Source: an uncultured Gammaproteobacteria bacterium | GTDB lineage: Bacteria > Patescibacteriota > Patescibacteriia > HK-STAS-PATE-3 | DNA length: 64,000 nucleotides | Assembly (NCBI GenBank): GCA_964637345.1 | Contig: CAZWTD010000002.1 | Coordinates: 6,426 to 70,425, forward strand | Direction: 5' to 3' | In this document: positions 1 to 64,000 of the stretch, in pieces | How positions within the stretch are numbered: the first letter of the stretch is position 1 | Layout: each line of letters opens with the position of its first letter | The notes under the pieces: model-generated | Seen by the model: only the letters and a program-made list of their open reading frames with translations | Databases searched by the model: none | Told to the model about the DNA's origin: nothing | Made by a program: the position numbers and the translations under genes

Positions 1-1016
1 TCGCGGGGATCTACGCGGTGACCGTTTTGGCGAATATTTTCGGGGCGAGCATAATCGAGCGGCTGCACGAACGGCGCTCTCTTGGGTATGCTCTCGCCGG
101 GGCAAGTGTTGCGATTGGCGTTCTCGGTTTTGTCAGCCATATTTCCGGGATCATTGTGCTCTTCTCTCTCTACGCCTTCCTATTGACCCTGGTGCTCTTT
201 AATATCGACCTCTACGTAAAGCACTATTCAGAGCAATCGAGCTTGGCCGGGAACGAAGGGAAATTAGGAGTCTTTGGAAATTTGGGCTGGCTGCTCGGAC
301 CGATCATCGGTTCGGCTGTCGTTGTTGAGTTCGGCCTTTCAGCGACCTTTCTTGCTTGCGGGATTGCGACACTTCTCGGATTCATTCTCTTTATCGAGGC
401 TCGACCGCATGACGTCGAGCGTGTGATGCAACCGCATCAGTCTTTTTTCGCTTCATTACGTTCATACATGAAGGATCAGGAGTTGAGAAAGTTATATGTT
501 GTATCATTTGGTTTAAGTTTTTTGTATGCGGCCTGGAATTTTGTTCCGCTTCTTCTCGTCGATCGAGGTCTCTCGCTTGGTTCGCTGGGAATTGTCTATG
601 GACCAAGTGCTTTACCCTGGGTCTTATTTGAATATCCTGTTGGACGCCTTGCTGACCGCAAATATGGAGAAAAAGTGTTTATCGTTACTGGGTTTGGCTT
701 GATGGTTCTTGCTTCATTTTCCTTTAGCGTTCTCGCGTCGCTTGCCTGGCTCATTGGAGCGCTTGTTCTTGGGATTATTGGATCAAGCCTCATCGAACGA
801 ACTCAGGCCGCTGCGTTCTTTCGGAGAGTAGGGGATGATGACGTCGAACGGATTAGCGTATGGCGAACCTCAAGCGGCTTAGCATTGATTCTCGGTCCGC
901 TTTCGGCCGCCGCTGTCAGCTCCTTTGTTCCGCTGCCGTTTTTCTTTATGATTGTCGGACTCTTGGGTTTGCTTTTTCTCGCGACTGCTCTCGGGCTTCG
1001 TTCCTCCCGTCCATGA
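1..1016 (+). CDS. MFS-family transporter (5'-partial; frame open to window start)
   Basis: Track ORF 18..1016 encodes a polytopic hydrophobic protein with MFS-like TM spacing. There is no in-frame stop upstream to position 1, and the first codon at 18 is GTG, so the gene is probably truncated at the window edge. Confidence 0.55.
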   Translation, partial: AGIYAVTVLANIFGASIIERLHERRSLGYALAGASVAIGVLGFVSHISGIIVLFSLYAFLLTLVLFNIDLYVKHYSEQSSLAGNEGKLGVFGNLGWLLGPIIGSAVVVEFGLSATFLACGIATLLGFILFIEARPHDVERVMQPHQSFFASLRSYMKDQELRKLYVVSFGLSFLYAAWNFVPLLLVDRGLSLGSLGIVYGPSALPWVLFEYPVGRLADRKYGEKVFIVTGFGLMVLASFSFSVLASLAWLIGALVLGIIGSSLIERTQAAAFFRRVGDDDVERISVWRTSSGLALILGPLSAAAVSSFVPLPFFFMIVGLLGLLFLATALGLRSSRP

Positions 1017-1726
1017 TTCAGGATTTCAAGCTTGTTGAACGCGTGATCGAAACGCCGAGCGTGTGCACTCTTCGGCTAGTTCCAAAGGGCACGGAGGAGT
1101 ACAGCTACCGCGCTGGCACCTTTGCGCTGGTATCGATACCAGGCTCAGATATTCCCGCCCGGGCTTTTTCATTTTCCTCAGCGCCCAGCGACCCTTTCGT
1201 TGAACTCACAATCGAACGAACTGGGAAGATGACGACGGCGCTTCATGAGCTTCCGCTGGGATCGCTGTTGAGACTCAATGGTCCTCGCGGTCGATTCACT
1301 CTTCCGGACGAACTCTCGGGCCCCGTCCTTATGGTGGCCGGAGGATCGGGAATTGCGCCGCTTCGGTCTATGCTCCGGTCGCTCAAGCGCCATTCACGCC
1401 TTCCACCCATTACCTTGCTCTATAGCGTCCAGAGCCCCTCGGAGATTATCTTCCGCTCTGAGCTCGAGCAGATTTCGGAAAACATGGAAGGGTTGACCTA
1501 CGTGCCAACAGTCACTCGTCCAAGCACTGAAGTCGACTGGTTAGGCCGGGTAGGACGGATTGACAAACAGACCCTTGCGACACAGCTTCCTGTCCATAAA
1601 TCTCTCGAGGTCTTTGTGTGCGGCTCGCCAGCCTTCGTTTTTGCCATGATTCAGTACCTCCGCGAACTCGGAATAGAACGTGAACGCATTCGAACCGAGC
1701 AGTGGCTTCAGCCAGAGCTTGAGTAG
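1013..1726 (+). CDS. FAD/NAD(P)-binding oxidoreductase, ferredoxin-NADP reductase-like
   Basis: An RxYS-type FAD-binding motif (RAGTFALVSIP...AFSFSS) and a GGSGIAPLRSML NAD(P)-binding glycine motif are present. The ATG at 1013 overlaps the MFS stop as ATGA, so the track start at 860 is unlikely. Confidence 0.6.
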   Translation: MIQDFKLVERVIETPSVCTLRLVPKGTEEYSYRAGTFALVSIPGSDIPARAFSFSSAPSDPFVELTIERTGKMTTALHELPLGSLLRLNGPRGRFTLPDELSGPVLMVAGGSGIAPLRSMLRSLKRHSRLPPITLLYSVQSPSEIIFRSELEQISENMEGLTYVPTVTRPSTEVDWLGRVGRIDKQTLATQLPVHKSLEVFVCGSPAFVFAMIQYLRELGIERERIRTEQWLQPELE

Positions 1727-1779
1727 ACGGGTCGACTGGTATTTGGTACCATGACAGCGAAATCGCTAACGTAACCCCC

Positions 1780-2409
1780 ATGAATGAAACACAAGGCCAG
1801 TCTCAACCATCCCGCCCTTTGACCTGGGTGGTTATTGCCCTCGTGGTGCTCATCTTGATTGTGTTAACGGTCGTCTTTATCCTTTGGCGCGATCGTTTGA
1901 CTGGGGATGAAAATGGCAACACCAACGCGGTGAATCAGACATCGAACACCTCAGCGACGAATACAAACAGCGTTACGAACAGCGATTCGGGATCTTCGAA
2001 CACCAACACGGTTGTTGCCGATAGCGAAGTCCTATATGCCAATCCTCAGTTTGGATATTCTGTTCGCTACGCTGATCCCGACCGAAGCCTTATAACGACC
2101 TCGACAAGTAATACTGCCGAGCAGCTCTATAGCGGGTGGACTCTGGAAAGCGGAGAGGGAGTGATTATCGCGATTGATGTCTTTCCGAAAGAAGGGGCGG
2201 CAGGAGTATTTACAGACCGTGGGTACGCTGTTACGGATGACACTGTTGAGCTGGGAAACGTTACTGCGAATATTCTCACGATCGATGGCGTAAAAAAGGG
2301 GTATCGGGTTGAGTATGGGAATTACGTATTCGTTCTTCGCTCAGACGCGGTACTTGGCGACGGTTCGTCGGCTGATTTCGAAACCATCGCGAAGACCTTT
2401 CTCTTTTAG
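1780..2409 (+). CDS. membrane-anchored hypothetical protein with N/T/S-rich linker
   Basis: An N-terminal TM helix (WVVIALVVLILIVLTVVFILW) is followed by a low-complexity NTNAVNQTSNTSATNTNS stretch and then a globular C-terminal domain. No recognisable family. Confidence 0.45.
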   Translation: MNETQGQSQPSRPLTWVVIALVVLILIVLTVVFILWRDRLTGDENGNTNAVNQTSNTSATNTNSVTNSDSGSSNTNTVVADSEVLYANPQFGYSVRYADPDRSLITTSTSNTAEQLYSGWTLESGEGVIIAIDVFPKEGAAGVFTDRGYAVTDDTVELGNVTANILTIDGVKKGYRVEYGNYVFVLRSDAVLGDGSSADFETIAKTFLF

Positions 2410-2491
2410 GTCTCTACGGTTGACGAAGGATGAGCAAGGGCGTACACTGCCTGCGTTTTCTTGAACCTGAAGAATTGGAGGCTTGCCTGGC

Positions 2492-2567
2492 CGGGGTGTA
2501 GCGCAGTTGGTAGCGCGCATCGTTCGGGACGATGAGGCCCGGGGTTCGAGTCCCCGCACCCCGACCA
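2492..2567 (+). tRNA. tRNA-Pro (anticodon CGG)
   Basis: A cloverleaf can be folded by hand. Acceptor CGGGGTG pairs with CACCCCG, the D-arm is GCGC/AGTTGGTA/GCGC, the anticodon stem is CATCG/CGATG with loop TTCGGGA (anticodon CGG, G37), the T-arm is CGGGG/TTCGAGT/CCCCG, and a discriminator A plus encoded CCA follow. Confidence 0.85.
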
Positions 2568-2593
2568 GACAAGCTTCCTTGTGTTTATCAAAT

Positions 2594-3373
2594 TTATTTG
2601 TGAGGAAGGAGTGCTCCAAGCTGCCAAACAACCACTACGCCGAGGATAATGAGGACGAGCTGGAGAATGCTTCGGCCGATTTTACGTTCATGCTGGATTG
2701 TTGGTACAAGGTCGGCTAGAGCGATGTAGATGAAGTTCCCGATAACAAAGGCGAGTAGGGGTACTTCAATTCGTTCGACGAGTTGAGCGTTTAAGAGAAC
2801 GAGTAGAGCGCCTAAGGGGCTTACGAGCGCTCCGAGGAAGTTCCAGAGGAGCACCTTTGATCGTGCCATGCCACTATGGATGAGGATGCTGAAATCACCA
2901 ATTTCCTGTGGGATTTCGTGGGCAACGACGGCCAAGGAGGTAATAACTCCTAAGCCTGGGTCGGTTAAGAAGGCCAGGGCGATAATAGCGCCGTCGAGAA
3001 GGTTATGGATGGCGTCCCCGAAGATAACAAGCGGGCGAACGCTGGTCAGATTGGAATGCGGTTGCTCTTCGTGCGTCTCCTCGCCGTGCTGGTGCGAGTG
3101 GTGGTGCCAGACTAAAAGCTTTTCAAGGGTGAAGAAGGTGAGAACTCCAATAAGCGTTCCAACGAATACTGGGCCGGTGTTGTCTCCGGCGTGTTCGAGG
3201 GCCTCGGGGAATAACTCAAGGAAGCTAGCCCCGAGAATACTCCCGGCGGCGAAACTCATCAGATAGATTGACCAGCGCTTTATCCGCCATTCGTTGAGGA
3301 TGAGGATAAGTCCGCCAAGAAGGCCGAGGAGACTGACGCCGGTGGTGATGGCAATAATAGTGAGTGTTGACAT
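2594..3373 (-). CDS. zupT: ZIP-family zinc transporter (ZupT-like)
   Basis: A His-rich cytoplasmic loop (HHHSHQHGEETHEEQPH) and a conserved HEIPQEIGDF metal-binding TM motif are present. It lies immediately downstream of a Fur-family gene. Start is either at the MSTLT Met (3373) or the TTG at about 3399. Confidence 0.75.
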   Translation of the reverse strand: MSTLTIIAITTGVSLLGLLGGLILILNEWRIKRWSIYLMSFAAGSILGASFLELFPEALEHAGDNTGPVFVGTLIGVLTFFTLEKLLVWHHHSHQHGEETHEEQPHSNLTSVRPLVIFGDAIHNLLDGAIIALAFLTDPGLGVITSLAVVAHEIPQEIGDFSILIHSGMARSKVLLWNFLGALVSPLGALLVLLNAQLVERIEVPLLAFVIGNFIYIALADLVPTIQHERKIGRSILQLVLIILGVVVVWQLGALLPHK

Positions 3374-3381
3374 AGGAATCC

Positions 3382-3798
3382 TTAGGTACAGCGGACGCAA
3401 ACCCCGTAGAACTCGAGGGCGTGCCGTTGAGTGATAAATTGATAGTGTTTTCGGATGCGCCCCTCCTCTTCGCCGAGGTCGCGCTCAAGTTGGACGTCTT
3501 GAACCGTTTTACACCGAAGGCAGACGAGGTGGTGATGGTGGTTCCCGCGAAGCTCAAAGCGGCGGATTCCATCCCCAAAGTCGATAGCTTCAAGGAGGCC
3601 CTCCGCTTCGAGATGTTCAAGTTCTCGATAGACAGTGGTTTTATTTGGCTGCAGGCCAACGCGCGCGAGTCGTATTCCCACCTCAGACGCCGAGAGGGGA
3701 GCTGAGGCTCGATCCAGGACCTTTGAGAGGCCGATTCGAACACGGGTTATCCGGAGGCCCTTTTGTTGGATGCTGTGTAACAAGTTCGCGTTAGGCAT
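3382..3798 (-). CDS. zur: Fur-family metalloregulator, probably Zur
   Basis: Fur-family DNA-binding N-terminus with HHHHLVCLRC and C-terminal CVRC metal sites. It is in an operon with the ZIP transporter. The likely start is MPNANLL (ATG at 3796-3798), not the upstream TTG. Confidence 0.7.
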   Translation of the reverse strand: MPNANLLHSIQQKGLRITRVRIGLSKVLDRASAPLSASEVGIRLARVGLQPNKTTVYRELEHLEAEGLLEAIDFGDGIRRFELRGNHHHHLVCLRCKTVQDVQLERDLGEEEGRIRKHYQFITQRHALEFYGVCVRCT

Positions 3799-3810
3799 GG
3801 AGTAAACATA

Positions 3811-3827
3811 ATGCAACTTAGTTGCAT
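3811..3827. promoter_or_regulatory. perfect 7-3-7 palindrome ATGCAAC-TTA-GTTGCAT in the zur / polyprenyl-synthase divergent promoter; candidate Zur operator
   Basis: The inverted repeat is read directly in the sequence, 13 nt upstream of the zur start codon. The Fur-family gene and zinc transporter lie downstream of it on the minus strand. Confidence 0.4.
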
Positions 3828-3879
3828 GTGTCAAGTACTCGACTTGCCGAAAAGGGGAAAAACCGCTAGGCTAGAGCGT

Positions 3880-4983
3880 ATGAAGCAGGTTTACGCGGGA
3901 GTTTTTCGTGGTCGAAGACCGGCGTTACAAACGGAGATTGCCGACTGGAAGAGACAGGTAGAGCGTCGACTTGAACGGGTATTTCAAGAGTACCCAAGCC
4001 AACTTCCGATCGGGACTCCAGAGGTGAAGTCTGCTATTCGGCTCCTCCGTGAATTTACCCTTCGTGCAGCGAGTAAACGGGTTCGGGCCTACCTTGTCCG
4101 TCTTGGCTATGAATCGCGGTCCGCTCGCGTGCCGCAGGGCCTTATTGACGTAGCAGCCGCCGTAGAGCTCATTCAGACCTACCTGCTCATTCATGATGAT
4201 ATTATTGATCGGGACGAGGTTCGGCGCGGCGGACCGACCGTGCACGCCGCTCTTCGGGCGCAATTGACCGTGCCGGTGTTAGAGCGACGTCGTTTGAGCA
4301 ACAGCCTTGCCCTATTGATCGGGGATCTCGCCTTTAGTTGGGCGATGCGATTAGTAAGCGAGTCTCCATTTCCGGCGGAGCGACGATTGCGCGCGCTTCG
4401 CGTTCTTTTAACGACGCATGAGACCTGCGTTGGAGGGCAGTACCTCGACGTTCTACCCGTTAGCGAGATTTCGTTAACTCGCGAACGCGTCGAGGCAATC
4501 GCTCGGCGAAAAACAGCCTCCTATACCTTTGTTGGCCCCCTTTGCGCCGGGGCGTATTTAGCGGGAGCCTCAGAAACGACAATTCGCGCGCTGTCAGCCT
4601 ACGGGGAATCCGTTGGAATGGCCTATCAATGGATTGATGATTTAGATGACGTTCTCGCGCTGAAGCAGGGAGCGCGTTCCTCAAATGATCTCGACGAGGG
4701 TAAGGGGACTGCCGTTGTGATTGCAACGCGAAAACTTCTTCGCCCGTCAGAACGCCGTCGCTTTGACGCGCTTCTTCGGAAAGTCCCGAAAACACCTCTT
4801 GCCCTTCGGCGTTTGACGCGCTATGTTCATGAGGCGAAGGTTGAGAAAATGGTCCGCGCCGAAGCGGCGCACTTTGTCCAGCGGGGCATCCGCGCCCTAG
4901 CCTCACCGGCGGCGCTTCGTTCGGCTGCCCGCGGACGTTTACGAGAGGTATCGCACTTCATTCTTGGAGTAAAGACTGAATGA
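3880..4983 (+). CDS. polyprenyl diphosphate synthase (trans-isoprenyl diphosphate synthase, FPPS/GGPPS family)
   Basis: First Asp-rich motif LIHDDIIDRDEVRRG and second motif WIDDLDD are present. Start taken at MKQVYAGVF (ATG 3880) rather than 3811, which would overlap the palindrome. Confidence 0.8.
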   Translation: MKQVYAGVFRGRRPALQTEIADWKRQVERRLERVFQEYPSQLPIGTPEVKSAIRLLREFTLRAASKRVRAYLVRLGYESRSARVPQGLIDVAAAVELIQTYLLIHDDIIDRDEVRRGGPTVHAALRAQLTVPVLERRRLSNSLALLIGDLAFSWAMRLVSESPFPAERRLRALRVLLTTHETCVGGQYLDVLPVSEISLTRERVEAIARRKTASYTFVGPLCAGAYLAGASETTIRALSAYGESVGMAYQWIDDLDDVLALKQGARSSNDLDEGKGTAVVIATRKLLRPSERRRFDALLRKVPKTPLALRRLTRYVHEAKVEKMVRAEAAHFVQRGIRALASPAALRSAARGRLREVSHFILGVKTE

Positions 4984-5672
4984 CGAAGAAGAACGTCCCG
5001 CGCCACGTTGCGATTATCCCAGACGGCAACCGCCGCTGGGCTCGACGAAACCATCTCCCATCGGTTCTCGGTCATAAACATGGCGTCGAAGCTTTTGAGC
5101 GTATTTGCGATGAGGCGCTCGCGCAGGGCGTTGAGGTCCTTACCTTTTATACCTTCTCAAGCGAAAATTGGCATCGGACGAAGACCGAGGTGCGCTATCT
5201 TTTCCGTTTGCTTGAGGACGTGTTTACGAAACGGCTTGAAAAGTTACAACGGCAAGGCATCCAACTTCGCATCTCCGGGAGAGTCGACGAGTTTCCGAAG
5301 CGACTTCAGGAGATTGTCGCGTCCGCGGTTCAGGCAACGAAAAAAAATCGCCGTGGGATTGTTCATCTCTGCTTGAACTACGGAGGAAGAAACGAACTTA
5401 TTGATGCAGTTCGTTCTCTTGTTCGAGCGAATACTCCGGCCGGACGGATCGATGCCCGCGCGATTTCAGCCCGCCTCTACCAGTCCGACCTCCCTGAGCC
5501 GGACTTGATCGTTCGAACTTCCGGTGAGCAGCGGCTTTCGGGTTTTTTACTTTGGCAGTCTGAGTACAGCGAGCTCTACTTTAGCGAGAAGCTGTGGCCA
5601 GATTTTCAGCCGGCTGATTTCCGGAAAGCGCTCGCCGAGTTTGTTCGCCGTCAGCGCCGTTACGGAGCGTAA
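4980..5672 (+). CDS. uppS: undecaprenyl diphosphate synthase (cis-prenyltransferase)
   Basis: HVAIIPDGNRRWA, FSSENWHR and RTSGEQRLSGFLLWQSEYSELYF are all characteristic UppS motifs. ATGA overlap with the upstream gene. Confidence 0.9.
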   Translation: MTKKNVPRHVAIIPDGNRRWARRNHLPSVLGHKHGVEAFERICDEALAQGVEVLTFYTFSSENWHRTKTEVRYLFRLLEDVFTKRLEKLQRQGIQLRISGRVDEFPKRLQEIVASAVQATKKNRRGIVHLCLNYGGRNELIDAVRSLVRANTPAGRIDARAISARLYQSDLPEPDLIVRTSGEQRLSGFLLWQSEYSELYFSEKLWPDFQPADFRKALAEFVRRQRRYGA

Positions 5673-5673
5673 C

Positions 5674-6342
5674 ATGAGCATGGGGGAACGATCGCCAAAT
5701 GTACTCCTTGATCTGAGTCGCCCAATCGGGCGATTTGCCGCTTTTGTGTGGATTATGGGTCTCTTCTCGCTCTACTTTCCAATTAACTGGGCTTGGGGCG
5801 CAGTCCATCAGTTGAAGACCCCACTCGACGAGTTTATTCCTCTTGTGCCAGCCTTCGTTATTCCCTATGTGTTTGTGTTTTTTGCCTGGGGTGCGGGCTT
5901 AATGGGCTGGGCGATTGTGTGGCGCCCGAAGCTCTTTCTGCGCCTCGTCGCCTCATTTACCATTGCGTGCGGCCTCTCCTACATTGTCTATTTGGCTTTC
6001 CAAACGACGGTGCCGCGGCCAGACCTTGAGGTGACCGACGGGTTTACCCGCATCCTAAAGTGGATATATAGTAGCGATCGGCGCTTCAACGCTTTCCCCT
6101 CAGGTCATACATTAACGACAACAATTCTTCTCTTGTCGACCTACCCGATCGTTCGGGGTCTCTGGAAAGTGGTTTTTTGCCTTGCAGCTGCAAGTATTAT
6201 CGCAGCGACGCTTCTCTTGAAACAGCATTACATTCTGGATATCTTAGCTGGGCTTGCGGTTGGCTCGTTTTCCTTTTGGCTTGGACAAAAAATCGGCCCT
6301 TGCTTCTATCCGGCAGAGGAAAAACGCGAAAGGCCGAGCTAG
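5674..6342 (+). CDS. PAP2-family membrane phosphatase (possible undecaprenyl-diphosphate phosphatase)
   Basis: PAP2 signature residues PSGHT and HYILDILAG sit in a polytopic membrane protein, directly downstream of uppS. Confidence 0.65.
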   Translation: MSMGERSPNVLLDLSRPIGRFAAFVWIMGLFSLYFPINWAWGAVHQLKTPLDEFIPLVPAFVIPYVFVFFAWGAGLMGWAIVWRPKLFLRLVASFTIACGLSYIVYLAFQTTVPRPDLEVTDGFTRILKWIYSSDRRFNAFPSGHTLTTTILLLSTYPIVRGLWKVVFCLAAASIIAATLLLKQHYILDILAGLAVGSFSFWLGQKIGPCFYPAEEKRERPS

Positions 6343-7517
6343 CGCTGCGTATTCGTCGATCCTGGATGGGGAGCGAGAAAACGGGCGGCTAAGGTTGTTG
6401 CAATTGGAACTGCGAGGATGAGCGCGCTACTGCCGACAAGTGTTCGGATGACTTCTTCAACAATGAACTGGTCATTGAGTGTGATCCAGAGCGGGACCTC
6501 GCTTCGGAGTCCGAAAAGGAGAAAGAGCGGCAGGGCAGCGCCGACATAGGCGAGCGCGAGCGTATTGACGAGAGAGGCAATATGGCCGCGCCCCACACGG
6601 AGGGCTCTTCGGATCAGTTCGCTGCGGGGCAGTTCGGCATTGGCGCTTGCGAGCTCTTCGACCACACTTGTTTGCGCGGTCGTTATATCATCAAGAACGC
6701 CGAGTGTTCCGAGGAGGATGCCCCCGAGGAGGAGCCCGGAGAAGTTGATTGAAAGGCTTGGGTCATTGAAGAGCATAACAGCTTCTTCGCTTCCCAATCC
6801 GTTTAATCGAGCAAGCGAAGTAAAAAAGATCGCCAGAAGCGATCCAAGGCCGAGGGTAATGAGAGAGCTCGTGAGTGCAATGGTGGTGCGGCGGCTTATC
6901 CCGTGCGAGAAGTAGTGCGATGTTATTGCAATCGCAACCGAAGCTACAAGGCAGGTTGAGAGGGGGTCACCCCCGCGCGCTATTGTTGGGATGAGGTAGG
7001 CGCCGATGATGAGAATACTGATCGCGAGTCCGAGGATTGATGATACCCCTCGTTTTCTCGCGAAGAGGACAACCAAGACGAAGAAGAGGGCAATAACGAT
7101 GAGTACAGAGGGGAAGCGGTAGGCATCGATGATCGTGTCAACGGTTTCTCCGCTTGCACCGCTTGTGAGAATGACAACGGTCTGACCAAGGGAGACAAGT
7201 TGGTCATCCCGAAGGTCTTCGAGTAAGCCATGGTCTAGCGTCCGCTCGGTGTTTTTTTCCGGCCCCGAGAGGAAACGGATTTGGACCTTTTGCCAAGCGG
7301 AAGTCCCCAGTTCTCCGTTCGTCCTCGTTCCACTCTCGAGAATGTGAATCACTTTGGCCCGTGCGTAGGTGTCCGGGGACCCACTTGCCTTGGCGGGAAT
7401 GGGATTACCGAAAAAGAAACTGAGGAAGAGGCTGAAAACAGCAAGGCCTTCAAGGACTACGCGTTCTCGCGGGGTTTTCCAGATAATCATTATCCGCAGT
7501 GTATCAACTTCACTCAT
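6339..7517 (-). CDS. YibE/F-family membrane protein
   Basis: About 390 aa polytopic protein. Its architecture and conserved segments resemble the YibE/F family. Function unknown. Confidence 0.5.
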   Translation of the reverse strand: MSEVDTLRIMIIWKTPRERVVLEGLAVFSLFLSFFFGNPIPAKASGSPDTYARAKVIHILESGTRTNGELGTSAWQKVQIRFLSGPEKNTERTLDHGLLEDLRDDQLVSLGQTVVILTSGASGETVDTIIDAYRFPSVLIVIALFFVLVVLFARKRGVSSILGLAISILIIGAYLIPTIARGGDPLSTCLVASVAIAITSHYFSHGISRRTTIALTSSLITLGLGSLLAIFFTSLARLNGLGSEEAVMLFNDPSLSINFSGLLLGGILLGTLGVLDDITTAQTSVVEELASANAELPRSELIRRALRVGRGHIASLVNTLALAYVGAALPLFLLFGLRSEVPLWITLNDQFIVEEVIRTLVGSSALILAVPIATTLAARFLAPHPGSTNTQR

Positions 7518-7566
7518 ACACGGAAAGAGGCTAGTGATTTCGAAGTTTTTTTGATAGGGTGAAGAT

Positions 7567-8874
7567 ATGTCAGATGACCTATTTTCGAGTTCTCGACGCA
7601 GCGCCCGTGTTCGAATGGCTCCATTAGCGGAACGGCTCCGACCCCGGAGTTTTGAGGAGTTTCTCGAACAGGAGGCGCTTGTGAATGAGGGGAGCGTGCT
7701 CCGCTTGGCAATTGAGAACGACGAACTTTTCTCGATGATTTTTTGGGGCCCGCCGGGTTCAGGAAAAACAACGCTCGCGAGGCTAGTTGCGGAAAAAACA
7801 AAGGCGAATTTCGTTCAGTTATCAGCAGTCAGTTCGGGAATTGACGAGCTTCGAAAAGTCGTACGCCAAGCGGAAGCGGACTGGAAGTATGACGGCCGAC
7901 GAACCATTCTTTTTGTCGATGAAATTCATCGGTGGAACAAAGCTCAGCAAGACGCTTTTCTTCCCTTCGTTGAGAATGGCACGATAGTCCTTATCGGGGC
8001 GACAACTGAAAATCCTTCTTTTGAGGTGATTGCGCCGCTTCTTTCGCGTTGCCAGGTGTATACACTGTACCGGTTGAGCCCTGAAGGGCTTGCGCGGCTC
8101 GTGAAGCGTGCCTTAACCGATCGAGAACGCGGATACGGGGATCGGAAGACCACGATAGTACCGGCGGCTTTGGATTTTCTTGTCGGAGAATCAAATGGCG
8201 ATGCACGAGCTCTTCTCAACGCGCTTGAGATCGCCGTGAAGGCTGCGCCCGTCCAGGGGAGGGGACCGCGACGCATAACGCTCGCCTTAGTCGAGGCGGC
8301 TGTTCAAAAACGCCATCTGTATTTCGATAAAGGTGGAGAAGAGTATTACAATATTATCTCTGCGTTTATTAAGTCTATGCGGGGGTCAGACCCGGACGCG
8401 ACCGTCTACTGGCTCGCTCGACTGTTAGAAGCCGGTGAGGATCCGAAGTTCATTGCACGACGAATGGTTGTGTTTGCTTCAGAAGATGTCTCAGTAGCGG
8501 ATCCCCAAGCGCTTGCTCTTGCGGTTGCGACCTTTCATGCCGTTGAGCTTATCGGGCCTCCCGAGTGTGCAATCAACCTGTCACACTGCGCTATTGCTCT
8601 CGCCCTCGCTTCGAAGAATAATTCGACCTATGAGGCTCTTCAGAGAGCGCGCGATGATGTGGCCACAACGCTGAATGAGCCGGTTCCGCTCCACCTTCGA
8701 AACGCGCCGACCGAACTCATGAAAAAACTGGGTTATGGGAAAGGCTACAAATACTCTCATCACTACTCTGCGTTAGATGGGCGCCAGGAGTATCTTCCGA
8801 CGCGCTTGAGCGGCCGCCGCTACTTTATTCCGAAGCCTAAAGCCAAGCGAACAAAGAAAACCCGCTCCATATGA
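7567..8874 (+). CDS. rarA: replication-associated recombination protein A (AAA+ ATPase, MgsA/WRNIP1 family)
   Basis: Walker A GPPGSGKTTLA, Walker B ILFVDEIHR, and the C-terminal MgsA helical domain are present. Confidence 0.85.
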   Translation: MSDDLFSSSRRSARVRMAPLAERLRPRSFEEFLEQEALVNEGSVLRLAIENDELFSMIFWGPPGSGKTTLARLVAEKTKANFVQLSAVSSGIDELRKVVRQAEADWKYDGRRTILFVDEIHRWNKAQQDAFLPFVENGTIVLIGATTENPSFEVIAPLLSRCQVYTLYRLSPEGLARLVKRALTDRERGYGDRKTTIVPAALDFLVGESNGDARALLNALEIAVKAAPVQGRGPRRITLALVEAAVQKRHLYFDKGGEEYYNIISAFIKSMRGSDPDATVYWLARLLEAGEDPKFIARRMVVFASEDVSVADPQALALAVATFHAVELIGPPECAINLSHCAIALALASKNNSTYEALQRARDDVATTLNEPVPLHLRNAPTELMKKLGYGKGYKYSHHYSALDGRQEYLPTRLSGRRYFIPKPKAKRTKKTRSI

Positions 8875-9638
8875 CGAATGCCGATATCCTTCCGAAGCCA
8901 AAACGATTCGGACCAGAGGAACGATTTTTAGTAATCGGGCTTAGCGTGGTGTCGCTTTTCATTATCGCGATGCTCGTCTTTCCAGAGTTAGGGGATGAGC
9001 TTTCACGCTTCTCTCGGTCTTGGCAGGCTCTTGCGATTACGTATGGCTATCTTGGAGCTTTCGTTAGCTCTTTGGTCGGGAACGCGACTGTCATCATTGT
9101 CTTTCCCTACACAGCAATTATCTTTCTTCTTGCTGCCTTCGGATTGAATCCCTGGCTCTTAGCCCTCGTGACCGGGCTAGGATCCATGTTGGGCGAACTC
9201 GTCAGCTATGTTGTCGCGCGGACAGGATCGGGTGCATTCGAGCGAAAGAGACCGACCTCATACGCCGCCGTCCGTTCGATTGTTGAACGTCGACCTCGCC
9301 TTATTCCGCTCCTGCTCTTTTCCTTCGCTGCGCTTCCTCTTCCGGATGATCTCTTGCTCATTCCGCTCGGAATTGTCCGCTACTCAATTTGGAAAATTAT
9401 CGGACCGAACTTTCTTGGAAAGCTTACTGCTGCTCTGGTCATTACCTATACCGGTCGGCAGGCGAACGCGCTCGTTTTTACCAATCAATCAGCGACTGGG
9501 GATATACTTTTTAACGGGGTCATTCTTGGAGTTATCGTCATCGGCCTCTACCTCTTTTTTCGCATTCGCTGGGAGCAGGTGTTACAGCGCTTTGTCCCGG
9601 ATTTTCCCGACCAACTTCCTCGGACAACCCTCCGCTAG
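8871..9638 (+). CDS. DedA/YqaA-like (VTT/SNARE-associated domain) membrane protein
   Basis: Polytopic protein with a G-x-G-x-x-GE-x-x-SY-like motif (TGLGSMLGELVSY). Family assignment is weak. Confidence 0.4.
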   Translation: MTNADILPKPKRFGPEERFLVIGLSVVSLFIIAMLVFPELGDELSRFSRSWQALAITYGYLGAFVSSLVGNATVIIVFPYTAIIFLLAAFGLNPWLLALVTGLGSMLGELVSYVVARTGSGAFERKRPTSYAAVRSIVERRPRLIPLLLFSFAALPLPDDLLLIPLGIVRYSIWKIIGPNFLGKLTAALVITYTGRQANALVFTNQSATGDILFNGVILGVIVIGLYLFFRIRWEQVLQRFVPDFPDQLPRTTLR

Positions 9639-9689
9639 CCTTCTCAAACAGTTTTTGCTACACTGGGCGCAGCCATCAGGTTAACTGCC

Positions 9690-10163
9690 ATGAAAATCAT
9701 TATTCTTGAAGACGACGCGACTATCCGACGACTTTATCGGACGATGTTTCTTAAGGCAGGCTTTGATGTTCGCGCTTACGCTGATGCCATCGATATTGTC
9801 ATGAAGACAAAAGCATTTCATCCAGATGTAGTGTTAACAGATCTTCTCATGCCGAAGATTGATGGCTATGAAGCCATTCGATTATTAAGGGCGGAAGAGA
9901 GTCTACACGACCTTCCCATTGTCGTTATTTCTAATCTCGGCGATTACGTGAGTCAGCAAAAGTCCGCCTATCTCGGGGCCACTGATTTCGTCGTGAAGTC
10001 AAATTTCACCCCCTCGGCCTTAACGGCACGCATTCGTGACGTTGTCGCCGGTAAAGTTCCTAAACTCGTTGTTGATCCAAAGGTGACCGCATTTCTCCAG
10101 GCGGAAGAGCGTGCCCACGCTGAACACGCGAAGATGACATCTGAGGATCGTCAGTACACATAA
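9690..10163 (+). CDS. stand-alone response-regulator receiver (CheY-like) domain protein
   Basis: N-terminal acidic pocket (ILEDD) and phospho-acceptor region TDLLMPKIDG are present. There is no output domain and no histidine kinase gene nearby. Confidence 0.65.
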   Translation: MKIIILEDDATIRRLYRTMFLKAGFDVRAYADAIDIVMKTKAFHPDVVLTDLLMPKIDGYEAIRLLRAEESLHDLPIVVISNLGDYVSQQKSAYLGATDFVVKSNFTPSALTARIRDVVAGKVPKLVVDPKVTAFLQAEERAHAEHAKMTSEDRQYT

Positions 10164-10166
10164 ACT

Positions 10167-10493
10167 ATGACTGACGAACGCTGGCAAGAAACCCTCGATC
10201 AACTCAGCGAGCGTTTTTCCGTTTTGTCTCGGGCGACTGAGCCAGCTGAAGACGGGCATGGAACAACCGAACGGGTGGTATTCTCTGGTCCACTTGGGAA
10301 GCTTCGCCTGTCGCGGACGGTGCATGATCGAGTTGTCGGTGAGCGGGCAACCGGCTCACATCGTATCGGGAGCGACGTTGCGATTGAAAAGGTGTACGAC
10401 TCTGGCGATCACGTCAGCTTTTTAACGCTGGAACGCGAGGGTGCGAGCGGAGAGTGGGAAGAGCTTGATCCAGCCAAGTTAGGAGTAAGCTAA
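10167..10493 (+). CDS. hypothetical protein
   Basis: 108-aa ORF immediately after the receiver gene. No recognisable motifs. Confidence 0.3.
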   Translation: MTDERWQETLDQLSERFSVLSRATEPAEDGHGTTERVVFSGPLGKLRLSRTVHDRVVGERATGSHRIGSDVAIEKVYDSGDHVSFLTLEREGASGEWEELDPAKLGVS

Positions 10494-10499
10494 CACACG

Positions 10500-11396
10500 G
10501 TGCCCGAGCTTCCAGAGGTTGAAACAGTCCGCCGGACGCTCCGTCCCGTTCTTCTCGGACGGCGTTTTGAAAAAGTAGAAGTCCGACTACCAAAGCTGAT
10601 CCGCGGCTCTCCTCTCGAAATAGTGAAGCTCAATCACGATCGAATCTGTGGGCTTGAACGCCGAGCGAAGATCCTCATTATCCGTTTGGAATCCGGGCGC
10701 AGTCTTTTGATCCATTTAAAAATGACGGGACAACTCATTCACGTTCAGCGGGACGGCAAGCTGCTGACAGGAGGGCACCCAATTCCCGGTGGGGAGGTGG
10801 GCTTACCAAATCGAACAACTCAGGCAATTTTTCATCTTGATGACGGAAGTGCGTTATTTTTTAACGATGTTAGAAAATTTGCCTATCTCCGCCTCCATCA
10901 CCATCGTGAGCTTCAGGCTTTATTCACGCTTCTTGGACCGGAACCGCTTCTCCCTTCCTTTACCTTTGCGGTGTTTCGTTCGGCCGTCGCTCGTCGGCTC
11001 AAGTCTCAAACGAAAGACGTGCTTCTTGATCAAAGCGTTATTGCGGGACTTGGTAACATCTATGCCGATGAGGTGAATTTTGCCGCCAGGATCCACCCGC
11101 GTCGGCTGGTACGGAGCTTGTCGGAGGAGGAACTTCGCGCAATCTACGGGGCAATAAAGCGCATTCTTCGTTTTGCGGTTCAAAAGCGCGGTACAACCTT
11201 TAGGCATTTTCGAGACGGTCGCGGGGCCCAAGGTGGAATGCGCGCCTATCTCAAGGTCTACGGACGAAGCGGCCAGCCCTGCGTGCGATGTAAAACGCTG
11301 ATTGTCAGAGAGAAACTCGGAAGCCGCTCCGCCCACTACTGTCCGAGATGCCAAACCTTGACCAAACCGAAGTGGGCGGGTACGCTCTCCGTATGA
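10500..11396 (+). CDS. mutM: formamidopyrimidine-DNA glycosylase
   Basis: The N-terminus reads (GTG start)-PELPEVE with the catalytic Pro2. H2TH region, and a C-terminal zinc finger CVRC...CPRC. Confidence 0.85.
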   Translation: MPELPEVETVRRTLRPVLLGRRFEKVEVRLPKLIRGSPLEIVKLNHDRICGLERRAKILIIRLESGRSLLIHLKMTGQLIHVQRDGKLLTGGHPIPGGEVGLPNRTTQAIFHLDDGSALFFNDVRKFAYLRLHHHRELQALFTLLGPEPLLPSFTFAVFRSAVARRLKSQTKDVLLDQSVIAGLGNIYADEVNFAARIHPRRLVRSLSEEELRAIYGAIKRILRFAVQKRGTTFRHFRDGRGAQGGMRAYLKVYGRSGQPCVRCKTLIVREKLGSRSAHYCPRCQTLTKPKWAGTLSV

Positions 11397-12217
11397 TTGA
11401 TCTATTGATCGCAGCACTCTTTGGGGCGGTTCAGGGTATTACCGAGTTTCTTCCAATCTCAAGTTCGGGACACCTCGTTGTGCTTCATGAACTCTTTCCG
11501 AGCTACCTCAATGCCGATCAAGTTGGTTTTGATGTCGCGCTTCACGCCGGAACGCTTTTGGCGCTTATCGTTTTTTTTCGCCAGGACATCGGTCGATTGC
11601 TTCGCGTCGCTGTCGCCTGGCTATTCCGCCGTTCTCGGCCCGAGGATGCGCGCGATCGCGTCATGATTCTCGCGTTGGCAATTGGAACAATTCCTGCGGC
11701 GCTTGTTGGTGCTCTGTTTGAATCTCGTATTGAGTCAACTTTTCGATCCATGGTTTGGGTCGCAGTATGGTTAATTGTTGGCGGATTAGCCTTTCTCTTT
11801 GTTGAAGCGCTTACCAAAGCACGACGAAATCTTGAAATCCTTCGTTTGCGGGACGCGCTGATTGTGGGAGTAACTCAGGTGATCGCCTTTTTGCCAGGTA
11901 TTTCTCGTTCTGGGAGTACAATCATTGCTGGTCGAGCACTCGGCTTCACACATCAGGCCGCTGCCCGTTTTTCTTTTCTCCTTTCTATTCCAGTTGTGTT
12001 TGGGGCTGCCGTGAAAAAAGGCTTTGATCTCGTCGATGCCGGTGTTTCGACCGAGTTAGGCGTTACGATGCTGATCGGCGGTCTTTCGGCCGTTGTTGTC
12101 GGTCTCTTGGCGCTCCGTTTTCTTATGGGTTTTTTTGCAGCGCATACCTTACGAGGCTTTGCTGTGTATCGTTTTGTTCTCGCGGCGTTGCTTCTCGTGG
12201 TGGCAGCGCTTCGATAA
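11393..12217 (+). CDS. uppP: undecaprenyl-diphosphatase (BacA/UppP)
   Basis: The hallmark ITEFLPISSSGH and PGISRSGSTI motifs are present. The start was moved to MIDLLIAAL, and the track start at 11348 overlaps mutM. Confidence 0.85.
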   Translation: MIDLLIAALFGAVQGITEFLPISSSGHLVVLHELFPSYLNADQVGFDVALHAGTLLALIVFFRQDIGRLLRVAVAWLFRRSRPEDARDRVMILALAIGTIPAALVGALFESRIESTFRSMVWVAVWLIVGGLAFLFVEALTKARRNLEILRLRDALIVGVTQVIAFLPGISRSGSTIIAGRALGFTHQAAARFSFLLSIPVVFGAAVKKGFDLVDAGVSTELGVTMLIGGLSAVVVGLLALRFLMGFFAAHTLRGFAVYRFVLAALLLVVAALR

Positions 12218-12221
12218 CAAA

Positions 12222-12252
12222 TCACCCCGCGATTGGCGGGGTGATTGTGTTG
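12222..12252. terminator. putative bidirectional terminator hairpin between convergent uppP and the surface-protein gene
   Basis: TCACCCCGC-GATTG-GCGGGGTGA (9-bp stem) is flanked by an A-rich 5' side and a TTGTGTTG 3' side. The U-tract is weak. Confidence 0.4.
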
Positions 12253-12264
12253 AGAAGTGCCGGA

Positions 12265-13299
12265 CTAGATTGAATGTCCGTCTTTTGGGACAAAACGATA
12301 CGGACGGAACAGCGTCAGGATAAGGAAGCCCACGACGACGATCCAGGGGAACCAGCCGGCGACGCTATCGCAGCGGGCAAGGAAGTAGAGAACAAAGAGA
12401 CCCGACGCAAGTAGGAGTGGTACAATCCAAATCCAAAGGTCGGTTTTCGTCTCAATGAGTTTGTAGTACCCATAGAGGATGAGGAGGCTGCCGATGAGGA
12501 CGATGAGCCAGCCCCACCATCGGATATCCCAGCAGGATTTCGTGGTTTCGTTTGTGCTGGTCGGTAGAACTTCAGTATCGGTCCCTAGGACATCGCCGCT
12601 GTTCGTATTCGCGTTCGCGTTACTGTTTACTGCCGTGGTGTTTGCGAGAGAGGGGAGCGGGGCGTCGACAGCCGCAGCCCGAACGCGGACATCCGCGCTA
12701 CCAGTTACTGATCCAGACTGGGCGATAATACGGCCTTCGCCATCTCGGTTCGCGGTAAAGAGTCCTGTGGCGCTTACTGTTCCAATCGATCCTTCAAGTT
12801 TCCAGGAGACCACAAGATTCGTGAGGAGGTTGTTCATCCGGTCATAGGCCTTCGCTTCGAATTGGCGCCTCTCGCCCCGTCCGACAATTTCCGGGAGGGA
12901 GTTCGGATTAACGACGATGTGATCAACGGGGCCCGGGCGAACAGTTACGGTTGTGCTAACCGATGCGTTATTGAGTGTCGCGCGGACCTTCCAGCTTCCG
13001 AGTGAGCCGGCTGTGTAGACTGGACCGCTCAGGTTCCCGGTTGGGTCGGTTGTTGTGACTTGAGCCGCCCGAGAGGCGTCCCAGGTTTCTCCGGTATCCG
13101 GGTTTGTTGCGAAAATGGAGAATTCGATGGAAGAGCCAGCGTCGAGCGTTACCGTTGTCGGCGACAGCTTGAGAGTTTGGTCGTCATCTCCAGTTGCGGC
13201 ATTCGCGGGAATGGCGAGGGCGAGAAGTCCAAGGAAGAGCGCGAAGCTTCCAAGAAGACGAAAGCGCGTGCGGGGAGCGTGCGGCGTGTGCAGCATAGT
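12265..13299 (-). CDS. secreted Ig-like (Big-domain-like) surface protein with C-terminal membrane anchor and degenerate sorting-like motif
   Basis: Signal peptide FALFLGLLALAIPANA, beta-rich repeats, an NSNANANTNS linker, then ...DVLGTDTEVLPTSTNE... followed by two hydrophobic segments. Start is placed at MLHTP. Confidence 0.45.
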   Translation of the reverse strand, partial: TMLHTPHAPRTRFRLLGSFALFLGLLALAIPANAATGDDDQTLKLSPTTVTLDAGSSIEFSIFATNPDTGETWDASRAAQVTTTDPTGNLSGPVYTAGSLGSWKVRATLNNASVSTTVTVRPGPVDHIVVNPNSLPEIVGRGERRQFEAKAYDRMNNLLTNLVVSWKLEGSIGTVSATGLFTANRDGEGRIIAQSGSVTGSADVRVRAAAVDAPLPSLANTTAVNSNANANTNSGDVLGTDTEVLPTSTNETTKSCWDIRWWGWLIVLIGSLLILYGYYKLIETKTDLWIWIVPLLLASGLFVLYFLARCDSVAGWFPWIVVVGFLILTLFRPYRFVPKDGHSI

Positions 13300-13306
13300 G
13301 GTTGAA

Positions 13307-14002
13307 TTACTGTTCAGCGGTTGGCGTAAATGGCCGACCGTCAATGACAAGGCGATGGGAGGTGGAAAACATTGGTGCGCAAGTGAAGAGCGTCAGTTTT
13401 GGCTCCACGCTAGGGTTGAGTATTTCGGTTTGGTCGGGCGTAACAAGTCGCGTTTCCGCAATTTCGAAGTCGTACTCTTTCATCACTCCGTCCGTTTTCC
13501 AGTAGACAATGATCATGTCGCCCGCAGAAAGACGGTCGGCGAGAGCTAAGGTATTTGGTCCGGCGAGGTATTGAAAGCGATGGACTGTGAGTACGGTATT
13601 ACCTCCGCGATCTGGAGTTGAGGTGTTCGGAAGGCGCCAAGAGCCCCGGAAGAGCGAGTCCTCATTCTCTCCTTCAACGATCGGCATGTCAACACCAATC
13701 CTGGGAATAACGAGGCGGTTCTCTTTCGGAAGCGCCGATCCGATTTTTGGCAGCCGGCCGCTCGGGGCAGTTGTTGTTGAAGGGAGTTGGGTGAAATAGG
13801 GGAATTCCGGTTCTGGCTTCAGCAGCTCGTATCGAAGGATAGGAAGGAAGGGATAAAGGAGGACAAGAACTCCGAGGACAATGAGGCCGCTTGCTGCAAG
13901 TTTGATTGGATGAATACGAAAGCGGGGCCCTGGTCGGGCTGGGGCATTTTTTATCGCGGTGTCTTCGGTCTCCCCCAAGGCCGGACGCTGATCGTTCGGC
14001 AT
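13307..14002 (-). CDS. sortase-family transpeptidase
   Basis: N-terminal TM anchor, catalytic His region (VLTVHRF), the TLFTC active-site cysteine motif, and a downstream Arg. The gene sits immediately upstream, on the same strand, of the surface proteins that carry sorting signals. Confidence 0.8.
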   Translation of the reverse strand: MPNDQRPALGETEDTAIKNAPARPGPRFRIHPIKLAASGLIVLGVLVLLYPFLPILRYELLKPEPEFPYFTQLPSTTTAPSGRLPKIGSALPKENRLVIPRIGVDMPIVEGENEDSLFRGSWRLPNTSTPDRGGNTVLTVHRFQYLAGPNTLALADRLSAGDMIIVYWKTDGVMKEYDFEIAETRLVTPDQTEILNPSVEPKLTLFTCAPMFSTSHRLVIDGRPFTPTAEQ

Positions 14003-14005
14003 AAC

Positions 14006-14929
14006 TTAGGCGCTGGGGTGTTTCGAAAAAGGATAAAATGCGAACGTGGAGATTCCCGCAGTCAAAAGGATTGTCGCGAATACCACGAGGAGCCAGTCGA
14101 AAAATGTGATGCCGCTTGCGGGCAGTTCAGTCGAGGCCCCAAGAACCTGGCCCTGCCGCGCGGCAATCGTGATCTCTGTGCTCGCGGAGAGGGGAGTCGT
14201 TTGAGAGGCTGAGAGTCCAACCGAAATATTACGCGTGCCTGTTGTTGCGCTTGGATCAATTCGGAGATCAACAATGCGAGTTATCGTTTCTCCTGCGTGA
14301 AGTGTTGGAATCGTGATCGGCGCGATGGTAGTAAGGCCCTCGTTGGGATCTATGGTTAGGATCAAATCGCGAGCAGCGTCAGTTCCCGAATTTGCGATGG
14401 ACATTGTAAGTGGGGCGCTCGATCCGGCGACGAGAGTATCTCGAGTGATCGATAGTGTCAGCGCGAGCTTCGGGGAAGATAGCGTTGAAATGACGAGGCT
14501 TGTCGCAATAGCTTCGTTTTGATCAGAGTCCAGGGTAGCCTGAATCGTCAATGCGAGATCATTTTCAATTGTTTCATTAGCCTGAATACTGAACTGCGTT
14601 GTGTGGTTTCCAAGAGCTAGCGCTGGGAAGGACCAACGGGCACTTCGTTCAGAGCTTGCAACAACGCCAGGCTCATCGACAGCAACTATGCGAAGCCCTG
14701 TGGGAACCTTGAGTTGGAGTCGGGCGTCGGTAAGCGCATAGTCGGCTACGGAGTATGTGAGGGTAACGCGTTGTATCGCCCCGGCGTCTATTTCTCCCTC
14801 ACCGTCAATAGAAAGAGTAACCGCGGACACTGTTGTTGTCTTCGGTCGCTCAATCATTTGCGCCGACGCACACGAGGACCAGGTCGCGAGGAGTGTGCAG
14901 CAGGTAAAGAGGGTGATGAGCCGGCGCAT
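14006..14929 (-). CDS. cell-surface repeat protein with LPASG-type C-terminal anchor signal
   Basis: Lipoprotein-like or signal N-terminus (LFTCCTLLATWSSCASA), DUF11-like beta repeats, and a C-terminus reading QGQVLGASTELPASG followed by a hydrophobic stretch and the SKHPSA tail. Confidence 0.5.
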   Translation of the reverse strand: MRRLITLFTCCTLLATWSSCASAQMIERPKTTTVSAVTLSIDGEGEIDAGAIQRVTLTYSVADYALTDARLQLKVPTGLRIVAVDEPGVVASSERSARWSFPALALGNHTTQFSIQANETIENDLALTIQATLDSDQNEAIATSLVISTLSSPKLALTLSITRDTLVAGSSAPLTMSIANSGTDAARDLILTIDPNEGLTTIAPITIPTLHAGETITRIVDLRIDPSATTGTRNISVGLSASQTTPLSASTEITIAARQGQVLGASTELPASGITFFDWLLVVFATILLTAGISTFAFYPFSKHPSA

Positions 14930-14937
14930 CGGAGTAT

Positions 14938-17289
14938 TTACTCAAGAAGACGAGATCGGCGAAGGAGAGAGGCGCCGGCGACAAGGAAGCTTAGGCCAAG
15001 CAGCGCGAGGAGCGCATCGAGGGCCCCAGGTCCCGTTTCCGGAAGCGTGTCTTCCGCCCCAAGCACTTGCCCATTTGTTGCAGGTGTTTCATCGTCGTTC
15101 GTGTCTTCTGCGCCGAGAACTGAGCCCACAACAACGGCGACGCGCGCGGTCGAAGAAAGAGGATCAAGTCCATCCGCGCTCACGCGGGCAATATTGTCAT
15201 AAGTGCCTGCGCTCGCTGAGGGGGCAACCTTCGCCTCGTAGGTCGTTGTAATACTTTCTCCGGCCGGGATCGTACCAAGCATTTTCGCCATCGTTGTTGA
15301 ATCTGAGTCGGAGAAAGTGAAGGAGGTCGGTAGGGTATCGGTCAGAACAACATTCGTCGCAGCGTCAGATCCCGAGTTTTTTACTTTGACGGTGTAGGTG
15401 ACGACTGAACCCGGATGTGCTGATTCCCGATTCGCCGTTTTTTCAATTGTGAGCTTGGGTGAAGATGTAAGTGTCACGTCGGCGCTCGCCTCGAACGAAT
15501 CAACGCCCTTGGCCCGGACATTTGCGGTATTGATAACAATCGTATTGTCCTGAACAGTTGCGTCAACCTGTGTTGTCACTGAGAGTACGTACGAGTTTGG
15601 GGAAAGTGTTCCGAGGGACCACGTCACTGTCCGCGTCGCAGCGTCATAACTCGAACCGGAGCTTGCTTCAACAAAGGTGAGGTGTTCCGGGAGGGGATCG
15701 GAAACAATCACGTCTTCGGCATTTGCGTCGCTTACATTGAGCGTTAGGAAGTAGGTGATTGTTCCGCCAGCGGCTTGAATAGAGGCATTCGCTGATTTTT
15801 CAAGAGTGAGCTTTGGCGTAAGTGTTGGATCTCCTTCGTTTTCGCCACTCGCTTGGTAGTTTCCGAAGTTGAGGTTAGCAATTGTCTCTCCGAAGCCAAG
15901 CGAAATCGGGCCATGCATGGCGCTCGGCGTTCCCGGAAAGCTCTGGGTCCAGTCCGGCTGCATGACTTCTCGGACGAAGTAGGTTCCTGCGTAGGCCGGG
16001 GAGAAGGCATATGATCCGTCAACGGCTGTATGAGTTGTAGCGATTACCGTCGGGCTCCCGGTGAGGTTTCCGCCATTGCTGAAGGGGATGCCGAAACAGG
16101 CTAGGTCAAGGCGACTAATCACTCCGTCATGGTTCAAGTCAACGTTGGGGTTGAAGTTTTGGAACCCTTGCGTCCAGGCGACGAAATCTGACAGGTCAAT
16201 GATGTCGTTATCGTAGTAGTCGTATTCGTTGATATCTTGAGAGCAGGTCGTCAGAAGCTCGACAGTCCAGTGTTCGATGCCGTTTTCCTGGTTGTCCCAG
16301 TTGGTATTCTCATTTTCATCATTCCACTTGCCGCCGGAAATGGATCCCTGGCAGAGACCGAAGAAATGTTCAGTCGTCGCCGTTGAGCGGTTGTCATCCA
16401 GGTTTCGTTCAGGGTAGGGGACGTCCTGACTCGACGGAACTGGAGCAGGAAGAACTTGCTCAATGTCGGCGGTGTTCACGAGTCGTTCGCAGGTTAGAAC
16501 CGACGCGTCAATTGTTACCGTAAGCGAAATAGATCCAGTTTCGCCGATATCGAGCATTGGAATCGTCCAGGTCGCTACTCCGTTATTTACAGAGTCGGGG
16601 GTAGGCGTGGACGAGGCGATCGTTGCGCCGTGAGGAAGGACGTCATTCAGAACAACGTTGTAGGCCGGCCAGTTTCCTGTGTTTGCATAATTGATAACAT
16701 AGGTAATCCCCGTAAGTTTTTCCCCGTTCTCGGCAATTTTTTTATCAACTTGGAGATCAGGGTTTTTCGGGCAGAAACGTTGGGTTGTTGAAGTGGTATC
16801 TTCGACAATGCCGTCGTCCTCCGGAGTTGAAGCGGGTCCGACGCCACGAATATTGGCGGTATTCGTCACGGAAACGCATTCGGTCAGGGCGCCGAAGTCG
16901 AACGATGTGTCGAGGGAGACCGTCCCGTCGGTGTGCCCCGGGAGCGTGCCGATATTCCAGCTCACTGAATGAGAAACCGGATCGTAGGTTCCGCCATTCG
17001 AGGCGCTCATAAAACTAGACGTGGTGGGGAGCTTATCGGTGATGACGACATTGAAAAGCGTTATCCCTCCAGCGTTTTTGTACGATAAGACATACCCGGT
17101 GTCATTTGCTGGGTTGACGCTTTTTATAAGCTCCAGTGGGGAGGTGCCGGGGATAGCCGGTTCAGACGGAAGTACGGCCGCGGTCGTCAGGAGCGGCTGA
17201 GCGAGCAATCCAAAAAGAGTCGATACTGAAAGAATGAAGCGAGCGAGTCGCTGCCCCTTTCTCCAGTTTGATGCATATGATGGGTTCAT
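14938..17289 (-). CDS. large LPETG-anchored surface protein with DUF11 (conserved repeat) domains and dockerin-like Ca-binding motif
   Basis: Strong SD (GAGGAGG) before the ATG at 17289. Signal peptide, multiple LTYTxxVxNxGxxxAxNVVxTDxLP-type repeats, and NVDLNHDGVISRLDLA (dockerin/EF-hand-like). The C-terminus reads GQVLGAEDTLPETG followed by a hydrophobic stretch and RRSRLLE, a classic cell-wall sorting signal. Confidence 0.75.
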   Translation of the reverse strand: MNPSYASNWRKGQRLARFILSVSTLFGLLAQPLLTTAAVLPSEPAIPGTSPLELIKSVNPANDTGYVLSYKNAGGITLFNVVITDKLPTTSSFMSASNGGTYDPVSHSVSWNIGTLPGHTDGTVSLDTSFDFGALTECVSVTNTANIRGVGPASTPEDDGIVEDTTSTTQRFCPKNPDLQVDKKIAENGEKLTGITYVINYANTGNWPAYNVVLNDVLPHGATIASSTPTPDSVNNGVATWTIPMLDIGETGSISLTVTIDASVLTCERLVNTADIEQVLPAPVPSSQDVPYPERNLDDNRSTATTEHFFGLCQGSISGGKWNDENENTNWDNQENGIEHWTVELLTTCSQDINEYDYYDNDIIDLSDFVAWTQGFQNFNPNVDLNHDGVISRLDLACFGIPFSNGGNLTGSPTVIATTHTAVDGSYAFSPAYAGTYFVREVMQPDWTQSFPGTPSAMHGPISLGFGETIANLNFGNYQASGENEGDPTLTPKLTLEKSANASIQAAGGTITYFLTLNVSDANAEDVIVSDPLPEHLTFVEASSGSSYDAATRTVTWSLGTLSPNSYVLSVTTQVDATVQDNTIVINTANVRAKGVDSFEASADVTLTSSPKLTIEKTANRESAHPGSVVTYTVKVKNSGSDAATNVVLTDTLPTSFTFSDSDSTTMAKMLGTIPAGESITTTYEAKVAPSASAGTYDNIARVSADGLDPLSSTARVAVVVGSVLGAEDTNDDETPATNGQVLGAEDTLPETGPGALDALLALLGLSFLVAGASLLRRSRLLE

Positions 17290-17429
17290 GAGTACCTCCT
17301 CGTAAGTATTGAACGAATGAATCACGCGAAAATGTCTTTCACCGACGTTTTTAGGGTGAAAAGGAGCATCTCTAGCGTGTCAGGCATCATAGCATAGCCC
17401 TTGGTTTCGCCACAAACAGCCGTATTCTG

Positions 17430-19637
17430 TCAATCGAGTTCAGGAATCCGACGTCGGAAGAGCGTAACACCCAGTAACAGGCTCGTGAGTCCGAATGCGA
17501 GAATGCCATACTCGATTGGACTGGCTCCGGTTTCGGTCAGCGCTCCGAGCACTTGTCCGCGTTGGACAGTAATCGCTGCAGTGGCGGTCAATTGGGCAAC
17601 ATTATCTCCAACCACGCGTGCCGTGTTGATGAGTTGGCCGGCAGCGGCCGAGGCGCTCACGCGGACAGCGACGTGAATAATTCGTTCGTGGCCGGGGAGC
17701 AAATCCCCGAGCCTCCAGGTTGCCGTGCTTCCAGAGTAGTCAACAAAGGAGAGGCCGGCCGGAACTTCGTCGGTTAGCCGGAGGTTATACGCCGGGGCCA
17801 GTCCGTCGTTCCTGACGCTAAGGGTGTAGGTGACAACGCCCCCAATCGGAACAGTTGAGCGGTCGGCGACTTTTGTCAGAGTGAGCTTTGGACTTGGCGT
17901 ATTCGTTGGAATCACCAAACTTGAGACCTCAACCGTTGCTTTTGCATTCCGCGTTGGATGGTTTGAAGAGCTAACCGTAGCCACATTCTGATAACTTCCT
18001 GCTTTTGTGTCAGTCTTCACGACGACTGCATAGGTAAGGGTCCGGCTCGTTTCAGCTTTGAGCGTGCCAATCGGGAAGGAGCGATCAGTCGCTCCATTGT
18101 CGAGATAAACGAAGCCGGTCGGCAGAACATCCGAGACGACAACCTGAAGCGCGTCGCCGCTTCCCGTGTTTGAAACGACAATGGTGTAGAGGATTGTTTC
18201 ACCGGGCTTCACCGAGTCTTTGTCAGCAGATTTCACGATCGTGAGTTTCGGTGCGCCGCCTACCGTCAGCGATGCTGATGCACTCACCGGCTGTGCGTTG
18301 TCAGCCGAGAGCGTCGCGGTGTTATTGAGTTTTGCGCCAGGTTGCGTTCCAGCAGCGACTCGCGTCTGGACAGTCACGCTACCGCTGTCGCCTGGTTGGG
18401 CGCTTCCGAGCGTCCAGTTGATTTCGCGCGTTGGCGCGTTGTATGCGCCGCCGTTGCTCGCGCTGACAAAAGTGAGGCCCTCGGGCAGAGGATCGCGCAA
18501 GAGTAGTCCGTTGACTGCCTCGGTTCCGCTGACTGACCACGCGAGCGTGTAGGTGACAAGCTCGTTCGGAAGCGCAAGCGTCGGCGCTACCTCTTTAGTG
18601 AGGTGGAGCATCGCCAAGCTCGTGACAGTTGTGCTCGCGGAAGCCTGAACAGGTTTTAGCTCACTGGCCGAGAGGGTCGCGGTATTGGTAATCACTGTCC
18701 CGTTCGCGAGAGGGGAGATAATCTCTGCTGTCCACTGGACGCTGCCGTGGGCCCCGGGAGCTTGGTTACCCAAATTCCAGCGAAGTTCGTTCAGGTTGGG
18801 ATCGTACACGCCGCCTTGTGAGATTGTTGCAAAGATGAGATTGGCTGGAATTGGGTCGGTAAGAACCAGGTCGTATGCCGGACCGCTTCCGCTGACATTC
18901 CACGCAAGGGTATAGGTTAGCGTTGTTCCTGGAGCGGCAATTTCCGCGCTCACGGTTTTTTCTAGACCGATAGAAGGGATGCTTTCAATAGTTGTCGTTG
19001 CCGAATCAGACACTGGGTCAAGCCGGTCAGCGTCAATTGTTGCGGTATTTGTAATGACTGTCCCATTGCCGACCAGAGTATTGATCGTCCCGGTCCAGGT
19101 GAGCATCCCGTGTGCGCCGGATGCTTGGGTTCCGAGCGTCCAGGTAATGGTTGCAGTCCCAGAATCGTAGATCCCGCCGTTTTCGGCTTGCACGAAGCTC
19201 AGCTCTGTTGGAACGGGGTCTGTTACGACAACATTCGTGGCAGTTCCGTTTCCGCCAATGGACCAGTGAAGGGTGTACGTGAGCAAGTCGCCAGGATGTG
19301 CAAGGCTAAGGTCGACCTGTTTGTCGAGGTTGATTGTTGGGTGATTGGCTGGACTTGGGAGCGGAGCGGACGCAGTTGCTGGGGGTTCCGGCGACGTTTC
19401 AGGCTCTTCCGATTGGGTGGTTGATGGTTCCGTAGTTGAATTCGACCGTAGAGCGGGAGTGAGGTTATCCGCGAAGACGGCGGTCTCGGATTCTGGAATA
19501 GCCGCCTCTGTTGCTTCGAGGGTTTTTCCATACGCGAACCCAGGAAGGCAGGCTTGAAGAACAAGACTGACAAGTGCAATCACGGCCATTTTTCGACCGA
19601 AGCGCTGGCGGGAACGGAACACAGAGAAGTTCGGCAT
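17430..19637 (-). CDS. large DUF11-repeat surface protein with LTETG-type C-terminal anchor signal
   Basis: Start moved to MPNFSVFRS (ATG 19635-19637), which precedes a signal peptide. There are about 6 tandem DUF11-like repeats (LTYTLHWSIGGNGTATNVVVTDPVP...). The C-terminus reads RGQVLGALTETG followed by a hydrophobic stretch and FRRRIPELD. Confidence 0.7.
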   Translation of the reverse strand: MPNFSVFRSRQRFGRKMAVIALVSLVLQACLPGFAYGKTLEATEAAIPESETAVFADNLTPALRSNSTTEPSTTQSEEPETSPEPPATASAPLPSPANHPTINLDKQVDLSLAHPGDLLTYTLHWSIGGNGTATNVVVTDPVPTELSFVQAENGGIYDSGTATITWTLGTQASGAHGMLTWTGTINTLVGNGTVITNTATIDADRLDPVSDSATTTIESIPSIGLEKTVSAEIAAPGTTLTYTLAWNVSGSGPAYDLVLTDPIPANLIFATISQGGVYDPNLNELRWNLGNQAPGAHGSVQWTAEIISPLANGTVITNTATLSASELKPVQASASTTVTSLAMLHLTKEVAPTLALPNELVTYTLAWSVSGTEAVNGLLLRDPLPEGLTFVSASNGGAYNAPTREINWTLGSAQPGDSGSVTVQTRVAAGTQPGAKLNNTATLSADNAQPVSASASLTVGGAPKLTIVKSADKDSVKPGETILYTIVVSNTGSGDALQVVVSDVLPTGFVYLDNGATDRSFPIGTLKAETSRTLTYAVVVKTDTKAGSYQNVATVSSSNHPTRNAKATVEVSSLVIPTNTPSPKLTLTKVADRSTVPIGGVVTYTLSVRNDGLAPAYNLRLTDEVPAGLSFVDYSGSTATWRLGDLLPGHERIIHVAVRVSASAAAGQLINTARVVGDNVAQLTATAAITVQRGQVLGALTETGASPIEYGILAFGLTSLLLGVTLFRRRIPELD

Positions 19638-19952
19638 GGGTGCTCGAAGGTTAATCAAGATGATAATGAAAAAGCCAACGAAAGAGGACAAGAAAAAACG
19701 AAGAGACAGAAACTCCGTTTTGTTCGCTTTCGTTGGCTTTTCCCCGTCCTCCGCGGGTTTTTCAAGAAAGAACAAGTGCGAAAATGTGCGCGATCCCTCC
19801 GAAGGTGCGATGAATGTTTTGGGTGTTCTTTTCACAGGAAACCTTAGCAATCACTTTCGTTTGTGTCAACGTTAGCACAACATACTTTTCGTCCCTGTCA
19901 AGATAAAAAGCAAAGAGGGGAATCCGAGATTCTTCGTTGGAAAAATGAAGTT

Positions 19953-19961
19953 TGCTATACT
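19953..19961 (+). promoter_or_regulatory. putative extended -10 (TGcTATACT) promoter element for manC
   Basis: TG-n-TATACT lies about 50 nt upstream of the manC ATG, in a comparatively AT-rich divergent intergenic region. Confidence 0.3.
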
Positions 19962-20010
19962 ATTTAGGCACTCGACATACTCGAAGGACCATTCTTGAAT
20001 CCGGAATCGT

Positions 20011-21090
20011 ATGAAATACGTCATTTTGGCTGGCGGGGGAGGTACTCGACTTTGGCCCTTATCTCGATCGAGTCGGCCGAAGCAATTTCTGCGCCTTATC
20101 GACGATCGGACACTCCTTGAGTTGACGGTCGAGCGTTTGGGAAAAGATATTCCCAGCTCGAAGCTGTTTTTTTCGGTGACCGAGGAAACTGCCCATTTCG
20201 TGCGCGAACTTTTCCCCAAGGTAAGCGAAGATCAGCTCATTATTGAGCCTGAAAAGCGGGATACTGGTCCAGCCATGGGTTTTGTCGCTGCTGTTCTCGA
20301 ATTATCAGACCCGGATGAGCCGATCGCCTTTCTCCCCTCAGACCACTTTATTCGCGATACTGAGCGTTTTGTGCAATCACTCCAGGTGGCTGATGACCTA
20401 ATTCGGGAAACTGGCTGTCTTCTCGATATCGGAGTTATCCCAACTTGGCCGAATACGAACCTTGGCTATACCCGCGTAGGAGAGCGGAAATTCGAACGAA
20501 ACGGGATCGCAATTCATCAATTTCGTGGACACACCGAAAAACCTCCAATCGAAGAAGCCGAAGCCTTCGTTGCATCTGGTGAGTATCTTTGGCACGCGAA
20601 TTATTACATGTGGACTCCTCGGCGTTTCCTTGAGGCGTATGAAACCTACGCTCCGGAAACGGCGGCAACGCTGCGGACGATTCAAAAACTGTGGAAGCAG
20701 GGAGATCGAGCCGGCGTCGCGCGTGAATATGCGACCCTCGAAAAGATTTCTATTGACTATGCAATTACCGAAAAAATTGACCCAAGCCGAGTCCTTATCG
20801 TCCAGGCTCCGTTTGACTGGAGCGATGTCGGCCTCTGGAGCGTGTTAAAGAAACTTCGAGAAGAAAATCCGAATGATAATGTAGCGTCCGGCTCGGAGCT
20901 TCTCGCGATCGATTCCCAGAATTGCCTTGTGTACGGCGAGAAAAAAAAGGTGATTGCGACCGTCGGAGTTCGTGATTTACTGGTTGTTGATACTGGAGAC
21001 GCTCTCCTTGTCTGTCGAAACGATCGCGATCAGGACATTAAGCTTGTCGTCGAAGAGTTGAAACGACGACAAAAGAACGAACTAACCTAA
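20011..21090 (+). CDS. manC: mannose-1-phosphate guanylyltransferase (nucleotidyltransferase)
   Basis: N-terminal ILAGGGGTRLWPLS nucleotidyltransferase motif and overall GMP/ManC architecture. Confidence 0.75.
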   Translation: MKYVILAGGGGTRLWPLSRSSRPKQFLRLIDDRTLLELTVERLGKDIPSSKLFFSVTEETAHFVRELFPKVSEDQLIIEPEKRDTGPAMGFVAAVLELSDPDEPIAFLPSDHFIRDTERFVQSLQVADDLIRETGCLLDIGVIPTWPNTNLGYTRVGERKFERNGIAIHQFRGHTEKPPIEEAEAFVASGEYLWHANYYMWTPRRFLEAYETYAPETAATLRTIQKLWKQGDRAGVAREYATLEKISIDYAITEKIDPSRVLIVQAPFDWSDVGLWSVLKKLREENPNDNVASGSELLAIDSQNCLVYGEKKKVIATVGVRDLLVVDTGDALLVCRNDRDQDIKLVVEELKRRQKNELT

Positions 21091-22145
21091 TGCGACGTTC
21101 GCTTCTCATTTTCTTCATTTGCTTCCTCGTCATTCTCGGCACTGGCGCCGTTGCCTGGTTTTGGTTTTCGGCACAGCTAGGAGCCGCTGATCCTGAAGGG
21201 AGCAGTCAGCGTTTTACTATTGCGAGCGGGGAGAGTAGTGAAGCAATTTCTAAAAGGCTTGATGAATCGGGGATTATCCGAAGCTCGCTGGCTTTCCGGG
21301 TGTACACAGCTCTCGAAGGCCTTTCGAGCGGACTCCAAGCCGGCACCTACGATCTTTCTCCAAGCAGCAAGCTTGCCGACATCGCTCGTGAGCTGTCAGA
21401 TGGAAAAGTGCTTAGCGATGAGATTAAGGTCGTCATCCCCGAAGGATTAACCAATGATCAACTTGCTGATCTCTTGGCCGATGAATTTTTGCCGTACCAA
21501 GAATCCGGGAGCGGCCTTAGCTCCAAGGCCCCATTAAAAGCAGCCTTTCTCGATTCTTTTTCCGGTGAAGATCTTACGACGTCTGACTACCCTTTTCTTG
21601 AGGGTCGCCCAGCCGGCGCGTCGCTTGAGGGCTTTCTTTTCCCTGACACCTATTACTTTTTTAAGACTGCAACTCCCGAAGAAGTACGGAATCGACTCCT
21701 TGATACGTTCGAGGAGAAAGTTCCAGCCACGCTTCGCGCGGAAGCAGAATCACTCAATCGAGATTTTTTTGAAGTCTTGACCCTAGCGTCAATTCTTGAG
21801 AAAGAGCTTCGAACCAGCGCTGACCGAAAAGTTGCCGCCGATCTCTTTTGGCGAAGGCTTGATTCAGGGATGGCTCTTCAATCTGATGCGACGGTGAATT
21901 ATGTAACGGGGAAGTCGAGGCTTCAGCCGACCTTAGACGATCTTGAGGTTGAAAGCCTGTACAACACCTATCTTCATCCCGGTCTTCCGCCTGGACCAAT
22001 TTCTCATCCAAGCCGCGACGCGATTGAGTCTGCGCTTGAACCAACGCCGAATGACTATGTGTACTATTTGAATGATGCGTCGGGAAAAACGCATTTTGCG
22101 AAGACCTACGCTGAACATCTTGCGAATAAAGCAAAATATCTCTAA
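21090..22145 (+). CDS. mltG: endolytic murein transglycosylase MltG (YceG-like)
   Basis: N-terminal TM helix, a YceG-like domain, and a C-terminus ending ...YYLNDASGKTHFAKTYAEH. The start codon overlaps the manC stop. Confidence 0.8.
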   Translation: MRRSLLIFFICFLVILGTGAVAWFWFSAQLGAADPEGSSQRFTIASGESSEAISKRLDESGIIRSSLAFRVYTALEGLSSGLQAGTYDLSPSSKLADIARELSDGKVLSDEIKVVIPEGLTNDQLADLLADEFLPYQESGSGLSSKAPLKAAFLDSFSGEDLTTSDYPFLEGRPAGASLEGFLFPDTYYFFKTATPEEVRNRLLDTFEEKVPATLRAEAESLNRDFFEVLTLASILEKELRTSADRKVAADLFWRRLDSGMALQSDATVNYVTGKSRLQPTLDDLEVESLYNTYLHPGLPPGPISHPSRDAIESALEPTPNDYVYYLNDASGKTHFAKTYAEHLANKAKYL

Positions 22146-22834
22146 TGAAGCCAAGTTCCTCAACCTTCGTTCTCTCACTTGGCGGGTCGCTTCTAGCGCC
22201 GAGCGAGCTTGATGTTGCGTATCTCAAGCGACTTCGTCGCTTCATCCTCGGCTGGGTTCGACGAGGAGCGCGTTTTGCAGTCATTACCGGCGGCGGCGAC
22301 CTGAATCGTCGCTATAACGCTGCGACGCGCCGTGCTGCAGATATCCGTCCGGCAGATCTCGATTGGATCGGCATCGCGACGACAAAGCTTCACGCGCAGG
22401 TTGTCCGGGCTTTGTTTGGTACACGTGCATATGAGCACATTCTCGACAACCCTGAGCATCCGCCGAAAACGAAGCGCCCTATCCTCGTCGGCGGAGGATA
22501 TGTCCCGGGAAGCTCAACTGATCTGGATGCAGTTCTTCTGGCGAAGGCCTGGGGCGCGAAGACGATTATCAACCTAACGAATACCAGTCATGTATATGAT
22601 CGCGATCCGCGGAAGGACCCAAAGGCTAAGGCGCATTCGGAAATGACCTGGACGGCGTATCGAAAATTGATTCCAAAACGCTGGACGCCCCGACTTTCGA
22701 CGCCCTTTGATCCGGTCGCGAGTCGGGAAGCCGAGCGGCTTGGGTTAACGGTTTGCATTCTCAACGGGCGAGATTTCTCGTCGTTTCAACGCTTGCTCAA
22801 AGGAAAGTCATTTAAAGGGACAAGGATCTCCTAG
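22145..22834 (+). CDS. pyrH: UMP kinase (amino-acid kinase fold, archaeal/short type)
   Basis: The FVLSLGGSLL N-terminal motif, AVITGGGD, and a length of 229 aa are typical of the short UMPK form. TAATG overlap with mltG. Confidence 0.55.
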   Translation: MKPSSSTFVLSLGGSLLAPSELDVAYLKRLRRFILGWVRRGARFAVITGGGDLNRRYNAATRRAADIRPADLDWIGIATTKLHAQVVRALFGTRAYEHILDNPEHPPKTKRPILVGGGYVPGSSTDLDAVLLAKAWGAKTIINLTNTSHVYDRDPRKDPKAKAHSEMTWTAYRKLIPKRWTPRLSTPFDPVASREAERLGLTVCILNGRDFSSFQRLLKGKSFKGTRIS

Positions 22835-23002
22835 GGAACTCTTGACTATGCTTCATTCCTAGTGTACGCTCTTTTTGCCTATCGAAGACCGTACGGTCCG
22901 GCAGTCGCCGGATTCAAACGCCAACCGTACCGAGGTAGCGCGAAATGCCCGAAAAGCGGGCAAATCAACGGTCTTCGAGGACCGTTTCTTTATTGAACAC
23001 CT
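22835..23002 (+). promoter_or_regulatory. rplJ 5' leader with multiple hairpins (candidate L10 autoregulatory leader / attenuator)
   Basis: 168-nt untranslated region containing the 12-nt palindrome GACCGTACGGTC, CCGGC-AGTCG-CCGG, GCCCG-AAAA-GCGGGC, and GGTC-TTCGAG-GACC followed by GTTTCTTTATT, directly upstream of rplJ. Confidence 0.35.
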
Positions 23003-23533
23003 ATGGGGAAAACCCGCACCCAGAAAGCTGAAGAACTCGATCGTCTGCGCGAGCGACTCGCCCGCATGAAGGTTGCCGTTATGACAACCTCAAGCCGTTT
23101 GACCGTTTCCGAAGAGACGGAGCTCCGCCGTTCGATGCGGAAATCGGAGGCCGATTATCTCATTATCAAGAAGACCCTCCTGCGCCTCGCGCTCAAAGAA
23201 GCTGGCATTGATCCTGCCGGACTCGCGTCGCTCGATAAGCCCTTTAGCGTAACGCTCGGGTACGGCGATGAAGTCGGAGTTGCGAAAGCGCTTGCAGCGT
23301 TTAAAAAAGAGCATGAAGCAGTTGATTTCCTCGGCGGAATCCTCGACGGCCGCTACCTGAGCGCTGAAGAAGTGAAAGCCCTCGCGAAACTTCCGTCGAA
23401 GACCGAGATGCTTGGACAATTCGTCCGAACGCTCCAAGCGCCAGTCAGCGGATTTGCCTCGGTACTCCGCAACAATATCTCGGGACTTCTTACCGTTCTT
23501 TCAGCCGTTCGAGATCAGAAATCAGCATCGTAA
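23003..23533 (+). CDS. rplJ: 50S ribosomal protein L10
   Basis: Characteristic L10 sequence, followed by rplL. Confidence 0.9.
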   Translation: MGKTRTQKAEELDRLRERLARMKVAVMTTSSRLTVSEETELRRSMRKSEADYLIIKKTLLRLALKEAGIDPAGLASLDKPFSVTLGYGDEVGVAKALAAFKKEHEAVDFLGGILDGRYLSAEEVKALAKLPSKTEMLGQFVRTLQAPVSGFASVLRNNISGLLTVLSAVRDQKSAS

Positions 23534-23560
23534 TCTTTACCAGTTATTTATTGAATCACT

Positions 23561-23977
23561 ATGTCAGACGAAAGCACGCAAGCGAATGAGACCGTCGAGG
23601 TTCCGGAAAAGTTTAAGGCCCTCGTTGAGCAGATTGAGAAACTCAACGTCCTCGAGCTTTCCGAACTCGTTAAGGTTCTTGAAAAGAAATTTGGCGTTTC
23701 CGCCCAAGCCGCTCCGATGATGATGGCGGCCGCCCCAGCCGGGGAAGCGGCAGCTGCTGAAGAGAAGTCTTCGTTCAACGTCGAGCTGACCGAAGCTGGC
23801 GCGAACAAAATTGCCGTCATTAAGGTTGTCCGAGAGTTAACCCAGAAGGGTCTCAAGGAAGCGAAAGACCTTGTCGACGGAGCTCCGAAAGTGATAAAAG
23901 AAGGCGCGACCAAGGAAGAAGCGGAAGATATGAAGAAGAAGCTTGAGGAAGCAGGTGGAAAGGTGACGCTGAAATAA
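23561..23977 (+). CDS. rplL: 50S ribosomal protein L7/L12
   Basis: N-terminal dimerisation helix, an Ala/Pro/Met-rich hinge ([19 protein letters not shown]), and the C-terminal domain [12 protein letters not shown]...[13 protein letters not shown]. Confidence 0.9.
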
Positions 23978-24044
23978 TCATTTCAGTTTTATCCTAAGCA
24001 ACCGCGAAGGATCTCAGCTAGCTTTCAACGATTTTCAACCAAAA

Positions 24045-24073
24045 GGACGGGCGAGCCCGTCCTTTTGGATTTT
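24045..24073. terminator. rho-independent terminator (bidirectional) after rplL
   Basis: GGACGGG-CGAG-CCCGTCC (7-bp GC stem), preceded by AAAAG and followed by TTTTGGATTTT. Confidence 0.6.
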
Positions 24074-24081
24074 ACCTAGCA

Positions 24082-26322
24082 CTATGCGTCTTCGTTCAGG
24101 CTTATTCGATAGATGAGGTTGCCGTTGAGGATATAGGCGCTCTCGCCGTTGTCTTCAATCGCGAAGTCGCGAAGATCAGTAAAGGCTGGGGAGGTGAATT
24201 GAGCCTGGAATTGCCCTGACTTCGAGAAGAGGACAAGGCGGCGACCACTCGCATCGAGAACGTAGATTCGATCCGAATTTTCACTTGTCCAAAGCTTTAC
24301 TCCGGACGCTAAGGGAGGATCGACTGGCCCGAGACTGAAATCATCAAGCCGGCCCTGGGTAAAGCGTCGAACTCCGCCGTCCTGGTTAAGCACGTATACT
24401 GACCCATCAACCGCGAGTGATACGCCGTTGACCAAGCTGACATCAGAGTCTTGAATCCAAGCGGAACCAGTACCGAAACCGTTCGTTCCAAGTTGATAGC
24501 GAAAGATTTGATTATTTTTCGTGTCGAGGAGATAGATTCGCGATTGATAGGTTGCGAGCGCGGTGATTGCCCGGTCCGCATTTACTGAGGTGAAATCTAA
24601 AGAGCGCGTTCGGTCGGTTGACAGCGAAAGGTCAAAGAACGCGTCGAGTCCATCCGAAAAAACAAGGCTTTGTCCGATGCTTGCTCCGAAACGAAGAGGT
24701 TCCGAAGTATCATTCGGATTCTCAATCAGCGTTGAGGATCCGTCGCCCGGGTTGATACGGAGCGCCTGATCAGCTCCGTTGCCAGCGAAGAGTTCTCCGT
24801 TACGGAAGACGAGAAATTCGGAACCCTGACCGGTAACGACGTTACCCACGTCAGCAACTTGGGTCGGGGAGTCAATGGTCACTAAGTGACGAGTTCTTTC
24901 GCGGATTTGGTTGACTGACTCAGCGAGGTTTTGCAGAGTAGAATCATTCGGGTGTTGTTCCGGCTCTAAGGTTGCCAGCAAGTCAACCGCTTCAGCTATT
25001 AAACGGCCAGCTCGGGTTTCGTCGTCATACGACAGGGCCGCTTCTGCATCAAAGGTCTTTTGCTCGATAGCGGTAATCGTTTCTTGACGAACACTCGTGG
25101 TTGTTTCCGATTCATTGCGTCGGCCCATCGAGACGATGCTTTGCGCAAAGAAAAAGAGAAGCGCGACAATAGCCAGGAAAAGAGCTTTCCTGGTAAAGGA
25201 CCACCTCGGGAAGCTCGCAACGAGCCGTGCAATTGCGTCGGCAATTCGTCTAGGTATAGTCTTCGCTGAGGCCAAAACCGTTCCGCGTTGTCGAAAAACC
25301 GTTTGAACGCTTTTGGCGACTGCTCGTCCGCCTTGGAGGGGAAGCGCGGTGAGTGATGATGCGGCCGGACGTCGAGTCTGCTGGGGTAAAGTAGGAGACT
25401 CGGTCCGAGATCGATCTCCGCCGCGTTGCACGGGTTGATTACCGCGAACGTTTGCCGCCATCTGTTGGGCGCCCCGGAGAAGCGTTCCGAGGAAGCGGCG
25501 CGCAACAAGCCAAAGTGACGGAGTAAGAAGACGCTGCGTTGCTTCTTCTCGGGCGATTAAATCGTCCATTGATGATCGAGTTTGAACCGTCAGCAAAGTC
25601 GGCATCGGCTGAGCGACAGACGCGGGGGTTTCAAGTTCCTCACGAACGGGTACTGCGTGGGCGAGGAGCGCAGCAAACGCGGTTCGCGGAGGCGCTTCAG
25701 CGAGGAGTTCGTCAAGGTGTCGAACCGCATCAAGCGGCGGTCGATCAAGAACAATGCGCTTGAGTTTTTCGAGCGAAAGGTAGTCGAGGAGGCTTGGAGT
25801 GAAGAATACGAGGTAGTCGTCTTCTTGGAGTTCGCCAGTGATAATGTTCGAGAAGATTTTCAGCGGGTTAACTTTGCGTTCTTCGGGTCCGGCTGAATCA
25901 ACAATGTCGACAATTCTTCCCCGGTGGACGAGCGTTGCGTGGATCTGGCCAATATGGGTCAGGATGAGCGTTTGATCCTTCAATACCCCGAGAATGATAT
26001 TGAAATGGTCGAGCCAGTCGGTCATTCCGCCCTCAATCAGTCGCTTGAGCTGTTCGTTTACGTGTTGGAGGGCCTGCTCAAAGGCGGTCTCAAGGCGAAG
26101 TTGAGGGCCCTGATAATAGGCCCGGCGCATCTCATCCTGGAGTATTTCAATGAGCTCCGTGTTCATCGGAGCCCTGGAGCCAATTTCGACAACAAGAAAG
26201 AGCCGCCCGAAGGTTCTTAGCTCGAGCGGTGTCGGCTGGGCAACGGAAACATGGACTGTTGAAACGCTCTTCTCTGGGTCATAGAGAAGGAAGGTTTCGA
26301 GTTCGTGGGACAGTTGTGGCAT
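24082..26322 (-). CDS. bitopic membrane protein: cytoplasmic N-terminal domain, one TM helix, extracellular beta-propeller-like repeat domain
   Basis: Start moved to MPQLSHE (ATG 26320-26322). TM helix ALFLAIVALLFFFAQSIV. The C-terminal half carries about 6 repeats of the [IV]Y[VL]LD/N..G....F type, as in NHL/YVTN propeller blades. The N-terminal domain was not recognised. Confidence 0.5.
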   Translation of the reverse strand: MPQLSHELETFLLYDPEKSVSTVHVSVAQPTPLELRTFGRLFLVVEIGSRAPMNTELIEILQDEMRRAYYQGPQLRLETAFEQALQHVNEQLKRLIEGGMTDWLDHFNIILGVLKDQTLILTHIGQIHATLVHRGRIVDIVDSAGPEERKVNPLKIFSNIITGELQEDDYLVFFTPSLLDYLSLEKLKRIVLDRPPLDAVRHLDELLAEAPPRTAFAALLAHAVPVREELETPASVAQPMPTLLTVQTRSSMDDLIAREEATQRLLTPSLWLVARRFLGTLLRGAQQMAANVRGNQPVQRGGDRSRTESPTLPQQTRRPAASSLTALPLQGGRAVAKSVQTVFRQRGTVLASAKTIPRRIADAIARLVASFPRWSFTRKALFLAIVALLFFFAQSIVSMGRRNESETTTSVRQETITAIEQKTFDAEAALSYDDETRAGRLIAEAVDLLATLEPEQHPNDSTLQNLAESVNQIRERTRHLVTIDSPTQVADVGNVVTGQGSEFLVFRNGELFAGNGADQALRINPGDGSSTLIENPNDTSEPLRFGASIGQSLVFSDGLDAFFDLSLSTDRTRSLDFTSVNADRAITALATYQSRIYLLDTKNNQIFRYQLGTNGFGTGSAWIQDSDVSLVNGVSLAVDGSVYVLNQDGGVRRFTQGRLDDFSLGPVDPPLASGVKLWTSENSDRIYVLDASGRRLVLFSKSGQFQAQFTSPAFTDLRDFAIEDNGESAYILNGNLIYRISLNEDA

Positions 26323-26450
26323 GTCGCAGACGTCGGCCGGCCCAAGTGGTACGAAGCGGGCCAGCTTGCGGTTGAAAACGACCTTGAGTATACTGAAAAT
26401 ACGCAAAAACGACAAGCCGCTCGGCGAGTGGCTGACGTAGCCGCACTCCC

Positions 26451-27077
26451 ATGCTTGATACCCTCTTTGGATCACGAACCCGCGCGAAACTCCTCCGACT
26501 CTTCTTTGCTCATCCGAAAGAGCCCTTTTACGTGCGTGAGATTTGCCGGAAACTCGACGAGCACTTGAATGCAGTTCGGCGAGAACTTGTTCATCTCACG
26601 GACCTCGATCTCATCCGTGAAGAAGAGCGCGATCATAAAAAGTACTACTCGGTGAACACGAATTTTGTTCTCTATCCGGAGCTTCGTGCGCTCGTCCTCA
26701 AAACCCAGGTTATGTTTCAGCGTAACTTCCTTGAGGCGGTACGGGGTATTGGGTCCGTAAAGCTCCTCGTCCTTACCGGGGTTTTTGTCGGGCTTCCCGA
26801 CACCTTGACTGACGTGCTCATTGTCGGAAAGATTAATCGCCCAAAACTTCGGAGGCTTCTAGGCTTACTTCAGGAACATGTTGAGCAGCCGATTCGCTAC
26901 ACCCTTTTTTCGACCCGCGAGTTTACGTATCGAAACGATTTAACGGATCGTTTTATCTATCACATTCTCGAAAACAAAAAGATTGTTATGGTTGATCATA
27001 TTGATGCGATGCTTAAGCGGGCGGCGCTGAAAAAAGCCGACGAGGCGAAACGTGAACCAGAAACAAAGAATTCTTAA
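26451..27077 (+). CDS. putative winged-helix DNA-binding protein
   Basis: The N-terminus (SRTRAKLLRLFFAHPKEPFYVREICRKLDEHLNAVRRELVHLTDLDLI) resembles ArsR/wHTH regulators, and the C-terminal domain is unknown. It is divergent from the propeller protein. Confidence 0.4.
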   Translation: MLDTLFGSRTRAKLLRLFFAHPKEPFYVREICRKLDEHLNAVRRELVHLTDLDLIREEERDHKKYYSVNTNFVLYPELRALVLKTQVMFQRNFLEAVRGIGSVKLLVLTGVFVGLPDTLTDVLIVGKINRPKLRRLLGLLQEHVEQPIRYTLFSTREFTYRNDLTDRFIYHILENKKIVMVDHIDAMLKRAALKKADEAKREPETKNS

Positions 27078-27489
27078 GAATTCCAAAGCGCAGCATTGGC
27101 TTATCCTGGACACACGCAACCCGCAATGTGCGGTTATCGGCTTGTTTCGAGTAAAAACTTTTTCCTTTCGGCGCGAAATTCGACGAAGACATCAAAAGCC
27201 CATTCCACTTCTCGCTGAAGTGGACCGTCTCCTTAAGGGTAGAGGCACGCTCGCTGGTCTTTGCTTTGTAAATGCCCCCGGTGGATTTACCAGTTTACGA
27301 ACCGGCCTTGTTCTTGCTCAAACACTAGCCTTCGCTCGAACTATTCCGCTCATCGAGCTCACCTCAAGCGATCCGAAAAGTATTTCAGCGGCAATTCGGC
27401 GAGCAAAGAAGGTAGCGCAGCTTCAGTACGGCCGTGCTCCATCGATCACTCTACCTCGATCGAATCCTACGCGGAAACCATCGGCGTAA
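27052..27489 (+). CDS. tsaB: TsaB/YeaZ-like (inactive Kae1 paralogue) protein, short
   Basis: HWLILDTRNPQCAVIGLF...GPGGFTSLRTGLVLAQTLAF matches the N-terminal lobe of TsaB. It is only about 145 aa, and the start is uncertain. Confidence 0.4.
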   Translation: MNQKQRILKNSKAQHWLILDTRNPQCAVIGLFRVKTFSFRREIRRRHQKPIPLLAEVDRLLKGRGTLAGLCFVNAPGGFTSLRTGLVLAQTLAFARTIPLIELTSSDPKSISAAIRRAKKVAQLQYGRAPSITLPRSNPTRKPSA

Positions 27490-28639
27490 ATCCCGGGGCG
27501 AGTAGCTGCGCTCCAAAGCCCTCAACGCGTCCGCGCAAGCCGCGGATGGCAGCCTGAATGCGATCGCTATTCCAAAGCGCACTTGAATGAGCTGCTCCGC
27601 GCGTTTCGAGCTGTTCGAAGCTTACGGTGAGCGAGTGAATGCTTAGGGATAGTCCAAGTGTATCCAGGAATATCCGTCGGACGAGGGATGCAAAGGTAGT
27701 GCGCGACCGCAGATCAGACAGCTCAATGCGGCGTTGGTGGGTTTGGCCTTTATTGTCCGTCATTCGGAGAGTAAGAAAACCCGCCGAGCGGCCTTGCGAC
27801 TGAAGTGCCCGTACGCCTTTCTCGGTAAGGTGCTGAACTGCTGAAATAAGCCAGTCCGTATTTTGAACTGGTTGCTCGAAGGTTAAGCTTCGGCTGAGAC
27901 TTTTTGTTAGGGCAACTGGAGTGATGTTGCTTTCGTCCCGGCCTTGAGCTTCTCGTTGCCAAATGAGACCGGCCTGACCAAACTGTTTTTCCAACCAGGC
28001 GTCCGAGGCCTGGGCGAGCTGACCGAGAGTTGAGATCCCGTGTGCGATAAGAAAGTCCCGTGCGCGTTCGCCCAGCGAATAGAGCCGTTGAAGCGGGAGC
28101 GGGTAGAGGTAGGCCCGTTCGTCTCCATTCGGGATCATTGTTATTCCATTGGGACGCTTATGACTTGAAGCAGCATAGGCAACCGCTTTCGTTTGTCCGA
28201 TGCCGATGCTTGCGGTTAGTCCTAGCTCCTTTTCAATCGATCGTTGAAGTGAAACAGCGAGATCGGCGGGCGCGCTTCTCGCAAAACGCTCGTCGCTAAG
28301 ATCAAGAAAGGCCTCGTCGAGAAGCCGAGGTTCAATTCGATCGGCGTAGCGGAGAAGGAGCGAAAAGAAGCTTCGAGAGCGGCGCTCGGCTTCTTGGAGG
28401 TCAAGCGGTTGAGCGACAACGAGAGGGCAAAGGCGAAGCGCCTCGGAAGCCTGAAGACCAGGGCGAAGTCCAAGACGGCGCGCGAGAGCGTTAAGGGCGA
28501 GAATCGGGCCATTTGCATTTCCATTAGTCACTACTAATGGTCGGCCTGACCATTCTGGACGTCGCTGGGTTTCAATTGAGGTCAAAAAACTATCGAGGCG
28601 GATATGGAGAATAAGGCGAGGGGAGTGCGGGGTATGCAT
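27467..28639 (-). CDS. Y-family (DinB/UmuC-like) translesion DNA polymerase
   Basis: Start taken at MHTPHSPRLILHIRLDSFLTSIE, the Y-family N-terminal motif. Palm, fingers and little-finger regions are recognisable. It lies immediately downstream of lexA on the same strand. Confidence 0.7.
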   Translation of the reverse strand: MHTPHSPRLILHIRLDSFLTSIETQRRPEWSGRPLVVTNGNANGPILALNALARRLGLRPGLQASEALRLCPLVVAQPLDLQEAERRSRSFFSLLLRYADRIEPRLLDEAFLDLSDERFARSAPADLAVSLQRSIEKELGLTASIGIGQTKAVAYAASSHKRPNGITMIPNGDERAYLYPLPLQRLYSLGERARDFLIAHGISTLGQLAQASDAWLEKQFGQAGLIWQREAQGRDESNITPVALTKSLSRSLTFEQPVQNTDWLISAVQHLTEKGVRALQSQGRSAGFLTLRMTDNKGQTHQRRIELSDLRSRTTFASLVRRIFLDTLGLSLSIHSLTVSFEQLETRGAAHSSALWNSDRIQAAIRGLRGRVEGFGAQLLAPGFTPMVSA

Positions 28640-28676
28640 AGGCCGAAGAAAAACCGAAGGATAAAAGGAAAAAAAT

Positions 28677-29303
28677 TTAGTATTTTCGAACGACGCCGAG
28701 GACTTTGCCTTGGATGACAACGGAGCGAACCTGAATCGGCTTATAGTTTTTATTAGCCGGTTGGAGCCGAACGTAGTTTTTATGCTTGTACATTTTTTTC
28801 AGTGTAGCAGTACCGTCTTCCAGGAGCGCGACAACCATATCGCCGTCTCGAGCGTAGTCGGTTTTTTCGATAACAACATAATCGCCGTCGGCAATCAGGC
28901 TCTCGATCATCGAGTCTCCGCGCACGCGAAGGACGTAGGCGTTTTTTCGTCCGACGATTTCTTCGGGAACTGAAAGCGTCGCATCCCGATTTTCAATCGC
29001 CTCAATCGGGTAGCCGGCTGCGATCGTTCCTACCAGCGGAAGGAGAATCCCGCCGTCGACAGCTCGGTCGTTCTCAAGGGAATCATCTGGGTCAAGAATC
29101 GTAATTCCACGCGCTTGTTGGTGGTCGCGTCGGATAAACTTACTCTTTTCGAGAAAGTCGAGATGCTCGTGAACCGTTGCGAGCGAGGAAACGCGGAAAA
29201 ATTTCGCGATTTCGGTTAGGGTCGGCGCGTAGCGATGCTCCTCGATGTATTCTTTGAGGTATTGGAGGAGCGCTTGTTTTTTCTTTGGAAGAATTGTCGC
29301 CAT
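28677..29303 (-). CDS. lexA: LexA repressor (S24 peptidase)
   Basis: N-terminal wHTH, an AG cleavage site (IAAGYP), catalytic Ser (GDSM) and Lys (LKKM). Confidence 0.9.
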   Translation of the reverse strand: MATILPKKKQALLQYLKEYIEEHRYAPTLTEIAKFFRVSSLATVHEHLDFLEKSKFIRRDHQQARGITILDPDDSLENDRAVDGGILLPLVGTIAAGYPIEAIENRDATLSVPEEIVGRKNAYVLRVRGDSMIESLIADGDYVVIEKTDYARDGDMVVALLEDGTATLKKMYKHKNYVRLQPANKNYKPIQVRSVVIQGKVLGVVRKY

Positions 29304-29510
29304 ACGAGAGTGAGGATTTTCGGTACCCTAGTTCGGGTTTAGGAGGGGAGGGTCTTTTGTTGTAAAACCAGTATAAACCGAAGGAAAACCGAATGTCAAG
29401 GGCCTCTTTGAGAATGACTAATTCCCAAGAAAAAATGACCAAAATTGAAAAGAAAGGATTGATCATTAGGATTTGGTCATTCGTCGTTTCCCCGCTATAC
29501 TTCCGGCGCT

Positions 29511-31601
29511 ATGGCTGAGAAATATATCCTCAAACGCACTGAAGGACCGTCGACCTTAAAGGTTGACTACGCGAAAGAGCTCAATGCAGAGCAGCTGACC
29601 GTTATTGAGAATGGCGACGGTCCGGTTCTCGTTCTCGCCGGCGCGGGCTCAGGAAAGACCCGGACGATCGTCTACCGCGTGGCCTACCTCCTTGAGCGGG
29701 GAATCCGGCCCGACAACATTCTCCTCGTTACGTTTACGAACAAAGCAGCAAAAGAGATGCTGTTTCGGATCCAGGAGCTCCTCGGCGCTTTTCCGAAAGG
29801 ACTTTGGGGCGGAACCTTTCATCATATCGCGAACCTTTTGCTTCGTCGCTTCGGTTCAAGCATTGGTTTTGAGCCGAATTTTACGATTCTCGATGAAGAG
29901 GATGCGAAATCCTTGCTTTCGGTATGCGTGAAGGATGAGGGGATTGATACAAAGGCGAAGCGTTTTCCCGCGCCGGCCGTTTTGAAGAGCATTATTAGTT
30001 TAAGCCTCAATACGCGCGAGTCGATTGAGGATGTTCTCGAGCGCCAGTATTCGAATTTTTTGCCTTTGGGCGAGTCGATTCGTACGGTTGCGAAGCGTTA
30101 CGCTGAGCGGAAAGCAAAGCATCATCTCATGGATTTTGATGACCTACTTGTTCAACTGGACCGCCTCCTTCGCGAACGGCCGGATATTCGCGAGCGGATC
30201 GCCGGGCAGTTCAAGTATGTGTTAGTCGATGAATACCAGGACACGAACCGCATCCAAGCTTCCCTCGTTGAACAGCTCGCGAGCGCTCATGGTAACCTGC
30301 TGGTGGTCGGGGATGACGCGCAGAGCATCTACGCCTTCCGCGGGGCAACGGTTCGGAATATTCTCGATTTTCCAAAAACCTTCCGCGGGGCAAAAACCTT
30401 TAAACTCGAGACGAACTACCGCTCGATTGAGCCGGTGCTCGAGGTAGCGAATGCCGTTATCCAGCATAATACCGAGCAGTTTGAGAAAACCTTAAAGCCG
30501 GTTCGCGCTGGGCGGGCGAAACCGATTGTCGTTCCGGCGGCTTCCACTGAACAAGAAGCGGAATTTATTAGCCAGCGCATATTGGAGTTTCGCGAAGACG
30601 GTATTCCGCTGTCGAACATTGCCGTGCTCTTCCGCGCGACCTACCAATCCCAATCGCTTGAATTCGAGCTGACCCGGCGGGATGTTCCCTACGAGTATCG
30701 TGGCGGCCTTCGTTTTTTCGAACGTGCCCATATTAAAGATGTCATTTCCTATCTTCGCTTGATCGATAACCCCCGGGATGAGGTGGCCTTTCTCCGCGTC
30801 GCGCAACTCTACGAGGGAATCGGGATTGAAACAGCCCTCAAACTCTGGCGCGAATGTTTCTCGAAAGTCACGCCGGGTGAAGGACTCGCGAGCGTTGACT
30901 GTTCAGCGGTTGGCGGCCAGCGGGCGCAGGCCGGGATCCAGGCGCTTCAGACTGCGTTGAAAGACCTTGGGAAGCCGGATGAGGCACAGCCCAGCGATCT
31001 TATCACGCGCGTTGCGAAAGGGAGTTACCGTGAGTATCTTCGCGTGACCTACCCGAATGCGGACGAGCGCTTTGAGGATTTACTCGAGTTATCCCGTTTT
31101 GGAGAACGCTATACGAAACTCTCGCTCTTTCTTTCCGAGGTTTCGCTCCAGGAGTCCTTCGGGGTCGGCGGAGAAGGGGAGGATCGGGAGAATGAACGGC
31201 TTGTCCTCTCAACGATTCATCAAGCGAAAGGCTTGGAGTGGGAAGTGGTTTTCCTGCTTGGGTGTAATGATGGGGCCTTTCCCAACCCGCGAGCGCTAAC
31301 CGAAGAAGGGGGAGTTGAGGAGGAGCGGCGCTTATTCTACGTTGCCGTGACCCGGGCGAAGACGCATTTGTTCCTGACCTATTCGATTGGCGTGAATATG
31401 CGGCTGACGACGATGCGAATGCAGCGGCCCTCGCCCTTCATCGGGGAAATTCCCGATGCGCTCGTTGAAGAGCTTCAGCTCTCCGAAGAGCCGCTTACTG
31501 ATCCGGATTTCGTTATCGAGCGGGATGAAAACGGGGAACCGATGAGCTTGCTCGATACCCTGCTTGCTTCGCACGAGCGGAGGAAGAAGCGTAGAGGGTA
31601 G
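29511..31601 (+). CDS. uvrD: UvrD/PcrA-family ATP-dependent DNA helicase
   Basis: Motifs I (AGAGSGKT), II (DEYQDTN), and later helicase motifs are present. It is divergent from lexA. Confidence 0.9.
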   Translation: MAEKYILKRTEGPSTLKVDYAKELNAEQLTVIENGDGPVLVLAGAGSGKTRTIVYRVAYLLERGIRPDNILLVTFTNKAAKEMLFRIQELLGAFPKGLWGGTFHHIANLLLRRFGSSIGFEPNFTILDEEDAKSLLSVCVKDEGIDTKAKRFPAPAVLKSIISLSLNTRESIEDVLERQYSNFLPLGESIRTVAKRYAERKAKHHLMDFDDLLVQLDRLLRERPDIRERIAGQFKYVLVDEYQDTNRIQASLVEQLASAHGNLLVVGDDAQSIYAFRGATVRNILDFPKTFRGAKTFKLETNYRSIEPVLEVANAVIQHNTEQFEKTLKPVRAGRAKPIVVPAASTEQEAEFISQRILEFREDGIPLSNIAVLFRATYQSQSLEFELTRRDVPYEYRGGLRFFERAHIKDVISYLRLIDNPRDEVAFLRVAQLYEGIGIETALKLWRECFSKVTPGEGLASVDCSAVGGQRAQAGIQALQTALKDLGKPDEAQPSDLITRVAKGSYREYLRVTYPNADERFEDLLELSRFGERYTKLSLFLSEVSLQESFGVGGEGEDRENERLVLSTIHQAKGLEWEVVFLLGCNDGAFPNPRALTEEGGVEEERRLFYVAVTRAKTHLFLTYSIGVNMRLTTMRMQRPSPFIGEIPDALVEELQLSEEPLTDPDFVIERDENGEPMSLLDTLLASHERRKKRRG

Positions 31602-31733
31602 GTTTTTCTGAACGAGATAGAGGGTCTGCGTTATCAGTATGAAAGATACGTCACGGGACTCGGGGTGACAAAAAGGAAGACGCCCCTGGTCGCGAGAAGC
31701 GAGCAGGGGCGTTCGTGGTGTTCGAGACTCAAG

Positions 31734-31934
31734 CTAGGTTGCCGGAGTTGGGTCGGGTCGGGTCGCGGCGAGGGCCCGGGAGCAGTACTTCGGGTGCGTC
31801 GTGATCCAAGACTTCAGGACCGGTTCACCACAGTCTTGACAGCGAGCACAACCGCACTCGGTTTCATGGGTCATCTTGGACCCAGGCTTGTGACAAGAAC
31901 AGACACAGAGCGTCGGATCCATTCCTTCGTGCAT
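31734..31934 (-). CDS. small Cys-rich protein (8 Cys in 66 aa), unknown function
   Basis: Strong SD (AAAGGAGG) sits 6 nt before the ATG. The cysteines form CxCxC...CGCxxCxxCG...YC patterns. Confidence 0.4.
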   Translation of the reverse strand: MHEGMDPTLCVCSCHKPGSKMTHETECGCARCQDCGEPVLKSWITTHPKYCSRALAATRPDPTPAT

Positions 31935-31969
31935 GGAAGCCTCCTTTCAGGGCATCCAGGGTTTTCGGG

Positions 31970-32770
31970 TTACCAGGGCTTGGCTGTGCCGTCGACGTCG
32001 ACCCAGGTCGTCTGGCCGAGGAAGAGGTCGTTCATCAGGGGAACGATGTCGACGTCGAGCTCCTTGTAAAAGGTCCTTCGTGTGTCAGGCCCGAAGTTAC
32101 CGTCGGACTCGAGGCCGAAGAAGGTCTGGAAGGTCTTGAGCCACGCTATGGCCGCGTCGTCCATCACGCCGGTAAGCGCGAGGGGCGGCAGGGCCTGCCG
32201 GATAAACTCCGGGAGGATGCGAGAAGCCGCCTGCATGATGAGCTGGAGCGTAACCGCAGGCGGACCACTGGCCCGCGTCCCATCTTCAGCAATCGAGTTG
32301 AAGTAGGGCGGGAAGAGCGGCGCGACCCGGAGAAGCGATCCGTTGGTGGCAAACGACGGCTCGGCCATTCCGATGCCGTTGAGGGTCACGAGCCACGGAG
32401 GATCGGTGATCTTCCCAGAAGGGTTGATGCGCCGGGCGAAGGAGTGGCGACCACGAGGAACTTTCGCGCGCTTCGTTTCCCCGCCGACCGCCTCCTTGTA
32501 CAAGAGTCCGTCCCAGCCGCCAGCCGGGAGAACCGCGTACAGGACGGCGTCCAAGCGCGCACCTTCGATGTCCGCTTCGAACTGCGTAGCCTCCGCGCCG
32601 ACCGCGGGGTCGCTGACGAGGACGGCCCAGTCCTTCCCGTGCTTGTCCCGGGGATTGGGAATAATGATCATTGGGTAGGCCCCGGGACCGAGCCTGGTCG
32701 ACTCGGTGTCACCGCGTTTCGATGTTACCCGATACAGGCGACATCCCTTTTCTTCGACTGTAAGGAGCAT
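31970..32770 (-). CDS. protein with C-terminal peptidoglycan-binding domain (PG_binding_1-like), unrecognised N-terminal domain
   Basis: Strong SD (GGAGGGAGG). The C-terminal LTGVMDDAAIAWLKTFQTFFGLESDGNFGPDTRRTFYKEL matches the PGBD helix-bundle signature. No signal peptide. The gene has slightly higher GC and G/C-ending codons than its neighbours. Confidence 0.5.
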   Translation of the reverse strand: MLLTVEEKGCRLYRVTSKRGDTESTRLGPGAYPMIIIPNPRDKHGKDWAVLVSDPAVGAEATQFEADIEGARLDAVLYAVLPAGGWDGLLYKEAVGGETKRAKVPRGRHSFARRINPSGKITDPPWLVTLNGIGMAEPSFATNGSLLRVAPLFPPYFNSIAEDGTRASGPPAVTLQLIMQAASRILPEFIRQALPPLALTGVMDDAAIAWLKTFQTFFGLESDGNFGPDTRRTFYKELDVDIVPLMNDLFLGQTTWVDVDGTAKPW

Positions 32771-32920
32771 GAGACCTCCCTCCTAGGGTAGTGGTTTCTG
32801 TTGGAACTCCGAGAGGAGCCTAGCTTTTAGGGGAAAAAAGTGCAAGACAGGTAGAGAGGAGGGAGTTATCCACCACCCAGGCCATTTCTTTGACGAATCG
32901 ACAAGAAAATGACGATTTTG

Positions 32921-32990
32921 AAGTGGTTGACGCGAATAGGAAAGTGGTATAAAATGGATGAAGAAGGGTGAAAAGTGGATAAAAGTGGGG
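32921..32990 (+). promoter_or_regulatory. mraZ promoter region with four phased GTGG direct repeats (candidate MraZ boxes) and a TTGAC/TATAAAAT promoter
   Basis: GTGG occurs at 32922, 32943, 32974 and 32984, a spacing of about 10 or 21 nt. TTGAC (32926) and TATAAAAT (32947) lie upstream of mraZ. Confidence 0.4.
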
Positions 32991-33043
32991 ATAAGTCCGA
33001 AGAAGAGTGGACAACCCAATATCCCGCCCGAATACACGATTCT

Positions 33044-33475
33044 ATGTTTATCGGCGAATATTATCACGCGGTTGATGAAAAAGGGCGGCTCGCCATCCCG
33101 ATTAAGTTCCGGGAAGAGCTGTCGAAAGGGGCAGTCGTTACGCGCGGGCTCGATAACTGTCTTTTCCTCTACACCCAGAAAGAGTGGGAAGCCCTCGCCG
33201 GAAAACTCGCCAATTTGCCAATCGCCCGAGCGAATACCCGGGCTTTTTCGCGGTTAATGCTTGCCGGGGCGATGGACGTCGAAATCGACAAGCAGGGGAG
33301 AGTCGTCCTCCCTGATTATTTGCGGAAGTTTGCCGGGTTAAAGAAGAAAGTCGTTGTGGCTGGGCTCTATAACCGCCTTGAACTTTGGGATGAACTGGCC
33401 TGGAGCCGCTACAAGGCCTCAACGGAGAAGACAAGCAGTGATATCGCCGAAGCGCTCGGAGAACTCGGCGTCTAA
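33044..33475 (+). CDS. mraZ: transcriptional regulator MraZ
   Basis: Two tandem MraZ/SpoVT-AbrB-like repeats. The start codon is ambiguous between 32975 and 33044. It is the first gene of the dcw cluster. Confidence 0.8.
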   Translation: MFIGEYYHAVDEKGRLAIPIKFREELSKGAVVTRGLDNCLFLYTQKEWEALAGKLANLPIARANTRAFSRLMLAGAMDVEIDKQGRVVLPDYLRKFAGLKKKVVVAGLYNRLELWDELAWSRYKASTEKTSSDIAEALGELGV

Positions 33476-34433
33476 GCGCCCTTCAAAAAATCAAACCGGA
33501 CATATTCCGGTTCTCCTGACGGAAACCCTCGCCTGGCTCAGTCTAAGGCCTGGCGACCACAGCCTCGATCTCACGGTCGGCGGAGGTGGTCACGCGGCCG
33601 CGCTCCTTGAAGCGACAGGTCCAGCAGGAAAGCTTATCGGCTTTGACGCTGATCCAGACACGCTCGCGATCGCTCGCGAACGGCTCCGGGCCTACGGCCG
33701 CCGAGTCCATCTCATCCACGCCAACTTTCGCGATTGTCGCGCCATACTCAATGATCAATTTCCAGACTTTCGACCTCGCGCTGTTCTACTTGACCTTGGC
33801 CTCTCTTCATTGGCACTCGGGGCAGCTCATTCCAGATTTTCTTTCCTAGGTAAGGGACCGCTCGATTTCCGCTTTGATCCGACCCGAGAGGGGACGACCG
33901 CCGCGGATCTCGTGAATACCGCTCGCGAAGATGAGCTTATCGAGATGTTCCGGAGCTACGGCGAGGAGCCAGAAGCGAAGCGGATTGCCCGGGCGATTAT
34001 CGCTCGGCGCAAGGAAGCGCCGATTCACTTCACTCAGGAGCTCAGTGAAGTCATTGTCGCTGCGCTTCCAAAAGGCCGGCGCCCCGGACGCATCCATCCG
34101 GCAACGCGAAGCTTCCAGGCGCTGCGGATCGCCGTGAACGACGAACTCGGAGCCCTTGAACAGGTTCTCCCTGATCTCCTCGAAGTAGTCCCGAAGGGTG
34201 GACGGCTCGCAGTTCTGAGCTACCACTCGCTCGAAGACCGGATCGTGAAGCATTTCTTCCGGAATGAAGCGCGCGACTGCCTTTGCCCGGCCGAACAGCC
34301 GACCTGCACCTGCGGACATCGCGCCAAGCTCCGCGTCCTTACCCCGCATCCCATTATTCCATCTCCGACTGAACAAACTCACAACCCGCGATCCCGGAGC
34401 GCCAAGCTCCGCGTCGCAGAAAGGATAGCCTGA
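33438..34433 (+). CDS. rsmH: 16S rRNA (cytosine1402-N4)-methyltransferase RsmH (MraW)
   Basis: HIPVLLxE N-terminal motif, SAM-binding DLTVGGGGHA, and a C-terminal region typical of RsmH. Probable GTG start inside the 3' end of mraZ. The track ORF at 33354 has no ATG. Confidence 0.8.
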   Translation: MISPKRSENSASKRPSKNQTGHIPVLLTETLAWLSLRPGDHSLDLTVGGGGHAAALLEATGPAGKLIGFDADPDTLAIARERLRAYGRRVHLIHANFRDCRAILNDQFPDFRPRAVLLDLGLSSLALGAAHSRFSFLGKGPLDFRFDPTREGTTAADLVNTAREDELIEMFRSYGEEPEAKRIARAIIARRKEAPIHFTQELSEVIVAALPKGRRPGRIHPATRSFQALRIAVNDELGALEQVLPDLLEVVPKGGRLAVLSYHSLEDRIVKHFFRNEARDCLCPAEQPTCTCGHRAKLRVLTPHPIIPSPTEQTHNPRSRSAKLRVAERIA

Positions 34434-34789
34434 TGAGCCTTCTGACCACCCGAACCCGACGAACAGTAGCCCAAGATCTCGCTGCAAATCTTGTAACGAC
34501 GATTAAGGTACGCATGACAGCGCTTACGCTTGTTGGGATTTTTTTAAGCTTAGCGGGCGGAATTACCTATCTCACGTTGATTAACCGGACCGCGACAACG
34601 GGTTTTGAGATTAAAGCGCTCGAGCAGCGAGTCAGCGAGCTCCGCGATACAAACCGAAAGCTTGAACTTCAGGCAACCCAGCTTCGTTCGCTTTCAACAG
34701 TCGAGTCAGCGACCGAGTCGCTCGGACTGACCCAGGTCGCCCAGATAGAGTACCTTCCGACCGGGACGACCGCAGTCGCGCAAAAGTAA
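34433..34789 (+). CDS. ftsL: FtsL-like cell-division protein
   Basis: Small protein with one TM helix and a coiled-coil (ALEQRVSELRDTNRKLELQATQLR). It sits in the canonical position between rsmH and ftsI. Confidence 0.5.
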   Translation: MSLLTTRTRRTVAQDLAANLVTTIKVRMTALTLVGIFLSLAGGITYLTLINRTATTGFEIKALEQRVSELRDTNRKLELQATQLRSLSTVESATESLGLTQVAQIEYLPTGTTAVAQK

Positions 34790-34795
34790 GCACCT

Positions 34796-36550
34796 ATGTC
34801 CGTCCCTCGACGCGGTTCCCGGCCAACGAAGCCACGTCGGTCTTTGGATCGGCTGACAGTCGCCGTTATTGCGCTTTTTAGCTTTGCGGCGATCATTATC
34901 TTCCGTTTATTCACTCTCCAGGTTCTCGCGCACGGGTTTTATGAAACCCTAGCCGCTGGACAGTATGAAATTGCTGAGCGTTTAGTCCCGACCCGAGGAG
35001 ATATTCTTGTTCGCGATCGTTTTTCGGGCGACACCTTATTTCCCCTCGCAACAAACGAGGATTTATATTTAGCGTACGCGGTTCCGAAACGCGTGGAGGA
35101 TCCGGCTGGGGCCGCGGAGAAGCTGGCCGACATGCTTGAGCTTCCAGTCGAGGAGATTCTTCCGCGTTTAGAAAAGTCTGACGATCTGTACGAGCCCTTG
35201 AAACGAAAGGTGACCGAGGAAACGAAAACGGCGATTGATGAGCTGAATCTTCGGGGAATTGAATTTGCCCGAGAGAGTAATCGCTATTATCCGGAAGGCG
35301 AAATCGGGAGTCACATTCTTGGTTTTGTGGGCTACGACGGGAATGAACGAAAAGGTCAGTATGGACTCGAAGCTGCGTTCCAAGAGGAGCTCGCCGGGAA
35401 GGCCGGGATGTTGACCGCCGAGCGCGATGCGGCCGGTCGTTGGATTACTGTTTCGGATAAAATGCTTGAAGAGGCTCAAGACGGAGATGATTTGATTCTC
35501 ACAATCGATCGGACCGTTGAGTATACGGTGTGCACAAAGCTCTCTGAAGCTGTTCAGAAGCACGGCGCAACGGGCGGGAGCGCAATAGTTATGGATCCAA
35601 ACACCGGCGCAATCCTCGCGATGTGCGGATATCCAGACTATGATCCGAATGAGTACAATAAAGTTGAAAACATCAACGCCTTCATCAATCCTTCGCTCCA
35701 GTCCTACGAGCCGGGTTCGATTTTTAAGCCGATCACTATGGCGGCCGCGCTTGACCAGGGCAAGGTAACACCGGCGTCAACCTATGAGGATACTGGAAGC
35801 GTTGAGATCGCGAACTTCACGATTAAAAACTCTGACGGGAAGGCCCACGGGACCGCGACGATGACGCAGGTACTTGAGGAGTCACTGAACACCGGGGCAA
35901 TCTATGCGGCCGAACAAGTCGGGCCCGAGAAGTTTCTCGAGTATGTTCAGAAATTCGGCTTTGGGGAAAAAACGGGAATTGAGCTTGGCGGTGAATCGGC
36001 TGGAACTCTCGGCGAACTCCCAACCGGAAAAGAAATCTATATGGCTACCTCTTCGTTCGGCCAAGGGTTGACAACGACACCTTTGCAGATGGCCGCAGCG
36101 TACGCGGCGATCGCCAACGGCGGGAAACTCTATACACCATACCTAGTGGACGAGATTGTGAAACCGAACGACTATCGCGTGAAAACTGAACCGACGCTTG
36201 TTCGCCAAGTGATTGATGCAAAAACGGCAACGACGCTATCGGCGATGCTGGTGAATGTTGTGAAAGGGTCGCACGGGAGACGGGCCGGCGTTCCGGGTTA
36301 CTATATCGCCGGGAAAACCGGAACAGCCCAGATTCCCCGAAAGGACGGACCGGGCTACGATCCGAATCGGACCATCGGCTCTTTCGCCGGCTTTGGGCCG
36401 GTTGAAAACCCGAAGTTCGTTATGGTGGTAAAAATTGAGGATCCGAAAGACGTGCGCTTTGCGGAAAGCACGGCCGCCCCGCTCTTCGGCGAGATCGCGC
36501 AGTTCCTTATGAACTATTACGAAGTTCCGCCTAGCGCACCAAGGGAGTAA
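34796..36550 (+). CDS. ftsI: penicillin-binding protein (class B transpeptidase, FtsI/PBP2-like)
   Basis: N-terminal TM, dimerisation domain, SxxK (SIFKP), SxN, and KTGT (KTGTAQ) motifs. Confidence 0.85.
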   Translation: MSVPRRGSRPTKPRRSLDRLTVAVIALFSFAAIIIFRLFTLQVLAHGFYETLAAGQYEIAERLVPTRGDILVRDRFSGDTLFPLATNEDLYLAYAVPKRVEDPAGAAEKLADMLELPVEEILPRLEKSDDLYEPLKRKVTEETKTAIDELNLRGIEFARESNRYYPEGEIGSHILGFVGYDGNERKGQYGLEAAFQEELAGKAGMLTAERDAAGRWITVSDKMLEEAQDGDDLILTIDRTVEYTVCTKLSEAVQKHGATGGSAIVMDPNTGAILAMCGYPDYDPNEYNKVENINAFINPSLQSYEPGSIFKPITMAAALDQGKVTPASTYEDTGSVEIANFTIKNSDGKAHGTATMTQVLEESLNTGAIYAAEQVGPEKFLEYVQKFGFGEKTGIELGGESAGTLGELPTGKEIYMATSSFGQGLTTTPLQMAAAYAAIANGGKLYTPYLVDEIVKPNDYRVKTEPTLVRQVIDAKTATTLSAMLVNVVKGSHGRRAGVPGYYIAGKTGTAQIPRKDGPGYDPNRTIGSFAGFGPVENPKFVMVVKIEDPKDVRFAESTAAPLFGEIAQFLMNYYEVPPSAPRE

Positions 36551-37096
36551 ACGCTTGGTAGAGAAGGAGGTGGGTCATGGAGGAGTATCGCTTCTTTGAG
36601 GGAGAAGCGCTTCACTGGGTGACCGGACGGATTGAACGGTATTGCGCCTGGTATCGAATTCGGCGCCTACCTGATGGCTCTGAAGAATGGACCCGCTGTC
36701 CTGGAATCACGTTCCTCGGACAAGCCTGCGCCCCCGTTCACCTGAACGCGGGCGCTTTTCGAAAAAAAAGAACCCGGAGGAGCGGAGCCCATGCAGGAAT
36801 TCTGCAGTGGGATCCGTCCTCCGGGAAACGGCGACTCGTCGAGGCCTACCTCGGATTGGCAGTCGAGAGCCGCCCTGATAGGGGACCGACGCGGACTTAC
36901 CGCGAGGGTTGGGAATGCGGCATTCCGCGTCGGTTCGAGTCCTTGGACAGATTTGAGCGGCTTCTCCCCGCAGAGTTCCTATCTCATATCCATCCGACTC
37001 GACAACAAAGAGCAGAAGGAGTCTACTCGGTTTTCGGTAACATGTCAAGGGCGGAAGAAACAATTCGTGGATTGTCTAGCCAATGGTATACTATCA

Positions 37097-38428
37097 ATGG
37101 CTACTATGACGAAAGAATCGTTGCTCCGAAAACTCGAAAATCTCTTAGCTTGGCTGAGCCTACGGATCATTCGGAAATATCGTCCGGATATTATTGCCGT
37201 GACCGGCAGCGTTGGAAAGACCGGAACAAAGGATGCGATTTTTTGCGTCCTCGCTGGTTCGTTTGGCGTTCGGAAAAGTGAAGGAAACTTAAACAATGAA
37301 CTTGGTTTACCACTTTCGATTTTGGGTGAACGATCAGGCGGGCGGAATCCCTTCGCGTGGCTTCGTATCCTCGGGAAGGCCTTTCGTTTTCTCCTCCAGT
37401 CTCGGCCCTTTCCCGAACTGCTCATCCTTGAGATGGGAGCAGATCACCCCGGCGATCTCGAGCGCTTAACCCAGATTGCTCGGCCGCGCGTGAGCGTGAC
37501 CACGGCCGTCGCGCCGGTTCATACGGAATTTTTTTCCTCACTCGAGGCGCTCGCTGCAGAGAAGGCGACGCTCGCTCGGCGGACCGAGCCCGACGGATAT
37601 ACCATCTTGAACGCCGATGATCCGGTGGTCATCGGGTTCCGTGACAAAACGGATGCGCGGGTGCTTTCCTATGGCTTTTCGCCAGAAGCGGATCTTCGGG
37701 CAACTTCGTTTGACGTCATTCGTTCAACGAAGGAACATATTCCGAGCGGATTGCGCTTTATCTTATCGTATGAGGGAAAGCACGTTGAAGTAACGCTGCA
37801 CGGAGCGCTTGGTCGTCCTGCAGTGAGCGCCGCCTTAGCCGGCGCAGCTGTTGGTATCGTTTACGGCCTTGAGTTGTCCGCAATAGCCGAAGCGCTCGGA
37901 CATCTCCAAATGCCGAAAGGCCGCCTTCGACCGCTCCGAGGGATTAATCAGTCTTTGCTCATCGACGACACCTACAACGCAAGCCCCCGCGCCGCAATCG
38001 CCGCACTGGATGTTTTGGGTGACCTGGCTGAAGCGCCCGCGTCCGATCGAGGAGCGAACTCCGGTCGGCGGATTGCCGTGTTTGGGAACATGGCCGAACT
38101 CGGGCATTTGAGCGAGGCGGGACATCAAGAGGTCGGGGAGCATGCTGCAAAAATCTGCGATCTCCTCATTACGGTCGGGGACCTCGCGAAGGGGATAGGC
38201 GCGGGCGCGGTTAAGGCGGGGTTCGCCGCGAAGCGCGTCGCGAGCTTTGAGGATCAAAGTTCGGCTCTACATCTTCTTCGTCAGGAAATTGGTCCGAAGG
38301 ATCTCATCCTTATTAAAGGTTCTCAATCGGCTCGGATGGAAAAGCTGACCGCTGCGCTGCTTGAAAACCCGGCCGACGCGCAACTCCATCTTGTGCGCCA
38401 AGGGCCGGAGTGGACGCGGCCGCATTGA
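37097..38428 (+). CDS. murF: UDP-N-acetylmuramoyl-tripeptide--D-alanyl-D-alanine ligase
   Basis: Mur-ligase P-loop AVTGSVGKTGTKD at residue about 35, with central and C-terminal Mur ligase domains. The start was moved to MATMTKESL. The N-terminal domain appears short compared with E. coli MurF. Confidence 0.8.
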   Translation: MATMTKESLLRKLENLLAWLSLRIIRKYRPDIIAVTGSVGKTGTKDAIFCVLAGSFGVRKSEGNLNNELGLPLSILGERSGGRNPFAWLRILGKAFRFLLQSRPFPELLILEMGADHPGDLERLTQIARPRVSVTTAVAPVHTEFFSSLEALAAEKATLARRTEPDGYTILNADDPVVIGFRDKTDARVLSYGFSPEADLRATSFDVIRSTKEHIPSGLRFILSYEGKHVEVTLHGALGRPAVSAALAGAAVGIVYGLELSAIAEALGHLQMPKGRLRPLRGINQSLLIDDTYNASPRAAIAALDVLGDLAEAPASDRGANSGRRIAVFGNMAELGHLSEAGHQEVGEHAAKICDLLITVGDLAKGIGAGAVKAGFAAKRVASFEDQSSALHLLRQEIGPKDLILIKGSQSARMEKLTAALLENPADAQLHLVRQGPEWTRPH

Positions 38429-38495
38429 CCGGATCCGGAGAAAAAGGTAAAATAAGAGCGCCGTCGGAGAAAAACGCGACGGCGCAAAAAATAGC

Positions 38496-39506
38496 ATGAA
38501 ACGCCCCCGCGTCCTCCTCCTCATCGCCGGCGGAACCTCCCTTTCTCCAAAGGAAAGCACGAAGGCGCCGGTTCAATCAGCTCGCGACGTCCCGGCCTGG
38601 ATGCGCGAGCTTCAAGAGCTTCTCATCGTCGCTGATCTCGACCCACTTTTTCTTTCCGCCGGGAGTCCGGACGGACTTCAGTCGGACCTTTGGGAACGCA
38701 TCGGGAAAATCGTTGAACGCGAGTATACATCCTACGACGGCTTTGTCCTTACGCACGACATTGAGTCAATTCATTATTCGGCCCCGGCGCTTGCGCTTGC
38801 GTTTGAAGGAATTGGAAAGCCTTTTGTCCTTACGGCGTCGCCCTATGACCTGATGCGCCGGAGTGTCCCGAAGTCGATTCAGTCGATTTTCCAGGAGTAC
38901 CGCGGTTTCGGCAATAAAGACAATCTCTTGAATGCGCTCCACGTCGCGGTCGGGGATCTCGCGGAAACCTGCCTCGTCTTTGGTAACCAAATCCATCGAG
39001 CGATCGAAGTTGAGCCGAGCCGAGAACCAAGCTTGAATTACTTTAGCTCGCTAACCGGCGAGCTCATCGGTAAAGTCGACTTCGGTCTAAAGTTGTTTGC
39101 GCCGGTACGTCGTCGGTCAGGAAAGCCTTTCCCGGTTCGTGCGAAGTATGATGCGCGGCTTACGGTTCTCGATATTCATCACGGAGCTTCGACCACGCAG
39201 CTGCTCGGCCTTATTCGCTCGAAGCCGAACGCCGTTTTCGTCGAGCTTGATGAGCTCATGACGCTCCCGAAAGAAATCGGAAAAGCCTTAACCGAGCTCC
39301 AGAAGTCCGGAGTTCCGGTTTTTCTTCACCGGGAGCACGGCGAACTTGAGCCACGGCTGCCCCTCCTGCGCCTGCCCGGAATTCCGTATCATACCGCTTT
39401 CGTCCTCGCGATGTGGATGCTTGGCCAAACGCACGCTCTGCCGAAGCTTCGGCAACTACTTGAGGCAAAGCTCGCGCTTACGAAGCTGAAAGGAGCGCGA
39501 TTATGA
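38496..39506 (+). CDS. asparaginase/glutaminase-family protein (possibly divergent)
   Basis: N-terminal LLLIAGGTSLS resembles the asparaginase TGGTIAG motif, but the HGTDT-like second motif is degenerate (LTHDIES). Confidence 0.4.
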   Translation: MKRPRVLLLIAGGTSLSPKESTKAPVQSARDVPAWMRELQELLIVADLDPLFLSAGSPDGLQSDLWERIGKIVEREYTSYDGFVLTHDIESIHYSAPALALAFEGIGKPFVLTASPYDLMRRSVPKSIQSIFQEYRGFGNKDNLLNALHVAVGDLAETCLVFGNQIHRAIEVEPSREPSLNYFSSLTGELIGKVDFGLKLFAPVRRRSGKPFPVRAKYDARLTVLDIHHGASTTQLLGLIRSKPNAVFVELDELMTLPKEIGKALTELQKSGVPVFLHREHGELEPRLPLLRLPGIPYHTAFVLAMWMLGQTHALPKLRQLLEAKLALTKLKGARL

Positions 39507-40129
39507 TTCGCGCGTATTTTTACGGTCCGCCCACCGACACTTCTCGTTTGCGCGAGAGCTATCAGCTTATCCGGCGCATTGTGAAGCAGGCTGGAATTGC
39601 GTTGTCGTCGAATACGCAATCACCCGAGGCTGATCTTGATCCAGAAGAAACTCGTCTCGTCGAATCGCGTGGCGGAAGTCTTCTCGATATGATGAACGCG
39701 ATTATTATCGAAGGCTCGACCGCTGACCCGGAGGTTGGGTATTTACTCGCCTATGCGGTCGCACAAAAACGCCCAACGCTTTTTTTGGCCGAGAAGGGTA
39801 GCAGCGGACGGCAAATCCTTCGCTATCTTGATGAGCGGAAAATTCCGAAAGTGTGCCAGATTCGGACCTATGGACCGAAGAATCTCGAATGGATTCTTAC
39901 GGAGTTTTTAAAAACGCTTGGCGAAGGAGAGGTAAAAGAAATTCCTCGGATTAAGTTTACGCTTCGCATTACGCCGACAATTGAAGAGTATCTCGACTGG
40001 AAAACGCGGAATACGAAAACGAAAAAAGCGGATTATCTTCGAGAGGAGATTGATCATATTATTCAGAAGGACGACGCTTTCCAAGCGCACTTGGAACGGA
40101 AGCGCCGTCGCTCACTCGAAACGCCATGA
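39503..40129 (+). CDS. hypothetical protein (nucleoside 2-deoxyribosyltransferase-like fold possible)
   Basis: IIIEGSTADPEVGYLLAYAVAQKRPTLFL resembles the Rossmann-like NDT/LOG core. Weak. Confidence 0.3.
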   Translation: MIRAYFYGPPTDTSRLRESYQLIRRIVKQAGIALSSNTQSPEADLDPEETRLVESRGGSLLDMMNAIIIEGSTADPEVGYLLAYAVAQKRPTLFLAEKGSSGRQILRYLDERKIPKVCQIRTYGPKNLEWILTEFLKTLGEGEVKEIPRIKFTLRITPTIEEYLDWKTRNTKTKKADYLREEIDHIIQKDDAFQAHLERKRRRSLETP

Positions 40130-41802
40130 AAACTCGAATACGTGGTATTCTCGTCGCGCTCATCCTCAGCTGCGGAATCACTTCCGGCGCAGCCGCAAAA
40201 TCATGGTCCTACGCTTCGTGGGATGTCTTGGCGACGATTGAGCCCGATTCGAGCGTCACGATTGAAGAAACGCAGACTTTTACGTTTTCAGGCGATTACT
40301 CTTGGGTGAATCGAACAATCCCAAAGACTAAGGGTATTTGGTTTGATGCGGTTGAGGTTCGGGACGGTTCCGGGCAACGGCTTTCCGAAGAAGATGTCGA
40401 TATTTCGAACGGGGGGAGCGATCTGAGCATCACAGTGCATTTTCCGAAGCTCCCAACTGATGCTGAAGAAACAAAAACCTGGACTTTCGTCTACCGAGCT
40501 CACAACGCGCTCGGGGATTTTTCGGATTACGATGAATTCTACTGGAACGCGGTCGGCGACGAACGCGAGGTTTCGGTTGAGCGGGCTCAAGTTCGGGTTC
40601 GTCTCCCCGGTGGCTATACGAGCGATCAAATCCAACAGCGTCTGCTCGTTGGGCCGCAAGGCTCGACAACCGAACAGTCAGGATTCTCCTTTACCGCGCC
40701 GGCGGAAGCGCAGTTTAGCGCCGAGTCGATCGCTCCCGGAGAATTTATGACCATTGTTCTTGGCTGGCCGAAGGGAGCGGTTATCCATCAGATCGTCGAA
40801 GAGCCGAAAAGTGCCTGGGATAAGGTATGGACCTGGCTCCTCTGGCCCTATCTTCTTTCCCCGATAGCAGTTTTCGCCTGGCTCATTAGGCGCTGGAAAA
40901 AGAGCGGTCGGGATCCAAAAGGAGCTTCAACGATTATTGCGCAGTATGACCCGCCAGACGGTCAGCCGCCTGCTGTTGTTGGAACACTAGTGGATGAACG
41001 CGTTGATCAGCGCGATATCACGGCAACGATTATCGACCTCGCTGTTCGAGGCTTCCTTACCGTTCGGGAGACGAAAAAGACCGGAATCTTCGGCGGTACA
41101 GAGTACACTTTCGAAAAGAAAAGGGCTGCAAATGATCCCACGCTCCGGCGCTTTGAGACCTTGTTCTTGGATGCCTTCTTTCATAGCCGGAACCAAGTTG
41201 AGCTCAGCGATCTGAAAAATACTTTTTACAAAAAGTTGAAGGAGATAAAGGAGGCAGTCTACGAAGAAACAACGAAGGCTGGATATTTTGAAGTTAACCC
41301 AGAGAAGGCGCGCAGTCGCTATTTGATTGCGGCGCTCGTATTCGGCTTTATCGGCTTTTTTGGGCTTTTCGTTCTTCTTGCTTGGGCCGCGCTGTTGTTG
41401 ATCTTTGCGTTTATCATGCCGCGTCGAACGCCGAAAGGGGTAGCGGCTAAAGAGTGGGCGCTTGGCTTTAAACTCTATCTTCACCGGGCCGAACGCTATC
41501 GGGTGAAAGCAATGACGCCTGAAACCTTCGAGCATTACCTGCCGCACGCGATGATCTTCGGGGTTGAGAAAGAGTGGGCCGAACGCTTTAGTGGCATTCT
41601 CAAAACCCCGCCGTCTTGGTACACGACAAATGATCCGAGTTTCCACTTTTCTTCGGTGTTGTTTGCGAGTCACCTCGCGTCCGCAATGAACACGACCGTT
41701 GCGCGAACACTTGCCTCATCCCCGTCCTCAAGTTCTGGTTTTAGCGGCGGGGGCGGATTTTCCGGCGGCGGGGGAGGCGGCGGGGGCGGGGGAGCTGGAT
41801 AG
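40126..41802 (+). CDS. DUF2207-family membrane protein with poly-Gly C-terminal tail
   Basis: Signal peptide, large extracytoplasmic domain, TM helices, cytoplasmic region, and a C-terminal GFSGGGGFSGGGGGGGGGGAG tail. This architecture is typical of DUF2207. Confidence 0.55.
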   Translation: MKTRIRGILVALILSCGITSGAAAKSWSYASWDVLATIEPDSSVTIEETQTFTFSGDYSWVNRTIPKTKGIWFDAVEVRDGSGQRLSEEDVDISNGGSDLSITVHFPKLPTDAEETKTWTFVYRAHNALGDFSDYDEFYWNAVGDEREVSVERAQVRVRLPGGYTSDQIQQRLLVGPQGSTTEQSGFSFTAPAEAQFSAESIAPGEFMTIVLGWPKGAVIHQIVEEPKSAWDKVWTWLLWPYLLSPIAVFAWLIRRWKKSGRDPKGASTIIAQYDPPDGQPPAVVGTLVDERVDQRDITATIIDLAVRGFLTVRETKKTGIFGGTEYTFEKKRAANDPTLRRFETLFLDAFFHSRNQVELSDLKNTFYKKLKEIKEAVYEETTKAGYFEVNPEKARSRYLIAALVFGFIGFFGLFVLLAWAALLLIFAFIMPRRTPKGVAAKEWALGFKLYLHRAERYRVKAMTPETFEHYLPHAMIFGVEKEWAERFSGILKTPPSWYTTNDPSFHFSSVLFASHLASAMNTTVARTLASSPSSSSGFSGGGGFSGGGGGGGGGGAG

Positions 41803-42162
41803 CGAAGACCCCCGGACGAGTCTCCAAGCAAAAGCGAAGGTAAGGGCCTCACGTCGTGAGGTGGGCAACGGCGCCGCGAGGTTGGTTTCGACCGTAGTCG
41901 AGAGAGGACAAGGTGTCCATCCCCAGACGGTCTAACCGTCATCGTGTTGCCGAATCCCGTAGAGATTTTTGAATCCTTACCTTTTGCCAGCCCGGAGTCC
42001 GTCCAGGGGTCATCCAAAGAACGTCAACAAGCACGTAACCGATAAAAAGGAGTCTACACTCCCTCGAAAAAAAAGCAAGGGTGTGGAGTGGATAACTCGA
42101 CTGGTACATTTTCTGTCTCGCGGTAGAATATCAGTATTAGCCTACTCATTACGGGAAAGCAT

Positions 42163-42609
42163 ATGGATCAAAATGGAAGGGTATTAAAGCGTTCAAAGGA
42201 TAATCGCGTTGTTGGGGGTGTTTGTGGCGGACTGTCCGCGTATTTTGACGTGGATGTTACGCTGTTGCGTATCGTTGCGGTTGTGTTAGCGTTTGCGGAC
42301 GGCGTAGGGATTCTTCTCTACCTCATTCTTTGGATTGTGGTGCCTGAAGAAGGGTCGGATTCCTCGGCGAAGACCGGAGAACGGGTAAAGAGTTTTGTTT
42401 CTGAAGTCGGTACGCAGGCTGAGACTATTATGGAAGGCGGGTCTCGCGGTTCGGGGTTCCGCAACCTTCTGGGACTTTGTATTGTCGTGATCGGTCTTCT
42501 TGCCTTAGCTCGTGAGTTCTTCCCAGCAACGTGGTTCGACTGGGATCTTCTGTGGCCAATACTTCTCATTTTCATTGGGGTATATATTCTTCGTAAGCGA
42601 AAAATCTAA
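42163..42609 (+). CDS. PspC-domain membrane protein
   Basis: N-terminal LKRSKDNRVVGGVCGGLSAYFDVDVTLLRIVAVVLAF, which is the PspC domain, followed by additional TM helices. Confidence 0.7.
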   Translation: MDQNGRVLKRSKDNRVVGGVCGGLSAYFDVDVTLLRIVAVVLAFADGVGILLYLILWIVVPEEGSDSSAKTGERVKSFVSEVGTQAETIMEGGSRGSGFRNLLGLCIVVIGLLALAREFFPATWFDWDLLWPILLIFIGVYILRKRKI

Positions 42610-42610
42610 T

Positions 42611-43624
42611 ATGGACCAAGCTCATCTTCAGCCTGACACTCCTTTGAACAGTACGCCGAAACCCGAATCGCCTCAGCCTCCACAAGAGACACCTCCGGTG
42701 AAGTCGGGAGCAGTTCAGGAAGTCCATCATTATCATCACGATAAAAAAGGTGGCTTTAGTCTTGCCCGTTTGCTGTTCGGGGGGATTCTGATTCTCATTG
42801 GCATCGCGTATCTTGGAAATTCCTTTGGCTGGTTTTCGGTAAACGTCGACTTCTGGCAGCTTTGGCCCATCCTCATCGTTTTCCTTGGACTCTCGATTCT
42901 CTCCCGGCACGGCTGGGTTGCCTGGGTAGTCGGTTCGCTCGTCACGCTCATCGTCTTAGGTGGTGTTGCATACGCAATCTTCGTCGGCTTCCCGGTTCGC
43001 GATTTATCGTCTGAGACCATCTCGGTTGATCGGTCGACCGAGGTAAGCGAGGCGAAAATCAATATCGCGACTGGAGCGGGAGAGCTAACGTTGCGCGGCG
43101 GTTCAGACAAGCTCGCCGACGGGACCTTCACCTCGAACGTTACCACGCTCACGAAAAGCGAAACGATTAGAGAGACGGTGCAAGAGCTTGACCTTGAGAT
43201 GCGCGGCCAGTGGCGCGGTTTTGGCTCAACCCGGAATGAGTTGTCGCTCAACCTGACGAAGGATCTTCCGATCGACCTTTCGATTGATTCTGGTGCGATG
43301 GATATGGAGCTTGATTTGGCTGAGGTCGTCGTGAAGCGTTTAAGCATCGACACCGGAGCCTCGAGCCTCGATCTCGTTCTCGGCGATCGCGCGGATCAAA
43401 GCGACATCCTCGTGAAGGCCGGGGCGAGCGCTGTAACAATCGCCGTTCCCCGCAGTGCGGGCGTACGTTTGACCATCGACGCCGGGCTGACCTCGAAAAC
43501 CTTTGAAGATTTTACGCGAGTCGACGAGAACGTTTACGAATCGGATGGGTATGCCGAAGCGGCGAAGAAAATCGATATCGAGCTTGACCTCGGCGTTTCG
43601 AGCTTGACGGTAAACTGGCGCTAA
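42611..43624 (+). CDS. membrane protein with C-terminal LiaF-like/'toastrack' (DUF4097/DUF2154-like) beta-helix domain
   Basis: Pro/Gln-rich N-terminus and 3-4 TM helices. The C-terminal domain is repetitive, with alternating short beta strands (IDLSIDSGAMDMELDL...LSIDTGASSLDLVLGD). It commonly pairs with PspC-domain genes. Confidence 0.45.
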   Translation: MDQAHLQPDTPLNSTPKPESPQPPQETPPVKSGAVQEVHHYHHDKKGGFSLARLLFGGILILIGIAYLGNSFGWFSVNVDFWQLWPILIVFLGLSILSRHGWVAWVVGSLVTLIVLGGVAYAIFVGFPVRDLSSETISVDRSTEVSEAKINIATGAGELTLRGGSDKLADGTFTSNVTTLTKSETIRETVQELDLEMRGQWRGFGSTRNELSLNLTKDLPIDLSIDSGAMDMELDLAEVVVKRLSIDTGASSLDLVLGDRADQSDILVKAGASAVTIAVPRSAGVRLTIDAGLTSKTFEDFTRVDENVYESDGYAEAAKKIDIELDLGVSSLTVNWR

Positions 43625-43631
43625 CCCGTAT

Positions 43632-43650
43632 GCGCAAGTGAAGCTTGCGC
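43632..43650. repeat. REP-like hairpin GCGCAAG-TGAAG-CTTGCGC (3' flank of RAYT gene)
   Basis: Perfect 7-bp inverted repeat, 8 nt after the LiaF-like stop and 10 nt from the RAYT stop. Confidence 0.5.
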
Positions 43651-43659
43651 GAGATTCCG

Positions 43660-44139
43660 TCACTGCAGATTATCAACGATAATTCCTCGGGGAGTTCCCG
43701 TCAGGCGCTGTTGTGCTGATGACCAGGGATATTCCTCGGGTCGCTGACAAAGTCCGGCGCGAACTGGATTAAGATGGATGTAGGTTGCTTTCACCCTGTA
43801 ATCTTCTGATCCTCGAATTCCATGATCGTAGTACTCGCGTTGAAATACTCGTCCCGAGCTATTGTTGAGTTCATGAAATCGCCGTGCGAAGCTGCTGTGG
43901 ATTGCTTGCATTAAGTGGCCGAGCGATTCCCTCTGTGCGGGTAGTACGATGGCGTGATAATGGTCAGGCATGAGGACATATTCAAAAACGACAAAGTGGT
44001 ATTTTGCCCTTTGTTCGTTGATTATGTGTTCCATGGATCGGGCAAAAACAGGATCAAGGAACCATTGTTTTCGATAGAGAAAATTGACCGTGACAAAAAA
44101 CGGTATAGTGTGTATCCGGAGACGTTTTCGGGTCCACAT
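43660..44139 (-). CDS. REP-associated tyrosine transposase (RAYT; IS200/IS605 Y1 transposase family)
   Basis: HuH motif PDHYHAIV and a catalytic Tyr region (YIHLNPVRAG). The size of 159 aa is typical. It is flanked by REP-like hairpins on both sides. Confidence 0.75.
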   Translation of the reverse strand: MWTRKRLRIHTIPFFVTVNFLYRKQWFLDPVFARSMEHIINEQRAKYHFVVFEYVLMPDHYHAIVLPAQRESLGHLMQAIHSSFARRFHELNNSSGRVFQREYYDHGIRGSEDYRVKATYIHLNPVRAGLCQRPEEYPWSSAQQRLTGTPRGIIVDNLQ

Positions 44140-44192
44140 GGAGATGCTCCCGCCACCTTTGTCGACGCATATGGTACCATACTATTACGCGA

Positions 44193-44211
44193 GCGCAAGC
44201 TTTGCTTGCGC
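44193..44211. repeat. REP-like hairpin GCGCAAGC-TTT-GCTTGCGC (5' flank of RAYT gene)
   Basis: 8-bp perfect inverted repeat 54 nt upstream of the RAYT start, with the same core as the 43632 copy. Confidence 0.5.
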
Positions 44212-44235
44212 TTACGCTGAATGGAAGCTTGAAGT

Positions 44236-44805
44236 ATGGACGACCACGTTATCATCGTCGCTGGCGACCGGATACCCTATCGGGTTCGGATGAGTCCTTT
44301 GGCGCGAAGGATGACGCTCCGGGTGAAACCCGGCGGGGAAGTGATCGTGACTGTTCCGCGTCGCTTTGGTCAGCGGCCATTAGAGCCCTTCCTCCGACGG
44401 CAGGCTAACTGGTTACGCGCGACGGTGTTAAAGCTGCGCGCAATTCCGGTCCAGTCAAAAACCGAGGTTCGACGCGACTACCTCAAGCATCGCGAAGAGG
44501 CGAGACGTTTTGTTGAACACCGGCTCGCCTTCTACCGGCACATCTACGGATATGATCACGGCCGCATTTCCATTCGCAATCAAGAAACGCGCTGGGGGAG
44601 CTGTTCGCGATCCGGCAACCTAAGCTTTAACTATCGGATTGTGAAACTACCGCTTGAACTGGCGGATTACATTATCGTGCATGAGCTGTGTCATCGGGAG
44701 GAACTGAACCACTCTTCAAGGTTTTGGGCGCTGGTTGCAAAAGCCATTCCGAATCATCGAGCCTTACGACGGCGACTCAATCAACTTCAGCTCGCGTTCG
44801 AGTAA
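44236..44805 (+). CDS. YgjP-like (DUF45/M48-family) zinc metallohydrolase
   Basis: WGSCS...NLSFN and HELCH...NHS motifs are present. Confidence 0.7.
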   Translation: MDDHVIIVAGDRIPYRVRMSPLARRMTLRVKPGGEVIVTVPRRFGQRPLEPFLRRQANWLRATVLKLRAIPVQSKTEVRRDYLKHREEARRFVEHRLAFYRHIYGYDHGRISIRNQETRWGSCSRSGNLSFNYRIVKLPLELADYIIVHELCHREELNHSSRFWALVAKAIPNHRALRRRLNQLQLAFE

Positions 44806-44828
44806 ACGAAGAAGGAGTGAGCAGAAGC

Positions 44829-45314
44829 TCACTCCTTTGAGAGGCGACGGTACAAGGACCAGGGGAGAAGACGGAGCGGGATTTCGCGGAGCCACCACAT
44901 GAGCGGCGACCGCGTCCAGATCTGGGTTGATAGCGGGTCAAACCATCGAACTTCGGAGCCCTTCGATGGCTTGTGGATATGGGGCACAGCAAAGCCGAGT
45001 TGCCGAAGGTCCCGAGCACAGCGCCAGGCGTGCGGCGGGGCTGCGAAGAGGCTGACCGAACGCCAGCCGCGTTCCCGGGCGAGCGCCTGGAAGCGGAGGG
45101 CGATGTCGAGCGATGACAAGTAGCGGCCGGGTCGAGGCTGAATCACAGTCACGACAACGCCAGGCGACGTGATGGCGATGTCTGGTTGTGTTACAACCGT
45201 GAGGTTATTGTATGAGGCCCAGCCTCCCGCATAGCGCGCGAGGTATTGATTGGGTTTTGTTGAGCTCGGTACTCCGAACGCGAAAACCAGTACGACATCA
45301 GTCCTGGCGTCCAA
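44829..45314 (-). CDS. DUF218-like (YdcF/ElyC/SanA family) protein
   Basis: Rossmann-like pattern with HAWRCA, similar to the DUF218 HMxRA motif. Weak. Confidence 0.35.
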   Translation of the reverse strand: MDARTDVVLVFAFGVPSSTKPNQYLARYAGGWASYNNLTVVTQPDIAITSPGVVVTVIQPRPGRYLSSLDIALRFQALARERGWRSVSLFAAPPHAWRCARDLRQLGFAVPHIHKPSKGSEVRWFDPLSTQIWTRSPLMWWLREIPLRLLPWSLYRRLSKE

Positions 45315-45921
45315 GGATTACCTCCTCTATTCCGGTGTGAAGGTGCGGTACCTCGCGCCTTTCTTAGTACAAAAAAGAGGAAAAGTCAATAGAAAGGCCC
45401 CGCGCGCTGCAAGTGACAGGACCGGGAACAGAGCAGCAGCGCGCGGGGGTTCAGACGGAACGATACGCAGTTGATTTGGCTCTACCGCTTGATTCCGCGG
45501 GGCGAGAGGGTAGGATCCTCAAGGCGGCGTCAAACGGGCACTCTAAGTATAAACCTGACGGCAAAAGCGTCAAGAGAAAGCGCCGCGGCCCGTACTCAAC
45601 CACGAGGGGCTGGTTGAGTTGATGGGGCGGCCGCGGCGCTGGCTTCGTTCGTACTTGTTCGGCGTGATTCCTCGCGCAGAGGGTGGGAAACACCGAACAA
45701 GGTGCGTGGGGGTGACTACCAGGGCGGTAGTCATGTCGGCCAGGGGCTGAAGCTTGGGGACGAATCACGGTCGATGGGTCCGAAGCCGAAGCTTCGGAAT
45801 GCTGCGCGCGCCATCGGCGTTTTCGTTCCATATTCTCCAGGCCTTCCGAGCAGGAAGAGCATAGCGGAGCGGGATGACGATGTCAACGATTCTTTTAAAA
45901 AGGTGTGCTAGACTGTTGCCT

Positions 45922-46368
45922 ATGCGGGCAATTATTCAACGAGTTCAGGCGGCGACAGTTCAGGTCGATACGAGAGAGGTCGGCTCGATCAAAGTTGGGT
46001 TTTTTATTCTCCTCGGAGTGGCGACTGACGACACGGAAACCGATGCTACGTGGATGGCGGATCGAATCGCCGGATTGCGAATAATGGCTGACGAGTCCGG
46101 AAAGATGAACCGTACGCTCAAAGAGGCTTCGGGAAGTATTTTGCTCGTTTCCCAATTTACGCTTCACGCGGACGTGCGTTCCGGTCGCCGGCCCAGTTTT
46201 TTGAAAGCAGCCCGGCCTGAACTTGCTCAACCGCTCTACGAACGGGTTCGCGATTTGCTCCGAAGCGCCGGGGTACAGGTTGAAACCGGAGAGTTCGGTT
46301 CATATATGACGATTCCTGTTGTGAACGATGGACCAACAACGATCTTCATCGATTCAAAAGAAGCGTAA
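45922..46368 (+). CDS. dtd: D-aminoacyl-tRNA deacylase
   Basis: MRAIIQRV N-terminus, SQFTL, and C-terminal NDGPTT/SGRRPSF motifs. Start moved to ATG 45922. Confidence 0.85.
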   Translation: MRAIIQRVQAATVQVDTREVGSIKVGFFILLGVATDDTETDATWMADRIAGLRIMADESGKMNRTLKEASGSILLVSQFTLHADVRSGRRPSFLKAARPELAQPLYERVRDLLRSAGVQVETGEFGSYMTIPVVNDGPTTIFIDSKEA

Positions 46369-47245
46369 GGAATTTTTTCGGCGTACTCTCCTGTCTTTCT
46401 TTCGGCGAGAGGGTCGGGATTTACCGTGGAGGAAGACGCGCGACCCCTATCGCATTTTGGTTTCTGAAGTCATGCTTCAGCAGACGCAGGTCAGTCGGGT
46501 CATTGAGAAGTATCGAAATTTTCTTCGGCGTTTTCCGAGCGCTCGAATGCTTGCGAAGGCGAGTCGTGCTGATGTGATTCGGGCCTGGTCAGGACTTGGG
46601 TACAACCGTCGCGCGCTCAATCTTCAACGCACGACCCAGGAAGTCATGACCAACTATCAGGGCGTCTTTCCGCGAACCGTTCAGGAACTCGAGGCCCTGC
46701 CGGGCATTGGTCCCTACACGGCACGGGCCCTGGCGGCGTTCGCTTACGAACAGCCCGTTGCGATGATCGACACAAATGTCCGGCGGGTGATCGGGCGTTA
46801 TTTCGTCGGGCTGAAGAATGTGCCCCCCGTTCAACTTGAGCGTCTCGCGGATGCGCTCGTCAGGAAGCAACACGCTTGGGCCTGGGGGCACGCGCTTATG
46901 GATTTCGGCGCAATGGTCTGTACAGCGCGCGATCCGAAGTGCGTGACTTGTCCGCTCCAAATGACGTGTCAGGCCGCTCCGGCGATCGCCCGCTTGCGGA
47001 CTAGTGGCGGAACGCTCCCGAGAGTGAAAAAAGCCGGCGAGTCCTTTCGCGAGTCGAATCGTTTTTACCGCGGGAGGATTGTTGAGGCGCTTCGTTATGG
47101 GGCGATGCCTGAGGCTAGGCTTTGGAAGGTCTTGTACGCAGCCCATCCGTATCTCGAGCTTGTCCGCTTTACCGGTGCGGTGCGCGCACTTAGAGATGAA
47201 GGTTTTTTAGTCATTTCACGAAACAGTATCCGACTCGCTTCGTAG
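46328..47245 (+). CDS. mutY: adenine DNA glycosylase (MutY / HhH-GPD family with [4Fe-4S] cluster)
   Basis: N-terminal GRDLPWR, an HhH-GPD motif (LPGIGPYTARA), a catalytic Asp region, and a CX6CX2CX5C cluster (CTARDPKCVTCPLQMTC). No obvious NUDIX-like C-terminal domain. Confidence 0.7.
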   Translation: MDQQRSSSIQKKRKEFFRRTLLSFFRREGRDLPWRKTRDPYRILVSEVMLQQTQVSRVIEKYRNFLRRFPSARMLAKASRADVIRAWSGLGYNRRALNLQRTTQEVMTNYQGVFPRTVQELEALPGIGPYTARALAAFAYEQPVAMIDTNVRRVIGRYFVGLKNVPPVQLERLADALVRKQHAWAWGHALMDFGAMVCTARDPKCVTCPLQMTCQAAPAIARLRTSGGTLPRVKKAGESFRESNRFYRGRIVEALRYGAMPEARLWKVLYAAHPYLELVRFTGAVRALRDEGFLVISRNSIRLAS

Positions 47246-47387
47246 GGTTACGTGGGATTGACAGAGTGGCATCTTCGTGCTAGTCTTTTTTGTTTCGGTC
47301 GGATCTGTTCTGCGACCGGAACATGTACCTTTCAGATTCTACATAAGTAGATCGCCGGCAATGGGGTTGTTATGAGGAGGTCATGCC

Positions 47388-47942
47388 ATGCGTTTCATTT
47401 TTTTGCTGTTGGGACTGTGCTGTACCGCCGGATTTGTGAACGCAGAGCCGACGGTGTTCATGAGGGAAGTAGAGTTCCCGGACACCGTACTCGACACACA
47501 GGATGCATTCAAGACCTGGGTCGGAGAATACGGGGAGGTTGGTGAAGCCGATCTCAGGCTCGCTCCACCCCCCTACTACTTGGTCGTTATTGTGTCACAG
47601 AAAGCGGTCCTTCCAGATGGAACTCAGATCGTTCTTCGAAGGGCGCAAGTGTGCACGATCAAGTACGACGCATGCTATGGGGGTGTAGTCAATTTCGGCG
47701 GTGTGTATGTCGACCTATACTCCTGGTGTAGAGGCCAGGGTATAACAGAGCGAGTGAGTTTCGCAGGAGGTGGGCGCTATGTCAATCTGACAAAGGATCT
47801 TGATAGCGCCATATCAATCCTGCGCGGAGTCGGGAGCGCCGAGGAACGACTCAGCCGTACGGTCAAATACTTCACCAGTACTCCGATTGACGAACGCGTC
47901 GGGGGCGGGTGGAGTCGAGATTTTGGCCCCTGGCATCGGTGA
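47388..47942 (+). CDS. secreted hypothetical protein
   Basis: Strong SD (GAGGAGG) and signal peptide MRFIFLLLGLCCTAGFVNA. No family recognised. Confidence 0.4.
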   Translation: MRFIFLLLGLCCTAGFVNAEPTVFMREVEFPDTVLDTQDAFKTWVGEYGEVGEADLRLAPPPYYLVVIVSQKAVLPDGTQIVLRRAQVCTIKYDACYGGVVNFGGVYVDLYSWCRGQGITERVSFAGGGRYVNLTKDLDSAISILRGVGSAEERLSRTVKYFTSTPIDERVGGGWSRDFGPWHR

Positions 47943-48063
47943 TCGGCTAAGTGTTCGCTTAAACCGCGCTCCCTATTAAAGGTTGCGCGGTTTCCTTTAG
48001 TATCAGTTGATTCCAGTTTAACTGATTGCCGAGGCGCAGACGCCTCAGCTATACTCTTAGGGT

Positions 48064-49317
48064 ATGGCGTCCCGTATTTACTCGGTCAGCGAATTTGTTA
48101 CTGGTTTACGCGAGGTTCTTCGCCACACGATTGGCGTGGTGACGATTCAAGGCGAGGTCACGAATTATCGGGCCCAGCAGTCGAATCTCGTGTTCTTCGA
48201 GTTGAAAGATAAAGAGAGTTGCTTGCTCTGCTTCGGACTCTCGCATGAAGTTCGGATGAAACTCGAAGACGGGATGGAGCTTCAGGTGACTGGCTACCCC
48301 TCCTTATTCCAAAAACGAGGAAGCTTTCATTTTCGGGTGATGGAGCTTCGTCCAGTTGGCGCAGGCGCCCTCCAAAAAGCCCTTGAGGAATTGAAGCGTC
48401 GGTTGGAGGCGGAGGGGGTTTTTCGTTCCGAGCGGAAACGTCCGCTTCCGCGCTTCCCGGAGCGAATCGGTTTGATTACGTCTCCGGACGCGGCCGCGTA
48501 CACTGACGTCCTCCGCGTGCTTCAGAACCGCTGGGGAGGACTACGGGTGTTGTTTTTCCCAGTCGCTGTTCAGGGCGGGGGAGCGGCGCGCCAAATCGCC
48601 CAGGCGCTACGGGCAGCCGGTCAAGAGTCGCTCGATGCAATTATTCTCACCCGGGGTGGCGGATCGCTTGAGGACCTTCAGTCTTTTAATGATGAAGAAG
48701 TAGCTCGAGCCATTTTCGCGTCGCCAGTTCCGGTTGTGACCGGAGTCGGACATGAGCGGGATTGGACGATTGCCGACCTGGTAGCTGACGTTCGGGCGGC
48801 AACGCCATCGAACGCAGCTGAACTTCTTGTTCCGGATCGTCGCGACATTAACGCGGGAATCGACGCTATGGTCGAATCTCTGAGCGCTTCCTTCTCGCAC
48901 CAGCTCTCTCGACGCGAGGCCGATCTCACCGCACAGTTCAGCGGACTTCAACGCTCGCTCGAGACGAGGTCGCTGCGCCTCCGTTCGCTCCTTGATCGTT
49001 TTGGACGCTTTAACGTGCTTGCTCGTCAGCGCCTTATGAATCGCCAGGCTGATCTTCGAGCAGCTGTACAACTCCTCGTTCGCGGTATCCGCTCGAGCGT
49101 CGCCCGAAACCTTGTTAACCTTGACCAGCAATCACGCCTGCTCGGGTCCTTATCCCCGCAAGCTACGCTTGAACGTGGGTATAGCATTACCCGCCTGGCT
49201 GGTCAGCGCGCTCCGCTTCGAGCCGCGGGGGAGGTCCGGCCAGGGGCCGTACTCACAACACAACTAGCTGATGGATCTCTCTCTTCAACCGTAACTCAGC
49301 ACACTCATGACGACTAA
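48064..49317 (+). CDS. xseA: exodeoxyribonuclease VII large subunit
   Basis: N-terminal OB-fold (VSEFVTGLREVL...GEVTNY), a central catalytic domain, and a C-terminal coiled-coil. Followed by xseB. Confidence 0.85.
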   Translation: MASRIYSVSEFVTGLREVLRHTIGVVTIQGEVTNYRAQQSNLVFFELKDKESCLLCFGLSHEVRMKLEDGMELQVTGYPSLFQKRGSFHFRVMELRPVGAGALQKALEELKRRLEAEGVFRSERKRPLPRFPERIGLITSPDAAAYTDVLRVLQNRWGGLRVLFFPVAVQGGGAARQIAQALRAAGQESLDAIILTRGGGSLEDLQSFNDEEVARAIFASPVPVVTGVGHERDWTIADLVADVRAATPSNAAELLVPDRRDINAGIDAMVESLSASFSHQLSRREADLTAQFSGLQRSLETRSLRLRSLLDRFGRFNVLARQRLMNRQADLRAAVQLLVRGIRSSVARNLVNLDQQSRLLGSLSPQATLERGYSITRLAGQRAPLRAAGEVRPGAVLTTQLADGSLSSTVTQHTHDD

Positions 49318-49525
49318 GAAAACCACCCGCCCGACGTCCTTCGCGCAACAGTTCGCCGAGCTTGAGAAAATCACCAGCCTCTTCGAGCGGGACGATCTCG
49401 ACCTCGACCTCGCTATGAAAGAATATGAGCGGGGCTTAGAAATTGCCAAGCAGCTGAAGCTTCGCCTGAAAGATCTCGAGAATACGGTCGAGCGGCTAAA
49501 GAAAAAATTTCAGGAAAATGATTAA
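49307..49525 (+). CDS. xseB: exodeoxyribonuclease VII small subunit
   Basis: 72-aa helical protein with the XseB signature FEQALxELExIVxxLE (here FAQQFAELEKITSLFE). It overlaps the xseA stop. Confidence 0.8.
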   Translation: MTTKKTTRPTSFAQQFAELEKITSLFERDDLDLDLAMKEYERGLEIAKQLKLRLKDLENTVERLKKKFQEND

Positions 49526-49561
49526 GGTGCGTATTCGCGTACTTCAGGGTATACTGAACAT

Positions 49562-50164
49562 ATGAGACCGACTCATCGCCAAGGAAGAACCACGATCCGC
49601 TGGGGACTCCTTTTTGTCCTGGTTGTCGTTATTGCGGCGCTCGGGTGGTGGACAAACAGCCGTGAGCGAAATATCTCAAGTAACAATACCGCTTTTCCGA
49701 GTAACACAGCGAATGCCACGCGCGTTACGGTCGGGGAGAATGTGAATGCTGCTTTTTCGCTTCTCCCTGACGAAACAGTTCAGCCCGAGCCGCCGAAGAA
49801 AACCACAGCGGATTTTCCGAAGTCTGCTTCGGACTGCACGCAGGCGGACGGAAGCTGGGAGTGGCGCGATTCGCTTTGTTGGCCGAATGATGAAGCAACC
49901 TGTACGTCCTTCGATGGACTCTGGGGCGCCTATGGACTTCATAACGCAACAAGCTGCTATATACGTACCGCTGATGCCGGAAGCGTATGTAGCGATAACG
50001 ATGAGTGTCTCGGCTACTGTATCGTGAGTCCAGGTCAGATTCAGGATCAAGACCGTGATGATGAGGTGAGTAATGTGAAAGGAACCTGCACGCCACGATT
50101 GCCAGTTCGTGATTGCGTGACTGCGCTGACTGATGGGCGTCCGGCCGTTGTCTGTCCGCAATGA
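49562..50164 (+). CDS. membrane-anchored Cys-rich hypothetical protein
   Basis: N-terminal TM, an N/T-rich linker, and a C-terminal domain with 10 Cys (probable disulfide-rich extracytoplasmic domain). Confidence 0.4.
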   Translation: MRPTHRQGRTTIRWGLLFVLVVVIAALGWWTNSRERNISSNNTAFPSNTANATRVTVGENVNAAFSLLPDETVQPEPPKKTTADFPKSASDCTQADGSWEWRDSLCWPNDEATCTSFDGLWGAYGLHNATSCYIRTADAGSVCSDNDECLGYCIVSPGQIQDQDRDDEVSNVKGTCTPRLPVRDCVTALTDGRPAVVCPQ

Positions 50165-50517
50165 CATTGAGTCCTGAGCGCTTTGAGGCGCTGGTTGCTG
50201 AAGCGCTCGACGCGCTCCCGAAGCGATATCGCGATCTTCTCGAAGATGTTGCGGTTGTGATTGAAGATCGCTCGGCGCCGGAGTTGAGGCAGCGGCTGAC
50301 TCTCGGGCGTTACCATGGGGTGCCGCGGCTGATCCGGCAAGGCGTTGATCCTCTCCTCCCGGACCACATTACGCTTTTTCGTGACGACCTCCTCCAAGTC
50401 GCGAATAGCGAGGCGGAGCTAAGAAAGGAGATTGAGGCGACGCTCTGGCATGAGATTGGGCATCACCTTGGTTTTTCAGATGCAGAATTGCTCCGTCTCG
50501 AACGGAAAAAGCGTTGA
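50161..50517 (+). CDS. zincin-like metallopeptidase (DUF1025-like)
   Basis: HEIGHHLG HExxH motif at the C-terminus of a roughly 118-aa protein. Confidence 0.5.
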   Translation: MTLSPERFEALVAEALDALPKRYRDLLEDVAVVIEDRSAPELRQRLTLGRYHGVPRLIRQGVDPLLPDHITLFRDDLLQVANSEAELRKEIEATLWHEIGHHLGFSDAELLRLERKKR

Positions 50518-50551
50518 GCCTCTCCTCCCTACGTGGTACACTGTTCGCGCT

Positions 50552-51349
50552 ATGGCGGATACTGTTGAGCACATACCGGACCACCTCGTCCCGCACTACG
50601 CTCGGAAGCGCGAGCTTTTGAGGCTGCCTGAAAACACGACGCATCGCCAAATCGAAGACGCCTACCATCAGCGTTCAACGGGTCGCTATTTAGGCGATGT
50701 TATTTTTGGCGCGAACGACGGGTTGATTACAACTTTTGCGGTTGTTGCTGGCGCGGCTGGAGCGGGGCTTACTCCTACGGTTGTCCTTATCATTGGATTT
50801 GCCAACTTACTCGGCGACGGACTTTCGATGGGTCTCGGAAATTATCTCGGGAAAAAGTCGGAGCTGGCCTACCAGAGAAATCAACGCGTAAAAGAAGGCT
50901 GGGAAATTGATCACCTCCGAGAAATCGAGCTTCAGGAGATCCGCGACATTTTTTCGCGTTGGGGCTTTTCTGGGTCTGACCTTGAACGGGCCGTTACAAT
51001 TGTGAGTCAGAAACGCGAGGCGTGGATCGATATAATGATGAAAGAAGAGCTTGGAATTATCGAGGATCATGACGAGCATCCCGGCAAGCACGGAGTCGCG
51101 ACATTTTTTTCTTTTGCCGGCGCGGCATTGCTTCCCCTTTTGCCCTTTGTATTCGGGATGGAAGGGGGAGCGGCCTATGGTGCTTCGGTTGGGATTACGG
51201 CGCTGACGTTATTCTTTGTCGGTGCTTCGCGGAGTCGCTTATCGGCGATGCGTTTTTGGCGGGCCGGCGTTGAGATGCTTTTTGTCGGCGGGATAGCCGC
51301 GCTCGCCGCGTATCTTATTGGCGATATTCTTTCGCGTAGTGTACAATAA
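50552..51349 (+). CDS. VIT1/CCC1-family iron/manganese transporter
   Basis: FGANDGLITTFAVVAGAAGA VIT signature, a cytoplasmic metal-binding helical region (EIDHLREIELQE), and five TM helices. Confidence 0.7.
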   Translation: MADTVEHIPDHLVPHYARKRELLRLPENTTHRQIEDAYHQRSTGRYLGDVIFGANDGLITTFAVVAGAAGAGLTPTVVLIIGFANLLGDGLSMGLGNYLGKKSELAYQRNQRVKEGWEIDHLREIELQEIRDIFSRWGFSGSDLERAVTIVSQKREAWIDIMMKEELGIIEDHDEHPGKHGVATFFSFAGAALLPLLPFVFGMEGGAAYGASVGITALTLFFVGASRSRLSAMRFWRAGVEMLFVGGIAALAAYLIGDILSRSVQ

Positions 51350-51389
51350 TCGACTGAAGGATTCGTAAAAAGCTGAAAAGGAAAAGCGT

Positions 51390-52703
51390 ATGAAAACACC
51401 ACAAAGCCGCGCTGCACGCCGGCCGGCCGTTCGATCGACTCGGAGCAGAATAACGAAGTCGAGAATGGCCGAGCTCCCAAGTCCGCCTCGCGAATTAGCT
51501 CTTCCTCCGCCGAAGCGTTGGAAGGCGCTCTGGCGGCCCCTTGCTGTTGTTTTGATTATCGCCCTCGCTATTGCCGGTGCGCTCCTTTTTGGCGCTCCAA
51601 ATTTGTTACGTAAGGGGAGTACTCAACTGAATACGAATACTACAGAAAAGCAGGCAGCGGATACGAGTCTCGTCGCGCAGATTCGGTATGAGTATGAATG
51701 GAAAGGGGAGTCGCTTTCATCAGAAGCGGGCGATCAGCAGGTTGCGTCAACCCCGAAGGCTGTTGTGAGCGAGGGCGATGTTCGGCGGGTGAGCGCAGCC
51801 CTTGGGCTCGGCGAGGAAATTCGAACATCGGAGTACGATGCCGGGGTTATGGCCTTTGAAGCAGGCGCCGTAATGCCGAACGAGCCGCTTGATGCAACGA
51901 CCGATTCCGTTTACTCGGACCCAAACGCCTATCAATTAACCGCCTATTCAAATCAGTCGCATTACTGGTACTCGCTTCTCTCGAGCGGGACCTGGATGCA
52001 GGATCATGCCGCTCCGCTCCCTGATGAAGCTGAAGCGAAAACACTAGCCGAAGCTTTTTTCCGGGATCGAAATCTGTTGCCGAGCGATGCGGGCGGGCCT
52101 TACGTCCGGAGCGCGCAAGAACTACTCGCGTCGATTAGTGCAGAAACTGCCTCAGCGCCCGCTTTTGTCTCTGTCTATTTTACTCGACTCATTGACGGGC
52201 GCGAAGTTGTAGACGAATCCGGTACGCCACTCCCGTACCTGACCTTAGATATCGGCGGTGATCGCAAGATTCTCTCCGCCTCCGGTCCTTTCCAGATTAA
52301 CCCGTCGCTTGAGTTTTCGACTGCACCCGGTCGCTCATCGCAAGCGGCTTGGGACGGTGTTTCGGGAAACGAGTGGGGACCAGGCCGCTATTCCGGAACC
52401 GGAGATGCAACAGCTGCGCCGGTCGCGATATCGATGGATACGCTGACTCTTGCGATGCTGGCTGTTCCCGGGTCTACGGCTGATGAACGGGAGTATTTTG
52501 AAGCGGTCTACGTTTTTGGCGGAACATTAGCCGCGTCTGACGGAAGCGACTCCTACGCCTTCCATATCGTCGCGCCTGCGGTGACCGACGGTCAGTATGA
52601 AGCTTATTTGAAAGATCAAGATGCCACCACGACCGAGCCGATCGGTAGTTCGGAAAGCTCGTCAACCGAAGACGATTCCGACACCACCGTCGAGCCTTAC
52701 TAG
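51390..52703 (+). CDS. membrane-anchored hypothetical protein with acidic S/T/D-rich C-terminus
   Basis: Basic N-terminus, a TM helix (LAVVLIIALAIAGALLF), and a large extracytoplasmic domain. No family recognised. Confidence 0.35.
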   Translation: MKTPQSRAARRPAVRSTRSRITKSRMAELPSPPRELALPPPKRWKALWRPLAVVLIIALAIAGALLFGAPNLLRKGSTQLNTNTTEKQAADTSLVAQIRYEYEWKGESLSSEAGDQQVASTPKAVVSEGDVRRVSAALGLGEEIRTSEYDAGVMAFEAGAVMPNEPLDATTDSVYSDPNAYQLTAYSNQSHYWYSLLSSGTWMQDHAAPLPDEAEAKTLAEAFFRDRNLLPSDAGGPYVRSAQELLASISAETASAPAFVSVYFTRLIDGREVVDESGTPLPYLTLDIGGDRKILSASGPFQINPSLEFSTAPGRSSQAAWDGVSGNEWGPGRYSGTGDATAAPVAISMDTLTLAMLAVPGSTADEREYFEAVYVFGGTLAASDGSDSYAFHIVAPAVTDGQYEAYLKDQDATTTEPIGSSESSSTEDDSDTTVEPY

Positions 52704-53262
52704 CTCATCACCCGAGTCAGCCCCGAAGAAGAAGGATTCGGCGCGCTGGGTTTACCTTATCCTCGGCGGCTTGCTTTGCGCAGCCTTCGGACTTGCTGCC
52801 TGGTCCTTTATCCCAGGGAGCGTGCCGGAGTCCGGACTTCATTATCCGGCAGCTTTTCAGGTTGTTGTCGGCGATCGCGTTGTTGATTTTTCTTCGAGTC
52901 GGTATATGCATACCGAAGCCTGCCTCGAGACAAGTGAGGCTGAAACACCAACAGCACCCGAAGAGCAAATCGAAAAAGCTTTCCTCGTTGGGGGAGTGGG
53001 AGATATTGTGCATGTCCGGCGAGAAGGAGCGATCTGGCAAGACTTGTTTACGAATCTTCAGTATGAATTTCCCTCCCCGGTTATCGGTTTTGTGAACGGG
53101 GAGCGCGTTGATCGCATCCTCGAAATGCCGATTGAGGCGTATCAGCGCGTGGTATTCGTGAGCGGATCGTATTCCGATCTTGAAGGAAAAGCTCAAGACC
53201 TTCCGTCGCTCGATGCAATGAAGAGGGCGGTTCGGGATTCGGAGACGTGCGAAAGCAGCTGA
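52621..53262 (+). CDS. membrane-anchored hypothetical protein
   Basis: One TM (WVYLILGGLLCAAFGLAAW) followed by a globular domain. The only ATG start overlaps the upstream gene by 83 nt, so the start is uncertain. Confidence 0.3.
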   Translation: MPPRPSRSVVRKARQPKTIPTPPSSLTSSSPESAPKKKDSARWVYLILGGLLCAAFGLAAWSFIPGSVPESGLHYPAAFQVVVGDRVVDFSSSRYMHTEACLETSEAETPTAPEEQIEKAFLVGGVGDIVHVRREGAIWQDLFTNLQYEFPSPVIGFVNGERVDRILEMPIEAYQRVVFVSGSYSDLEGKAQDLPSLDAMKRAVRDSETCESS

Positions 53263-53344
53263 GATGAGCTTGAATAAACCCAAGGCTTGTTCGGTATGAG
53301 CTTTTTTTATATACTATCAGCTCACTGTCAATTTTCATTCATGT

Positions 53345-54262
53345 ATGGCTGATATTATTGAAGTAAAGGATCTAACGAAGCGCTACGGGGACTTTACCGC
53401 GGTTGACGGTATCTCCTTTTCTGTTCGTACCGGAGAAACGTTCGGTATCCTCGGTCCGAACGGGGCCGGGAAGACGACCACGCTGGAAATGCTCGAAGGC
53501 CTGAAAAGCATTAGCTCCGGACAAGCAACGCTTGATGGTCACAACGTTCAACGTGAGGCCCGCTTAGTAAAATCGCTTATTGGCGTTCAGCTCCAGGCTT
53601 CGTCCTTCTTCGATGGATTAAACCTTAAGGAGCTGCTCGAAACTTTCGGTTCGCTTTATGGGCGGAAGGTTGATGCGATGGCGCTTCTTCGAGACGTTCA
53701 ACTTGAGGAAAAAGCGAAAAATCTTGTCCGTGAACTCTCGGGCGGCCAAAAGCAGCGCCTCTCGATCGCCGTCGCGCTGGTGAATGATCCGAAGGTGCTC
53801 TTCCTTGATGAACCGACGACCGGCCTAGACCCGCAGGCTCGCCGAAATCTCTGGGACCTCATTACGGAGATCAAAGGACGAGGCAAGACGATTGTCCTGA
53901 CAACCCATTACATGGAAGAGGCGGAAGTGCTTTGCGACCGAATTGCAATCATGGATCACGCAAAGATCATCGCACTTGATACGCCGCTCAAGCTTCTCAA
54001 GCAAGCGGACGTCGATTCAACGATTGAGTTCCATTTCGATGGAGCGTGTACCGAGGATCGGCTTAAAGCGCTTCCCGGCGTAACCGAAGCGAAGCAAGAA
54101 GACCACTCCTTCCGCGTCCTAACTCGGGATCCGGAGCAAGCGCTCCCTGCGCTCTTCGCCTACGAAAAGGAAGTCGGCTTCACGTTGTCCAACCTTCAGC
54201 TTCGTCAGGCAACGCTCGAAGACGTGTTCCTGAAGTTCACCGGCCGAAGCCTCCGCGACTAA
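53345..54262 (+). CDS. ABC transporter ATP-binding protein (ABC-2/DrrA-like)
   Basis: Walker A GPNGAGKTTT, signature LSGGQKQRLSIA, and Walker B LFLDEPTTGLD. Confidence 0.85.
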   Translation: MADIIEVKDLTKRYGDFTAVDGISFSVRTGETFGILGPNGAGKTTTLEMLEGLKSISSGQATLDGHNVQREARLVKSLIGVQLQASSFFDGLNLKELLETFGSLYGRKVDAMALLRDVQLEEKAKNLVRELSGGQKQRLSIAVALVNDPKVLFLDEPTTGLDPQARRNLWDLITEIKGRGKTIVLTTHYMEEAEVLCDRIAIMDHAKIIALDTPLKLLKQADVDSTIEFHFDGACTEDRLKALPGVTEAKQEDHSFRVLTRDPEQALPALFAYEKEVGFTLSNLQLRQATLEDVFLKFTGRSLRD

Positions 54263-54272
54263 CCTTACGACC

Positions 54273-55391
54273 ATGACGCAACGGATTCATACCATCCCAA
54301 AACTCACCCTCGGCGCATTGAAGATGTTTATCCGGAATAAGCAGTCGCTCTTCTTTACGCTCTTCATGCCCTTTATCATCATGACGATTTTCGGCTTAAT
54401 CGGCTTTGATAAGCCGATGAAGATCGATATCGGGGTTGTGACGAACTCACCGACGGCCGAAACGACGGAATTCGTCGAACAGCTTAAGGCGATCGAGGCC
54501 TTTGTCGTTCATACGGGAGCGATTGACGATGAGCGTACCGCGTTGGAGAAAGGCGATCGAACAGTCGTTCTCCAGGTTCCCGATGCCTTGATGCCAAACC
54601 GATCGGGGCAGCCCGGCGCGCTAACTCCCCAGACGCTGACGGTTTTCACGAATGACCAGCAGCCGCAGCAAGTTCAGACTGCGCTAACGATTCTCAATCA
54701 GATTCTCGATAAGACGACCTTGGCCGCGGTTCAGGCTCCGACTTTGTTCACGATTGCTACGGAGAGTATTAGCACGCGGAATATCCGCTACATCGACTTC
54801 CTCTTGCCGGGGATTGTCGGCATGTCGATTATGCAGATGGCGGTGTTTTCGGTCGCTTTCGTGTTCGCCGACTATAAAGAGAAGGGGATTCTGAAGCGGC
54901 TTGTCGCAACCCCGATGAAGCCCTTTCAGTTCGTGACCGCGAATGTGATTACCCGGCTTCTCGTCGCGATTCTTCAGACTGCGGTTCTGATTGCGCTCGG
55001 CGTCCTCCTCTATAAGTCGACGGTCGTTGGATCCTACTGGCTCATCCTCCTCATTTCGATTCTTGGCGGAACGATGTTCTTGGGGCTCGGATTTACGATC
55101 TCCGGACTTGCGAAAACGGTTGAGGCGGTTCCGGCGATTGCCAACCTCATTGTCTTCCCGATGCTCTTCCTCGGCGGAACCTTTTTCCCGCTGACGAGCA
55201 TGCCGGATTGGCTTCAGCATGTCGTGACCTTCCTGCCGCTCCAGTATTTCACTGACGCCTTGCGTCAGGTTATGACGCAGGGAGCCGGGATCGGCGCGAT
55301 TGCGCACGATCTCTATTGGATGATCGGCTGGTCGGTTGTTATGGTTGTTCTCGCGAATTTCACCTTTAGTCTCGAGGAGAAGCGCGTCTAA
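54273..55391 (+). CDS. ABC-2 family transporter permease
   Basis: N-terminal TM, a large extracytoplasmic loop, and five C-terminal TM helices. Pairs with the upstream ATPase. Confidence 0.7.
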   Translation: MTQRIHTIPKLTLGALKMFIRNKQSLFFTLFMPFIIMTIFGLIGFDKPMKIDIGVVTNSPTAETTEFVEQLKAIEAFVVHTGAIDDERTALEKGDRTVVLQVPDALMPNRSGQPGALTPQTLTVFTNDQQPQQVQTALTILNQILDKTTLAAVQAPTLFTIATESISTRNIRYIDFLLPGIVGMSIMQMAVFSVAFVFADYKEKGILKRLVATPMKPFQFVTANVITRLLVAILQTAVLIALGVLLYKSTVVGSYWLILLISILGGTMFLGLGFTISGLAKTVEAVPAIANLIVFPMLFLGGTFFPLTSMPDWLQHVVTFLPLQYFTDALRQVMTQGAGIGAIAHDLYWMIGWSVVMVVLANFTFSLEEKRV

Positions 55392-55425
55392 CTATTTGAA
55401 GTTTTATTCTTCACGCTCAACGCGT

Positions 55426-55659
55426 ATGACCGAAGAATTCCGCGTCAACGGCGAACAGCTCGTTGCCAAAGTGAAGGAGATTATCCACGAAGGAAACGTT
55501 CGTCGGATTATCCTAAAGCAGGACGACAAGACTCTACTCGAAATTCCGGTTACCTGGGCGGCGGTTGGGGCGATTCTCGCGCCGGTTCTCGCTGCGGTCG
55601 GAGCGCTCGCTGCGCTCGTGACAGAGTGCACAATCGTGGTCGAGAAGCGTGATGAATGA
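55426..55659 (+). CDS. DUF4342-like small protein
   Basis: Roughly 77-aa protein with an amphipathic N-terminus and a hydrophobic C-terminal segment. Start moved to ATG 55426. Confidence 0.4.
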   Translation: MTEEFRVNGEQLVAKVKEIIHEGNVRRIILKQDDKTLLEIPVTWAAVGAILAPVLAAVGALAALVTECTIVVEKRDE

Positions 55660-55996
55660 ACTCACAAGCAAGCGCTGCGTGCCGTGTGAAGGCGGGATTC
55701 CGCCGGCAACCGATGAGGAAATTGCCCGGCTCCTCCCCCAAGTTTCGGGGTGGGAGGTGCGCGAACTTGAGATCAATACGGTCCGAATGAAGTCGCTCCA
55801 GAAGCGAATGACCTTCAAAGACTTTCGATCCGCGATGGCGTTCTTGAGAAAAGTTGAAGACCTAGCTGAACAGGAAGGGCATCATCCGGACTTTTGCGTT
55901 CACTACAACAAGGTTGATTTCACGCTCTACACTCATGCGATCAGAGGATTGCATGAAAATGACTTCATCCTCGCGGCGAAGATAAATTCATTGTAG
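55652..55996 (+). CDS. phhB: pterin-4a-carbinolamine dehydratase (PCD/DCoH)
   Basis: E-x-EGHHPD active-site motif (EQEGHHPDF) and a length typical of PCD. Confidence 0.75.
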   Translation: MNELTSKRCVPCEGGIPPATDEEIARLLPQVSGWEVRELEINTVRMKSLQKRMTFKDFRSAMAFLRKVEDLAEQEGHHPDFCVHYNKVDFTLYTHAIRGLHENDFILAAKINSL

Positions 55997-56082
55997 GAAT
56001 TAACTCAGGGACTGATTTGTAGTTCTGAAAATAAACGCCTTTGTCTGGGAGGATCTTTTTGTTATTTGTTCTAACGATAGGG

Positions 56083-56111
56083 TTGACAATCTCCAAGCTT
56101 TAAAGTATGTT
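56083..56111 (+). promoter_or_regulatory. sigma70-like promoter TTGACA-N17-TATGTT upstream of the HExxH protein gene
   Basis: Consensus -35 hexamer, a 17-nt spacer, and a near-consensus -10 sit in an AT-rich intergenic region about 55 nt upstream of ATG 56167, which is preceded by a GGGAGGG SD. Confidence 0.45.
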
Positions 56112-56166
56112 TTCCTGTCGCCCAAAGTGGGTGTCAAGGAATCCGTCGAACCTGCTGGGAGGGAAA

Positions 56167-56868
56167 ATGGGACGGAAGAAGTCGCGGAGAAAGGGCAGTT
56201 TCAGAAAAGCGAGCTTCGTGATCGCGCTTTTCTGCGCCATGCTCACCTTCGGGATTGTGTTCAATACCACATCGAGGCGGTCCGTTCCGCCCGGTTCATT
56301 ACAACCTCACCCTGAGTTTCCTGACTCGCTCCACGAAGCGCTGCTCGATCTCATTGAGCACCACCCCGATCCTCTCGTTTCAGACACGACGTATGCGCTC
56401 TACCGGGCAGGTCGTCTTTCGATCGGCCTTGAAAGTATTGGCAACTCTACTGAAATGGGACGTTTGCAGTTGTATCAAACCCCCCGGGGAAGCGTTTTGG
56501 GGCTAGTAGTCAATGCCGCGTTTCTCTCTTCTCCGAAGGCGAGCACCTGCAATAAACAGGCCAATATCCTACACGAGTGCGTTCACGTCCGGCAATTTCT
56601 TAAGGGAAGAATAAGCGCAGGCATGCTGAGTGGCCTTGCTCACGGAGAAGATGAGCTTCGCCAATGGTACGAGAGCGAGGTAGAGGCCCATCAAATCGCA
56701 GCTGAGTTTATGATTCGGAACGGCTGCGCCTCTGAGCACGTTACCGCTCAAGCTTTTGCTAACGGTGGGCGCGATTCATTGCGTCTAGCTGTGGCCAGAG
56801 TTTACTGTAACCCCGATGTCGTATCGCCAGAGGCATATGACATAATCTGGGATCAGGCGAGTAGGTGA
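56167..56868 (+). CDS. membrane-anchored hypothetical protein with HExxH motif (putative metallopeptidase-like)
   Basis: Basic N-terminus (MGRKKSRRKGSFRK), a TM helix, and an extracytoplasmic domain with HECVH. Start moved from the track position to ATG 56167. Confidence 0.4.
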   Translation: MGRKKSRRKGSFRKASFVIALFCAMLTFGIVFNTTSRRSVPPGSLQPHPEFPDSLHEALLDLIEHHPDPLVSDTTYALYRAGRLSIGLESIGNSTEMGRLQLYQTPRGSVLGLVVNAAFLSSPKASTCNKQANILHECVHVRQFLKGRISAGMLSGLAHGEDELRQWYESEVEAHQIAAEFMIRNGCASEHVTAQAFANGGRDSLRLAVARVYCNPDVVSPEAYDIIWDQASR

Positions 56869-56902
56869 TGTTCTTTTTTCAAGCTTCGAAAAAGGCGAAG
56901 CG

Positions 56903-56931
56903 GCCCGCGAATTATCCACGCGGGCTTTTTA
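56903..56931 (+). terminator. rho-independent terminator
   Basis: GCCCGCG-AATTATCCA-CGCGGGC hairpin followed by TTTTTATTATTT. Confidence 0.6.
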
Positions 56932-57062
56932 TTATTTAAGATGCTCAGCCCAGCGGACTTCGCCTAGTAGAGCGGCGCCTCATTCGAAACCCCGAGGCCG
57001 GTTTTCGTCCCATCGCAGCGCGTGCTATACTGTTCCTCAATTCATCAGTAAGGAGTTTCCCT

Positions 57063-57569
57063 ATGAGTAAAACCATTCTCATACTTACCATTCTCTTCGT
57101 TGTCGCTGTAGTCCTCGGTGGCCTCATCTTCGCCCTGAACCAGGGAAGCTCGTCCACGAATGAAAACACGAATACGTCGACGAACACCGCAAATCAAAAT
57201 GCAAGAGTCGGGAACACGAACACCCGAACGAACAGCTCAGCGCAGAATAGCAACACCTCGTCAGCCAATAGCAATACGAATGCCAGCGCGACGACCGAGA
57301 TTTCCATCACAGATGAGGGGTTTTCTCCAGAGTCGCTGACCGTGAACGCTGGGCAACGAGTCACCTGGACGAATACTGACAACATTGTGCATTATGTTGC
57401 CCCGAACGACCACCCGAGCCATCAGCGCTACGCCGGTGTTTGGGATGATGACGGATCGGGACGCATCAGCCCAGGGGAAACCTATTCGATCACGATTTCA
57501 ACGCCGGGGACCTATCGCTATCACGACCATCTGGATTCGAGCGTGATCGGAACCTTGATTGTCGAATAA
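57063..57569 (+). CDS. membrane-anchored cupredoxin-like domain protein (no canonical Cu-site Cys)
   Basis: SD AAGGAG, a TM helix, and an N/T/S-rich linker. The C-terminal roughly 95 aa has a cupredoxin-like strand pattern (ISITDEGFSPESLTVNAGQRVTWTNTD...YRYHDHLDSSVIGTLIV) in which His replaces the usual Cys/Met ligands. Confidence 0.45.
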   Translation: MSKTILILTILFVVAVVLGGLIFALNQGSSSTNENTNTSTNTANQNARVGNTNTRTNSSAQNSNTSSANSNTNASATTEISITDEGFSPESLTVNAGQRVTWTNTDNIVHYVAPNDHPSHQRYAGVWDDDGSGRISPGETYSITISTPGTYRYHDHLDSSVIGTLIVE

Positions 57570-57641
57570 CGCAAAGAAGAAAAACTCGGTCCAGACTGGC
57601 CGAGTTTTTCGTTCGCGCGCCTCGTGCTAAAGTACTAGAGT

Positions 57642-58739
57642 ATGTCGTCGCGGTTTATTGCCAGCCTCGGTCTTTGCAGCCTCCTCTTCGTTGGAGGTCT
57701 GCTGGCTATTCATCTCGGCGTTGAGGTAATTGCGACGAAAGCCCCGGAGCCGCCGCCGCTTTTGCGCGACCCCCACCCCGAAGAAGCCGAACTCGAAGTT
57801 CCTGAGCCAAGCGCGTTAACCTTTGCGGCGGCCGGCGATATTATGCTCGCCCGGACGGTTGATACGAAGATGGAGCAGAAGGGGATGGCCTATCCTTTTG
57901 AGAAGATGCGGGACTATCTCGATTCAGTGGATTTCGCGTTCGCCAACCTCGAATGCCCGATCGTCGAAGGCCGCGACGTTGAAGCGAATGAGATGGTTTT
58001 CCGGGCTGATCCCGGGGTTGAGGCGGAATTGGCACGCGCAGGATTCAGCGTTGTTTCGCTCGCGAATAATCATAGTCCGAACTTTGGCGCGGCAGGGCTC
58101 CGGAGCACTTTTGCTCTTCTCGATCAGGCGCGGATCGCCTACGCCGGCGCCGGCGAGGACGCGAGCTCCGCACGCCAGCCCGTTCTTCTCGAACAAAAGG
58201 GAATACGACTGGCTTTTCTCGCCTACAACGATACGGACGTTGTTCCGGATTCCTATGCCGCCGGAGCTGATCGCCCCGGAACCGTGTTCATGGACATTGA
58301 ACCGATGCGTCAGGACGTCGCGTCCGCGAGCGAGCTCGCCGATCTCGTGATTGTTTCGATGCACTCGGGTACTGAATACGAATTTACGCCGAACCCGCGG
58401 CAGGAAGCTTTTGCCCGGGCCGCGATCGACGCCGGCGCCGAGCTCGTGATCGGCCACCATCCGCACGTTGTGCAAACGGTTGAGCGTTATCAGGGAAAGT
58501 ACATTCTCTACAGCCTCGGGAATTTTATCTTCGACCAGATGTGGTCGCGCGAAACCCGCGAGGGAATGGTCGCCTCCATTACGCTTACGGCCGAAGGAGT
58601 GCAAGACATTCACTTTCAGCCAGTGGTCATTGACGACTATGCGCAGCCAAGGCCGGCGACAACGGTCGAAGCCGCGCCGATTCTGGATCGCCTCGCGATT
58701 GAGCTTGAGAGTGATGGTTCGCTAACGGAAACCCAATGA
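57642..58739 (+). CDS. capA: CapA-family (PGA_cap) metallophosphatase-fold protein
   Basis: N-terminal TM and calcineurin-like motifs (GDIML, NLE, HSG, GHHPH), as in poly-gamma-glutamate capsule protein CapA. Confidence 0.75.
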   Translation: MSSRFIASLGLCSLLFVGGLLAIHLGVEVIATKAPEPPPLLRDPHPEEAELEVPEPSALTFAAAGDIMLARTVDTKMEQKGMAYPFEKMRDYLDSVDFAFANLECPIVEGRDVEANEMVFRADPGVEAELARAGFSVVSLANNHSPNFGAAGLRSTFALLDQARIAYAGAGEDASSARQPVLLEQKGIRLAFLAYNDTDVVPDSYAAGADRPGTVFMDIEPMRQDVASASELADLVIVSMHSGTEYEFTPNPRQEAFARAAIDAGAELVIGHHPHVVQTVERYQGKYILYSLGNFIFDQMWSRETREGMVASITLTAEGVQDIHFQPVVIDDYAQPRPATTVEAAPILDRLAIELESDGSLTETQ

Positions 58740-59356
58740 CCCTTCTTTGTGCAACGCTGAACCCAGGCAAGCTTGTCGAAATTCGAACCCTGCTCGCGGA
58801 TTGCGGCTGGACGATTGGATCAATGCTGGATCGCGGTTTGACGGAACAAGCGAGCGAAGACGCCTCGAGCTTTTCGGAAAATGCGCTTTTGAAAGCCCGC
58901 GCTTTGGCGGAGCAGACGAACGAGTGGGTCATCGCGGACGACAGCGGGATTTGCATCAACGGACTTCAGGATGAACCGGGGGTTCAGAGCGCGCGCTGGG
59001 CCGGGCCGGACGCGAGCGACGATGAACTCCTTGCGTTTGCGCTCAAGCAGGCAGAGTCTCTTTCGGATGAAAATCGCCAGGCTTCTTTTCATTGCGCGGC
59101 GGCGCTCGTTGCTCCCGACGGCCAGGAGTGGGTGTTTGAGGGGCGGGTCGACGGACGGATTCTCCGCGAGCCGCGGGGAGTTGCGAAGCCGAAGCTTGTC
59201 TACGATCGGATTTTCGTTCCGGACGGCGAGACGCGGACCTACGCCGAGATGGCTGAAGCGGATAAGGCGCTCATGAGCCATCGAGCCCAAGCGTTTCAGC
59301 GCGTTCGAACATTTTTACGCATACTCCGCGATGTTGAGGAAAACTCCGGCTCCTAA
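58736..59356 (+). CDS. rdgB: non-canonical purine NTP pyrophosphatase (RdgB/Ham1/ITPase)
   Basis: ATxNxGK, DDSGL, and SARWAG motifs are present. Confidence 0.8.
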   Translation: MTLLCATLNPGKLVEIRTLLADCGWTIGSMLDRGLTEQASEDASSFSENALLKARALAEQTNEWVIADDSGICINGLQDEPGVQSARWAGPDASDDELLAFALKQAESLSDENRQASFHCAAALVAPDGQEWVFEGRVDGRILREPRGVAKPKLVYDRIFVPDGETRTYAEMAEADKALMSHRAQAFQRVRTFLRILRDVEENSGS

Positions 59357-60212
59357 ATCACGGCTTCGTCTCTTCGCGTTTTTCTTCCTGGTTCTCGCGC
59401 TCGTTTTGCTTGCCTTGGCGTGGTTGTTTTCCCGGTCAGGAGACGAGCCTCAGAATGAGAACGAAGCGCCCGTCACCAATGAAGCTCCAGCGACGAACGC
59501 ATCCCCCTCGGCGAATCGAGCCGTGAACACAAATTCCAGCACGGCGACGAATCAGACAAACGCATCTTCGAATACGAATACGGAAACGCCGAGTCAGGGC
59601 GAGGTCCCGGAGGAAATTTCACGGGTCTCAACGAATGATCGCGTTGTGGTATTCACCTTTGATGCTGGGAGCGGGAATACCTCGGTCAGCGATATTCTCG
59701 ACGCGCTTGAGGCGCAGCAGGTGACCGGAACTTTTTTCCTCACCGGGCGCTGGGCCGAACAGTTCCCCGAGGATGTGCGGGCGATCGCGGACGCGGGGCA
59801 TGAAATCTACAATCACACGTATTCCCATCCGCATCTCCCGGATATGCTGACCGCGGATATCCAGTCAGAGCTTGAACGAACGAACACCTTAATAAAGAAT
59901 TTAACCGGCAAATCAACGAAGCCCTACTTCCGTCCGCCCTACGGAGACCGGAACGACCATGTGCTCGAGGCAGCCTGGGCAGCCGGGTATCAATCGATTT
60001 TTTGGACGGTTGATGCGCTCGATTGGAAGGAAAGCGAGGGCGTAACCGCCGCGCAAGTCCGGGAACGGATATTGACCTCGCTTGAACCGGGAGCGATCTA
60101 CCTCATGCACGTCGGGGATACGATTACCGGAAGCATCCTCGACGGACTGATCGAAGAGGTGCGCGCCTCAGGCTACGAAATTCGTCCCCTCGGCCAGGCC
60201 CTTCGCGAATAG
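59331..60212 (+). CDS. polysaccharide deacetylase (NodB homology domain, CE4), membrane-anchored
   Basis: TM helix, N/T/S-rich linker, then TFDAG (TM1-like), HxxxH (HTYSHPH) and later NodB motifs. Confidence 0.8.
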   Translation: MLRKTPAPKSRLRLFAFFFLVLALVLLALAWLFSRSGDEPQNENEAPVTNEAPATNASPSANRAVNTNSSTATNQTNASSNTNTETPSQGEVPEEISRVSTNDRVVVFTFDAGSGNTSVSDILDALEAQQVTGTFFLTGRWAEQFPEDVRAIADAGHEIYNHTYSHPHLPDMLTADIQSELERTNTLIKNLTGKSTKPYFRPPYGDRNDHVLEAAWAAGYQSIFWTVDALDWKESEGVTAAQVRERILTSLEPGAIYLMHVGDTITGSILDGLIEEVRASGYEIRPLGQALRE

Positions 60213-60248
60213 GGAAGCCCGCCAGCAGGGAATGCTAGCGGGCGGGGA

Positions 60249-60770
60249 CTAGTTCTCGCGGTAGCGGTCGAGCGTTGTTTTTCGGATGTGGAGTCCGCGC
60301 GTATAGACGTGCCTCAAGGTGAGAACCCACATGAGCGGGTTGAGCTCGTCGGGCCGAAAGTTGACGTCGTCCGGGAAGCGGGCGGTAATCTCGATGATGG
60401 CACGGCACTTCACCTCGAAGGCGAGGACGCTTTTGTCGTTGCGTTCGCCTTGCGTGATGGCCAGGATGCGATGACTGACCGCGTTGGCGAGTGTTGCGAT
60501 GCGGTAGAGGCCAACCGGATCCCGCAGGCGGTTCAAGCAGACGCGGTTCAGGGCTTCGGCGAGGTCCGCGTAATCTGCAAATTGCAGTTTTTCGTGGATA
60601 CGCGGAACATTGAGTAGATAGAGCAGTCGCTCACGGTCGCGGGCTCGGTTCAAGATGTGGTCGAGACCGTGGCGCCGCCGGAGAAAGTCGCGGTAGTCCT
60701 GTATCCCGAGATCATCAGTTCGTTTTCGAAAGGTCGTTCGGGCGTAGCTCCTCTTTCGAGCGTCAGCCAT
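60249..60770 (-). CDS. hypothetical protein
   Basis: Strong SD (GGAGGG) 5 nt before ATG 60768-60770, so the track start at 60860 is unlikely. The roughly 173-aa basic protein has no recognisable motif. Confidence 0.4.
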   Translation of the reverse strand: MADARKRSYARTTFRKRTDDLGIQDYRDFLRRRHGLDHILNRARDRERLLYLLNVPRIHEKLQFADYADLAEALNRVCLNRLRDPVGLYRIATLANAVSHRILAITQGERNDKSVLAFEVKCRAIIEITARFPDDVNFRPDELNPLMWVLTLRHVYTRGLHIRKTTLDRYREN

Positions 60771-60912
60771 AATCCCTCCTCGGTGAAAGAGCACGATGCT
60801 GATTTTTCTCTTAGCATGGCAACTTTGATCGGTCAACATCACGATCGTTTTTGTCCCCACGCTTTTCCTATGCTATCCTGAACAACCAATACAGACGAAG
60901 GGGGGTGATTCT

Positions 60913-61320
60913 ATGCCTGAAGTGACAATTCAATGGTGGGCGATCCTCGTCGGCGTTGCCTTTAACATGATTCTCGGGTCCTTGTGGTATTCAAAACTCA
61001 TGTTTTGGAAAACCTGGATGGGATTAGTCGGCGTTGACGAAGAGCGGGCAAAGCAGGGTGCGAACAAAGCCATGTTCGGGATGGTCGTCTTGGCCTTCAT
61101 TACCGTTTACGTCATGGCGCACTTCGTAGCCTACACGAAAGCGGACACGATTCTGACCGGTCTGACGACCGGACTTTGGCTCTGGCTCGGTTTTGTTGTT
61201 CCGGTCAAGGGCTCGGAAGTGTTGTTTGCGAAACGCCCCGTCCAACTGTTTCTTATTGATGCGAGTTATCAACTTGTCGCCCTCCTCGGCCTCGGGGTTT
61301 TATTCGCCCTTTGGCAGTAG
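60913..61320 (+). CDS. DUF1761-family membrane protein
   Basis: Four TM helices, with the N-terminal motif WWAILVGVAFNMILGSLWYSKLMF typical of DUF1761. Confidence 0.5.
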   Translation: MPEVTIQWWAILVGVAFNMILGSLWYSKLMFWKTWMGLVGVDEERAKQGANKAMFGMVVLAFITVYVMAHFVAYTKADTILTGLTTGLWLWLGFVVPVKGSEVLFAKRPVQLFLIDASYQLVALLGLGVLFALWQ

Positions 61321-61417
61321 AGACGAAACAAAAACGGTCCGCTCGGGCCGTTTTTGTGTTCTTGCTGGACAGGCAAAAAACGGGTAAACTACCAGCACTG
61401 TTTTGTTGCTTTCTGTC

Positions 61418-62368
61418 ATGGCTAGCCTTCTCCTGGTCGAACATCTTACGAAGCACTTCAACGCCTTTCCAGCGATTGAGGATATTACTTTTGACGCGAA
61501 CCGCGGGGAGATTTTCGGTCTTCTCGGTCCGAACGGCGCCGGGAAGACGACGACGTTGCGCGTGATCGCGACTACGCTTGGTCCGACGAGCGGGACCGCG
61601 AGCGTTGAGGGCTTTGATATTGTCCGCGAGCCGGAAGAAGTAAAAAAGCGGATTGGGGTCCTCACAACCGACATCGGAGTCTATGAGCGCTTCTCCGGCC
61701 GGGAGAACCTCCGCTATTTCGGCGAGCTGTATGGGTTGAGCGGGGAAGCGCTTGAGCGCCGGATTGATGAACTCGCCCAGCTGCTCGATATGGCGAGCTT
61801 CCTCGACCGCCGGGCCGGAAAGTATTCGACCGGGATGAAGCAGAAGCTCGCGATCGCCCGTTCCGTCATCCATAATCCCGAGCTCATCATCTTCGACGAA
61901 CCAACCTCGGGTCTTGATGTCCTCGCGTCCCAGACGGTTTTGAATTTTATGAAGCGGATGAAAGGGGAGGGGAAGTGCGTCGTTCTCTCAACCCACCAGA
62001 TGCCGGACGCCGAGCGCCTCTGCGACCGGGTCGGGATTATGCACCAAGGAAAATTGTTGCTTGTTGATTCGGTCCAGGGCGTAAAAGACCAGACGAAGAC
62101 GACGAATCTCGAGGATGCCTTTCTCGCGCTCGTCGGAAGCGGCGCTCTGCCCTCAAGCGAGCGGGCGAAGCCGGCGAAAGCGAAGCCCCGCCTTCGGCCC
62201 CCGTCCCGGAAAACGCTTCGGCTTCTCACCTATGTGTTTATCGCGCTCTTCTTTCTCGCAGAATATGTTCCGGCCCTGAAGTCAGCCGGGTGGGCGAGCT
62301 ACCTCTGTCTCGGGCTGGCGCTCGCGGCCTCCTTAAGCGAGCGATTGTTTCGAAACCGCCTCCGATGA
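61418..62368 (+). CDS. ABC transporter ATP-binding protein
   Basis: Walker A GPNGAGKTTT, signature a-loop, and Walker B IIFDEPTSGLD. A C-terminal basic extension follows. Confidence 0.8.
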   Translation: MASLLLVEHLTKHFNAFPAIEDITFDANRGEIFGLLGPNGAGKTTTLRVIATTLGPTSGTASVEGFDIVREPEEVKKRIGVLTTDIGVYERFSGRENLRYFGELYGLSGEALERRIDELAQLLDMASFLDRRAGKYSTGMKQKLAIARSVIHNPELIIFDEPTSGLDVLASQTVLNFMKRMKGEGKCVVLSTHQMPDAERLCDRVGIMHQGKLLLVDSVQGVKDQTKTTNLEDAFLALVGSGALPSSERAKPAKAKPRLRPPSRKTLRLLTYVFIALFFLAEYVPALKSAGWASYLCLGLALAASLSERLFRNRLR

Positions 62369-63579
62369 ATCCCATCCTCACCATCTGGAAGAAAGAGTTA
62401 AAAGACACGATCCGCGATCGTCGGACCTTGATGTCGTCGATTATCCTTCCAATGGTTCTGATGCCGGTCATTATTATCGGGATGGGGAAGCTGACGCTGT
62501 CCCAAATCAAGAGCCTGGAGGAGAAGACGGTGAAGCTCGCGGTCGGGAACGAAGCCGCGGCGCCGGATTTTATGAATACTTTGCGTGCCCTGCCGCGACT
62601 GACGCTCTCAACGCTCGACGGCGATCCAACCGCAGCTGTTCGCGACCAGAAAGTCGACGGTGTTCTTGTGCTCCCGGACGATTTTTCAACAAAGCTCGAA
62701 GCCCGCGTTCCGGTTGAGTTGCCCTTCTACGTGAACTCCTTGAATAACACCTCCTCGACCGCGCTGACCCGCGTGTCTGAAGCTGTGACTGTGTACAATC
62801 AGTCCCTTCTCCTCACTCGCCTCGGGAATCAGGGGATTGGACCAGAGGCGCTGACCGGACTGACGATTAACCGGACCGAGACCGCCACGAGCCAGGAGCT
62901 CGGCGGCTTCGGGCTCGGCTTCCTTCTCCCGCTCTTCATCATCATGTGGGCTTCGATCGGCGGCCAGTATACGGCGGTCGACGTCTCGGCTGGGGAGAAA
63001 GAACGGAAAACGCTTGAGGCGCTCCTCCTCACGCCGGCGCGCCGGCGGGATATTGTTGCCGGGAAATTCCTCGCGGTTGCGACGACCGCGCTCATCTCCG
63101 TCGTGATCGCGCTCACGAGCCTCTATGCCGTTTTCCTCTTCGGCGGCGCTGACCTCTTTACGAGTACGACAACGACCGGCGGGGTTGCGACCTCCTTCGA
63201 TTTCCGGCTTGAACCGGAGGCGATCGGCGTTATGTTCGCGATCAGCGTCCTCCTCGTCGCGGTCTTCTCGGCGATCAACCTCGCGGTCTCGATTTTCGCG
63301 AAGAGTTATAAAGAGGCCCAGAGCTATATCGGCCCCTCCTACCTCGTCGTCATTCTCCCGGTCGTGGCCTTCAACTCGGTTCCGGGCTTCGTTCCCGGGA
63401 CGCCTTTTTTCGCAATTCCTTTCGTCAACGCCGTCCTCCTCTTTAAAGAGGTCTTAGTTGGAACCTATAACCCGGCGCATATTCTCCTCACGGTCGCGGT
63501 CATGATCGTCGTCGCCATCCTCTCGGTTGGCATCGCGAGCCGGATTTATCATAAGGAAGGGGTTTTGTTTAAGGACTAA
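62365..63579 (+). CDS. ABC-2 family transporter permease (NatB-like)
   Basis: ATGA overlap with the ATPase. N-terminal TM, a large extracytoplasmic domain of about 180 aa, and five C-terminal TM helices. Confidence 0.7.
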   Translation: MNPILTIWKKELKDTIRDRRTLMSSIILPMVLMPVIIIGMGKLTLSQIKSLEEKTVKLAVGNEAAAPDFMNTLRALPRLTLSTLDGDPTAAVRDQKVDGVLVLPDDFSTKLEARVPVELPFYVNSLNNTSSTALTRVSEAVTVYNQSLLLTRLGNQGIGPEALTGLTINRTETATSQELGGFGLGFLLPLFIIMWASIGGQYTAVDVSAGEKERKTLEALLLTPARRRDIVAGKFLAVATTALISVVIALTSLYAVFLFGGADLFTSTTTTGGVATSFDFRLEPEAIGVMFAISVLLVAVFSAINLAVSIFAKSYKEAQSYIGPSYLVVILPVVAFNSVPGFVPGTPFFAIPFVNAVLLFKEVLVGTYNPAHILLTVAVMIVVAILSVGIASRIYHKEGVLFKD

Positions 63580-63732
63580 AGCAGTTTTGTTGAAGCGGGG
63601 CGTGAGCACGTAGGGCATAGGTTCTAGGTATTGGGTTTGGAGTTGCGAAGGCCCGATAGTATTTGGTTTGACTCCGCAGTACGACCGAGCTACCCTATGA
63701 CCATGGCAAACTGGTGGCAACGAGGTACGACA

Positions 63733-64000
63733 ATGAGCGAGAAAATAACGCTAGACAGCCTGGCCGCTATGGTTAGGAATAGTTCTGAACAGCTGGAAAG
63801 ACTAGCCATGATGGTTAAACAGGGATTTGATCAGGTCGATCAGCGTTTCGCGGCTGTTGACCGACGCTTTGAAGGTATTGAAGGACGCCTTGATCGGCTG
63901 GAGCAGGGTCAAGATGAGGTTCGTATGCGCCTTGACCAGGCGGCCTACCGGTTCGAACTTGTTGAATTGACCCATCGGGTGAAGACGATCGAGAATAAAG
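63733..64000 (+). CDS. hypothetical coiled-coil protein (3'-partial at window end)
   Basis: The ATG at 63733 opens a frame that runs to the window end (MSEKITLDSLAAMVRNSSEQLERLAMMVKQGFDQVDQRF...), with heptad-like charge periodicity. Confidence 0.3.
   Translation, partial: MSEKITLDSLAAMVRNSSEQLERLAMMVKQGFDQVDQRFAAVDRRFEGIEGRLDRLEQGQDEVRMRLDQAAYRFELVELTHRVKTIENK

Follow-up and report, generated by a model that had tools for sequence, protein, structure and literature searches.

The locus lies within a 64-kb stretch of DNA (the window, analysed as a whole) from a small-genome CPR/Patescibacteria bacterium, and is a block of five genes encoding a sortase, three stalk-like surface proteins and a membrane partner. 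All five genes, and the features within them given below, are on the minus strand. In the order of transcription they are g1 (19637 to 17430), g2 (17289 to 14938), g3 (14929 to 14006), the sortase gene g4 and g5 (13296 to 12265). The original prediction had placed the sortase directly upstream of the other four genes, but it is the fourth of the five; the four neighbours are co-stranded with it and no housekeeping gene intervenes, as predicted. The gaps between g2 and g3, g3 and g4, and g4 and g5 are 8, 3 and 10 nt. A divergent intergenic region (19638–20010) separates g1 from a manC-like gene and is presumed to contain the cassette promoter; a promoter consensus scan of this region gave weak matches only. 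Signal-peptide-like sequences, called by eye and from hydropathy, are found at the N-termini of all four non-sortase proteins. In the 64-kb window, g1, g2 and g3 are the sole ORFs in which an L[PT]x[TS]G motif at the C-terminus precedes a hydrophobic segment (sorting-region peptides VLGAEDTLPETGPG, VLGALTETGAS and STELPASGIT), and a G-x-VLG-x-E motif stands before the sorting pentapeptide. The window also carries peptidoglycan genes (PBP transpeptidase, Mur ligase, MraW, MltG and UppP), so that a peptidoglycan acceptor exists.

The 231-residue g4 protein (13307–14002), predicted to be a sortase from its TLFTC motif, indeed matches PF04203 (70.5 bits, cut-off 26.6) and TIGR01076 (62.9, cut-off 39.35). 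It consists of an N-terminal TM anchor (residues 35–57, 13832–13900), a linker with a conserved [ED]PxFPY motif (13796–13813) and a catalytic domain (residues 96–225, 13328–13717), with no C-terminal TM segment. His141 (TVHRF, 13574–13588), Cys208 (TLFTC, 13379–13393) and Arg217 (SHRLV, 13346–13360) do not vary across an alignment of 47 members and coincide with the catalytic residues of solved sortases, on which the AF2 model of g4 (pLDDT 86) superposes at 1.7–2.4 Å. By both sequence and Foldseek the closest solved sortases are class C pilus-polymerising enzymes (28–30% identity), but the class C HMM gives 59.6 (cut-off 160). The protein scores far under every curated class model, lacks the DP[WFY] lid motif and has Leu124 at the position of the class E signature Tyr. 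g4 cannot be assigned to any of the sortase classes A–F. We know of no biochemically characterised CPR sortase. [quoted passage not shown]

g1 (17430–19637) encodes a 735-aa secreted protein in which a signal peptide and a Pro/Ser/Thr/Glu-rich spacer precede five tandem CLIPPER (DUF11) Ig-like domains (PF01345, 258 bits over five stretches, E = 9e-78; TIGR01451, 187; TIGR04226, 79.5 bits). The predicted length of 806 aa came from a mechanical ORF that extends to a TTG at 19850, whereas the signal peptide begins at the ATG at 19637. The C-terminal sorting signal (17430–17558) is composed of GQVLGA (17541–17558), LTETG (17526–17540), a hydrophobic segment and an RRR tail before the stop. In the 783-aa secreted protein g2 (14938–17289), a pair of CLIPPER domains lies on each side of an SdrD_B-like domain that carries a dockerin/EF-hand-like insert (15850–16332); PF01345 scores 177 bits over four stretches (E = 2e-52) and TIGR04226 44 bits. 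Its C-terminal signal (14938–15126) contains G-x-VLGAED twice (15109–15126 and 15055–15072) in the arrangement GSVLGAED...GQVLGAEDT-LPETG. LPETG occupies 15031–15045, and after it come a hydrophobic segment, a basic RRSR tail and the stop. Both large proteins have the signal peptide that had been predicted for them, but a strong ribosome-binding site (GAGGAGG) is found only ahead of the g2 ATG at 17289. The isopeptide residues Lys/Asp/Asn are kept in all nine CLIPPER domains of the repeat alignment, five in g1 and four in g2. No adhesive tip or head domain was recognisable in g1 or g2; VWA tips occur in orthologous cassettes only. L001_1 and L002_1 are orthologues of g2, and g1 is missing in the same two cassettes, L001 and L002, which are the nearest orthologous ones.

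The third secreted protein, g3 (14006–14929), has 307 residues and two Ig-like domains of the CARDB/NPCBM_assoc type (26.4 and 28.6, both above cut-off). DUF11 reaches only 18.2 against a cut-off of 24.6, so that of the three predicted DUF11/Big-repeat proteins g1 and g2 are upheld and g3 is not. The isopeptide Lys/Asp/Asn triad is absent from the g3 Ig-like domains in the repeat alignment. The C-terminus reads GQVLGASTE-LPASG, followed by a conserved F-x-DWL hydrophobic segment and a weakly basic tail with one Lys. Among three orthologues, the last 48 residues are the best-kept part (~44% identity, against ~14% for the ectodomain). Such strong conservation of the membrane segment is odd for a signal that gets discarded. 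L-x-x-[TS]-G is held in all three (LPASG, LTETG, LSPTG), 3–6 residues past VLGA, and no Lys of the ectodomain is conserved across them. g3 is a probable sortase substrate, or else a membrane-retained component. The predicted anchor-like signals are thus seen in g1, g2 and g3 as a motif and a hydrophobic segment, but the curated LPXTG_anchor model TIGR01167 is passed by g2 alone (23.9, cut-off 15.9), with no match to g1 or g3.

The last gene, g5 (12265–13296), encodes a 343-aa protein made up of a signal peptide, a pair of Big_2-type Ig domains (12679–13176; Big_2, 26.3 bits, in agreement with the predicted Big-like protein), an Asn/Thr-rich disordered linker containing GDVLGT (12580–12597) and three TM helices. 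In the AF2 model the Ig domains have pLDDT > 90 and the helices span residues 260–280, 287–307 and 316–329; the nearest solved fold is that of the tandem Big_2 domains of Leptospira LigA. Cys255, Trp263, Cys309 and Pro317 of the membrane module (12268–12534) are invariant in an alignment of 17 representatives, and a W-F-P-W sequence (12343–12354) is situated at the outer end of TM3. An HMM of this module matches, in each cassette locus, only the gene following the sortase. It stands directly 3' of the sortase, in one copy each, in all eight distinct loci, the window among them; three loci with a lone sortase lack it. g5 had been counted as a fourth substrate, with an anchor-like signal of its own. 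This candidate was rejected on account of its three C-terminal TM helices, its lack of a sorting signal and the lack of an LPXTG motif in its orthologues, leaving three predicted substrates, g1 to g3; g5 is a conserved polytopic membrane partner.

Seven other CPR loci (L001, L002, L004, L006, L008, L010 and L011) have this cassette at an equivalent place in the chromosome, in conserved order, with the gene for the membrane protein immediately following that for the sortase, and adjoining uppP and usually manC. Among the genomes carrying it is a closed one of 1.08 Mb from Ca. Nomurabacteria; CP060223 is the closed genome of a relative. Together with the confinement of the sorting signals to the cassette and the tight gene packing, this synteny bears out the original prediction of a dedicated sortase-substrate locus rather than scattered LPXTG proteins. 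In the orthologous cassettes the pentapeptides at the same place are LPETG, LTETG, LSPTG, LAETG, LATTG, LAATG and LPATG, and each cassette has two signal kinds, a VLG-LATTG type and a VLGAE-x-L(P/A)xTG type. The gene at the g3 position has a canonical L(P/A)xTG and an Arg-rich tail in six of the seven, L002 having the g3-type LSPTG. Orthologous cassettes encode a giant protein with VWA, SpaA_2/SpaA_4 and CLIPPER domains, next a small LPXTG protein (~217 aa) with a single CLIPPER domain, and then the sortase. Across relatives the cassette proteins range from 216 to 2070 aa, with VWA/SpaA domains present or not. Near relatives of g4 also stand alone without substrates, like housekeeping enzymes.

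These features make it reasonably likely that the block is a vertically inherited CPR/Patescibacteria cell-surface cassette, in which the sortase anchors CLIPPER fibrillar adhesins to the wall with g5 as an accessory. g1, g2 and probably g3 would be exported by the Sec pathway and held briefly in the membrane by the C-terminal hydrophobic segment. The membrane-anchored g4 would then use Cys208, His141 and Arg217 to cut L(P/T)x(T/S)G after Thr (Ser in g3) and pass the substrates to a peptidoglycan precursor, which would attach them covalently to the cell wall. g1 and g2 are predicted to form rod-like stalks of five and four CLIPPER domains, each with an intramolecular Lys-Asn isopeptide bond, and as fibrillar adhesins might plausibly grip a host cell or a surface. 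g5 would stay in the membrane as a dedicated accessory that stabilises or positions the sortase or presents substrates to it.

The resemblance to class C enzymes raises the alternative that the cassette proteins are covalently polymerised into a sortase-assembled pilus or fibre, the large ones as tip or shaft and the small sortase-adjacent one as shaft or base, and that the sortase might anchor this polymer too, an ability known from A. oris SrtC2. A single sortase that both polymerises and anchors has a precedent (PMC11131087). Like the class C pilus islands of Gram-positive bacteria, for example GBS PI-1 SrtC1, C. diphtheriae spaABC-srtA and A. oris fimQPsrtC1, the cassette has its sortase gene among its own substrates, subunits with CnaA-like isopeptide domains (g1 and g2 match the isopeptide-forming fimbrial domain TIGR04226) and, in orthologous loci, VWA/SpaA tip-like giants followed by small single-domain LPXTG proteins and the sortase; the two signal kinds per cassette and the [ED]PxFPY motif at the class C lid position point the same way. 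However, the pilin YPK(N) motif and the E-box are missing from all 12 substrate proteins examined, the g3 ectodomain offers no conserved Lys, and the sortase fails the class C model and lacks both the DP[WFY] lid and the C-terminal TM segment. At 735–783 aa, the multi-repeat g1 and g2 are typical of monomeric fibrillar adhesins and far larger than typical shaft pilins, and the solitary close relatives of the sortase are housekeeping-like. Pilus assembly is therefore considered unlikely. It is also rather improbable that the C-terminal segments, at least that of g3, are permanent membrane anchors, with g3 and g5 in complex with the sortase and only the g1/g2-type proteins, or none, processed. 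The well-kept g3 membrane segment with its one-Lys tail and the failure of g1 and g3 to match TIGR01167 would suit this arrangement, as would the G-x-VLG-x-E pre-anchor motif shared with g5, which clearly remains membrane-bound. Against it stand the pentapeptide kept in place in every g3 orthologue and the canonical signals at the g3 position in most orthologous cassettes, and a substrate relationship is the simplest explanation of the tight sortase linkage.

The original prediction had also suggested a surface layer. Luef et al. (2015), a study cited in PMC4736985, reportedly described such layers on CPR cells. Among the carriers of DUF11/CLIPPER repeats are aggregation proteins and archaeal S-layer-associated porins, but the porin-type domains mostly lack the isopeptide signature kept in all nine domains here, according to the parts of the CLIPPER survey drawn on (Costa et al., 2025; PMC12617251). 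Domain-model searches of the cassette proteins found no SLH or similar S-layer domain, and the wide variation of these proteins in size and domains among relatives fits adhesins better than a lattice protein. A sortase-tethered S-layer or other non-adhesive envelope lattice is therefore very improbable, and the isopeptide CLIPPER stalks point to fibrillar adhesins.

Wall-anchored adhesins of this kind belong to a type of system that is already known, in a version not previously described. As in known sortase systems, the enzyme is a Cys transpeptidase that is anchored in the membrane and bears the His/Cys/Arg triad, its substrates begin with a signal peptide and end in a pentapeptide, a hydrophobic stretch and a basic tail, and Ig-repeat stalks carry predicted stabilising isopeptide bonds. 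Position 2 of the motif (P, A, T or S across orthologous cassettes) overlaps the class E LAXTG preference. The differences are the distance from all curated class models, Leu124 in place of the class E signature Tyr, the single operon for enzyme, substrates and a conserved polytopic partner, the G-x-VLG-x-E motif before the pentapeptide, and a CPR host with a poorly understood envelope. A literature search found no publication describing CPR sortase substrates or this cassette, and the remark that such loci are rarely characterised was fair.

Experiments have established both the fold of CLIPPER and its isopeptide bond (PDB 9IFR), and the domain typically builds fibrillar-adhesin stalks, as stated in the available portions of Costa et al. 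(2025; PMC12617251). The proteins described there share with g1 and g2 the tandem CnaA-like Ig domains of PF01345, the Lys/Asp/Asn signature and the order of signal peptide, stalk and sorting domain, and SdrD_B, SpaA and VWA domains co-occur; unlike in them, no adhesive head could be identified in g1 or g2. The same portions name Bacillota, Actinomycetota, Pseudomonadota, Bacteroidota, Acidobacteriota, Chloroflexota and archaea, and do not mention CPR. g5 recalls SafA, a small protein of the membrane whose gene directly follows that of the housekeeping sortase in actinobacteria (Ramirez et al., 2022; PMC9282373). Both are integral membrane proteins encoded immediately after the sortase, and both have a conserved aromatic-Pro-Trp motif where a TM helix meets the exoplasmic side, FPW in SafA and [F/V/W/Y]PW in g5 (Pro invariant). 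By this analogy, which is one of gene position and a three-residue motif only, g5 may work through its motif. g5 differs from SafA in its length of 343 residues, its signal peptide, its pair of Big_2 Ig domains and its three TM helices, and the TM segment of the CPR sortase, inspected by eye, has no AXA site for signal peptidase in need of masking.

Five consecutive genes occupy the minus strand between 12265 and 19850 in the ORF listing of the window, and they are numbered here in transcription order. The first, g1 (19637 to 17430), encodes a large CLIPPER (formerly DUF11) protein of 735 aa, counted from the ATG that opens its signal peptide; the 806 aa of the original prediction corresponds to the mechanical ORF from a TTG at 19850. 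It is followed by a second large CLIPPER protein, g2 (17289 to 14938, 783 aa), a small Ig protein, g3 (14929 to 14006, 307 aa), the sortase, g4 (14002 to 13307, 231 aa), and a Big_2 membrane protein, g5 (13296 to 12265, 343 aa). The sortase had been placed upstream of the other four genes, and is in fact the fourth to be transcribed. The intergenic gaps are 140, 8, 3 and 10 nt, which implies that g2 to g5, at minimum, form one operon. A strong ribosome-binding site, proposed for both large proteins, was found at g2 only (GAGGAGG), and a scan for promoters and terminators gave counts at shuffle/background level.

The g4 protein matches PF04203 with 70.5 bits (cut-off 26.6) and TIGR01076 with 62.9 bits (cut-off 39.35). 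An alignment of 47 relatives shows no variation at His141, Arg142, Cys208 (in TLFTC) or Arg217, and HMMER aligns His141, Cys208 and Arg217 to the HR, TLVTC and HR of solved class C sortases. The ORF at 13307–14002 thus carries the His/Cys/Arg triad, and its identification as a sortase stands. The AlphaFold model (pLDDT 86.4) comprises one N-terminal transmembrane (TM) helix, a linker and a sortase barrel, so that g4 is predicted to adopt the eight-stranded β-barrel fold of this enzyme family.

Classing the enzyme within A–F, as the original prediction recommended, fails. All NCBIfam class models score below 60 bits on g4 with cut-offs of 140–165 (class C, NF033745, 59.6 against 160; class E, NF033747, 53.6 against 160; class D, 52.2 against 165; SrtD, 52.1 against 140; GN, 30.6 against 158), and the class A, B and F models give no match. 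By phmmer and Foldseek, class C pilus sortases rank first, with 28–30% identity, and one orthologue (P0019) bears the NCBI name class E sortase. Class E enzymes reportedly possess a conserved Tyr (GHY) in the β3/β4 loop that reads the Ala of LAXTG. This position is occupied by Leu124 in g4 and by L/I/V/F/Y across the CPR clade in the same alignment, and GHY is present in the actinobacterial-like members of the sortase set (P0054–58). Class C sortases carry a C-terminal transmembrane anchor, which is absent from g4; its sole TM segment is situated at residues 35–53, and the protein ends 6 residues past the catalytic domain. Class C enzymes are also described as having an N-terminal lid whose DP[W/F/Y] motif occludes the active site (PMC8225981). 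None of DPW, DPF or DPY occurs in g4. A clade-conserved [ED]-P-x-[FYVA]-P-Y motif (g4 residues 64–69, window 13796–13813) is situated about 30 residues before β1, in the stretch that links the TM helix to the catalytic domain, and is modelled at a pLDDT of ~86. Its position matches that of the class C lid, of which it is a possible counterpart, a suggestion that is only a lead. Judged from these comparisons, the g4 clade cannot be placed in any sortase class.

The two large proteins are built mainly of CLIPPER domains (PF01345), five in g1 (258 bits) and four in g2 (177 bits), and both also match TIGR04226, an isopeptide-forming fimbrial domain. As outlined in the report of its crystal structure (PMC12617251; PDB 9IFR), CLIPPER is a CnaA-like domain with a Lys–Asn isopeptide bond and a catalytic Asp. 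With the roles of the Lys (first strand), the Asp and the Asn (last strands) taken from that outline, a repeat alignment shows the three residues kept in matching columns in 9/9 repeats of g1 and g2, from which isopeptide bonds are predicted in these domains. Both Ig-like domains of g3 lack the Lys, Asp and Asn in the repeat alignment; g3 scores 18.2 bits against DUF11 (cut-off 24.6), and so is not a member by PF01345, resembling CARDB/NPCBM_assoc instead. No match to g1 was found among PDB sequences. Residues 320–480 of g2 (window 15850–16332) form a sub-threshold SdrD_B-like domain that holds a dockerin/EF-hand-like insert with paired Ca-binding loops (DIIDLSD... DLNHDGVISRLD); this insert is conserved in the orthologue at locus L001 and scores 17 bits against NCBIfam dockerin_GC (cut-off 29).

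Signal-peptide-like N-termini are present in g1, g2 and g3, and each protein ends in the tripartite layout of a sorting signal: GQVLGA-LTETG, a hydrophobic segment and RRR in g1; GQVLGAEDT-LPETG, a hydrophobic segment and RRSR in g2; and GQVLGASTE-LPASG, a hydrophobic segment and a single Lys in g3. The peptides containing the cassette sorting signals are GQVLGAEDTLPETGPGA, RGQVLGALTETGASP and ASTELPASGITF. A pattern and hydropathy scan of all ORFs of at least 80 aa in the 64 kb recovered g1, g2 and g3 together with one unrelated false positive. The LPXTG-anchor model TIGR01167 recognizes g2 (23.9, cut-off 15.9) and does not match g1 or g3, where the layout is identified by pattern and hydropathy and is kept in orthologues. 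The presumed signal of g3, which contains a conserved F-x-D-W-L and the single-Lys tail, is better conserved in three orthologues than any other part of the protein, and this is unusual for a segment due for cleavage.

Most cassette sorting signals are preceded by the motif G-x-V-L-G-[AETV]-[EDST], of which some proteins contain two or three copies. In the window it is found at 17541–17558, 15055–15072, 15109–15126, 14135–14152 and 12580–12597, and it recurs at the related loci L001, L002, L004, L006 and L008. In the g5 family it is situated about 20 residues before TM1 in most cassettes. Outside the cassette proteins, only a few chance matches occur at these loci, inside hydrophobic segments.

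The original prediction had counted g5 as a fourth substrate, a Big-like protein with an anchor-like signal. In the model of g5, the signal peptide is followed by a pair of Big_2 Ig domains (pLDDT >90), a disordered Asn/Thr-rich linker and three TM helices, and the topology is deduced from the number of helices and the presence of the signal peptide. It is not recognized by TIGR01167, and no LPXTG-like pentapeptide is conserved across 17 representatives of its family; on account of the three TM helices and the missing pentapeptide, the substrate role was rejected. The original observation is confirmed in part, and its interpretation is supported in part: what stands of the proposed sortase–substrate locus is the presence of g1–g3, with their candidate sorting signals, beside g4; its gene order and the part given to g5 do not. 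Across the same 17 representatives Cys255, Trp263, Cys309 and Pro317 are invariant, and the W-F-P-W at the outer end of TM3 in g5 takes the form [F/V/W/Y/A]P[W/Y] with an invariant Pro. A fold search gave only generic tandem-Ig matches, the best being the LigA Big_2 tandem, and left the membrane module unmatched. When a full-length profile was run against 1.84 billion representatives, giant Big_2 repeat proteins dominated and about 14 full-length family members could be separated, while a full-length word-index search gave 6 matches. The membrane module alone, a short and compositionally biased query, retrieved nothing from 5.8 billion proteins, itself included.

Relatives of g4 are detectable 58 times among 5.8 billion proteins, and those with names are from Ca. 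Nomurabacteria, Ca. Kerfeldbacteria or 'Patescibacteria group' MAGs; these relatives are the basis for assigning the window to the CPR. Genomic context was collected for ten of them. The same cassette is present at seven distinct loci (L001, L002, L004, L006, L008, L010 and L011), including a closed 1.08-Mb Ca. Nomurabacteria genome (CP060223, L002). Each of the seven starts with one to three large CLIPPER proteins, some of which also contain VWA or SpaA domains; a smaller CLIPPER/Ig protein, the sortase and a g5 homolog follow in that order. An HMM of the g5 module matches exactly one ORF at each of the eight loci including the window, always next after the sortase, and has no match at L007, L009 and L012, where the sortase stands alone. 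As in the window, the orthologous cassettes adjoin uppP and, in most cases, also fpg and manC/mltG. Horizontal acquisition of the cassette was considered and set aside: its GC content (0.53–0.555) does not depart from the values seen elsewhere in the window, and flanking synteny is kept in distant relatives, where uppP/fpg border the cassette at one end and manC/mltG/AA-kinase at the opposite end.

The sorting signals of the orthologous cassettes are LPETG, LTETG, LSPTG, LAETG, LATTG, LAATG and LPATG; signals of the LAXTG type (LAETG, LATTG, LAATG) thus occur there beside LPxTG, and the window has LTETG, LPETG and LPASG. Some of these cassettes begin with a giant gene of 1291–2070 aa (L004, 497–6709; L008, 1079–5554; L010, 3379–7254), whose products contain VWA, SpaA_2/SpaA_4, SdrD_B and CLIPPER domains. 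In place of the full pre-anchor motif, the giants of L004, L006, L008, L010 and L011 end in the shorter VLG-LATTG or VLAATG, in which the pentapeptide directly adjoins VLG, and the VLGA-LTETG of g1 is similarly fused.

As a single model, the following course is considered probable. g1, g2 and probably g3 would be exported by Sec, and g4, by its predicted activity, would cut each pentapeptide on the C-terminal side of its Thr or Ser; the products would then be linked to the cell wall as isopeptide-stabilized fibrillar adhesins, with g5, a conserved polytopic partner, serving the sortase as an accessory in the membrane. The probability applies to these steps jointly, the accessory role of g5 among them. 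Genes for a class B PBP transpeptidase, a Mur ligase, MraW, MltG and UppP are present in the window, implying that the organism makes peptidoglycan through lipid II, the acceptor that sortases normally use, and these genes suggest that the wall-anchoring reaction is feasible here.

Chief among the alternatives is a pilus assembled by the sortase, to which the class C-like matches of g4, the two types of signal, and the orthologous cassettes with VWA/SpaA tip-like giants and single-domain LPXTG proteins of ~217 aa would all be suited. However, neither a YPK(N)-like motif nor an E-box was found by regular expression, which divergent forms could escape, in 12 substrates from 5 loci; no Lys is conserved in the ectodomain of g3, g4 lacks both the C-terminal TM segment and the lid motif of class C, and the substrates are of large size, so that a pilus seems unlikely. 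Somewhat less likely still is that g3 is retained in the membrane, a reading prompted by its C-terminal 48 residues (window 14006–14152), which are ~44% identical in three orthologues against ~14% for the ectodomain. The S-layer role raised in the original prediction has little support. A broader proposal, in which a CPR-specific sortase system outside A–F would be partnered by the g5 family, would have its clients marked by G-x-VLG-x-E and would build an isopeptide-stabilized covalent fiber or adhesin array for host attachment by these episymbiont-type bacteria, is regarded as doubtful, if slightly less so than the pilus. Wall-linked adhesins anchored by g4 with the help of g5 are the preferred reading among these.

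The accessory role suggested for g5 has a possible parallel in SafA, a small membrane protein of actinobacteria whose gene immediately follows that of the housekeeping sortase and which protects that sortase via an exoplasmic FPW (PMC9282373). The g5 gene likewise lies directly 3' of the sortase in 8/8 cassette loci including the window, where the distance is 10 nt, and the W-F-P-W at the outer end of TM3 recalls the FPW, although a match of three residues can arise by chance. Unlike the small single-pass SafA, g5 has 343 aa and three TM helices, and the two are likened by position and motif alone. It is hypothesized that SafA is the closest nameable functional analog of g5, and at most an analog.

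A large share of bacterial diversity belongs to the CPR/Patescibacteria, whose cultivated members live attached to other microbes. To our knowledge, type IV pili and the recently reported Pam pili are the only CPR attachment devices characterized so far. The Pam pili assemble by donor-strand exchange, without a sortase (10.64898/2026.03.03.709456). More than half of CPR genomes contain sortases (PMC6744442), and papers on single genomes mention such enzymes as well; no description of CPR sortase substrates, LPXTG proteins or their gene organization was found in the literature searched. A sortase–substrate operon is an already known kind of system, and what is lineage-specific here is the unclassifiable sortase clade, the polytopic partner, the pre-anchor motif and the non-canonical pentapeptides. 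Since the expected biochemistry is conventional, what is added is the occurrence of a known system in a lineage about which little is known, and no new principle is introduced. The cassette offers a conserved candidate set of an enzyme, two to three isopeptide-stalk surface proteins and a previously unnoticed membrane partner, and opens an experimental route to what CPR walls display covalently, and how.

Other ORFs of the window also deserve mention. A division/cell-wall cluster fragment at 33354–38428 encodes the MraW methyltransferase, the class B PBP transpeptidase and a MurF-like Mur ligase; in the ligase ORF, a long N-terminal extension overlaps the preceding ORF, implying that its true start is probably internal. 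On the minus strand, 24082–26475 encodes 797 aa with no Pfam match and a hydrophobic segment near the middle, and its C-terminal half contains repeated Gly/Asp-rich strands resembling β-propeller blades. A 437-aa ORF at 51390–52703, also with no Pfam match, has a TM anchor after a basic N-terminal region and a C-terminus that is acidic and rich in Ser/Thr/Asp, and is probably a further envelope protein.

Follow-up and report, generated by a model that had tools for sequence, protein, structure and literature searches.

A conserved VLG box upstream of LxxTG-type sorting signals, beside a class-C-like sortase of Patescibacteria (CPR)

Three adjacent minus-strand genes of the window (the whole stretch of 64,000 nucleotides that was analysed), adjoining the genes of a sortase and of a Big_2 membrane protein, encode surface proteins whose C-termini carry a short box just upstream of an LPXTG-like pentapeptide. 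We describe this box as (G/P)-x-V-L-G-(A/E), which would be a short linear motif specific to one lineage of the ultra-small, uncultivated Patescibacteria (CPR). Sequence comparisons mark it as an element peculiar to this lineage and additional to the classic sortase signal, and it is under purifying selection at the protein level. An earlier note on this DNA had proposed an extended sorting signal. This holds in part: the box is real, conserved and limited to the lineage, but its spacing is variable, it is duplicated, it occupies a second site and it is found in a neighbouring protein that is not cleaved. The box is not purely a sorting-signal element.

The first protein, P3 (17430..19637, minus strand), is a CLIPPER (DUF11) surface protein made of a signal peptide, five CLIPPER isopeptide-type domains and the C-terminal sorting signal; PF01345 matches it in 5 stretches with 258 bits, and TIGR01451 and TIGR04226 match it as well. 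Its start is uncertain: the longest ORF begins with a TTG at 19850, ATG candidates lie at 19637 and 19589, and the 719-aa database protein P0061 corresponds to the start at 19589. P2 (14938..17325, minus strand, likely starting at the ATG at 17289) displays four CLIPPER domains around a central SdrD_B/dockerin-like region, with 177 bits for PF01345 in 4 stretches and a match to the LPXTG_anchor model TIGR01167. P1 (14006..14929, minus strand), whose gene is directly upstream of the sortase gene and which has orthologues in three related loci (L001, L002 and L092), is a small secreted Ig-like protein of 307 aa. All three had been called DUF11 proteins, which is correct for P2 and P3, both above the gathering score of 24.6 bits; P1, with 18.2 bits, resembles CLIPPER only weakly and falls below this cut-off, its significant matches being NPCBM_assoc and CARDB. 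The sortase (13307..14002, minus strand; PF04203, TIGR01076) has an N-terminal TM and the catalytic residues H141, C208 and R217. Immediately downstream, the Big_2/3-TM protein (12265..13296, minus strand; the ORF spans 12265-13350, with an ATG at 13296) combines a Big_2 ectodomain, a low-complexity linker and a 3-TM domain, with two conserved Cys.

The C-termini quoted in the earlier note, each with a QVLGA element, an LPxTG-like pentapeptide and a TM, are all present in the sequence: ARQGQVLGASTELPASG followed by a TM in P1, whose tail has a single Lys and no Arg/Lys cluster, VVVGSVLGAEDTNDDETPATNGQVLGAEDTLPETG followed by a TM and RRSR in P2, and TVQRGQVLGALTETG followed by a TM and RRR in P3. 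In P3 the box GQVLGA (17541..17558, minus strand, with VLG at 17544-17552) directly abuts the pentapeptide of a sorting signal (17448..17540, minus strand) composed of LTETG (17526-17540), the acidic-aromatic element ASPIEY, the TM helix and RRR. P2 has two boxes, GSVLGA (15109..15126, minus strand), immediately after the last domain strand VAVVV, and GQVLGA (15055..15072, minus strand), three residues before the pentapeptide; its sorting signal (14950..15045, minus strand) comprises LPETG (15031-15045), PGALDA, the TM and RRSR. The box GQVLGA of P1 (14135..14152, minus strand) precedes a signal (14036..14125, minus strand) made of LPASG (14111-14125), ITFFDW and an unusually conserved TM. Only LPETG is a canonical LPXTG, as had been said. 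The decapeptide NGQVLGAEDT, reported twice in the middle protein, is not exactly repeated—the copies read VGSVLGAEDT and NGQVLGAEDT—but VLGAEDT is common to both; and the distance of 5-8 residues between box and pentapeptide is right only if the count starts at the box Q and stops at the pentapeptide L (8, 5, 8), whereas the gap between the box A and this L is 3, 0 and 3. The degenerate box announced in the Big-like protein is GDVLGT (12580..12597, minus strand), located in the linker, within SGDVLGTDTEVLPTST; three TM segments come after it, and no TG-type cleavage motif follows the box.

The VLG codons of the five boxes of the window differ (GTT CTT GGG; GTT CTC GGC; GTG CTT GGG; GTG CTC GGA; GTC CTA GGG), so that the conserved thing is the peptide; a DNA-level repeat is thereby ruled out. 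A scan of genome contigs with the single sortase as query gave one locus; about 80 related CPR loci supplied 58 non-redundant substrates adjacent to a sortase, on which conservation was analysed. Variants counted, the box is found in 57 of the 58, a check in related genomes that the earlier note had suggested: the last box before TG is VLG in 42 substrates, VLA in 9, VKG in 3, ILG in 3, and is missing in one; over all boxes, VFG, VRG, VAG, VAA and ILS were also observed. Within these boxes V and L are each present in 54/57 and G in 48/57 (about 95, 95 and 84%), a conservation as strong as that of L, T and G of the pentapeptide (L in 51/58, T in 56/58). Position 2 of the pentapeptide is loose (A19, P17, T8, V6, E4, G2), the family-wide consensus being L-[APTV]-x-T-G, and a [D/E]-[Y/W/F] pair is conserved four residues after TG. 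Box and TG are 1 to 14 residues apart (modes 5 and 7), and two or three boxes occur in 10 of the 58 substrates. Although the sequence around it diverged, the box persists in loci whose sortases are 33-59% identical, as well as in a syntenic MAG (sortase 58% identical), in a complete Nomurabacteria genome and in a Kerfeldbacteria MAG. It also exists in non-CLIPPER proteins, in Pro/Glu/Ser/Thr-rich linkers (L024, L058, L068, L079, L080).

A chance match is ruled out by the density of VLG, which rises from 0.5-0.64 per 1000 residues elsewhere in related proteins to 2.88 per 1000 at 36-70 residues from the C-terminus; from the background, we estimate that VLG within 15 residues of TG would occur by chance in about 0.01 case per protein, hence about 1e-6 for three out of three. 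The box was found in none of 18 LPXTG substrates adjacent to class A, C, D or E sortases on Firmicutes/Actinobacteria plasmids (Fisher p = 4e-12), nor in any of the 17 non-CPR LPXTG/LAXTG tails among the best 150 CLIPPER homologues in 1.84 billion representatives. Its absence from these 35 control tails outside the lineage rules out a general feature of LPXTG substrates and bears out the proposal that QVLGA lies outside the classic signal; together with its retention in related genomes, and with the differing codons, it leads us to reject a local duplication artefact. Only four tails of the best 150 CLIPPER homologues associate a box with a TG-type signal (P3 itself, P0140, P0167 and P0193), and in three of these TG is followed by the acidic-aromatic element. 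The box is confined to substrates of a single sortase clade, save the Big_2/3-TM neighbour that also has it. No curated model of the VLG box was found, and a literature search gave no published description of it. Homology searches with short TM-rich queries, for which significance is unreachable against 5.8 billion sequences, yielded 317 candidates for the last domain of P3 together with its tail, none reaching E <= 0.001, and 5252 for an alignment of 46 tails, none reaching E <= 10.

The sortase belongs to the superfamily (70.5 bits for PF04203, cut-off 26.6; 62.9 for TIGR01076, cut-off 39.35), and H141, C208 and R217 are invariant in 39 members of its clade. By sequence and by fold it is nearest to the pilus-type class C sortases, which also provide its best PDB matches, and the isopeptide-domain substrates with TIGR04226 are a further likeness to class C loci of the SpaA/RrgB type. 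It nevertheless scores 59.6 bits with the class C model NF033745, whose cut-off is 160; no clear DP[FWY] lid was seen, just an E-F-P-Y-F / x-Y-P-Y segment, and no [YFW]PK occurs in P1-P3 as a YPK(N)-type pilin motif. The gene arrangement resembles a SpaA-type pilus locus, and the related locus L095 encodes a large substrate whose VWA and SpaA-type domains recall the tip adhesins of pili; pilus polymerisation is not supported. Determinants outside LPXTG exist in pilins: a triple-glycine motif follows LPXTG in those of Lactobacillus rhamnosus GG, and Streptococcus pyogenes FCT-3 pilins have a QVPTGV signal. Here, differing from the class C pilus loci, the extra determinant is upstream, variably spaced and repeatable.

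With class E (LAXTG, Actinobacteria) the family shares Ala as the commonest residue at position 2 (19/58), with many LAxTG and some VLAxTG signals, and one clade member even bears the NCBI name "class E sortase"; but the sortase of the window scores 53.6 bits with NF033747, the cut-off being 160, and the LAXTG tails of non-CPR CLIPPER proteins (LAHTG, LAFTG, LAITG, LAVTG) are devoid of a VLG box. With the classic tripartite signal (TIGR01167 / Gram_pos_anchor) are shared the C-terminal L-x-x-T-G, the hydrophobic helix, the adjacent sortase and the positive tail, present as RRSR in P2 and RRR in P3 and reduced to the single Lys in P1. The signals described here differ from it by the equally conserved VLG box 1-14 residues upstream, by the degenerate position 2 (A, P, T, V), by the [D/E]-[Y/W/F] pair four residues after TG, and in that P1 and P3 reach no curated anchor model: TIGR01167 recognises P2 (18.4 bits, cut-off 15.9), P1 and P3 give no match to it at E <= 0.1, and none of the three matches Gram_pos_anchor (PF00746) at E <= 0.01. 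Finally, P2 and P3 owe their architecture to repeats of CLIPPER (formerly DUF11), the stalk domain of fibrillar adhesins; the box, for its part, is not a property of this domain family, box and TG occurring together in the four CPR-type tails only, among the best 150 homologues.

The box is not confined to the sorting signal. A second site precedes the last CLIPPER domain, some 160 residues away from the C-terminus and about 110 residues upstream of the terminal box; here the box keeps a constant distance of four residues to the A-strand that follows (20 strict and 10 variant cases out of 45), in the pattern VLG-x4-P-x-L-x-I-x-K. A homologue of the Big_2/3-TM protein exists in 17 related loci, and most of them contain xV[LA][GAS]xE in the juxtamembrane linker; as the Big_2/3-TM protein has a box and no cleavage motif, the box need not go with cleavage by a sortase. 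The last two domains of P3, modelled with AlphaFold on an alignment of five sequences, both have pLDDT above 90; the last strand ends at Q241, and the TM is predicted as a helix at model residues 256-279. The box V245-G247 falls in coil, residues 246-252 having pLDDT below 50 and the 241-250 block a mean of 54: it is predicted to lie in a disordered linker and not in the fold of the last domain.

We tentatively propose that the box is a docking motif recognised in trans, within a composite signal used by this class-C-like CPR sortase clade. The box would be the upstream element of this composite C-terminal signal, which might read, in order, a last domain strand VxV[RK], x-[G/P]-x-VLG-[A/E], a flexible spacer of 0-11 residues, L-[A/P/T/V]-x-T-G, then x-[G/S]-x-x-[D/E]-[Y/W/F], the TM helix and the basic tail. 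Acting in trans as an exosite ligand, we infer, the box would recruit the neighbouring sortase, or its complex with the conserved, box-bearing Big_2/3-TM partner, and docking would supply the specificity no longer given by the degenerate pentapeptide, while the cut would probably still fall between T and G. A docking site on a tether explains the variable distance and the repeated boxes more readily than does a cleavage motif with a rigid extension. A possible receptor is the 45-residue segment, conserved in the clade, between the TM and the catalytic domain of the sortase, with its juxtamembrane PFxPxIxY...PxPx[YF]PY; among distant relatives this N-terminal segment did not clearly track the presence of the box, in a comparison whose regular expressions missed many relatives. 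On the other hand, known structures of class A-E sortases make few contacts upstream of the pentapeptide Leu, which counts against docking. In the minimal signals VLAxTG and VLGLTG, box and pentapeptide have a common Leu and so are not separate sites. Two observations also run against docking: the upstream box, given its fixed spacing to the CLIPPER A-strand, looks structural and not like docking for cleavage, and the box of the Big_2/3-TM protein has no cleavage motif to serve. A more elaborate and rather doubtful version is a bipartite recognition, undescribed for classes A-F, where the VLG box, variably tethered, would dock both the substrates and the Big_2/3-TM partner—perhaps an assembly platform or even the acceptor—and the role of the relaxed LxxTG would be limited to marking the bond to be cut. 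That the box is itself a cleavage or linkage site distinct from LPXTG is possible.

Alternatively the box could be a processing or shedding site, cut after V-x-G/A by a membrane-proximal protease with a -3/-1 preference for small residues like that of type I signal peptidase, so that the protein, or most of it, and the Big_2/3-TM ectodomain would be freed from the anchor. We consider this unlikely. All variants do have V or I at -3 and G, A or S at -1, with -2 varying; whether or not the protein is cleaved, and on either side of the wall-proximal domain, the box always stands in a linker that is exposed, disordered and close to the membrane, and tandem copies would raise the probability of cleavage. 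The +1 residue is A, E, L or T, and Pro occupies it in 0/57 boxes, a weakly significant lack as about three are expected by our estimate. However, the Leu at -2, 95% conserved in the C-terminal box, is not explained by a pure -3/-1 rule, a cut between cargo and covalent anchor would undo the anchoring, and a crude motif scan of the window found no signal-peptidase-I-like gene.

It is equally improbable that the box is purely structural, a hydrophobic plug or hinge capping CLIPPER-type domains, or an aid to span the wall, that no enzyme recognises. The fixed frame in which it stands speaks for it: V at -5 (39/57), V/L/I at -7 and G/P at -2 on the side of the preceding strand, the constant register of VLG-x4-P-x-L-x-I-x-K on the side of the following domain, and a terminal domain flanked by the box on both sides in about two thirds of the relatives. 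In this respect the possibility, raised in the earlier note, that the box belongs to a repeated domain is partly borne out. But the predicted coil is not packed onto the domain, the other domain junctions that were read lack the box in all but one of five large relatives (L032, with one extra copy), as do all the non-CPR CLIPPER proteins examined—which rules out a CLIPPER-domain feature—and the box is present in non-CLIPPER proteins and low-complexity linkers; moreover, three strictly conserved residues amid free linkers would be unusual for a passive spacer. Last and very improbable, a relic (the N-terminal half of an ancestral, class-E-like V-L-A-x-T-G signal, left over once a new pentapeptide had arisen downstream by duplication, or shared ancestry of paralogous tails) would account for the compressed signals with a common Leu (VLAATG, VLAETG, VLAASG, VLGLTG) and accords with the duplications attested by tandem copies in these linkers, but it should have decayed, contrary to the conservation of V, L and G, with synonymous codon variation, across loci with divergent sortases, and to the presence of the box in unrelated architectures and in the Big_2/3-TM family.

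Sortase signals serve for the prediction of surface proteomes in Gram-positive-type bacteria, and sortases serve as protein-ligation tools. A sortase is encoded in more than half of the CPR genomes (PMC6744442), and recent work identified CLIPPER as a CnaA-like isopeptide domain found in surface adhesins (PMC12617251). CPR adhesins are prime candidates for host attachment, and the curated anchor models miss two of the three substrates studied here; with a defined composite signal, VLG box + LxxTG + [DE][YWF]-TM, the surface proteins of CPR bacteria could be predicted systematically. A docking function of the box would mean a new mechanism of specificity and might yield a ligation tag of greater selectivity, whereas a processing function would suggest that episymbionts shed their adhesins in a regulated way. 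The bipartite logic with a Big_2/3-TM platform or acceptor, if true, would be a novel way for ultra-small episymbiotic bacteria to anchor their surface proteins.

Five adjacent genes on the minus strand form the locus: those of the surface proteins P3 (17430-19850, with a likely ATG at 19637 or 19589; five DUF11 repeats, 258 bits), P2 (14938-17325; four DUF11 repeats, 177 bits) and P1 (14006-14929; a small Ig-like protein under the DUF11 cut-off), of a sortase (13307-14002), and of a Big_2 protein with three C-terminal transmembrane (TM) segments, hereafter Big_2/3-TM (12265-13350, ATG at 13296). CLIPPER is the recent new name of DUF11, a CnaA-like isopeptide domain from the stalks of fibrillar adhesins (PMC12617251); P2 and P3 match the isopeptide fimbrial model TIGR04226. 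In P1-P3 the tails are variant LPXTG sorting signals, P2 alone among them reaching TIGR01167, and a VLG-type box precedes each pentapeptide: GQVLGA-STE-LPASG in P1, GSVLGA-EDTNDDETPATN-GQVLGA-EDT-LPETG in P2, GQVLGA-LTETG in P3. The linker of the Big_2 protein reads GDVLGT-DTE-VLPTST. The tails are as the earlier note quoted them, except that the exact NGQVLGAEDT repeat it reported in P2 reduces to VLGAEDT, all that the two copies have in common. Codons differ among the five boxes of the window. The box falls outside every curated NCBIfam or Pfam model, and literature searches found nothing on this motif.

The box phenomenon is real and reaches well beyond the window; it is conserved in related genomes. 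A syntenic MAG (sortase identity 58%) retains the box (EVLGEVLGVETVAEPEVLGAEATLPETG, GQVLGASTSADGLTETG), with EGEVLGEQDE in its Big_2 protein. The same holds for a complete 1.08-Mb Nomurabacteria genome (GQVLGVSDEASTEDTNTAQGQVLGAEDTLPETG; LVLGAEAE...GQVLGAETELSPTG; GEVLGENDE) and a Kerfeldbacteria MAG (KVLGLATTG; GQVLGAEDELPATG). A metagenome scan using a sortase alignment gave 80 further loci, whose substrates were chosen independently of the box: a single C-terminal TM, a [TS]G at most 12 residues from it and a basic tail. Once spurious frames were removed by eye, 58 non-redundant tails were left, in which the last box before the TG closing the pentapeptide is VLG (42), VLA (9), VKG (3), ILG (3) or missing (1). 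Its V, L and G carry 4.0, 4.0 and 3.7 bits, on par with L, T and G of the pentapeptide (3.7, 4.1 and 4.3), the classic Pro position of the latter being loose (A19, P17, T8, V6, E4, G2). Around the box we find G/P at -2, V at -5 (39/57), V/L/I at -7, and A or E at +1. Between the box G and the T of TG lie 1 to 14 residues, most often 5 or 7; the shortest signals (VLAATG, VLAETG, VLGLTG) have one Leu common to box and pentapeptide, and 10 of the 58 tails bear two or three boxes.

A second clade-specific element, absent from the classic LPXTG signal, follows the TG where the TM helix begins: x-[G/S]-x-x-[D/E], then Y/L/I/V/F/W, the D/E being kept in 47/58 tails (e.g. TGASPIEY, TGPGALDA, SGITFFDW and TGAGLMDY, TG or SG included). 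It lies on the minus strand at 17508-17525 in P3, 15013-15030 in P2 and 14093-14110 in P1.

None of 18 LPXTG-type substrates encoded beside plasmid sortases of classes A, C, D and E (from Lactobacillus, Enterococcus, Arthrobacter, Bifidobacterium, Bacillus, Clostridium and Priestia) has VLG within 40 residues before the motif; Fisher's test of 51/58 related tails against 0/18 yields p = 4e-12. An exhaustive phmmer search with P3 against 1.84 billion representatives returned 28,670 CLIPPER proteins; among the best 150 of these, 17 have LPXTG/LAXTG-type tails devoid of the box, other proteins carry unrelated C-terminal sorting domains, and VLG accompanies a TG-type signal only in P3 itself and three homologues (P0140, P0167, P0193), three of these four also having the acidic-aromatic element after TG. 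Counted over the stretch lying 36-70 residues before the C-terminus, VLG in related loci has a density of 2.88 per 1000 residues; elsewhere it has 0.5-0.64, and composition would predict 0.50. The conservation among relatives and these controls therefore rule out a chance match, a local duplication, and a general trait of LPXTG proteins or of CLIPPER domains. Separately, two unrelated giant CLIPPER proteins from outside the CPR (Patescibacteriota), P0126 and P0143, end with P-V-P-V-L-G, a TM helix and an Arg-rich tail, without TG; these ends probably belong to a different type of C-terminal sorting domain, the VLG being coincidental.

The box also occurs outside sorting signals. Many relatives have a second one about 160 residues from the C-terminus, directly before the last CLIPPER domain and at a fixed spacing (...VEVRVPKVLGEETKPILQIKK, i.e. 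VLG-x4-P-x-L-x-I-x-K), with 20 strict and 10 variant cases among 45 (e.g. L010, L021, L025, L032 and L035), so that the wall-proximal domain is box-flanked on both sides in about two thirds of relatives. The remaining junctions of these giant proteins mostly lack it (one extra copy precedes the penultimate CLIPPER domain in L032), and the internal copy is absent from P2 and P3 of the window. Besides a signal peptide and Big_2 Ig-like domains, the Big_2/3-TM protein (12265-13296, minus strand) has a linker rich in N and T and a 3-TM domain in which two Cys are conserved (C-W-D-I-x-W-W-G-W ... R-C-D); it matches no Pfam or NCBIfam family other than Big_2. A homologue is present in 17 related loci, directly downstream of the sortase in those whose gene maps were read; homologues were noted in L001, L002, L009, L010, L012, L013, L016-L018, L022, L023, L025, L030, L031, L035, L092, L094 and L095. 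Most have xV[LA][GAS]xE in the linker ahead of the first TM, without cleavage motif. This protein may be a partner or platform of the sortase.

The sortase passes the family models PF04203 and TIGR01076 and falls under every class model (class C 59.6, class E 53.6, class D 52, for cut-offs of 160-165); by sequence and predicted fold, its closest solved structures are pilus-type class C sortases. H141, C208 and R217 are invariant across 39 clade members. Sortases are widespread in CPR (PMC6744442), and the named relatives are all Patescibacteria (Candidatus Nomurabacteria, Kerfeldbacteria, 'Patescibacteria group'). Among the closer relatives of the sortase, a segment of about 45 residues between TM and catalytic domain is conserved (PFxPxIxY ... 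PxPx[YF]PY ... LP; here residues 49-100, 13793-13858, minus strand), with the pattern P51-F-x-P54-x-[IL]-x-Y58 ... P-x-P-x-[YF]-P-Y69-x-T-[KR]-L ... L84-P85 ... P92 and an AlphaFold pLDDT of 74-87; a role as lid or as exosite is conceivable.

The locus resembles sortase-assembled pilus loci by its isopeptide-domain substrates, its small third substrate, its class-C-like sortase and, in one related locus (L095), a VWA/SpaA-domain substrate. We do not class it as such, since neither a YPK pilin motif in P1-P3 nor a DP[FWY] lid in the sortase was found. P2 may be an adhesive or tip component; its middle (residues 361-418 and 423-462; ~16072-16245, minus strand) weakly matches a GC-type dockerin (NF041540, E = 0.005) and SdrD_B (CnaB-like). 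The P1 stop and the sortase ATG share one frame with a single codon between (...HPSA*VMPNDQ; 14002-14008, minus strand), which suggests tight translational coupling. In P1 orthologues (L001 6922-8004, L002, L092 8988-10001) the C-terminal TM is unusually well conserved, F-x-D-W-L ... F-L-I-T-A-G-I-[ST]-T ... F-Y-P-F (14036-14110 here, minus strand), and, in contrast to other substrates, an Arg/Lys cluster is absent: the helix might serve some particular role, or P1 might differ from the ordinary substrates of a sortase. The whole neighbourhood (9690-23977) is syntenic across CPR genomes (L001, L092 (CP060223.1), L094, L095), with a first group of L10-L7/L12, amino-acid kinase, YceG and NTP-transferase, then the CLIPPER proteins with sortase and Big_2/3-TM, and then BacA, Fpg and a response regulator; rather than a mobile island, the cluster is a stable part of the chromosome, beside undecaprenyl-phosphate recycling genes. 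ORFs of ~480-500 aa recur near the sortase in five loci (L010, L013, L018, L025, L030), and the membrane region at their C-terminus is conserved (...FVKIR[IV]QHAH[VI]IGQT...KFHFL...).

The earlier note suggested that QVLGA is an extended sortase recognition motif or a separate cleavage/linkage site. Recognition by the sortase is plausible, and incomplete as an explanation since the box is also present outside sorting signals. We favour, tentatively and at somewhat less than even odds, the view that the box acts in trans, as an element by which substrates dock to the sortase or to its complex with a partner. This accounts for a tether of variable length, for boxes in tandem, for the looseness of the pentapeptide, for the restriction to one lineage and for the box that the co-encoded membrane partner bears. 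A protease site obeying the -3 (V/I) / -1 (G/A/S) rule of signal-peptidase-type cleavage is consistent with every variant seen and with all linker contexts, but leaves the 95% Leu at -2 unaccounted for and seems to us unlikely. A passive structural linker or cap, with which the fixed spacing to strands of the neighbouring domain agrees, is similarly doubtful: it conflicts with the non-CLIPPER occurrences, with the absence of the box from most other junctions, and with the AlphaFold model of the last two P3 domains and tail (alignment of five sequences). Both domains there exceed a pLDDT of 90, the final strand stops at Q241, V245-L246-G247 is low-confidence coil (residues 246-252 <50, mean of 54 for the 241-250 block), and the TM helix is predicted at model residues 256-279; placed in low-pLDDT coil between last strand and TM, the box thus behaves like a short linear motif within a disordered linker. 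That it is the relic of a duplicated VLAxTG is most improbable, its conservation being too strong. What is shown is that the box is real, that it is under selection and that, among substrates, it is particular to those of one CPR sortase clade; docking in trans is the mechanism we would infer from there.

Follow-up and report, generated by a model that had tools for sequence, protein, structure and literature searches.

In the known cell-wall enzymes compared here, a PG_binding_1 module (PF01471) is joined to a catalytic part, and secretion or a holin brings the protein to the wall. They are SleB (N-terminal domain, 6tci), the Burkholderia phage AP3 endolysin (5nm7), a Streptomyces Zn DD-peptidase (1lbu), phiKZ gp144 (3bkh), and the L,D-transpeptidase YcbB (6ntw). 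Wall binding by tandem SH3b-like repeats is represented by the CBD of endolysin LysPBC5 (6ilu) and by Psm, PlyPSA, and CBD500. Among patescibacteria, Ca. Paceibacteria highly express PG-binding-domain proteins that have been proposed as host-attachment factors; these have Sec signal peptides and are large (e.g., encoded by a 2079-nt gene) (Kuroda et al. 2024, PMC10936435).

The locus described here lies in a 64-kb stretch of DNA (the window) between uvrD (29511–31601, plus strand) and the mraZ/rsmH/ftsL-like/ftsI genes of the dcw cluster (33038 onward, plus strand). An initial annotation had reported two minus-strand genes at this position, each with a strong Shine–Dalgarno sequence, and we located both co-directional ORFs, geneA and geneB, together with both ribosome-binding sites (Table 1). 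The shared transcript would end at an intrinsic terminator that begins 21 nt past the geneB stop codon and has G+C-rich, 14-nt arms (inverted repeat I1, 93% complementary; folding z = –3.4). No Rfam family matched the geneB region, and the sole Rfam match in the window was a tRNA.

Table 1. Coordinates of features at the geneA–geneB locus, as positions in the window
Feature	Position	Strand	Description
geneA	31970–32770 (stop codon included)	–	ORF, 266 aa, leaderless; homologues found
geneB	31734–31934	–	ORF, 66 aa, 8 Cys + 4 His (CxCxCH ... CxCxxCxxC ... C)
Promoter-like element 5' of geneA	32817–32845	–	Conserved across five full-length loci
geneA Shine–Dalgarno AGGAGGGAGG	32775–32784	–	Ends 4 nt before ATG
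geneA beta-repeat 1, residues 1–68	32567–32770	–	Internal duplication; all-beta in AF2 model
geneA beta-repeat 2, residues 78–147	32330–32539	–	Duplicate of repeat 1
geneA C-terminal module, residues 148–266	31973–32329	–	PG_binding_1 core + extensions
geneB Shine–Dalgarno AAAGGAGG	31940–31947	–	5 nt before ATG
Intrinsic terminator, geneA–geneB transcript end	31667–31712	–	Hairpin 31680–31712, then UCUUCCUUUUUGU

Architecture of the geneA protein

A longer N-terminus is ruled out for geneA by a TAG in the same frame, five codons before the ATG. Because the N-terminus is hydrophilic (mean Kyte–Doolittle –0.70 over residues 1–25; maximum 19-residue window 1.19) and no longer start is possible, the protein has no transmembrane segment and, as the initial annotation had stated, no signal peptide. 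Both features are likewise absent from every family member, including stand-alone C-modules. The AlphaFold2 model reached pLDDT 93.5 and pTM 0.80 with a 22-sequence alignment in which only six sequences cover the N-domain; it supersedes a model from four sequences (pLDDT 37).

The N-terminal part had been described as an unrecognized domain of about 190 aa. We found that it does match no described sequence family, but that it is shorter (about 147 aa) and consists of an internal duplication: repeats 1 and 2 align with an hhalign probability of 96% (E 4e–9), and BLASTP detects the duplication within P0002 at E 3e–9. The best-conserved N-domain motif, GRHSFxRRxNPSGK..DPxWLV, falls in repeat 2. 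The closest fold is the tandem SH3b CBD of LysPBC5, although this structural similarity is marginal. Like endolysins, geneA is leaderless, and as in tandem SH3b CBDs a short linker joins two duplicated repeats of about 70 aa, here putatively beta-barrel-like, with aromatics conserved at equivalent repeat positions (W48/W126). Unlike such CBDs, it has no sequence similarity to SH3/SH3b families, with no Pfam match at E ≤ 10 for any of six N-domains and no match in a PDB sequence search. Apparent weak N-domain matches in P0067 and P0080 were traced to a PG_binding_1 repeat and to chance similarity (hhalign probability 7–10%), and a 198-aa gene upstream of the stand-alone C-module P0039 (locus L087), considered as a split N-domain, encodes a hydrophobic membrane protein.

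The C-terminal PG_binding_1 domain claimed initially is supported. Its three-helix core spans approximately residues 169–237 (nt 32060–32266) and has the three-helix-bundle fold with the turn D-G-x-(F/V)-G-x-x-T, here DGNFGPDT. The PF01471 HMM scores the window protein at 21.3 bits (E 3e–4), below the gathering score of 23 bits, while the relatives P0005 (30.9 bits), P0010 (37.0), and P0011 (24.5) lie above it, and the geneA family profile matches hundreds of PG_binding_1 repeat proteins. In contrast to the PF01471 enzymes, the geneA module carries conserved extensions specific to its family, PLFPPYxN before helix 1 (PLFPPYFN in the window protein) and a WVDxDG..W beta-hairpin after helix 3 (TTWVDVDGTAKPW). 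Also unlike in those enzymes, the module exists as a stand-alone, leaderless protein of 110–175 aa, and neither a joined catalytic domain nor secretion or holin release applies to geneA.

Searches of Pfam, NCBIfam, PHROGs, and PADLOC, a PDB sequence search, and a fold search revealed no catalytic domain in geneA, and the six full-length relatives share no invariant His, Cys, or Glu. Of the proposal that geneA is an endolysin-like hydrolase or toxin, the likeness in binding modules (PG_binding_1 and tandem SH3b-like repeats) survives, whereas the hydrolase or toxin function is unsupported.

Family, synteny, and codon usage

Full-length geneA relatives form six sequence groups among approximately 15 billion proteins, a family that, as supposed, had not been previously described. 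Its distribution is very patchy: none of 185,579 GTDB species representatives encodes a member. Nor do these representatives include a close relative of the host, whose best UvrD matches, among them the CPR genomes of Uhrbacteria, Parcubacteria, and Buchananbacteria, are 47 to 54% identical. Members share 35 to 63% identity. In a related genome, an orthologue (62.6% identical) occupies the same uvrD–mraZ slot, and geneB is missing there. Between the window and L002, dS is 0.81 for geneA versus 0.88 to 0.92 for mraZ and rsmH, and dN/dS for geneA against its orthologue is 0.38, compared with 0.04 to 0.16 for flanking genes. We conclude that geneA is a fast-evolving protein.

At each of the seven loci or contigs examined, the neighbors are ordinary chromosomal genes, and mobility genes are absent. 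The neighbors identified include uvrD, mraZ, rsmH, galT, PBP1A, dnaN, and dnaA; in the remaining contexts a GIY-YIG-domain gene or unannotated ORFs adjoin geneA relatives, and parAB and recG likewise adjoin some family members. In the window, L001, and L004, the family member lies beside wall-synthesis genes (the dcw cluster, PBP1A). The flanks of geneA are prone to insertion and deletion: L001/L002 have a glyoxalase there, along with a gene of 332 aa, and the window has geneB. In L004, L005, and L006, a small Cys4 protein is encoded upstream of the geneA relative in divergent orientation. We detected no integrase, transposase, or flanking repeats at the window locus and no phage or plasmid matches for the family, nor any in IMG/VR, INPHARED, or PHROGs; the phage context of endolysins is thus absent along with their enzymatically active domain.

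A shift to G/C-ending codons had been attributed to both genes. It holds for geneA, whose GC3s of 0.776 is the window maximum (55 other genes: mean 0.564, sd 0.063, maximum 0.727; z = 3.4), but not for geneB, whose GC3 of 0.63 (z = 1.0) is inside sampling error for 62 codons. The synonymous choices of geneA nonetheless fit the pooled usage of the host (log-likelihood z = +0.66): the shift takes further a C>G>T>A preference that the host already has, rather than introducing foreign usage. GC3 is 0.73 to 0.80 in full-length members, and in the stand-alone member P0155 it is 0.86 against 0.52 to 0.55 in neighboring genes; neighbors range from 0.45 to 0.75 over all loci, and family members are GC3-rich in five of five other host backgrounds with DNA. 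Other high-GC3 genes in the window, considered as a high-expression benchmark, turned out to be ABC-2 membrane proteins and unknowns. The window holds no ribosomal or other benchmark genes for codon bias.

Upstream of geneA, a promoter-like element comprises TTGCAC (32845–32840), a 17-nt non-conserved spacer, TAGGCT (32822–32817), and a conserved C-Y-N-G-T-C. All five full-length loci that extend upstream (the window, L001, L004, L005, and L088) carry it in the form TTG(C/T)(A/G)N-N17-TAGGCTC, 75 to 79 nt 5' of the ATG, and the L088 protein is only 35% identical. TAGGCTC occurs only twice in the window, and every homologous locus has GGAGG 5' of its start codon. The inverted repeat 32771–32784/32857–32870 had suggested a leader that sequesters the Shine–Dalgarno, but its folding has no excess stability (z = 0.05), and a 5'-UTR alignment of five loci revealed no conserved RNA structure (–3.5 kcal/mol).

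Status of geneB

The 66-aa geneB ORF with its eight cysteines is as originally annotated. We found no homologue anywhere: geneB is absent from the collection of approximately 15 billion proteins whichever of three start sites is assumed and from all six other loci or contigs with a full-length geneA relative, where the partner position is empty or holds unrelated genes, and tblastn against the homologous loci returned nothing below E = 3. It is not kin to the Cys4 mini-protein (no BLASTP alignment at E ≤ 100) and shows no similarity to the 332-aa gene of L002, of which it might have been a remnant. On sequence grounds, geneB is an orphan confined to its lineage, with no conserved partnership to geneA, and because it is unconserved, the two do not constitute the two-gene system that had been proposed.

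Whether geneB is a gene is itself uncertain. It is possible, if somewhat doubtful, that the stretch of 290 nt from the end of geneA to the terminator is a 3' UTR in which the ORF is open by chance. Consistent with this, no frame of the region has a positive codon score, the codon log-odds of geneB (–0.116) are lower than those of nearly all in-frame windows of real genes (0.14th percentile), and its GC2 (0.60) matches what out-of-frame ORFs in the window typically have; the lack of homologues and the absence from the orthologous locus point the same way. However, a composition rich in Cys, Pro, and Thr alone lowers codon scores, and of the 129 ATG ORFs of 50 to 100 aa in the window, geneB alone has a perfect AGGAGG at –17 to –5. 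The chance of such an ORF with a perfect Shine–Dalgarno, here 5 nt from the ATG, is about 2e–4 in composition-matched random sequence. The close spacing of terminator and stop codon also argues for translation, as do marginal matches of the Cys/His spacing to the zinc fingers of TRAFD1/FLN29 (2d9k, E 0.007; PF21366, E 0.049) and the Midline-1 B-box (E 0.049), although those TRAF-type and B-box fingers are eukaryotic and the scores lie far under family thresholds, so we do not claim homology. We consider that geneB is probably translated and that, if so, it is probably a small Zn-binding protein.

Candidate roles of geneA

We favor the reading, at a probability of about one half, that geneA encodes a lineage-restricted protein of an uncultivated, ultrasmall CPR/Patescibacteria-type bacterium that binds the cell wall and is not an enzyme, probably a multivalent wall adaptor or adhesin-like protein. 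Its two tandem duplicated beta-repeats and its PG_binding_1 three-helix module with family-specific extensions would all be modules of the binding type, and together would bind peptidoglycan or an associated wall polymer multivalently without cutting the wall. The gene would form a self-contained unit; because its promoter-like element is conserved, its Shine–Dalgarno is strong, and its C/G-ending codons are those preferred by the host, we infer that the protein is made in large amounts. Since it has no Sec/Tat signal, it would need a non-classical route, or cell lysis, to reach the wall. Its rapid evolution would fit an exposed, interaction-type role, and geneB would be an orphan ORF co-transcribed downstream. 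Like the Paceibacteria proteins, geneA is patescibacterial, of unknown function, and equipped with a PG-binding domain, with strong expression measured there and inferred here; it is much smaller and lacks their Sec signal, and we liken the two by description, not by sequence. A bolder version, that the family comprises leaderless, abundant, fast-evolving wall binders of CPR episymbionts that are exported independently of Sec, latch onto the host's or their own wall, and are governed by a promoter/operator TTGnnn-N17-TAGGCTCnnGTC, with geneB and the Cys4 mini-protein as lineage-specific Zn-binding accessories, is in our view very unlikely to hold in full.

The missing leader could instead mean that geneA works in the cytoplasm, as a sensor or regulator that binds soluble wall precursors or muropeptides from recycling (UDP-MurNAc-peptide, lipid II head group) or as a protein–protein module that modulates the wall-synthesis or division machinery. 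The family-wide lack of export signals, stand-alone C-modules included, would fit such a role, as would adjacency to mraZ–rsmH–ftsL–ftsI–murE in two genomes and to PBP1A in another. However, the gene is divergent or convergent to the dcw genes and has its own promoter, its neighbors elsewhere are unrelated (GIY-YIG, parAB, recG), and a dN/dS of 0.38 is unusual for a core cytoplasmic regulator. To our knowledge, all well-characterized PG_binding_1 and SH3b modules work outside the membrane. We regard a cytoplasmic role as distinctly unlikely.

Two further explanations concern the origin of the locus. A promoter–Shine–Dalgarno–ORF cassette that spread among CPR from higher-GC donors, with the GC3 excess as its foreign signature, would account for a family GC3 that is high irrespective of host GC3, for loci that differ by lineage (uvrD–mraZ; galT–PBP1A; GIY-YIG), for an upstream element that travels together with the gene, and for the indel-prone flanks and patchy distribution. 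But members are only 35 to 63% identical, so any transfers would be old and composition should have moved toward the host; the dS of geneA matches the mraZ and rsmH values, which points to vertical inheritance over that distance; and host-like synonymous choice and the lack of integrase, transposase, and flanking repeats also speak against mobility, making this explanation unlikely. The origin initially proposed, a horizontally acquired pair of an endolysin-type hydrolase or toxin (geneA) and a Cys-rich immunity, regulatory, or RiPP partner (geneB), we consider highly improbable and largely refuted. The leaderless, GC3-rich geneA with endolysin-type binding modules, the single transcription unit with strong Shine–Dalgarno sequences and a common terminator, and the different small Cys4 protein beside three relatives are all compatible with it. 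Against it stand the lack of a catalytic domain and conserved catalytic residues, a geneB that has no homologue, is missing at every other locus, and is unrelated to the L004-type small protein, the syntenic orthologue, the host-like codon choice, and the absence of phage, plasmid, and defense matches. The initial annotation had named an ordinary GC3 together with a pair that never recurs as signs against an island; the pair is indeed absent elsewhere, and the GC3 of geneA is high. None of the marks of a recent genomic island (atypical codons, an absent syntenic site, mobility genes or repeats) is present, and geneB alone is lineage-specific.

Our outcome is mostly corrective, in that a two-gene island encoding an endolysin or a toxin–immunity pair is unsupported, and it cautions that a local jump in GC3 here marks a property of a gene family, probably linked to expression, and not a recent island. 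Little is understood of the ways in which CPR/Patescibacteria attach to cell walls and interact with them, and geneA, leaderless and non-catalytic with three putative wall-binding modules, is a small but concrete candidate for this aspect of their biology.

Organization and composition of the geneA-geneB locus

geneA, which encodes a protein with a C-terminal PG_binding_1 domain, and the downstream geneB are co-directional on the minus strand between uvrD and the dcw cluster (mraZ followed by rsmH, ftsL-like, ftsI, and Mur ligase genes). This agrees with the initial annotation, as do the cysteine content of the 66-aa geneB ORF and the strong Shine-Dalgarno (SD) sequences at canonical spacing 5' of geneA (AGGAGGGAGG) and geneB (AAAGGAGG). 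A well-placed GGAGG is uncommon across the window, and perfect AGGAGG precedes just 1 of its 129 ATG ORFs of 50-100 aa, namely geneB. Because a G+C-rich hairpin followed by UCUUCCUUUUUGU starts 21 nt past the geneB stop codon, geneA and geneB form one terminated transcription unit. An SOS-type group of Y-family polymerase, LexA, and UvrD genes (window 27467-31601) adjoins the pair; the conserved element upstream of geneA is unlike a LexA box.

Both genes had been described as GC-shifted. Relative to 55 other window genes (mean GC3s 0.564, SD 0.063, maximum 0.727), this holds for geneA (0.776, z = 3.4) and stops short of geneB, whose value (0.63, z = 1.0) is inside sampling noise for 62 codons. 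Host pooled usage fits the synonymous choices of geneA slightly above average (log-likelihood z = +0.66; geneB, +0.82), its coding log-odds of 0.179 are typical of host genes (mean 0.158), and it exaggerates the third-position order of the window itself, C>G>T>A. A foreign codon dialect does not describe geneA. Apart from geneA, the GC3-rich genes in this window encode ABC-2 transporter permeases (0.70-0.73), near which lie PGA_cap (CapA-like) and polysaccharide deacetylase genes.

Coordinates of features in the window and at homologous loci (L numbers)
Feature	Sequence	Position	Strand	Remark
DUF11-repeat gene, first	window	14938-17289	-	~783 aa
DUF11-repeat gene, second	window	17430-19850	-	~806 aa
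Y-family polymerase gene	window	27467-28720	-	IMS/IMS_C
LexA gene	window	28677-29303	-	LexA_DNA_bind, Peptidase_S24
uvrD	window	29511-31601	+	
Flank holding geneB	window	31602-31969		
Terminator hairpin	window	31680-31712		
geneB	window	31734-31934	-	66 aa, 8 Cys, 4 His
geneA	window	31970-32770	-	266 aa
Promoter-like element	window	32817-32845	-	
Flank holding nothing	window	32822-32864		
Promoter upstream of mraZ	window	32927-32955	+	TTGACG-17-TAAAAT
mraZ	window	from 33038		
ABC-2 permease genes	window	54273-55391; 62290-63579		
PGA_cap and deacetylase genes	window	57642-60212		
Promoter-like element	L001	about 3524-3552		
Promoter-like element	L004	about 1831-1859		
Promoter-like element	L005	about 361-389		
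Promoter-like element	L088	about 60-88		
Glyoxalase_4 gene	L001	2832-3407	-	
332-aa protein gene	L002	1744-2742	-	
Cys4 protein gene	L004	1529-1750	-	
Cys4 protein gene	L005	68-283	-	
Cys4 protein gene	L006	about 4001-4207	-	
Stand-alone C-module	L087	7001-7393		LFPPYLN ... DGNFGPxTR ... WVDxDG..WP
Stand-alone C-module	L089	1834-2169		LFPPYLN ... DGNFGPxTR ... WVDxDG..WP

Architecture and descent of the geneA family

An in-frame TAG 5 codons 5' of the ATG rules out a longer N-terminus, and a sequence scan found no hydrophobic leader or transmembrane segment, confirming that geneA lacks a signal peptide. Its AlphaFold2 model (22-sequence alignment) reached pLDDT 93.5 and pTM 0.80. The C-terminal module (residues 148-266) resembles the PG-binding domain of YcbB (PDB sequence search, E 5e-4), and relatives score above the Pfam cut-off. 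Conserved extensions, PLFPPYxN ahead of the bundle and a WVDxDG..W hairpin behind it, belong to a module also found alone as leaderless 110-175-aa proteins of other genomes (P0010-P0012, P0015, P0026, P0031, P0037, P0039, P0040, P0044, P0048, P0072, P0090). The N-terminal domain was rightly called unrecognised (no sequence-level match in Pfam or PDB), at 147 aa rather than roughly 190; a ~70-aa beta-repeat is duplicated within it (residues 1-68 and 78-147; hhalign probability 96%, E 4e-9). Within the already known class of modular wall-binding proteins, geneA represents a new domain architecture whose N-terminal repeat domain is undescribed.

The family is rare. Word-seeded searching across 5.8 billion clusters turned up just three further full-length relatives: P0002 (62%), with P0003 and P0004 at about 50%. 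Exhaustive profile searching with HMMER over 1.84 billion representatives yielded just two more, P0005 and P0006 (about 35%). No member was detected among GTDB species representatives, IMG/VR, INPHARED phages, or PLSDB plasmids, and PHROGs, PADLOC, and NCBIfam gave no matches. The nearest UvrD proteins are just 47-54% identical, the CPR ones coming from Uhrbacteria, Parcubacteria, and Buchananbacteria MAGs, which suggests an unrepresented CPR/Patescibacteria lineage as host.

At L001-L003 the geneA orthologue occupies the same uvrD-to-mraZ slot, with an extra 332-aa gene and a glyoxalase gene and without geneB. Between geneA and the L002 orthologue, amino acid identity is 62.6% (dS 0.81, dN/dS 0.38), against 84.6% for uvrD (2.93, 0.04; synonymous sites near saturation), 95.1% for mraZ (0.88, 0.04), and 77.8% for rsmH (0.92, 0.16). 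Since the dS of geneA is close to those of mraZ and rsmH, geneA is orthologous and was inherited together with its flanks. Purifying selection acts on it, yet the protein changes several-fold faster than those of the flanking genes. The flanks themselves are indel hot spots between two related genomes: the relative has the 332-aa gene (L002), without family match, between uvrD and the geneA homologue, and Glyoxalase_4 (L001) between the homologue and mraZ; in the window, geneB occupies the uvrD-side flank and the mraZ-side flank is empty.

Elsewhere the order is galT, a divergent Cys4 protein gene, the geneA homologue, PBP1A, dnaN, dnaA (L004-L006); at L088 a GIY-YIG gene is convergent with the homologue, and on the P0005 contigs a 101-aa gene is divergent and a 313-aa gene convergent. 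Neighbours in all these contexts are ordinary chromosomal genes, with no phage or mobility genes. Together with the orthologue in its slot and the host-like codons, this leaves the proposed horizontal acquisition unsupported.

A shared, putative expression signature

In 5 of 5 full-length loci with upstream DNA, a promoter-like element, TTG(C/T)(A/G)N, a 17-nt spacer, and TAGGCTC(Y)(N)GTC, lies 75-79 nt before the ATG; the spacer is non-conserved and the sigma-70 cores TTG and TAnnnT are kept. L088 has it despite 35% protein identity, and the genomic contexts are unrelated. TAGGCTC occurs just twice in the window. Folding and the five-locus alignment gave no conserved RNA structure in the leader. 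Its likely role is that of a dedicated promoter or operator. A near-consensus sigma-70 promoter upstream of mraZ, divergent from geneA, indicates that the host uses canonical promoters, unlike the TAGGCT -10-like hexamer of geneA.

Each of the five loci also has a GGAGG SD, as do stand-alone C-module genes with DNA, and GC3 is 0.73-0.80 in each other full-length member with DNA (neighbours over all loci, 0.45-0.75). Among stand-alone genes, P0155 has 0.86 versus 0.52-0.55 for the adjoining parA and parB, and P0039 has 0.70, inside its neighbours' range of 0.51-0.71. High GC3 in members across loci makes the excess a family property. Selection for high expression would be the simplest reading of GC3 excess, strong SD, and host-like codon preference; no gene in the window can serve as an expression benchmark for the codon bias. 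As a source of the GC3 excess, old lateral spread of a cassette-like kind among CPR genomes is less likely, and it is compatible with the same wall-binding function. The first of two adjoining DUF11-repeat genes, both presumably for cell-surface proteins, likewise has the well-placed GGAGG rare in the window.

Status of geneB and proposed function of geneA

No search returned a geneB homologue, related loci hold no trace of it, and it is not in the collection of ~15 billion proteins. It is not a conserved partner of geneA. These absences, with an atypical codon score (-0.116) and high GC2, lend some weight to a non-coding geneB, a question separate from geneA function. Against it stand the perfect SD, a chance of ~2e-4 for such an ORF-plus-SD in composition-matched sequence, the terminator directly 3', and Cys/His spacing marginally matching Zn fingers of the TRAF and B-box types (E 0.007-0.05); on balance we favor a real translated ORF, which would then be a lineage-specific small Zn-binding protein. 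Kinship with the Cys4 protein was ruled out, the sequences being unrelated. That 71-73-aa protein (CxxxxxCP..C ... C.....H; four Cys, one His) is divergent from geneA homologues in one subclade, is 66% identical between lineages, and has no match in Pfam, PHROGs, PADLOC, or NCBIfam.

The initial annotation, largely accurate for geneA, had read the locus as an endolysin- or toxin-like two-gene system. Six full-length members share no invariant His, Cys, or Glu, geneB is unconserved, and phage context is absent; an endolysin or toxin-plus-immunity island is thus highly improbable. The residues that are conserved (Gly, Pro, Trp, Tyr, Phe, Asn, Ser, Asp) fit a binding scaffold, not a hydrolase. 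For the leaderless protein, a cytoplasmic precursor or muropeptide sensor is also a rather improbable role. The best-supported model, at a probability of about 0.5, is that geneA would act as a non-catalytic, multivalent cell-wall binder through two putatively SH3b-like repeats and the PG_binding_1 module, driven by its own conserved promoter, probably at high level, and changing fast as exposed interaction proteins do. Wall-synthesis genes adjoin geneA or its homologues in the window, L001, and L004. Highly expressed patescibacterial PG-binding-domain proteins have been proposed to mediate host attachment (PMC10936435), but these are larger and carry Sec signals, leaving a loose precedent only for leaderless geneA. 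The interest of geneA is modest, and would be greater only if it were indeed a leaderless, highly expressed protein of host attachment.
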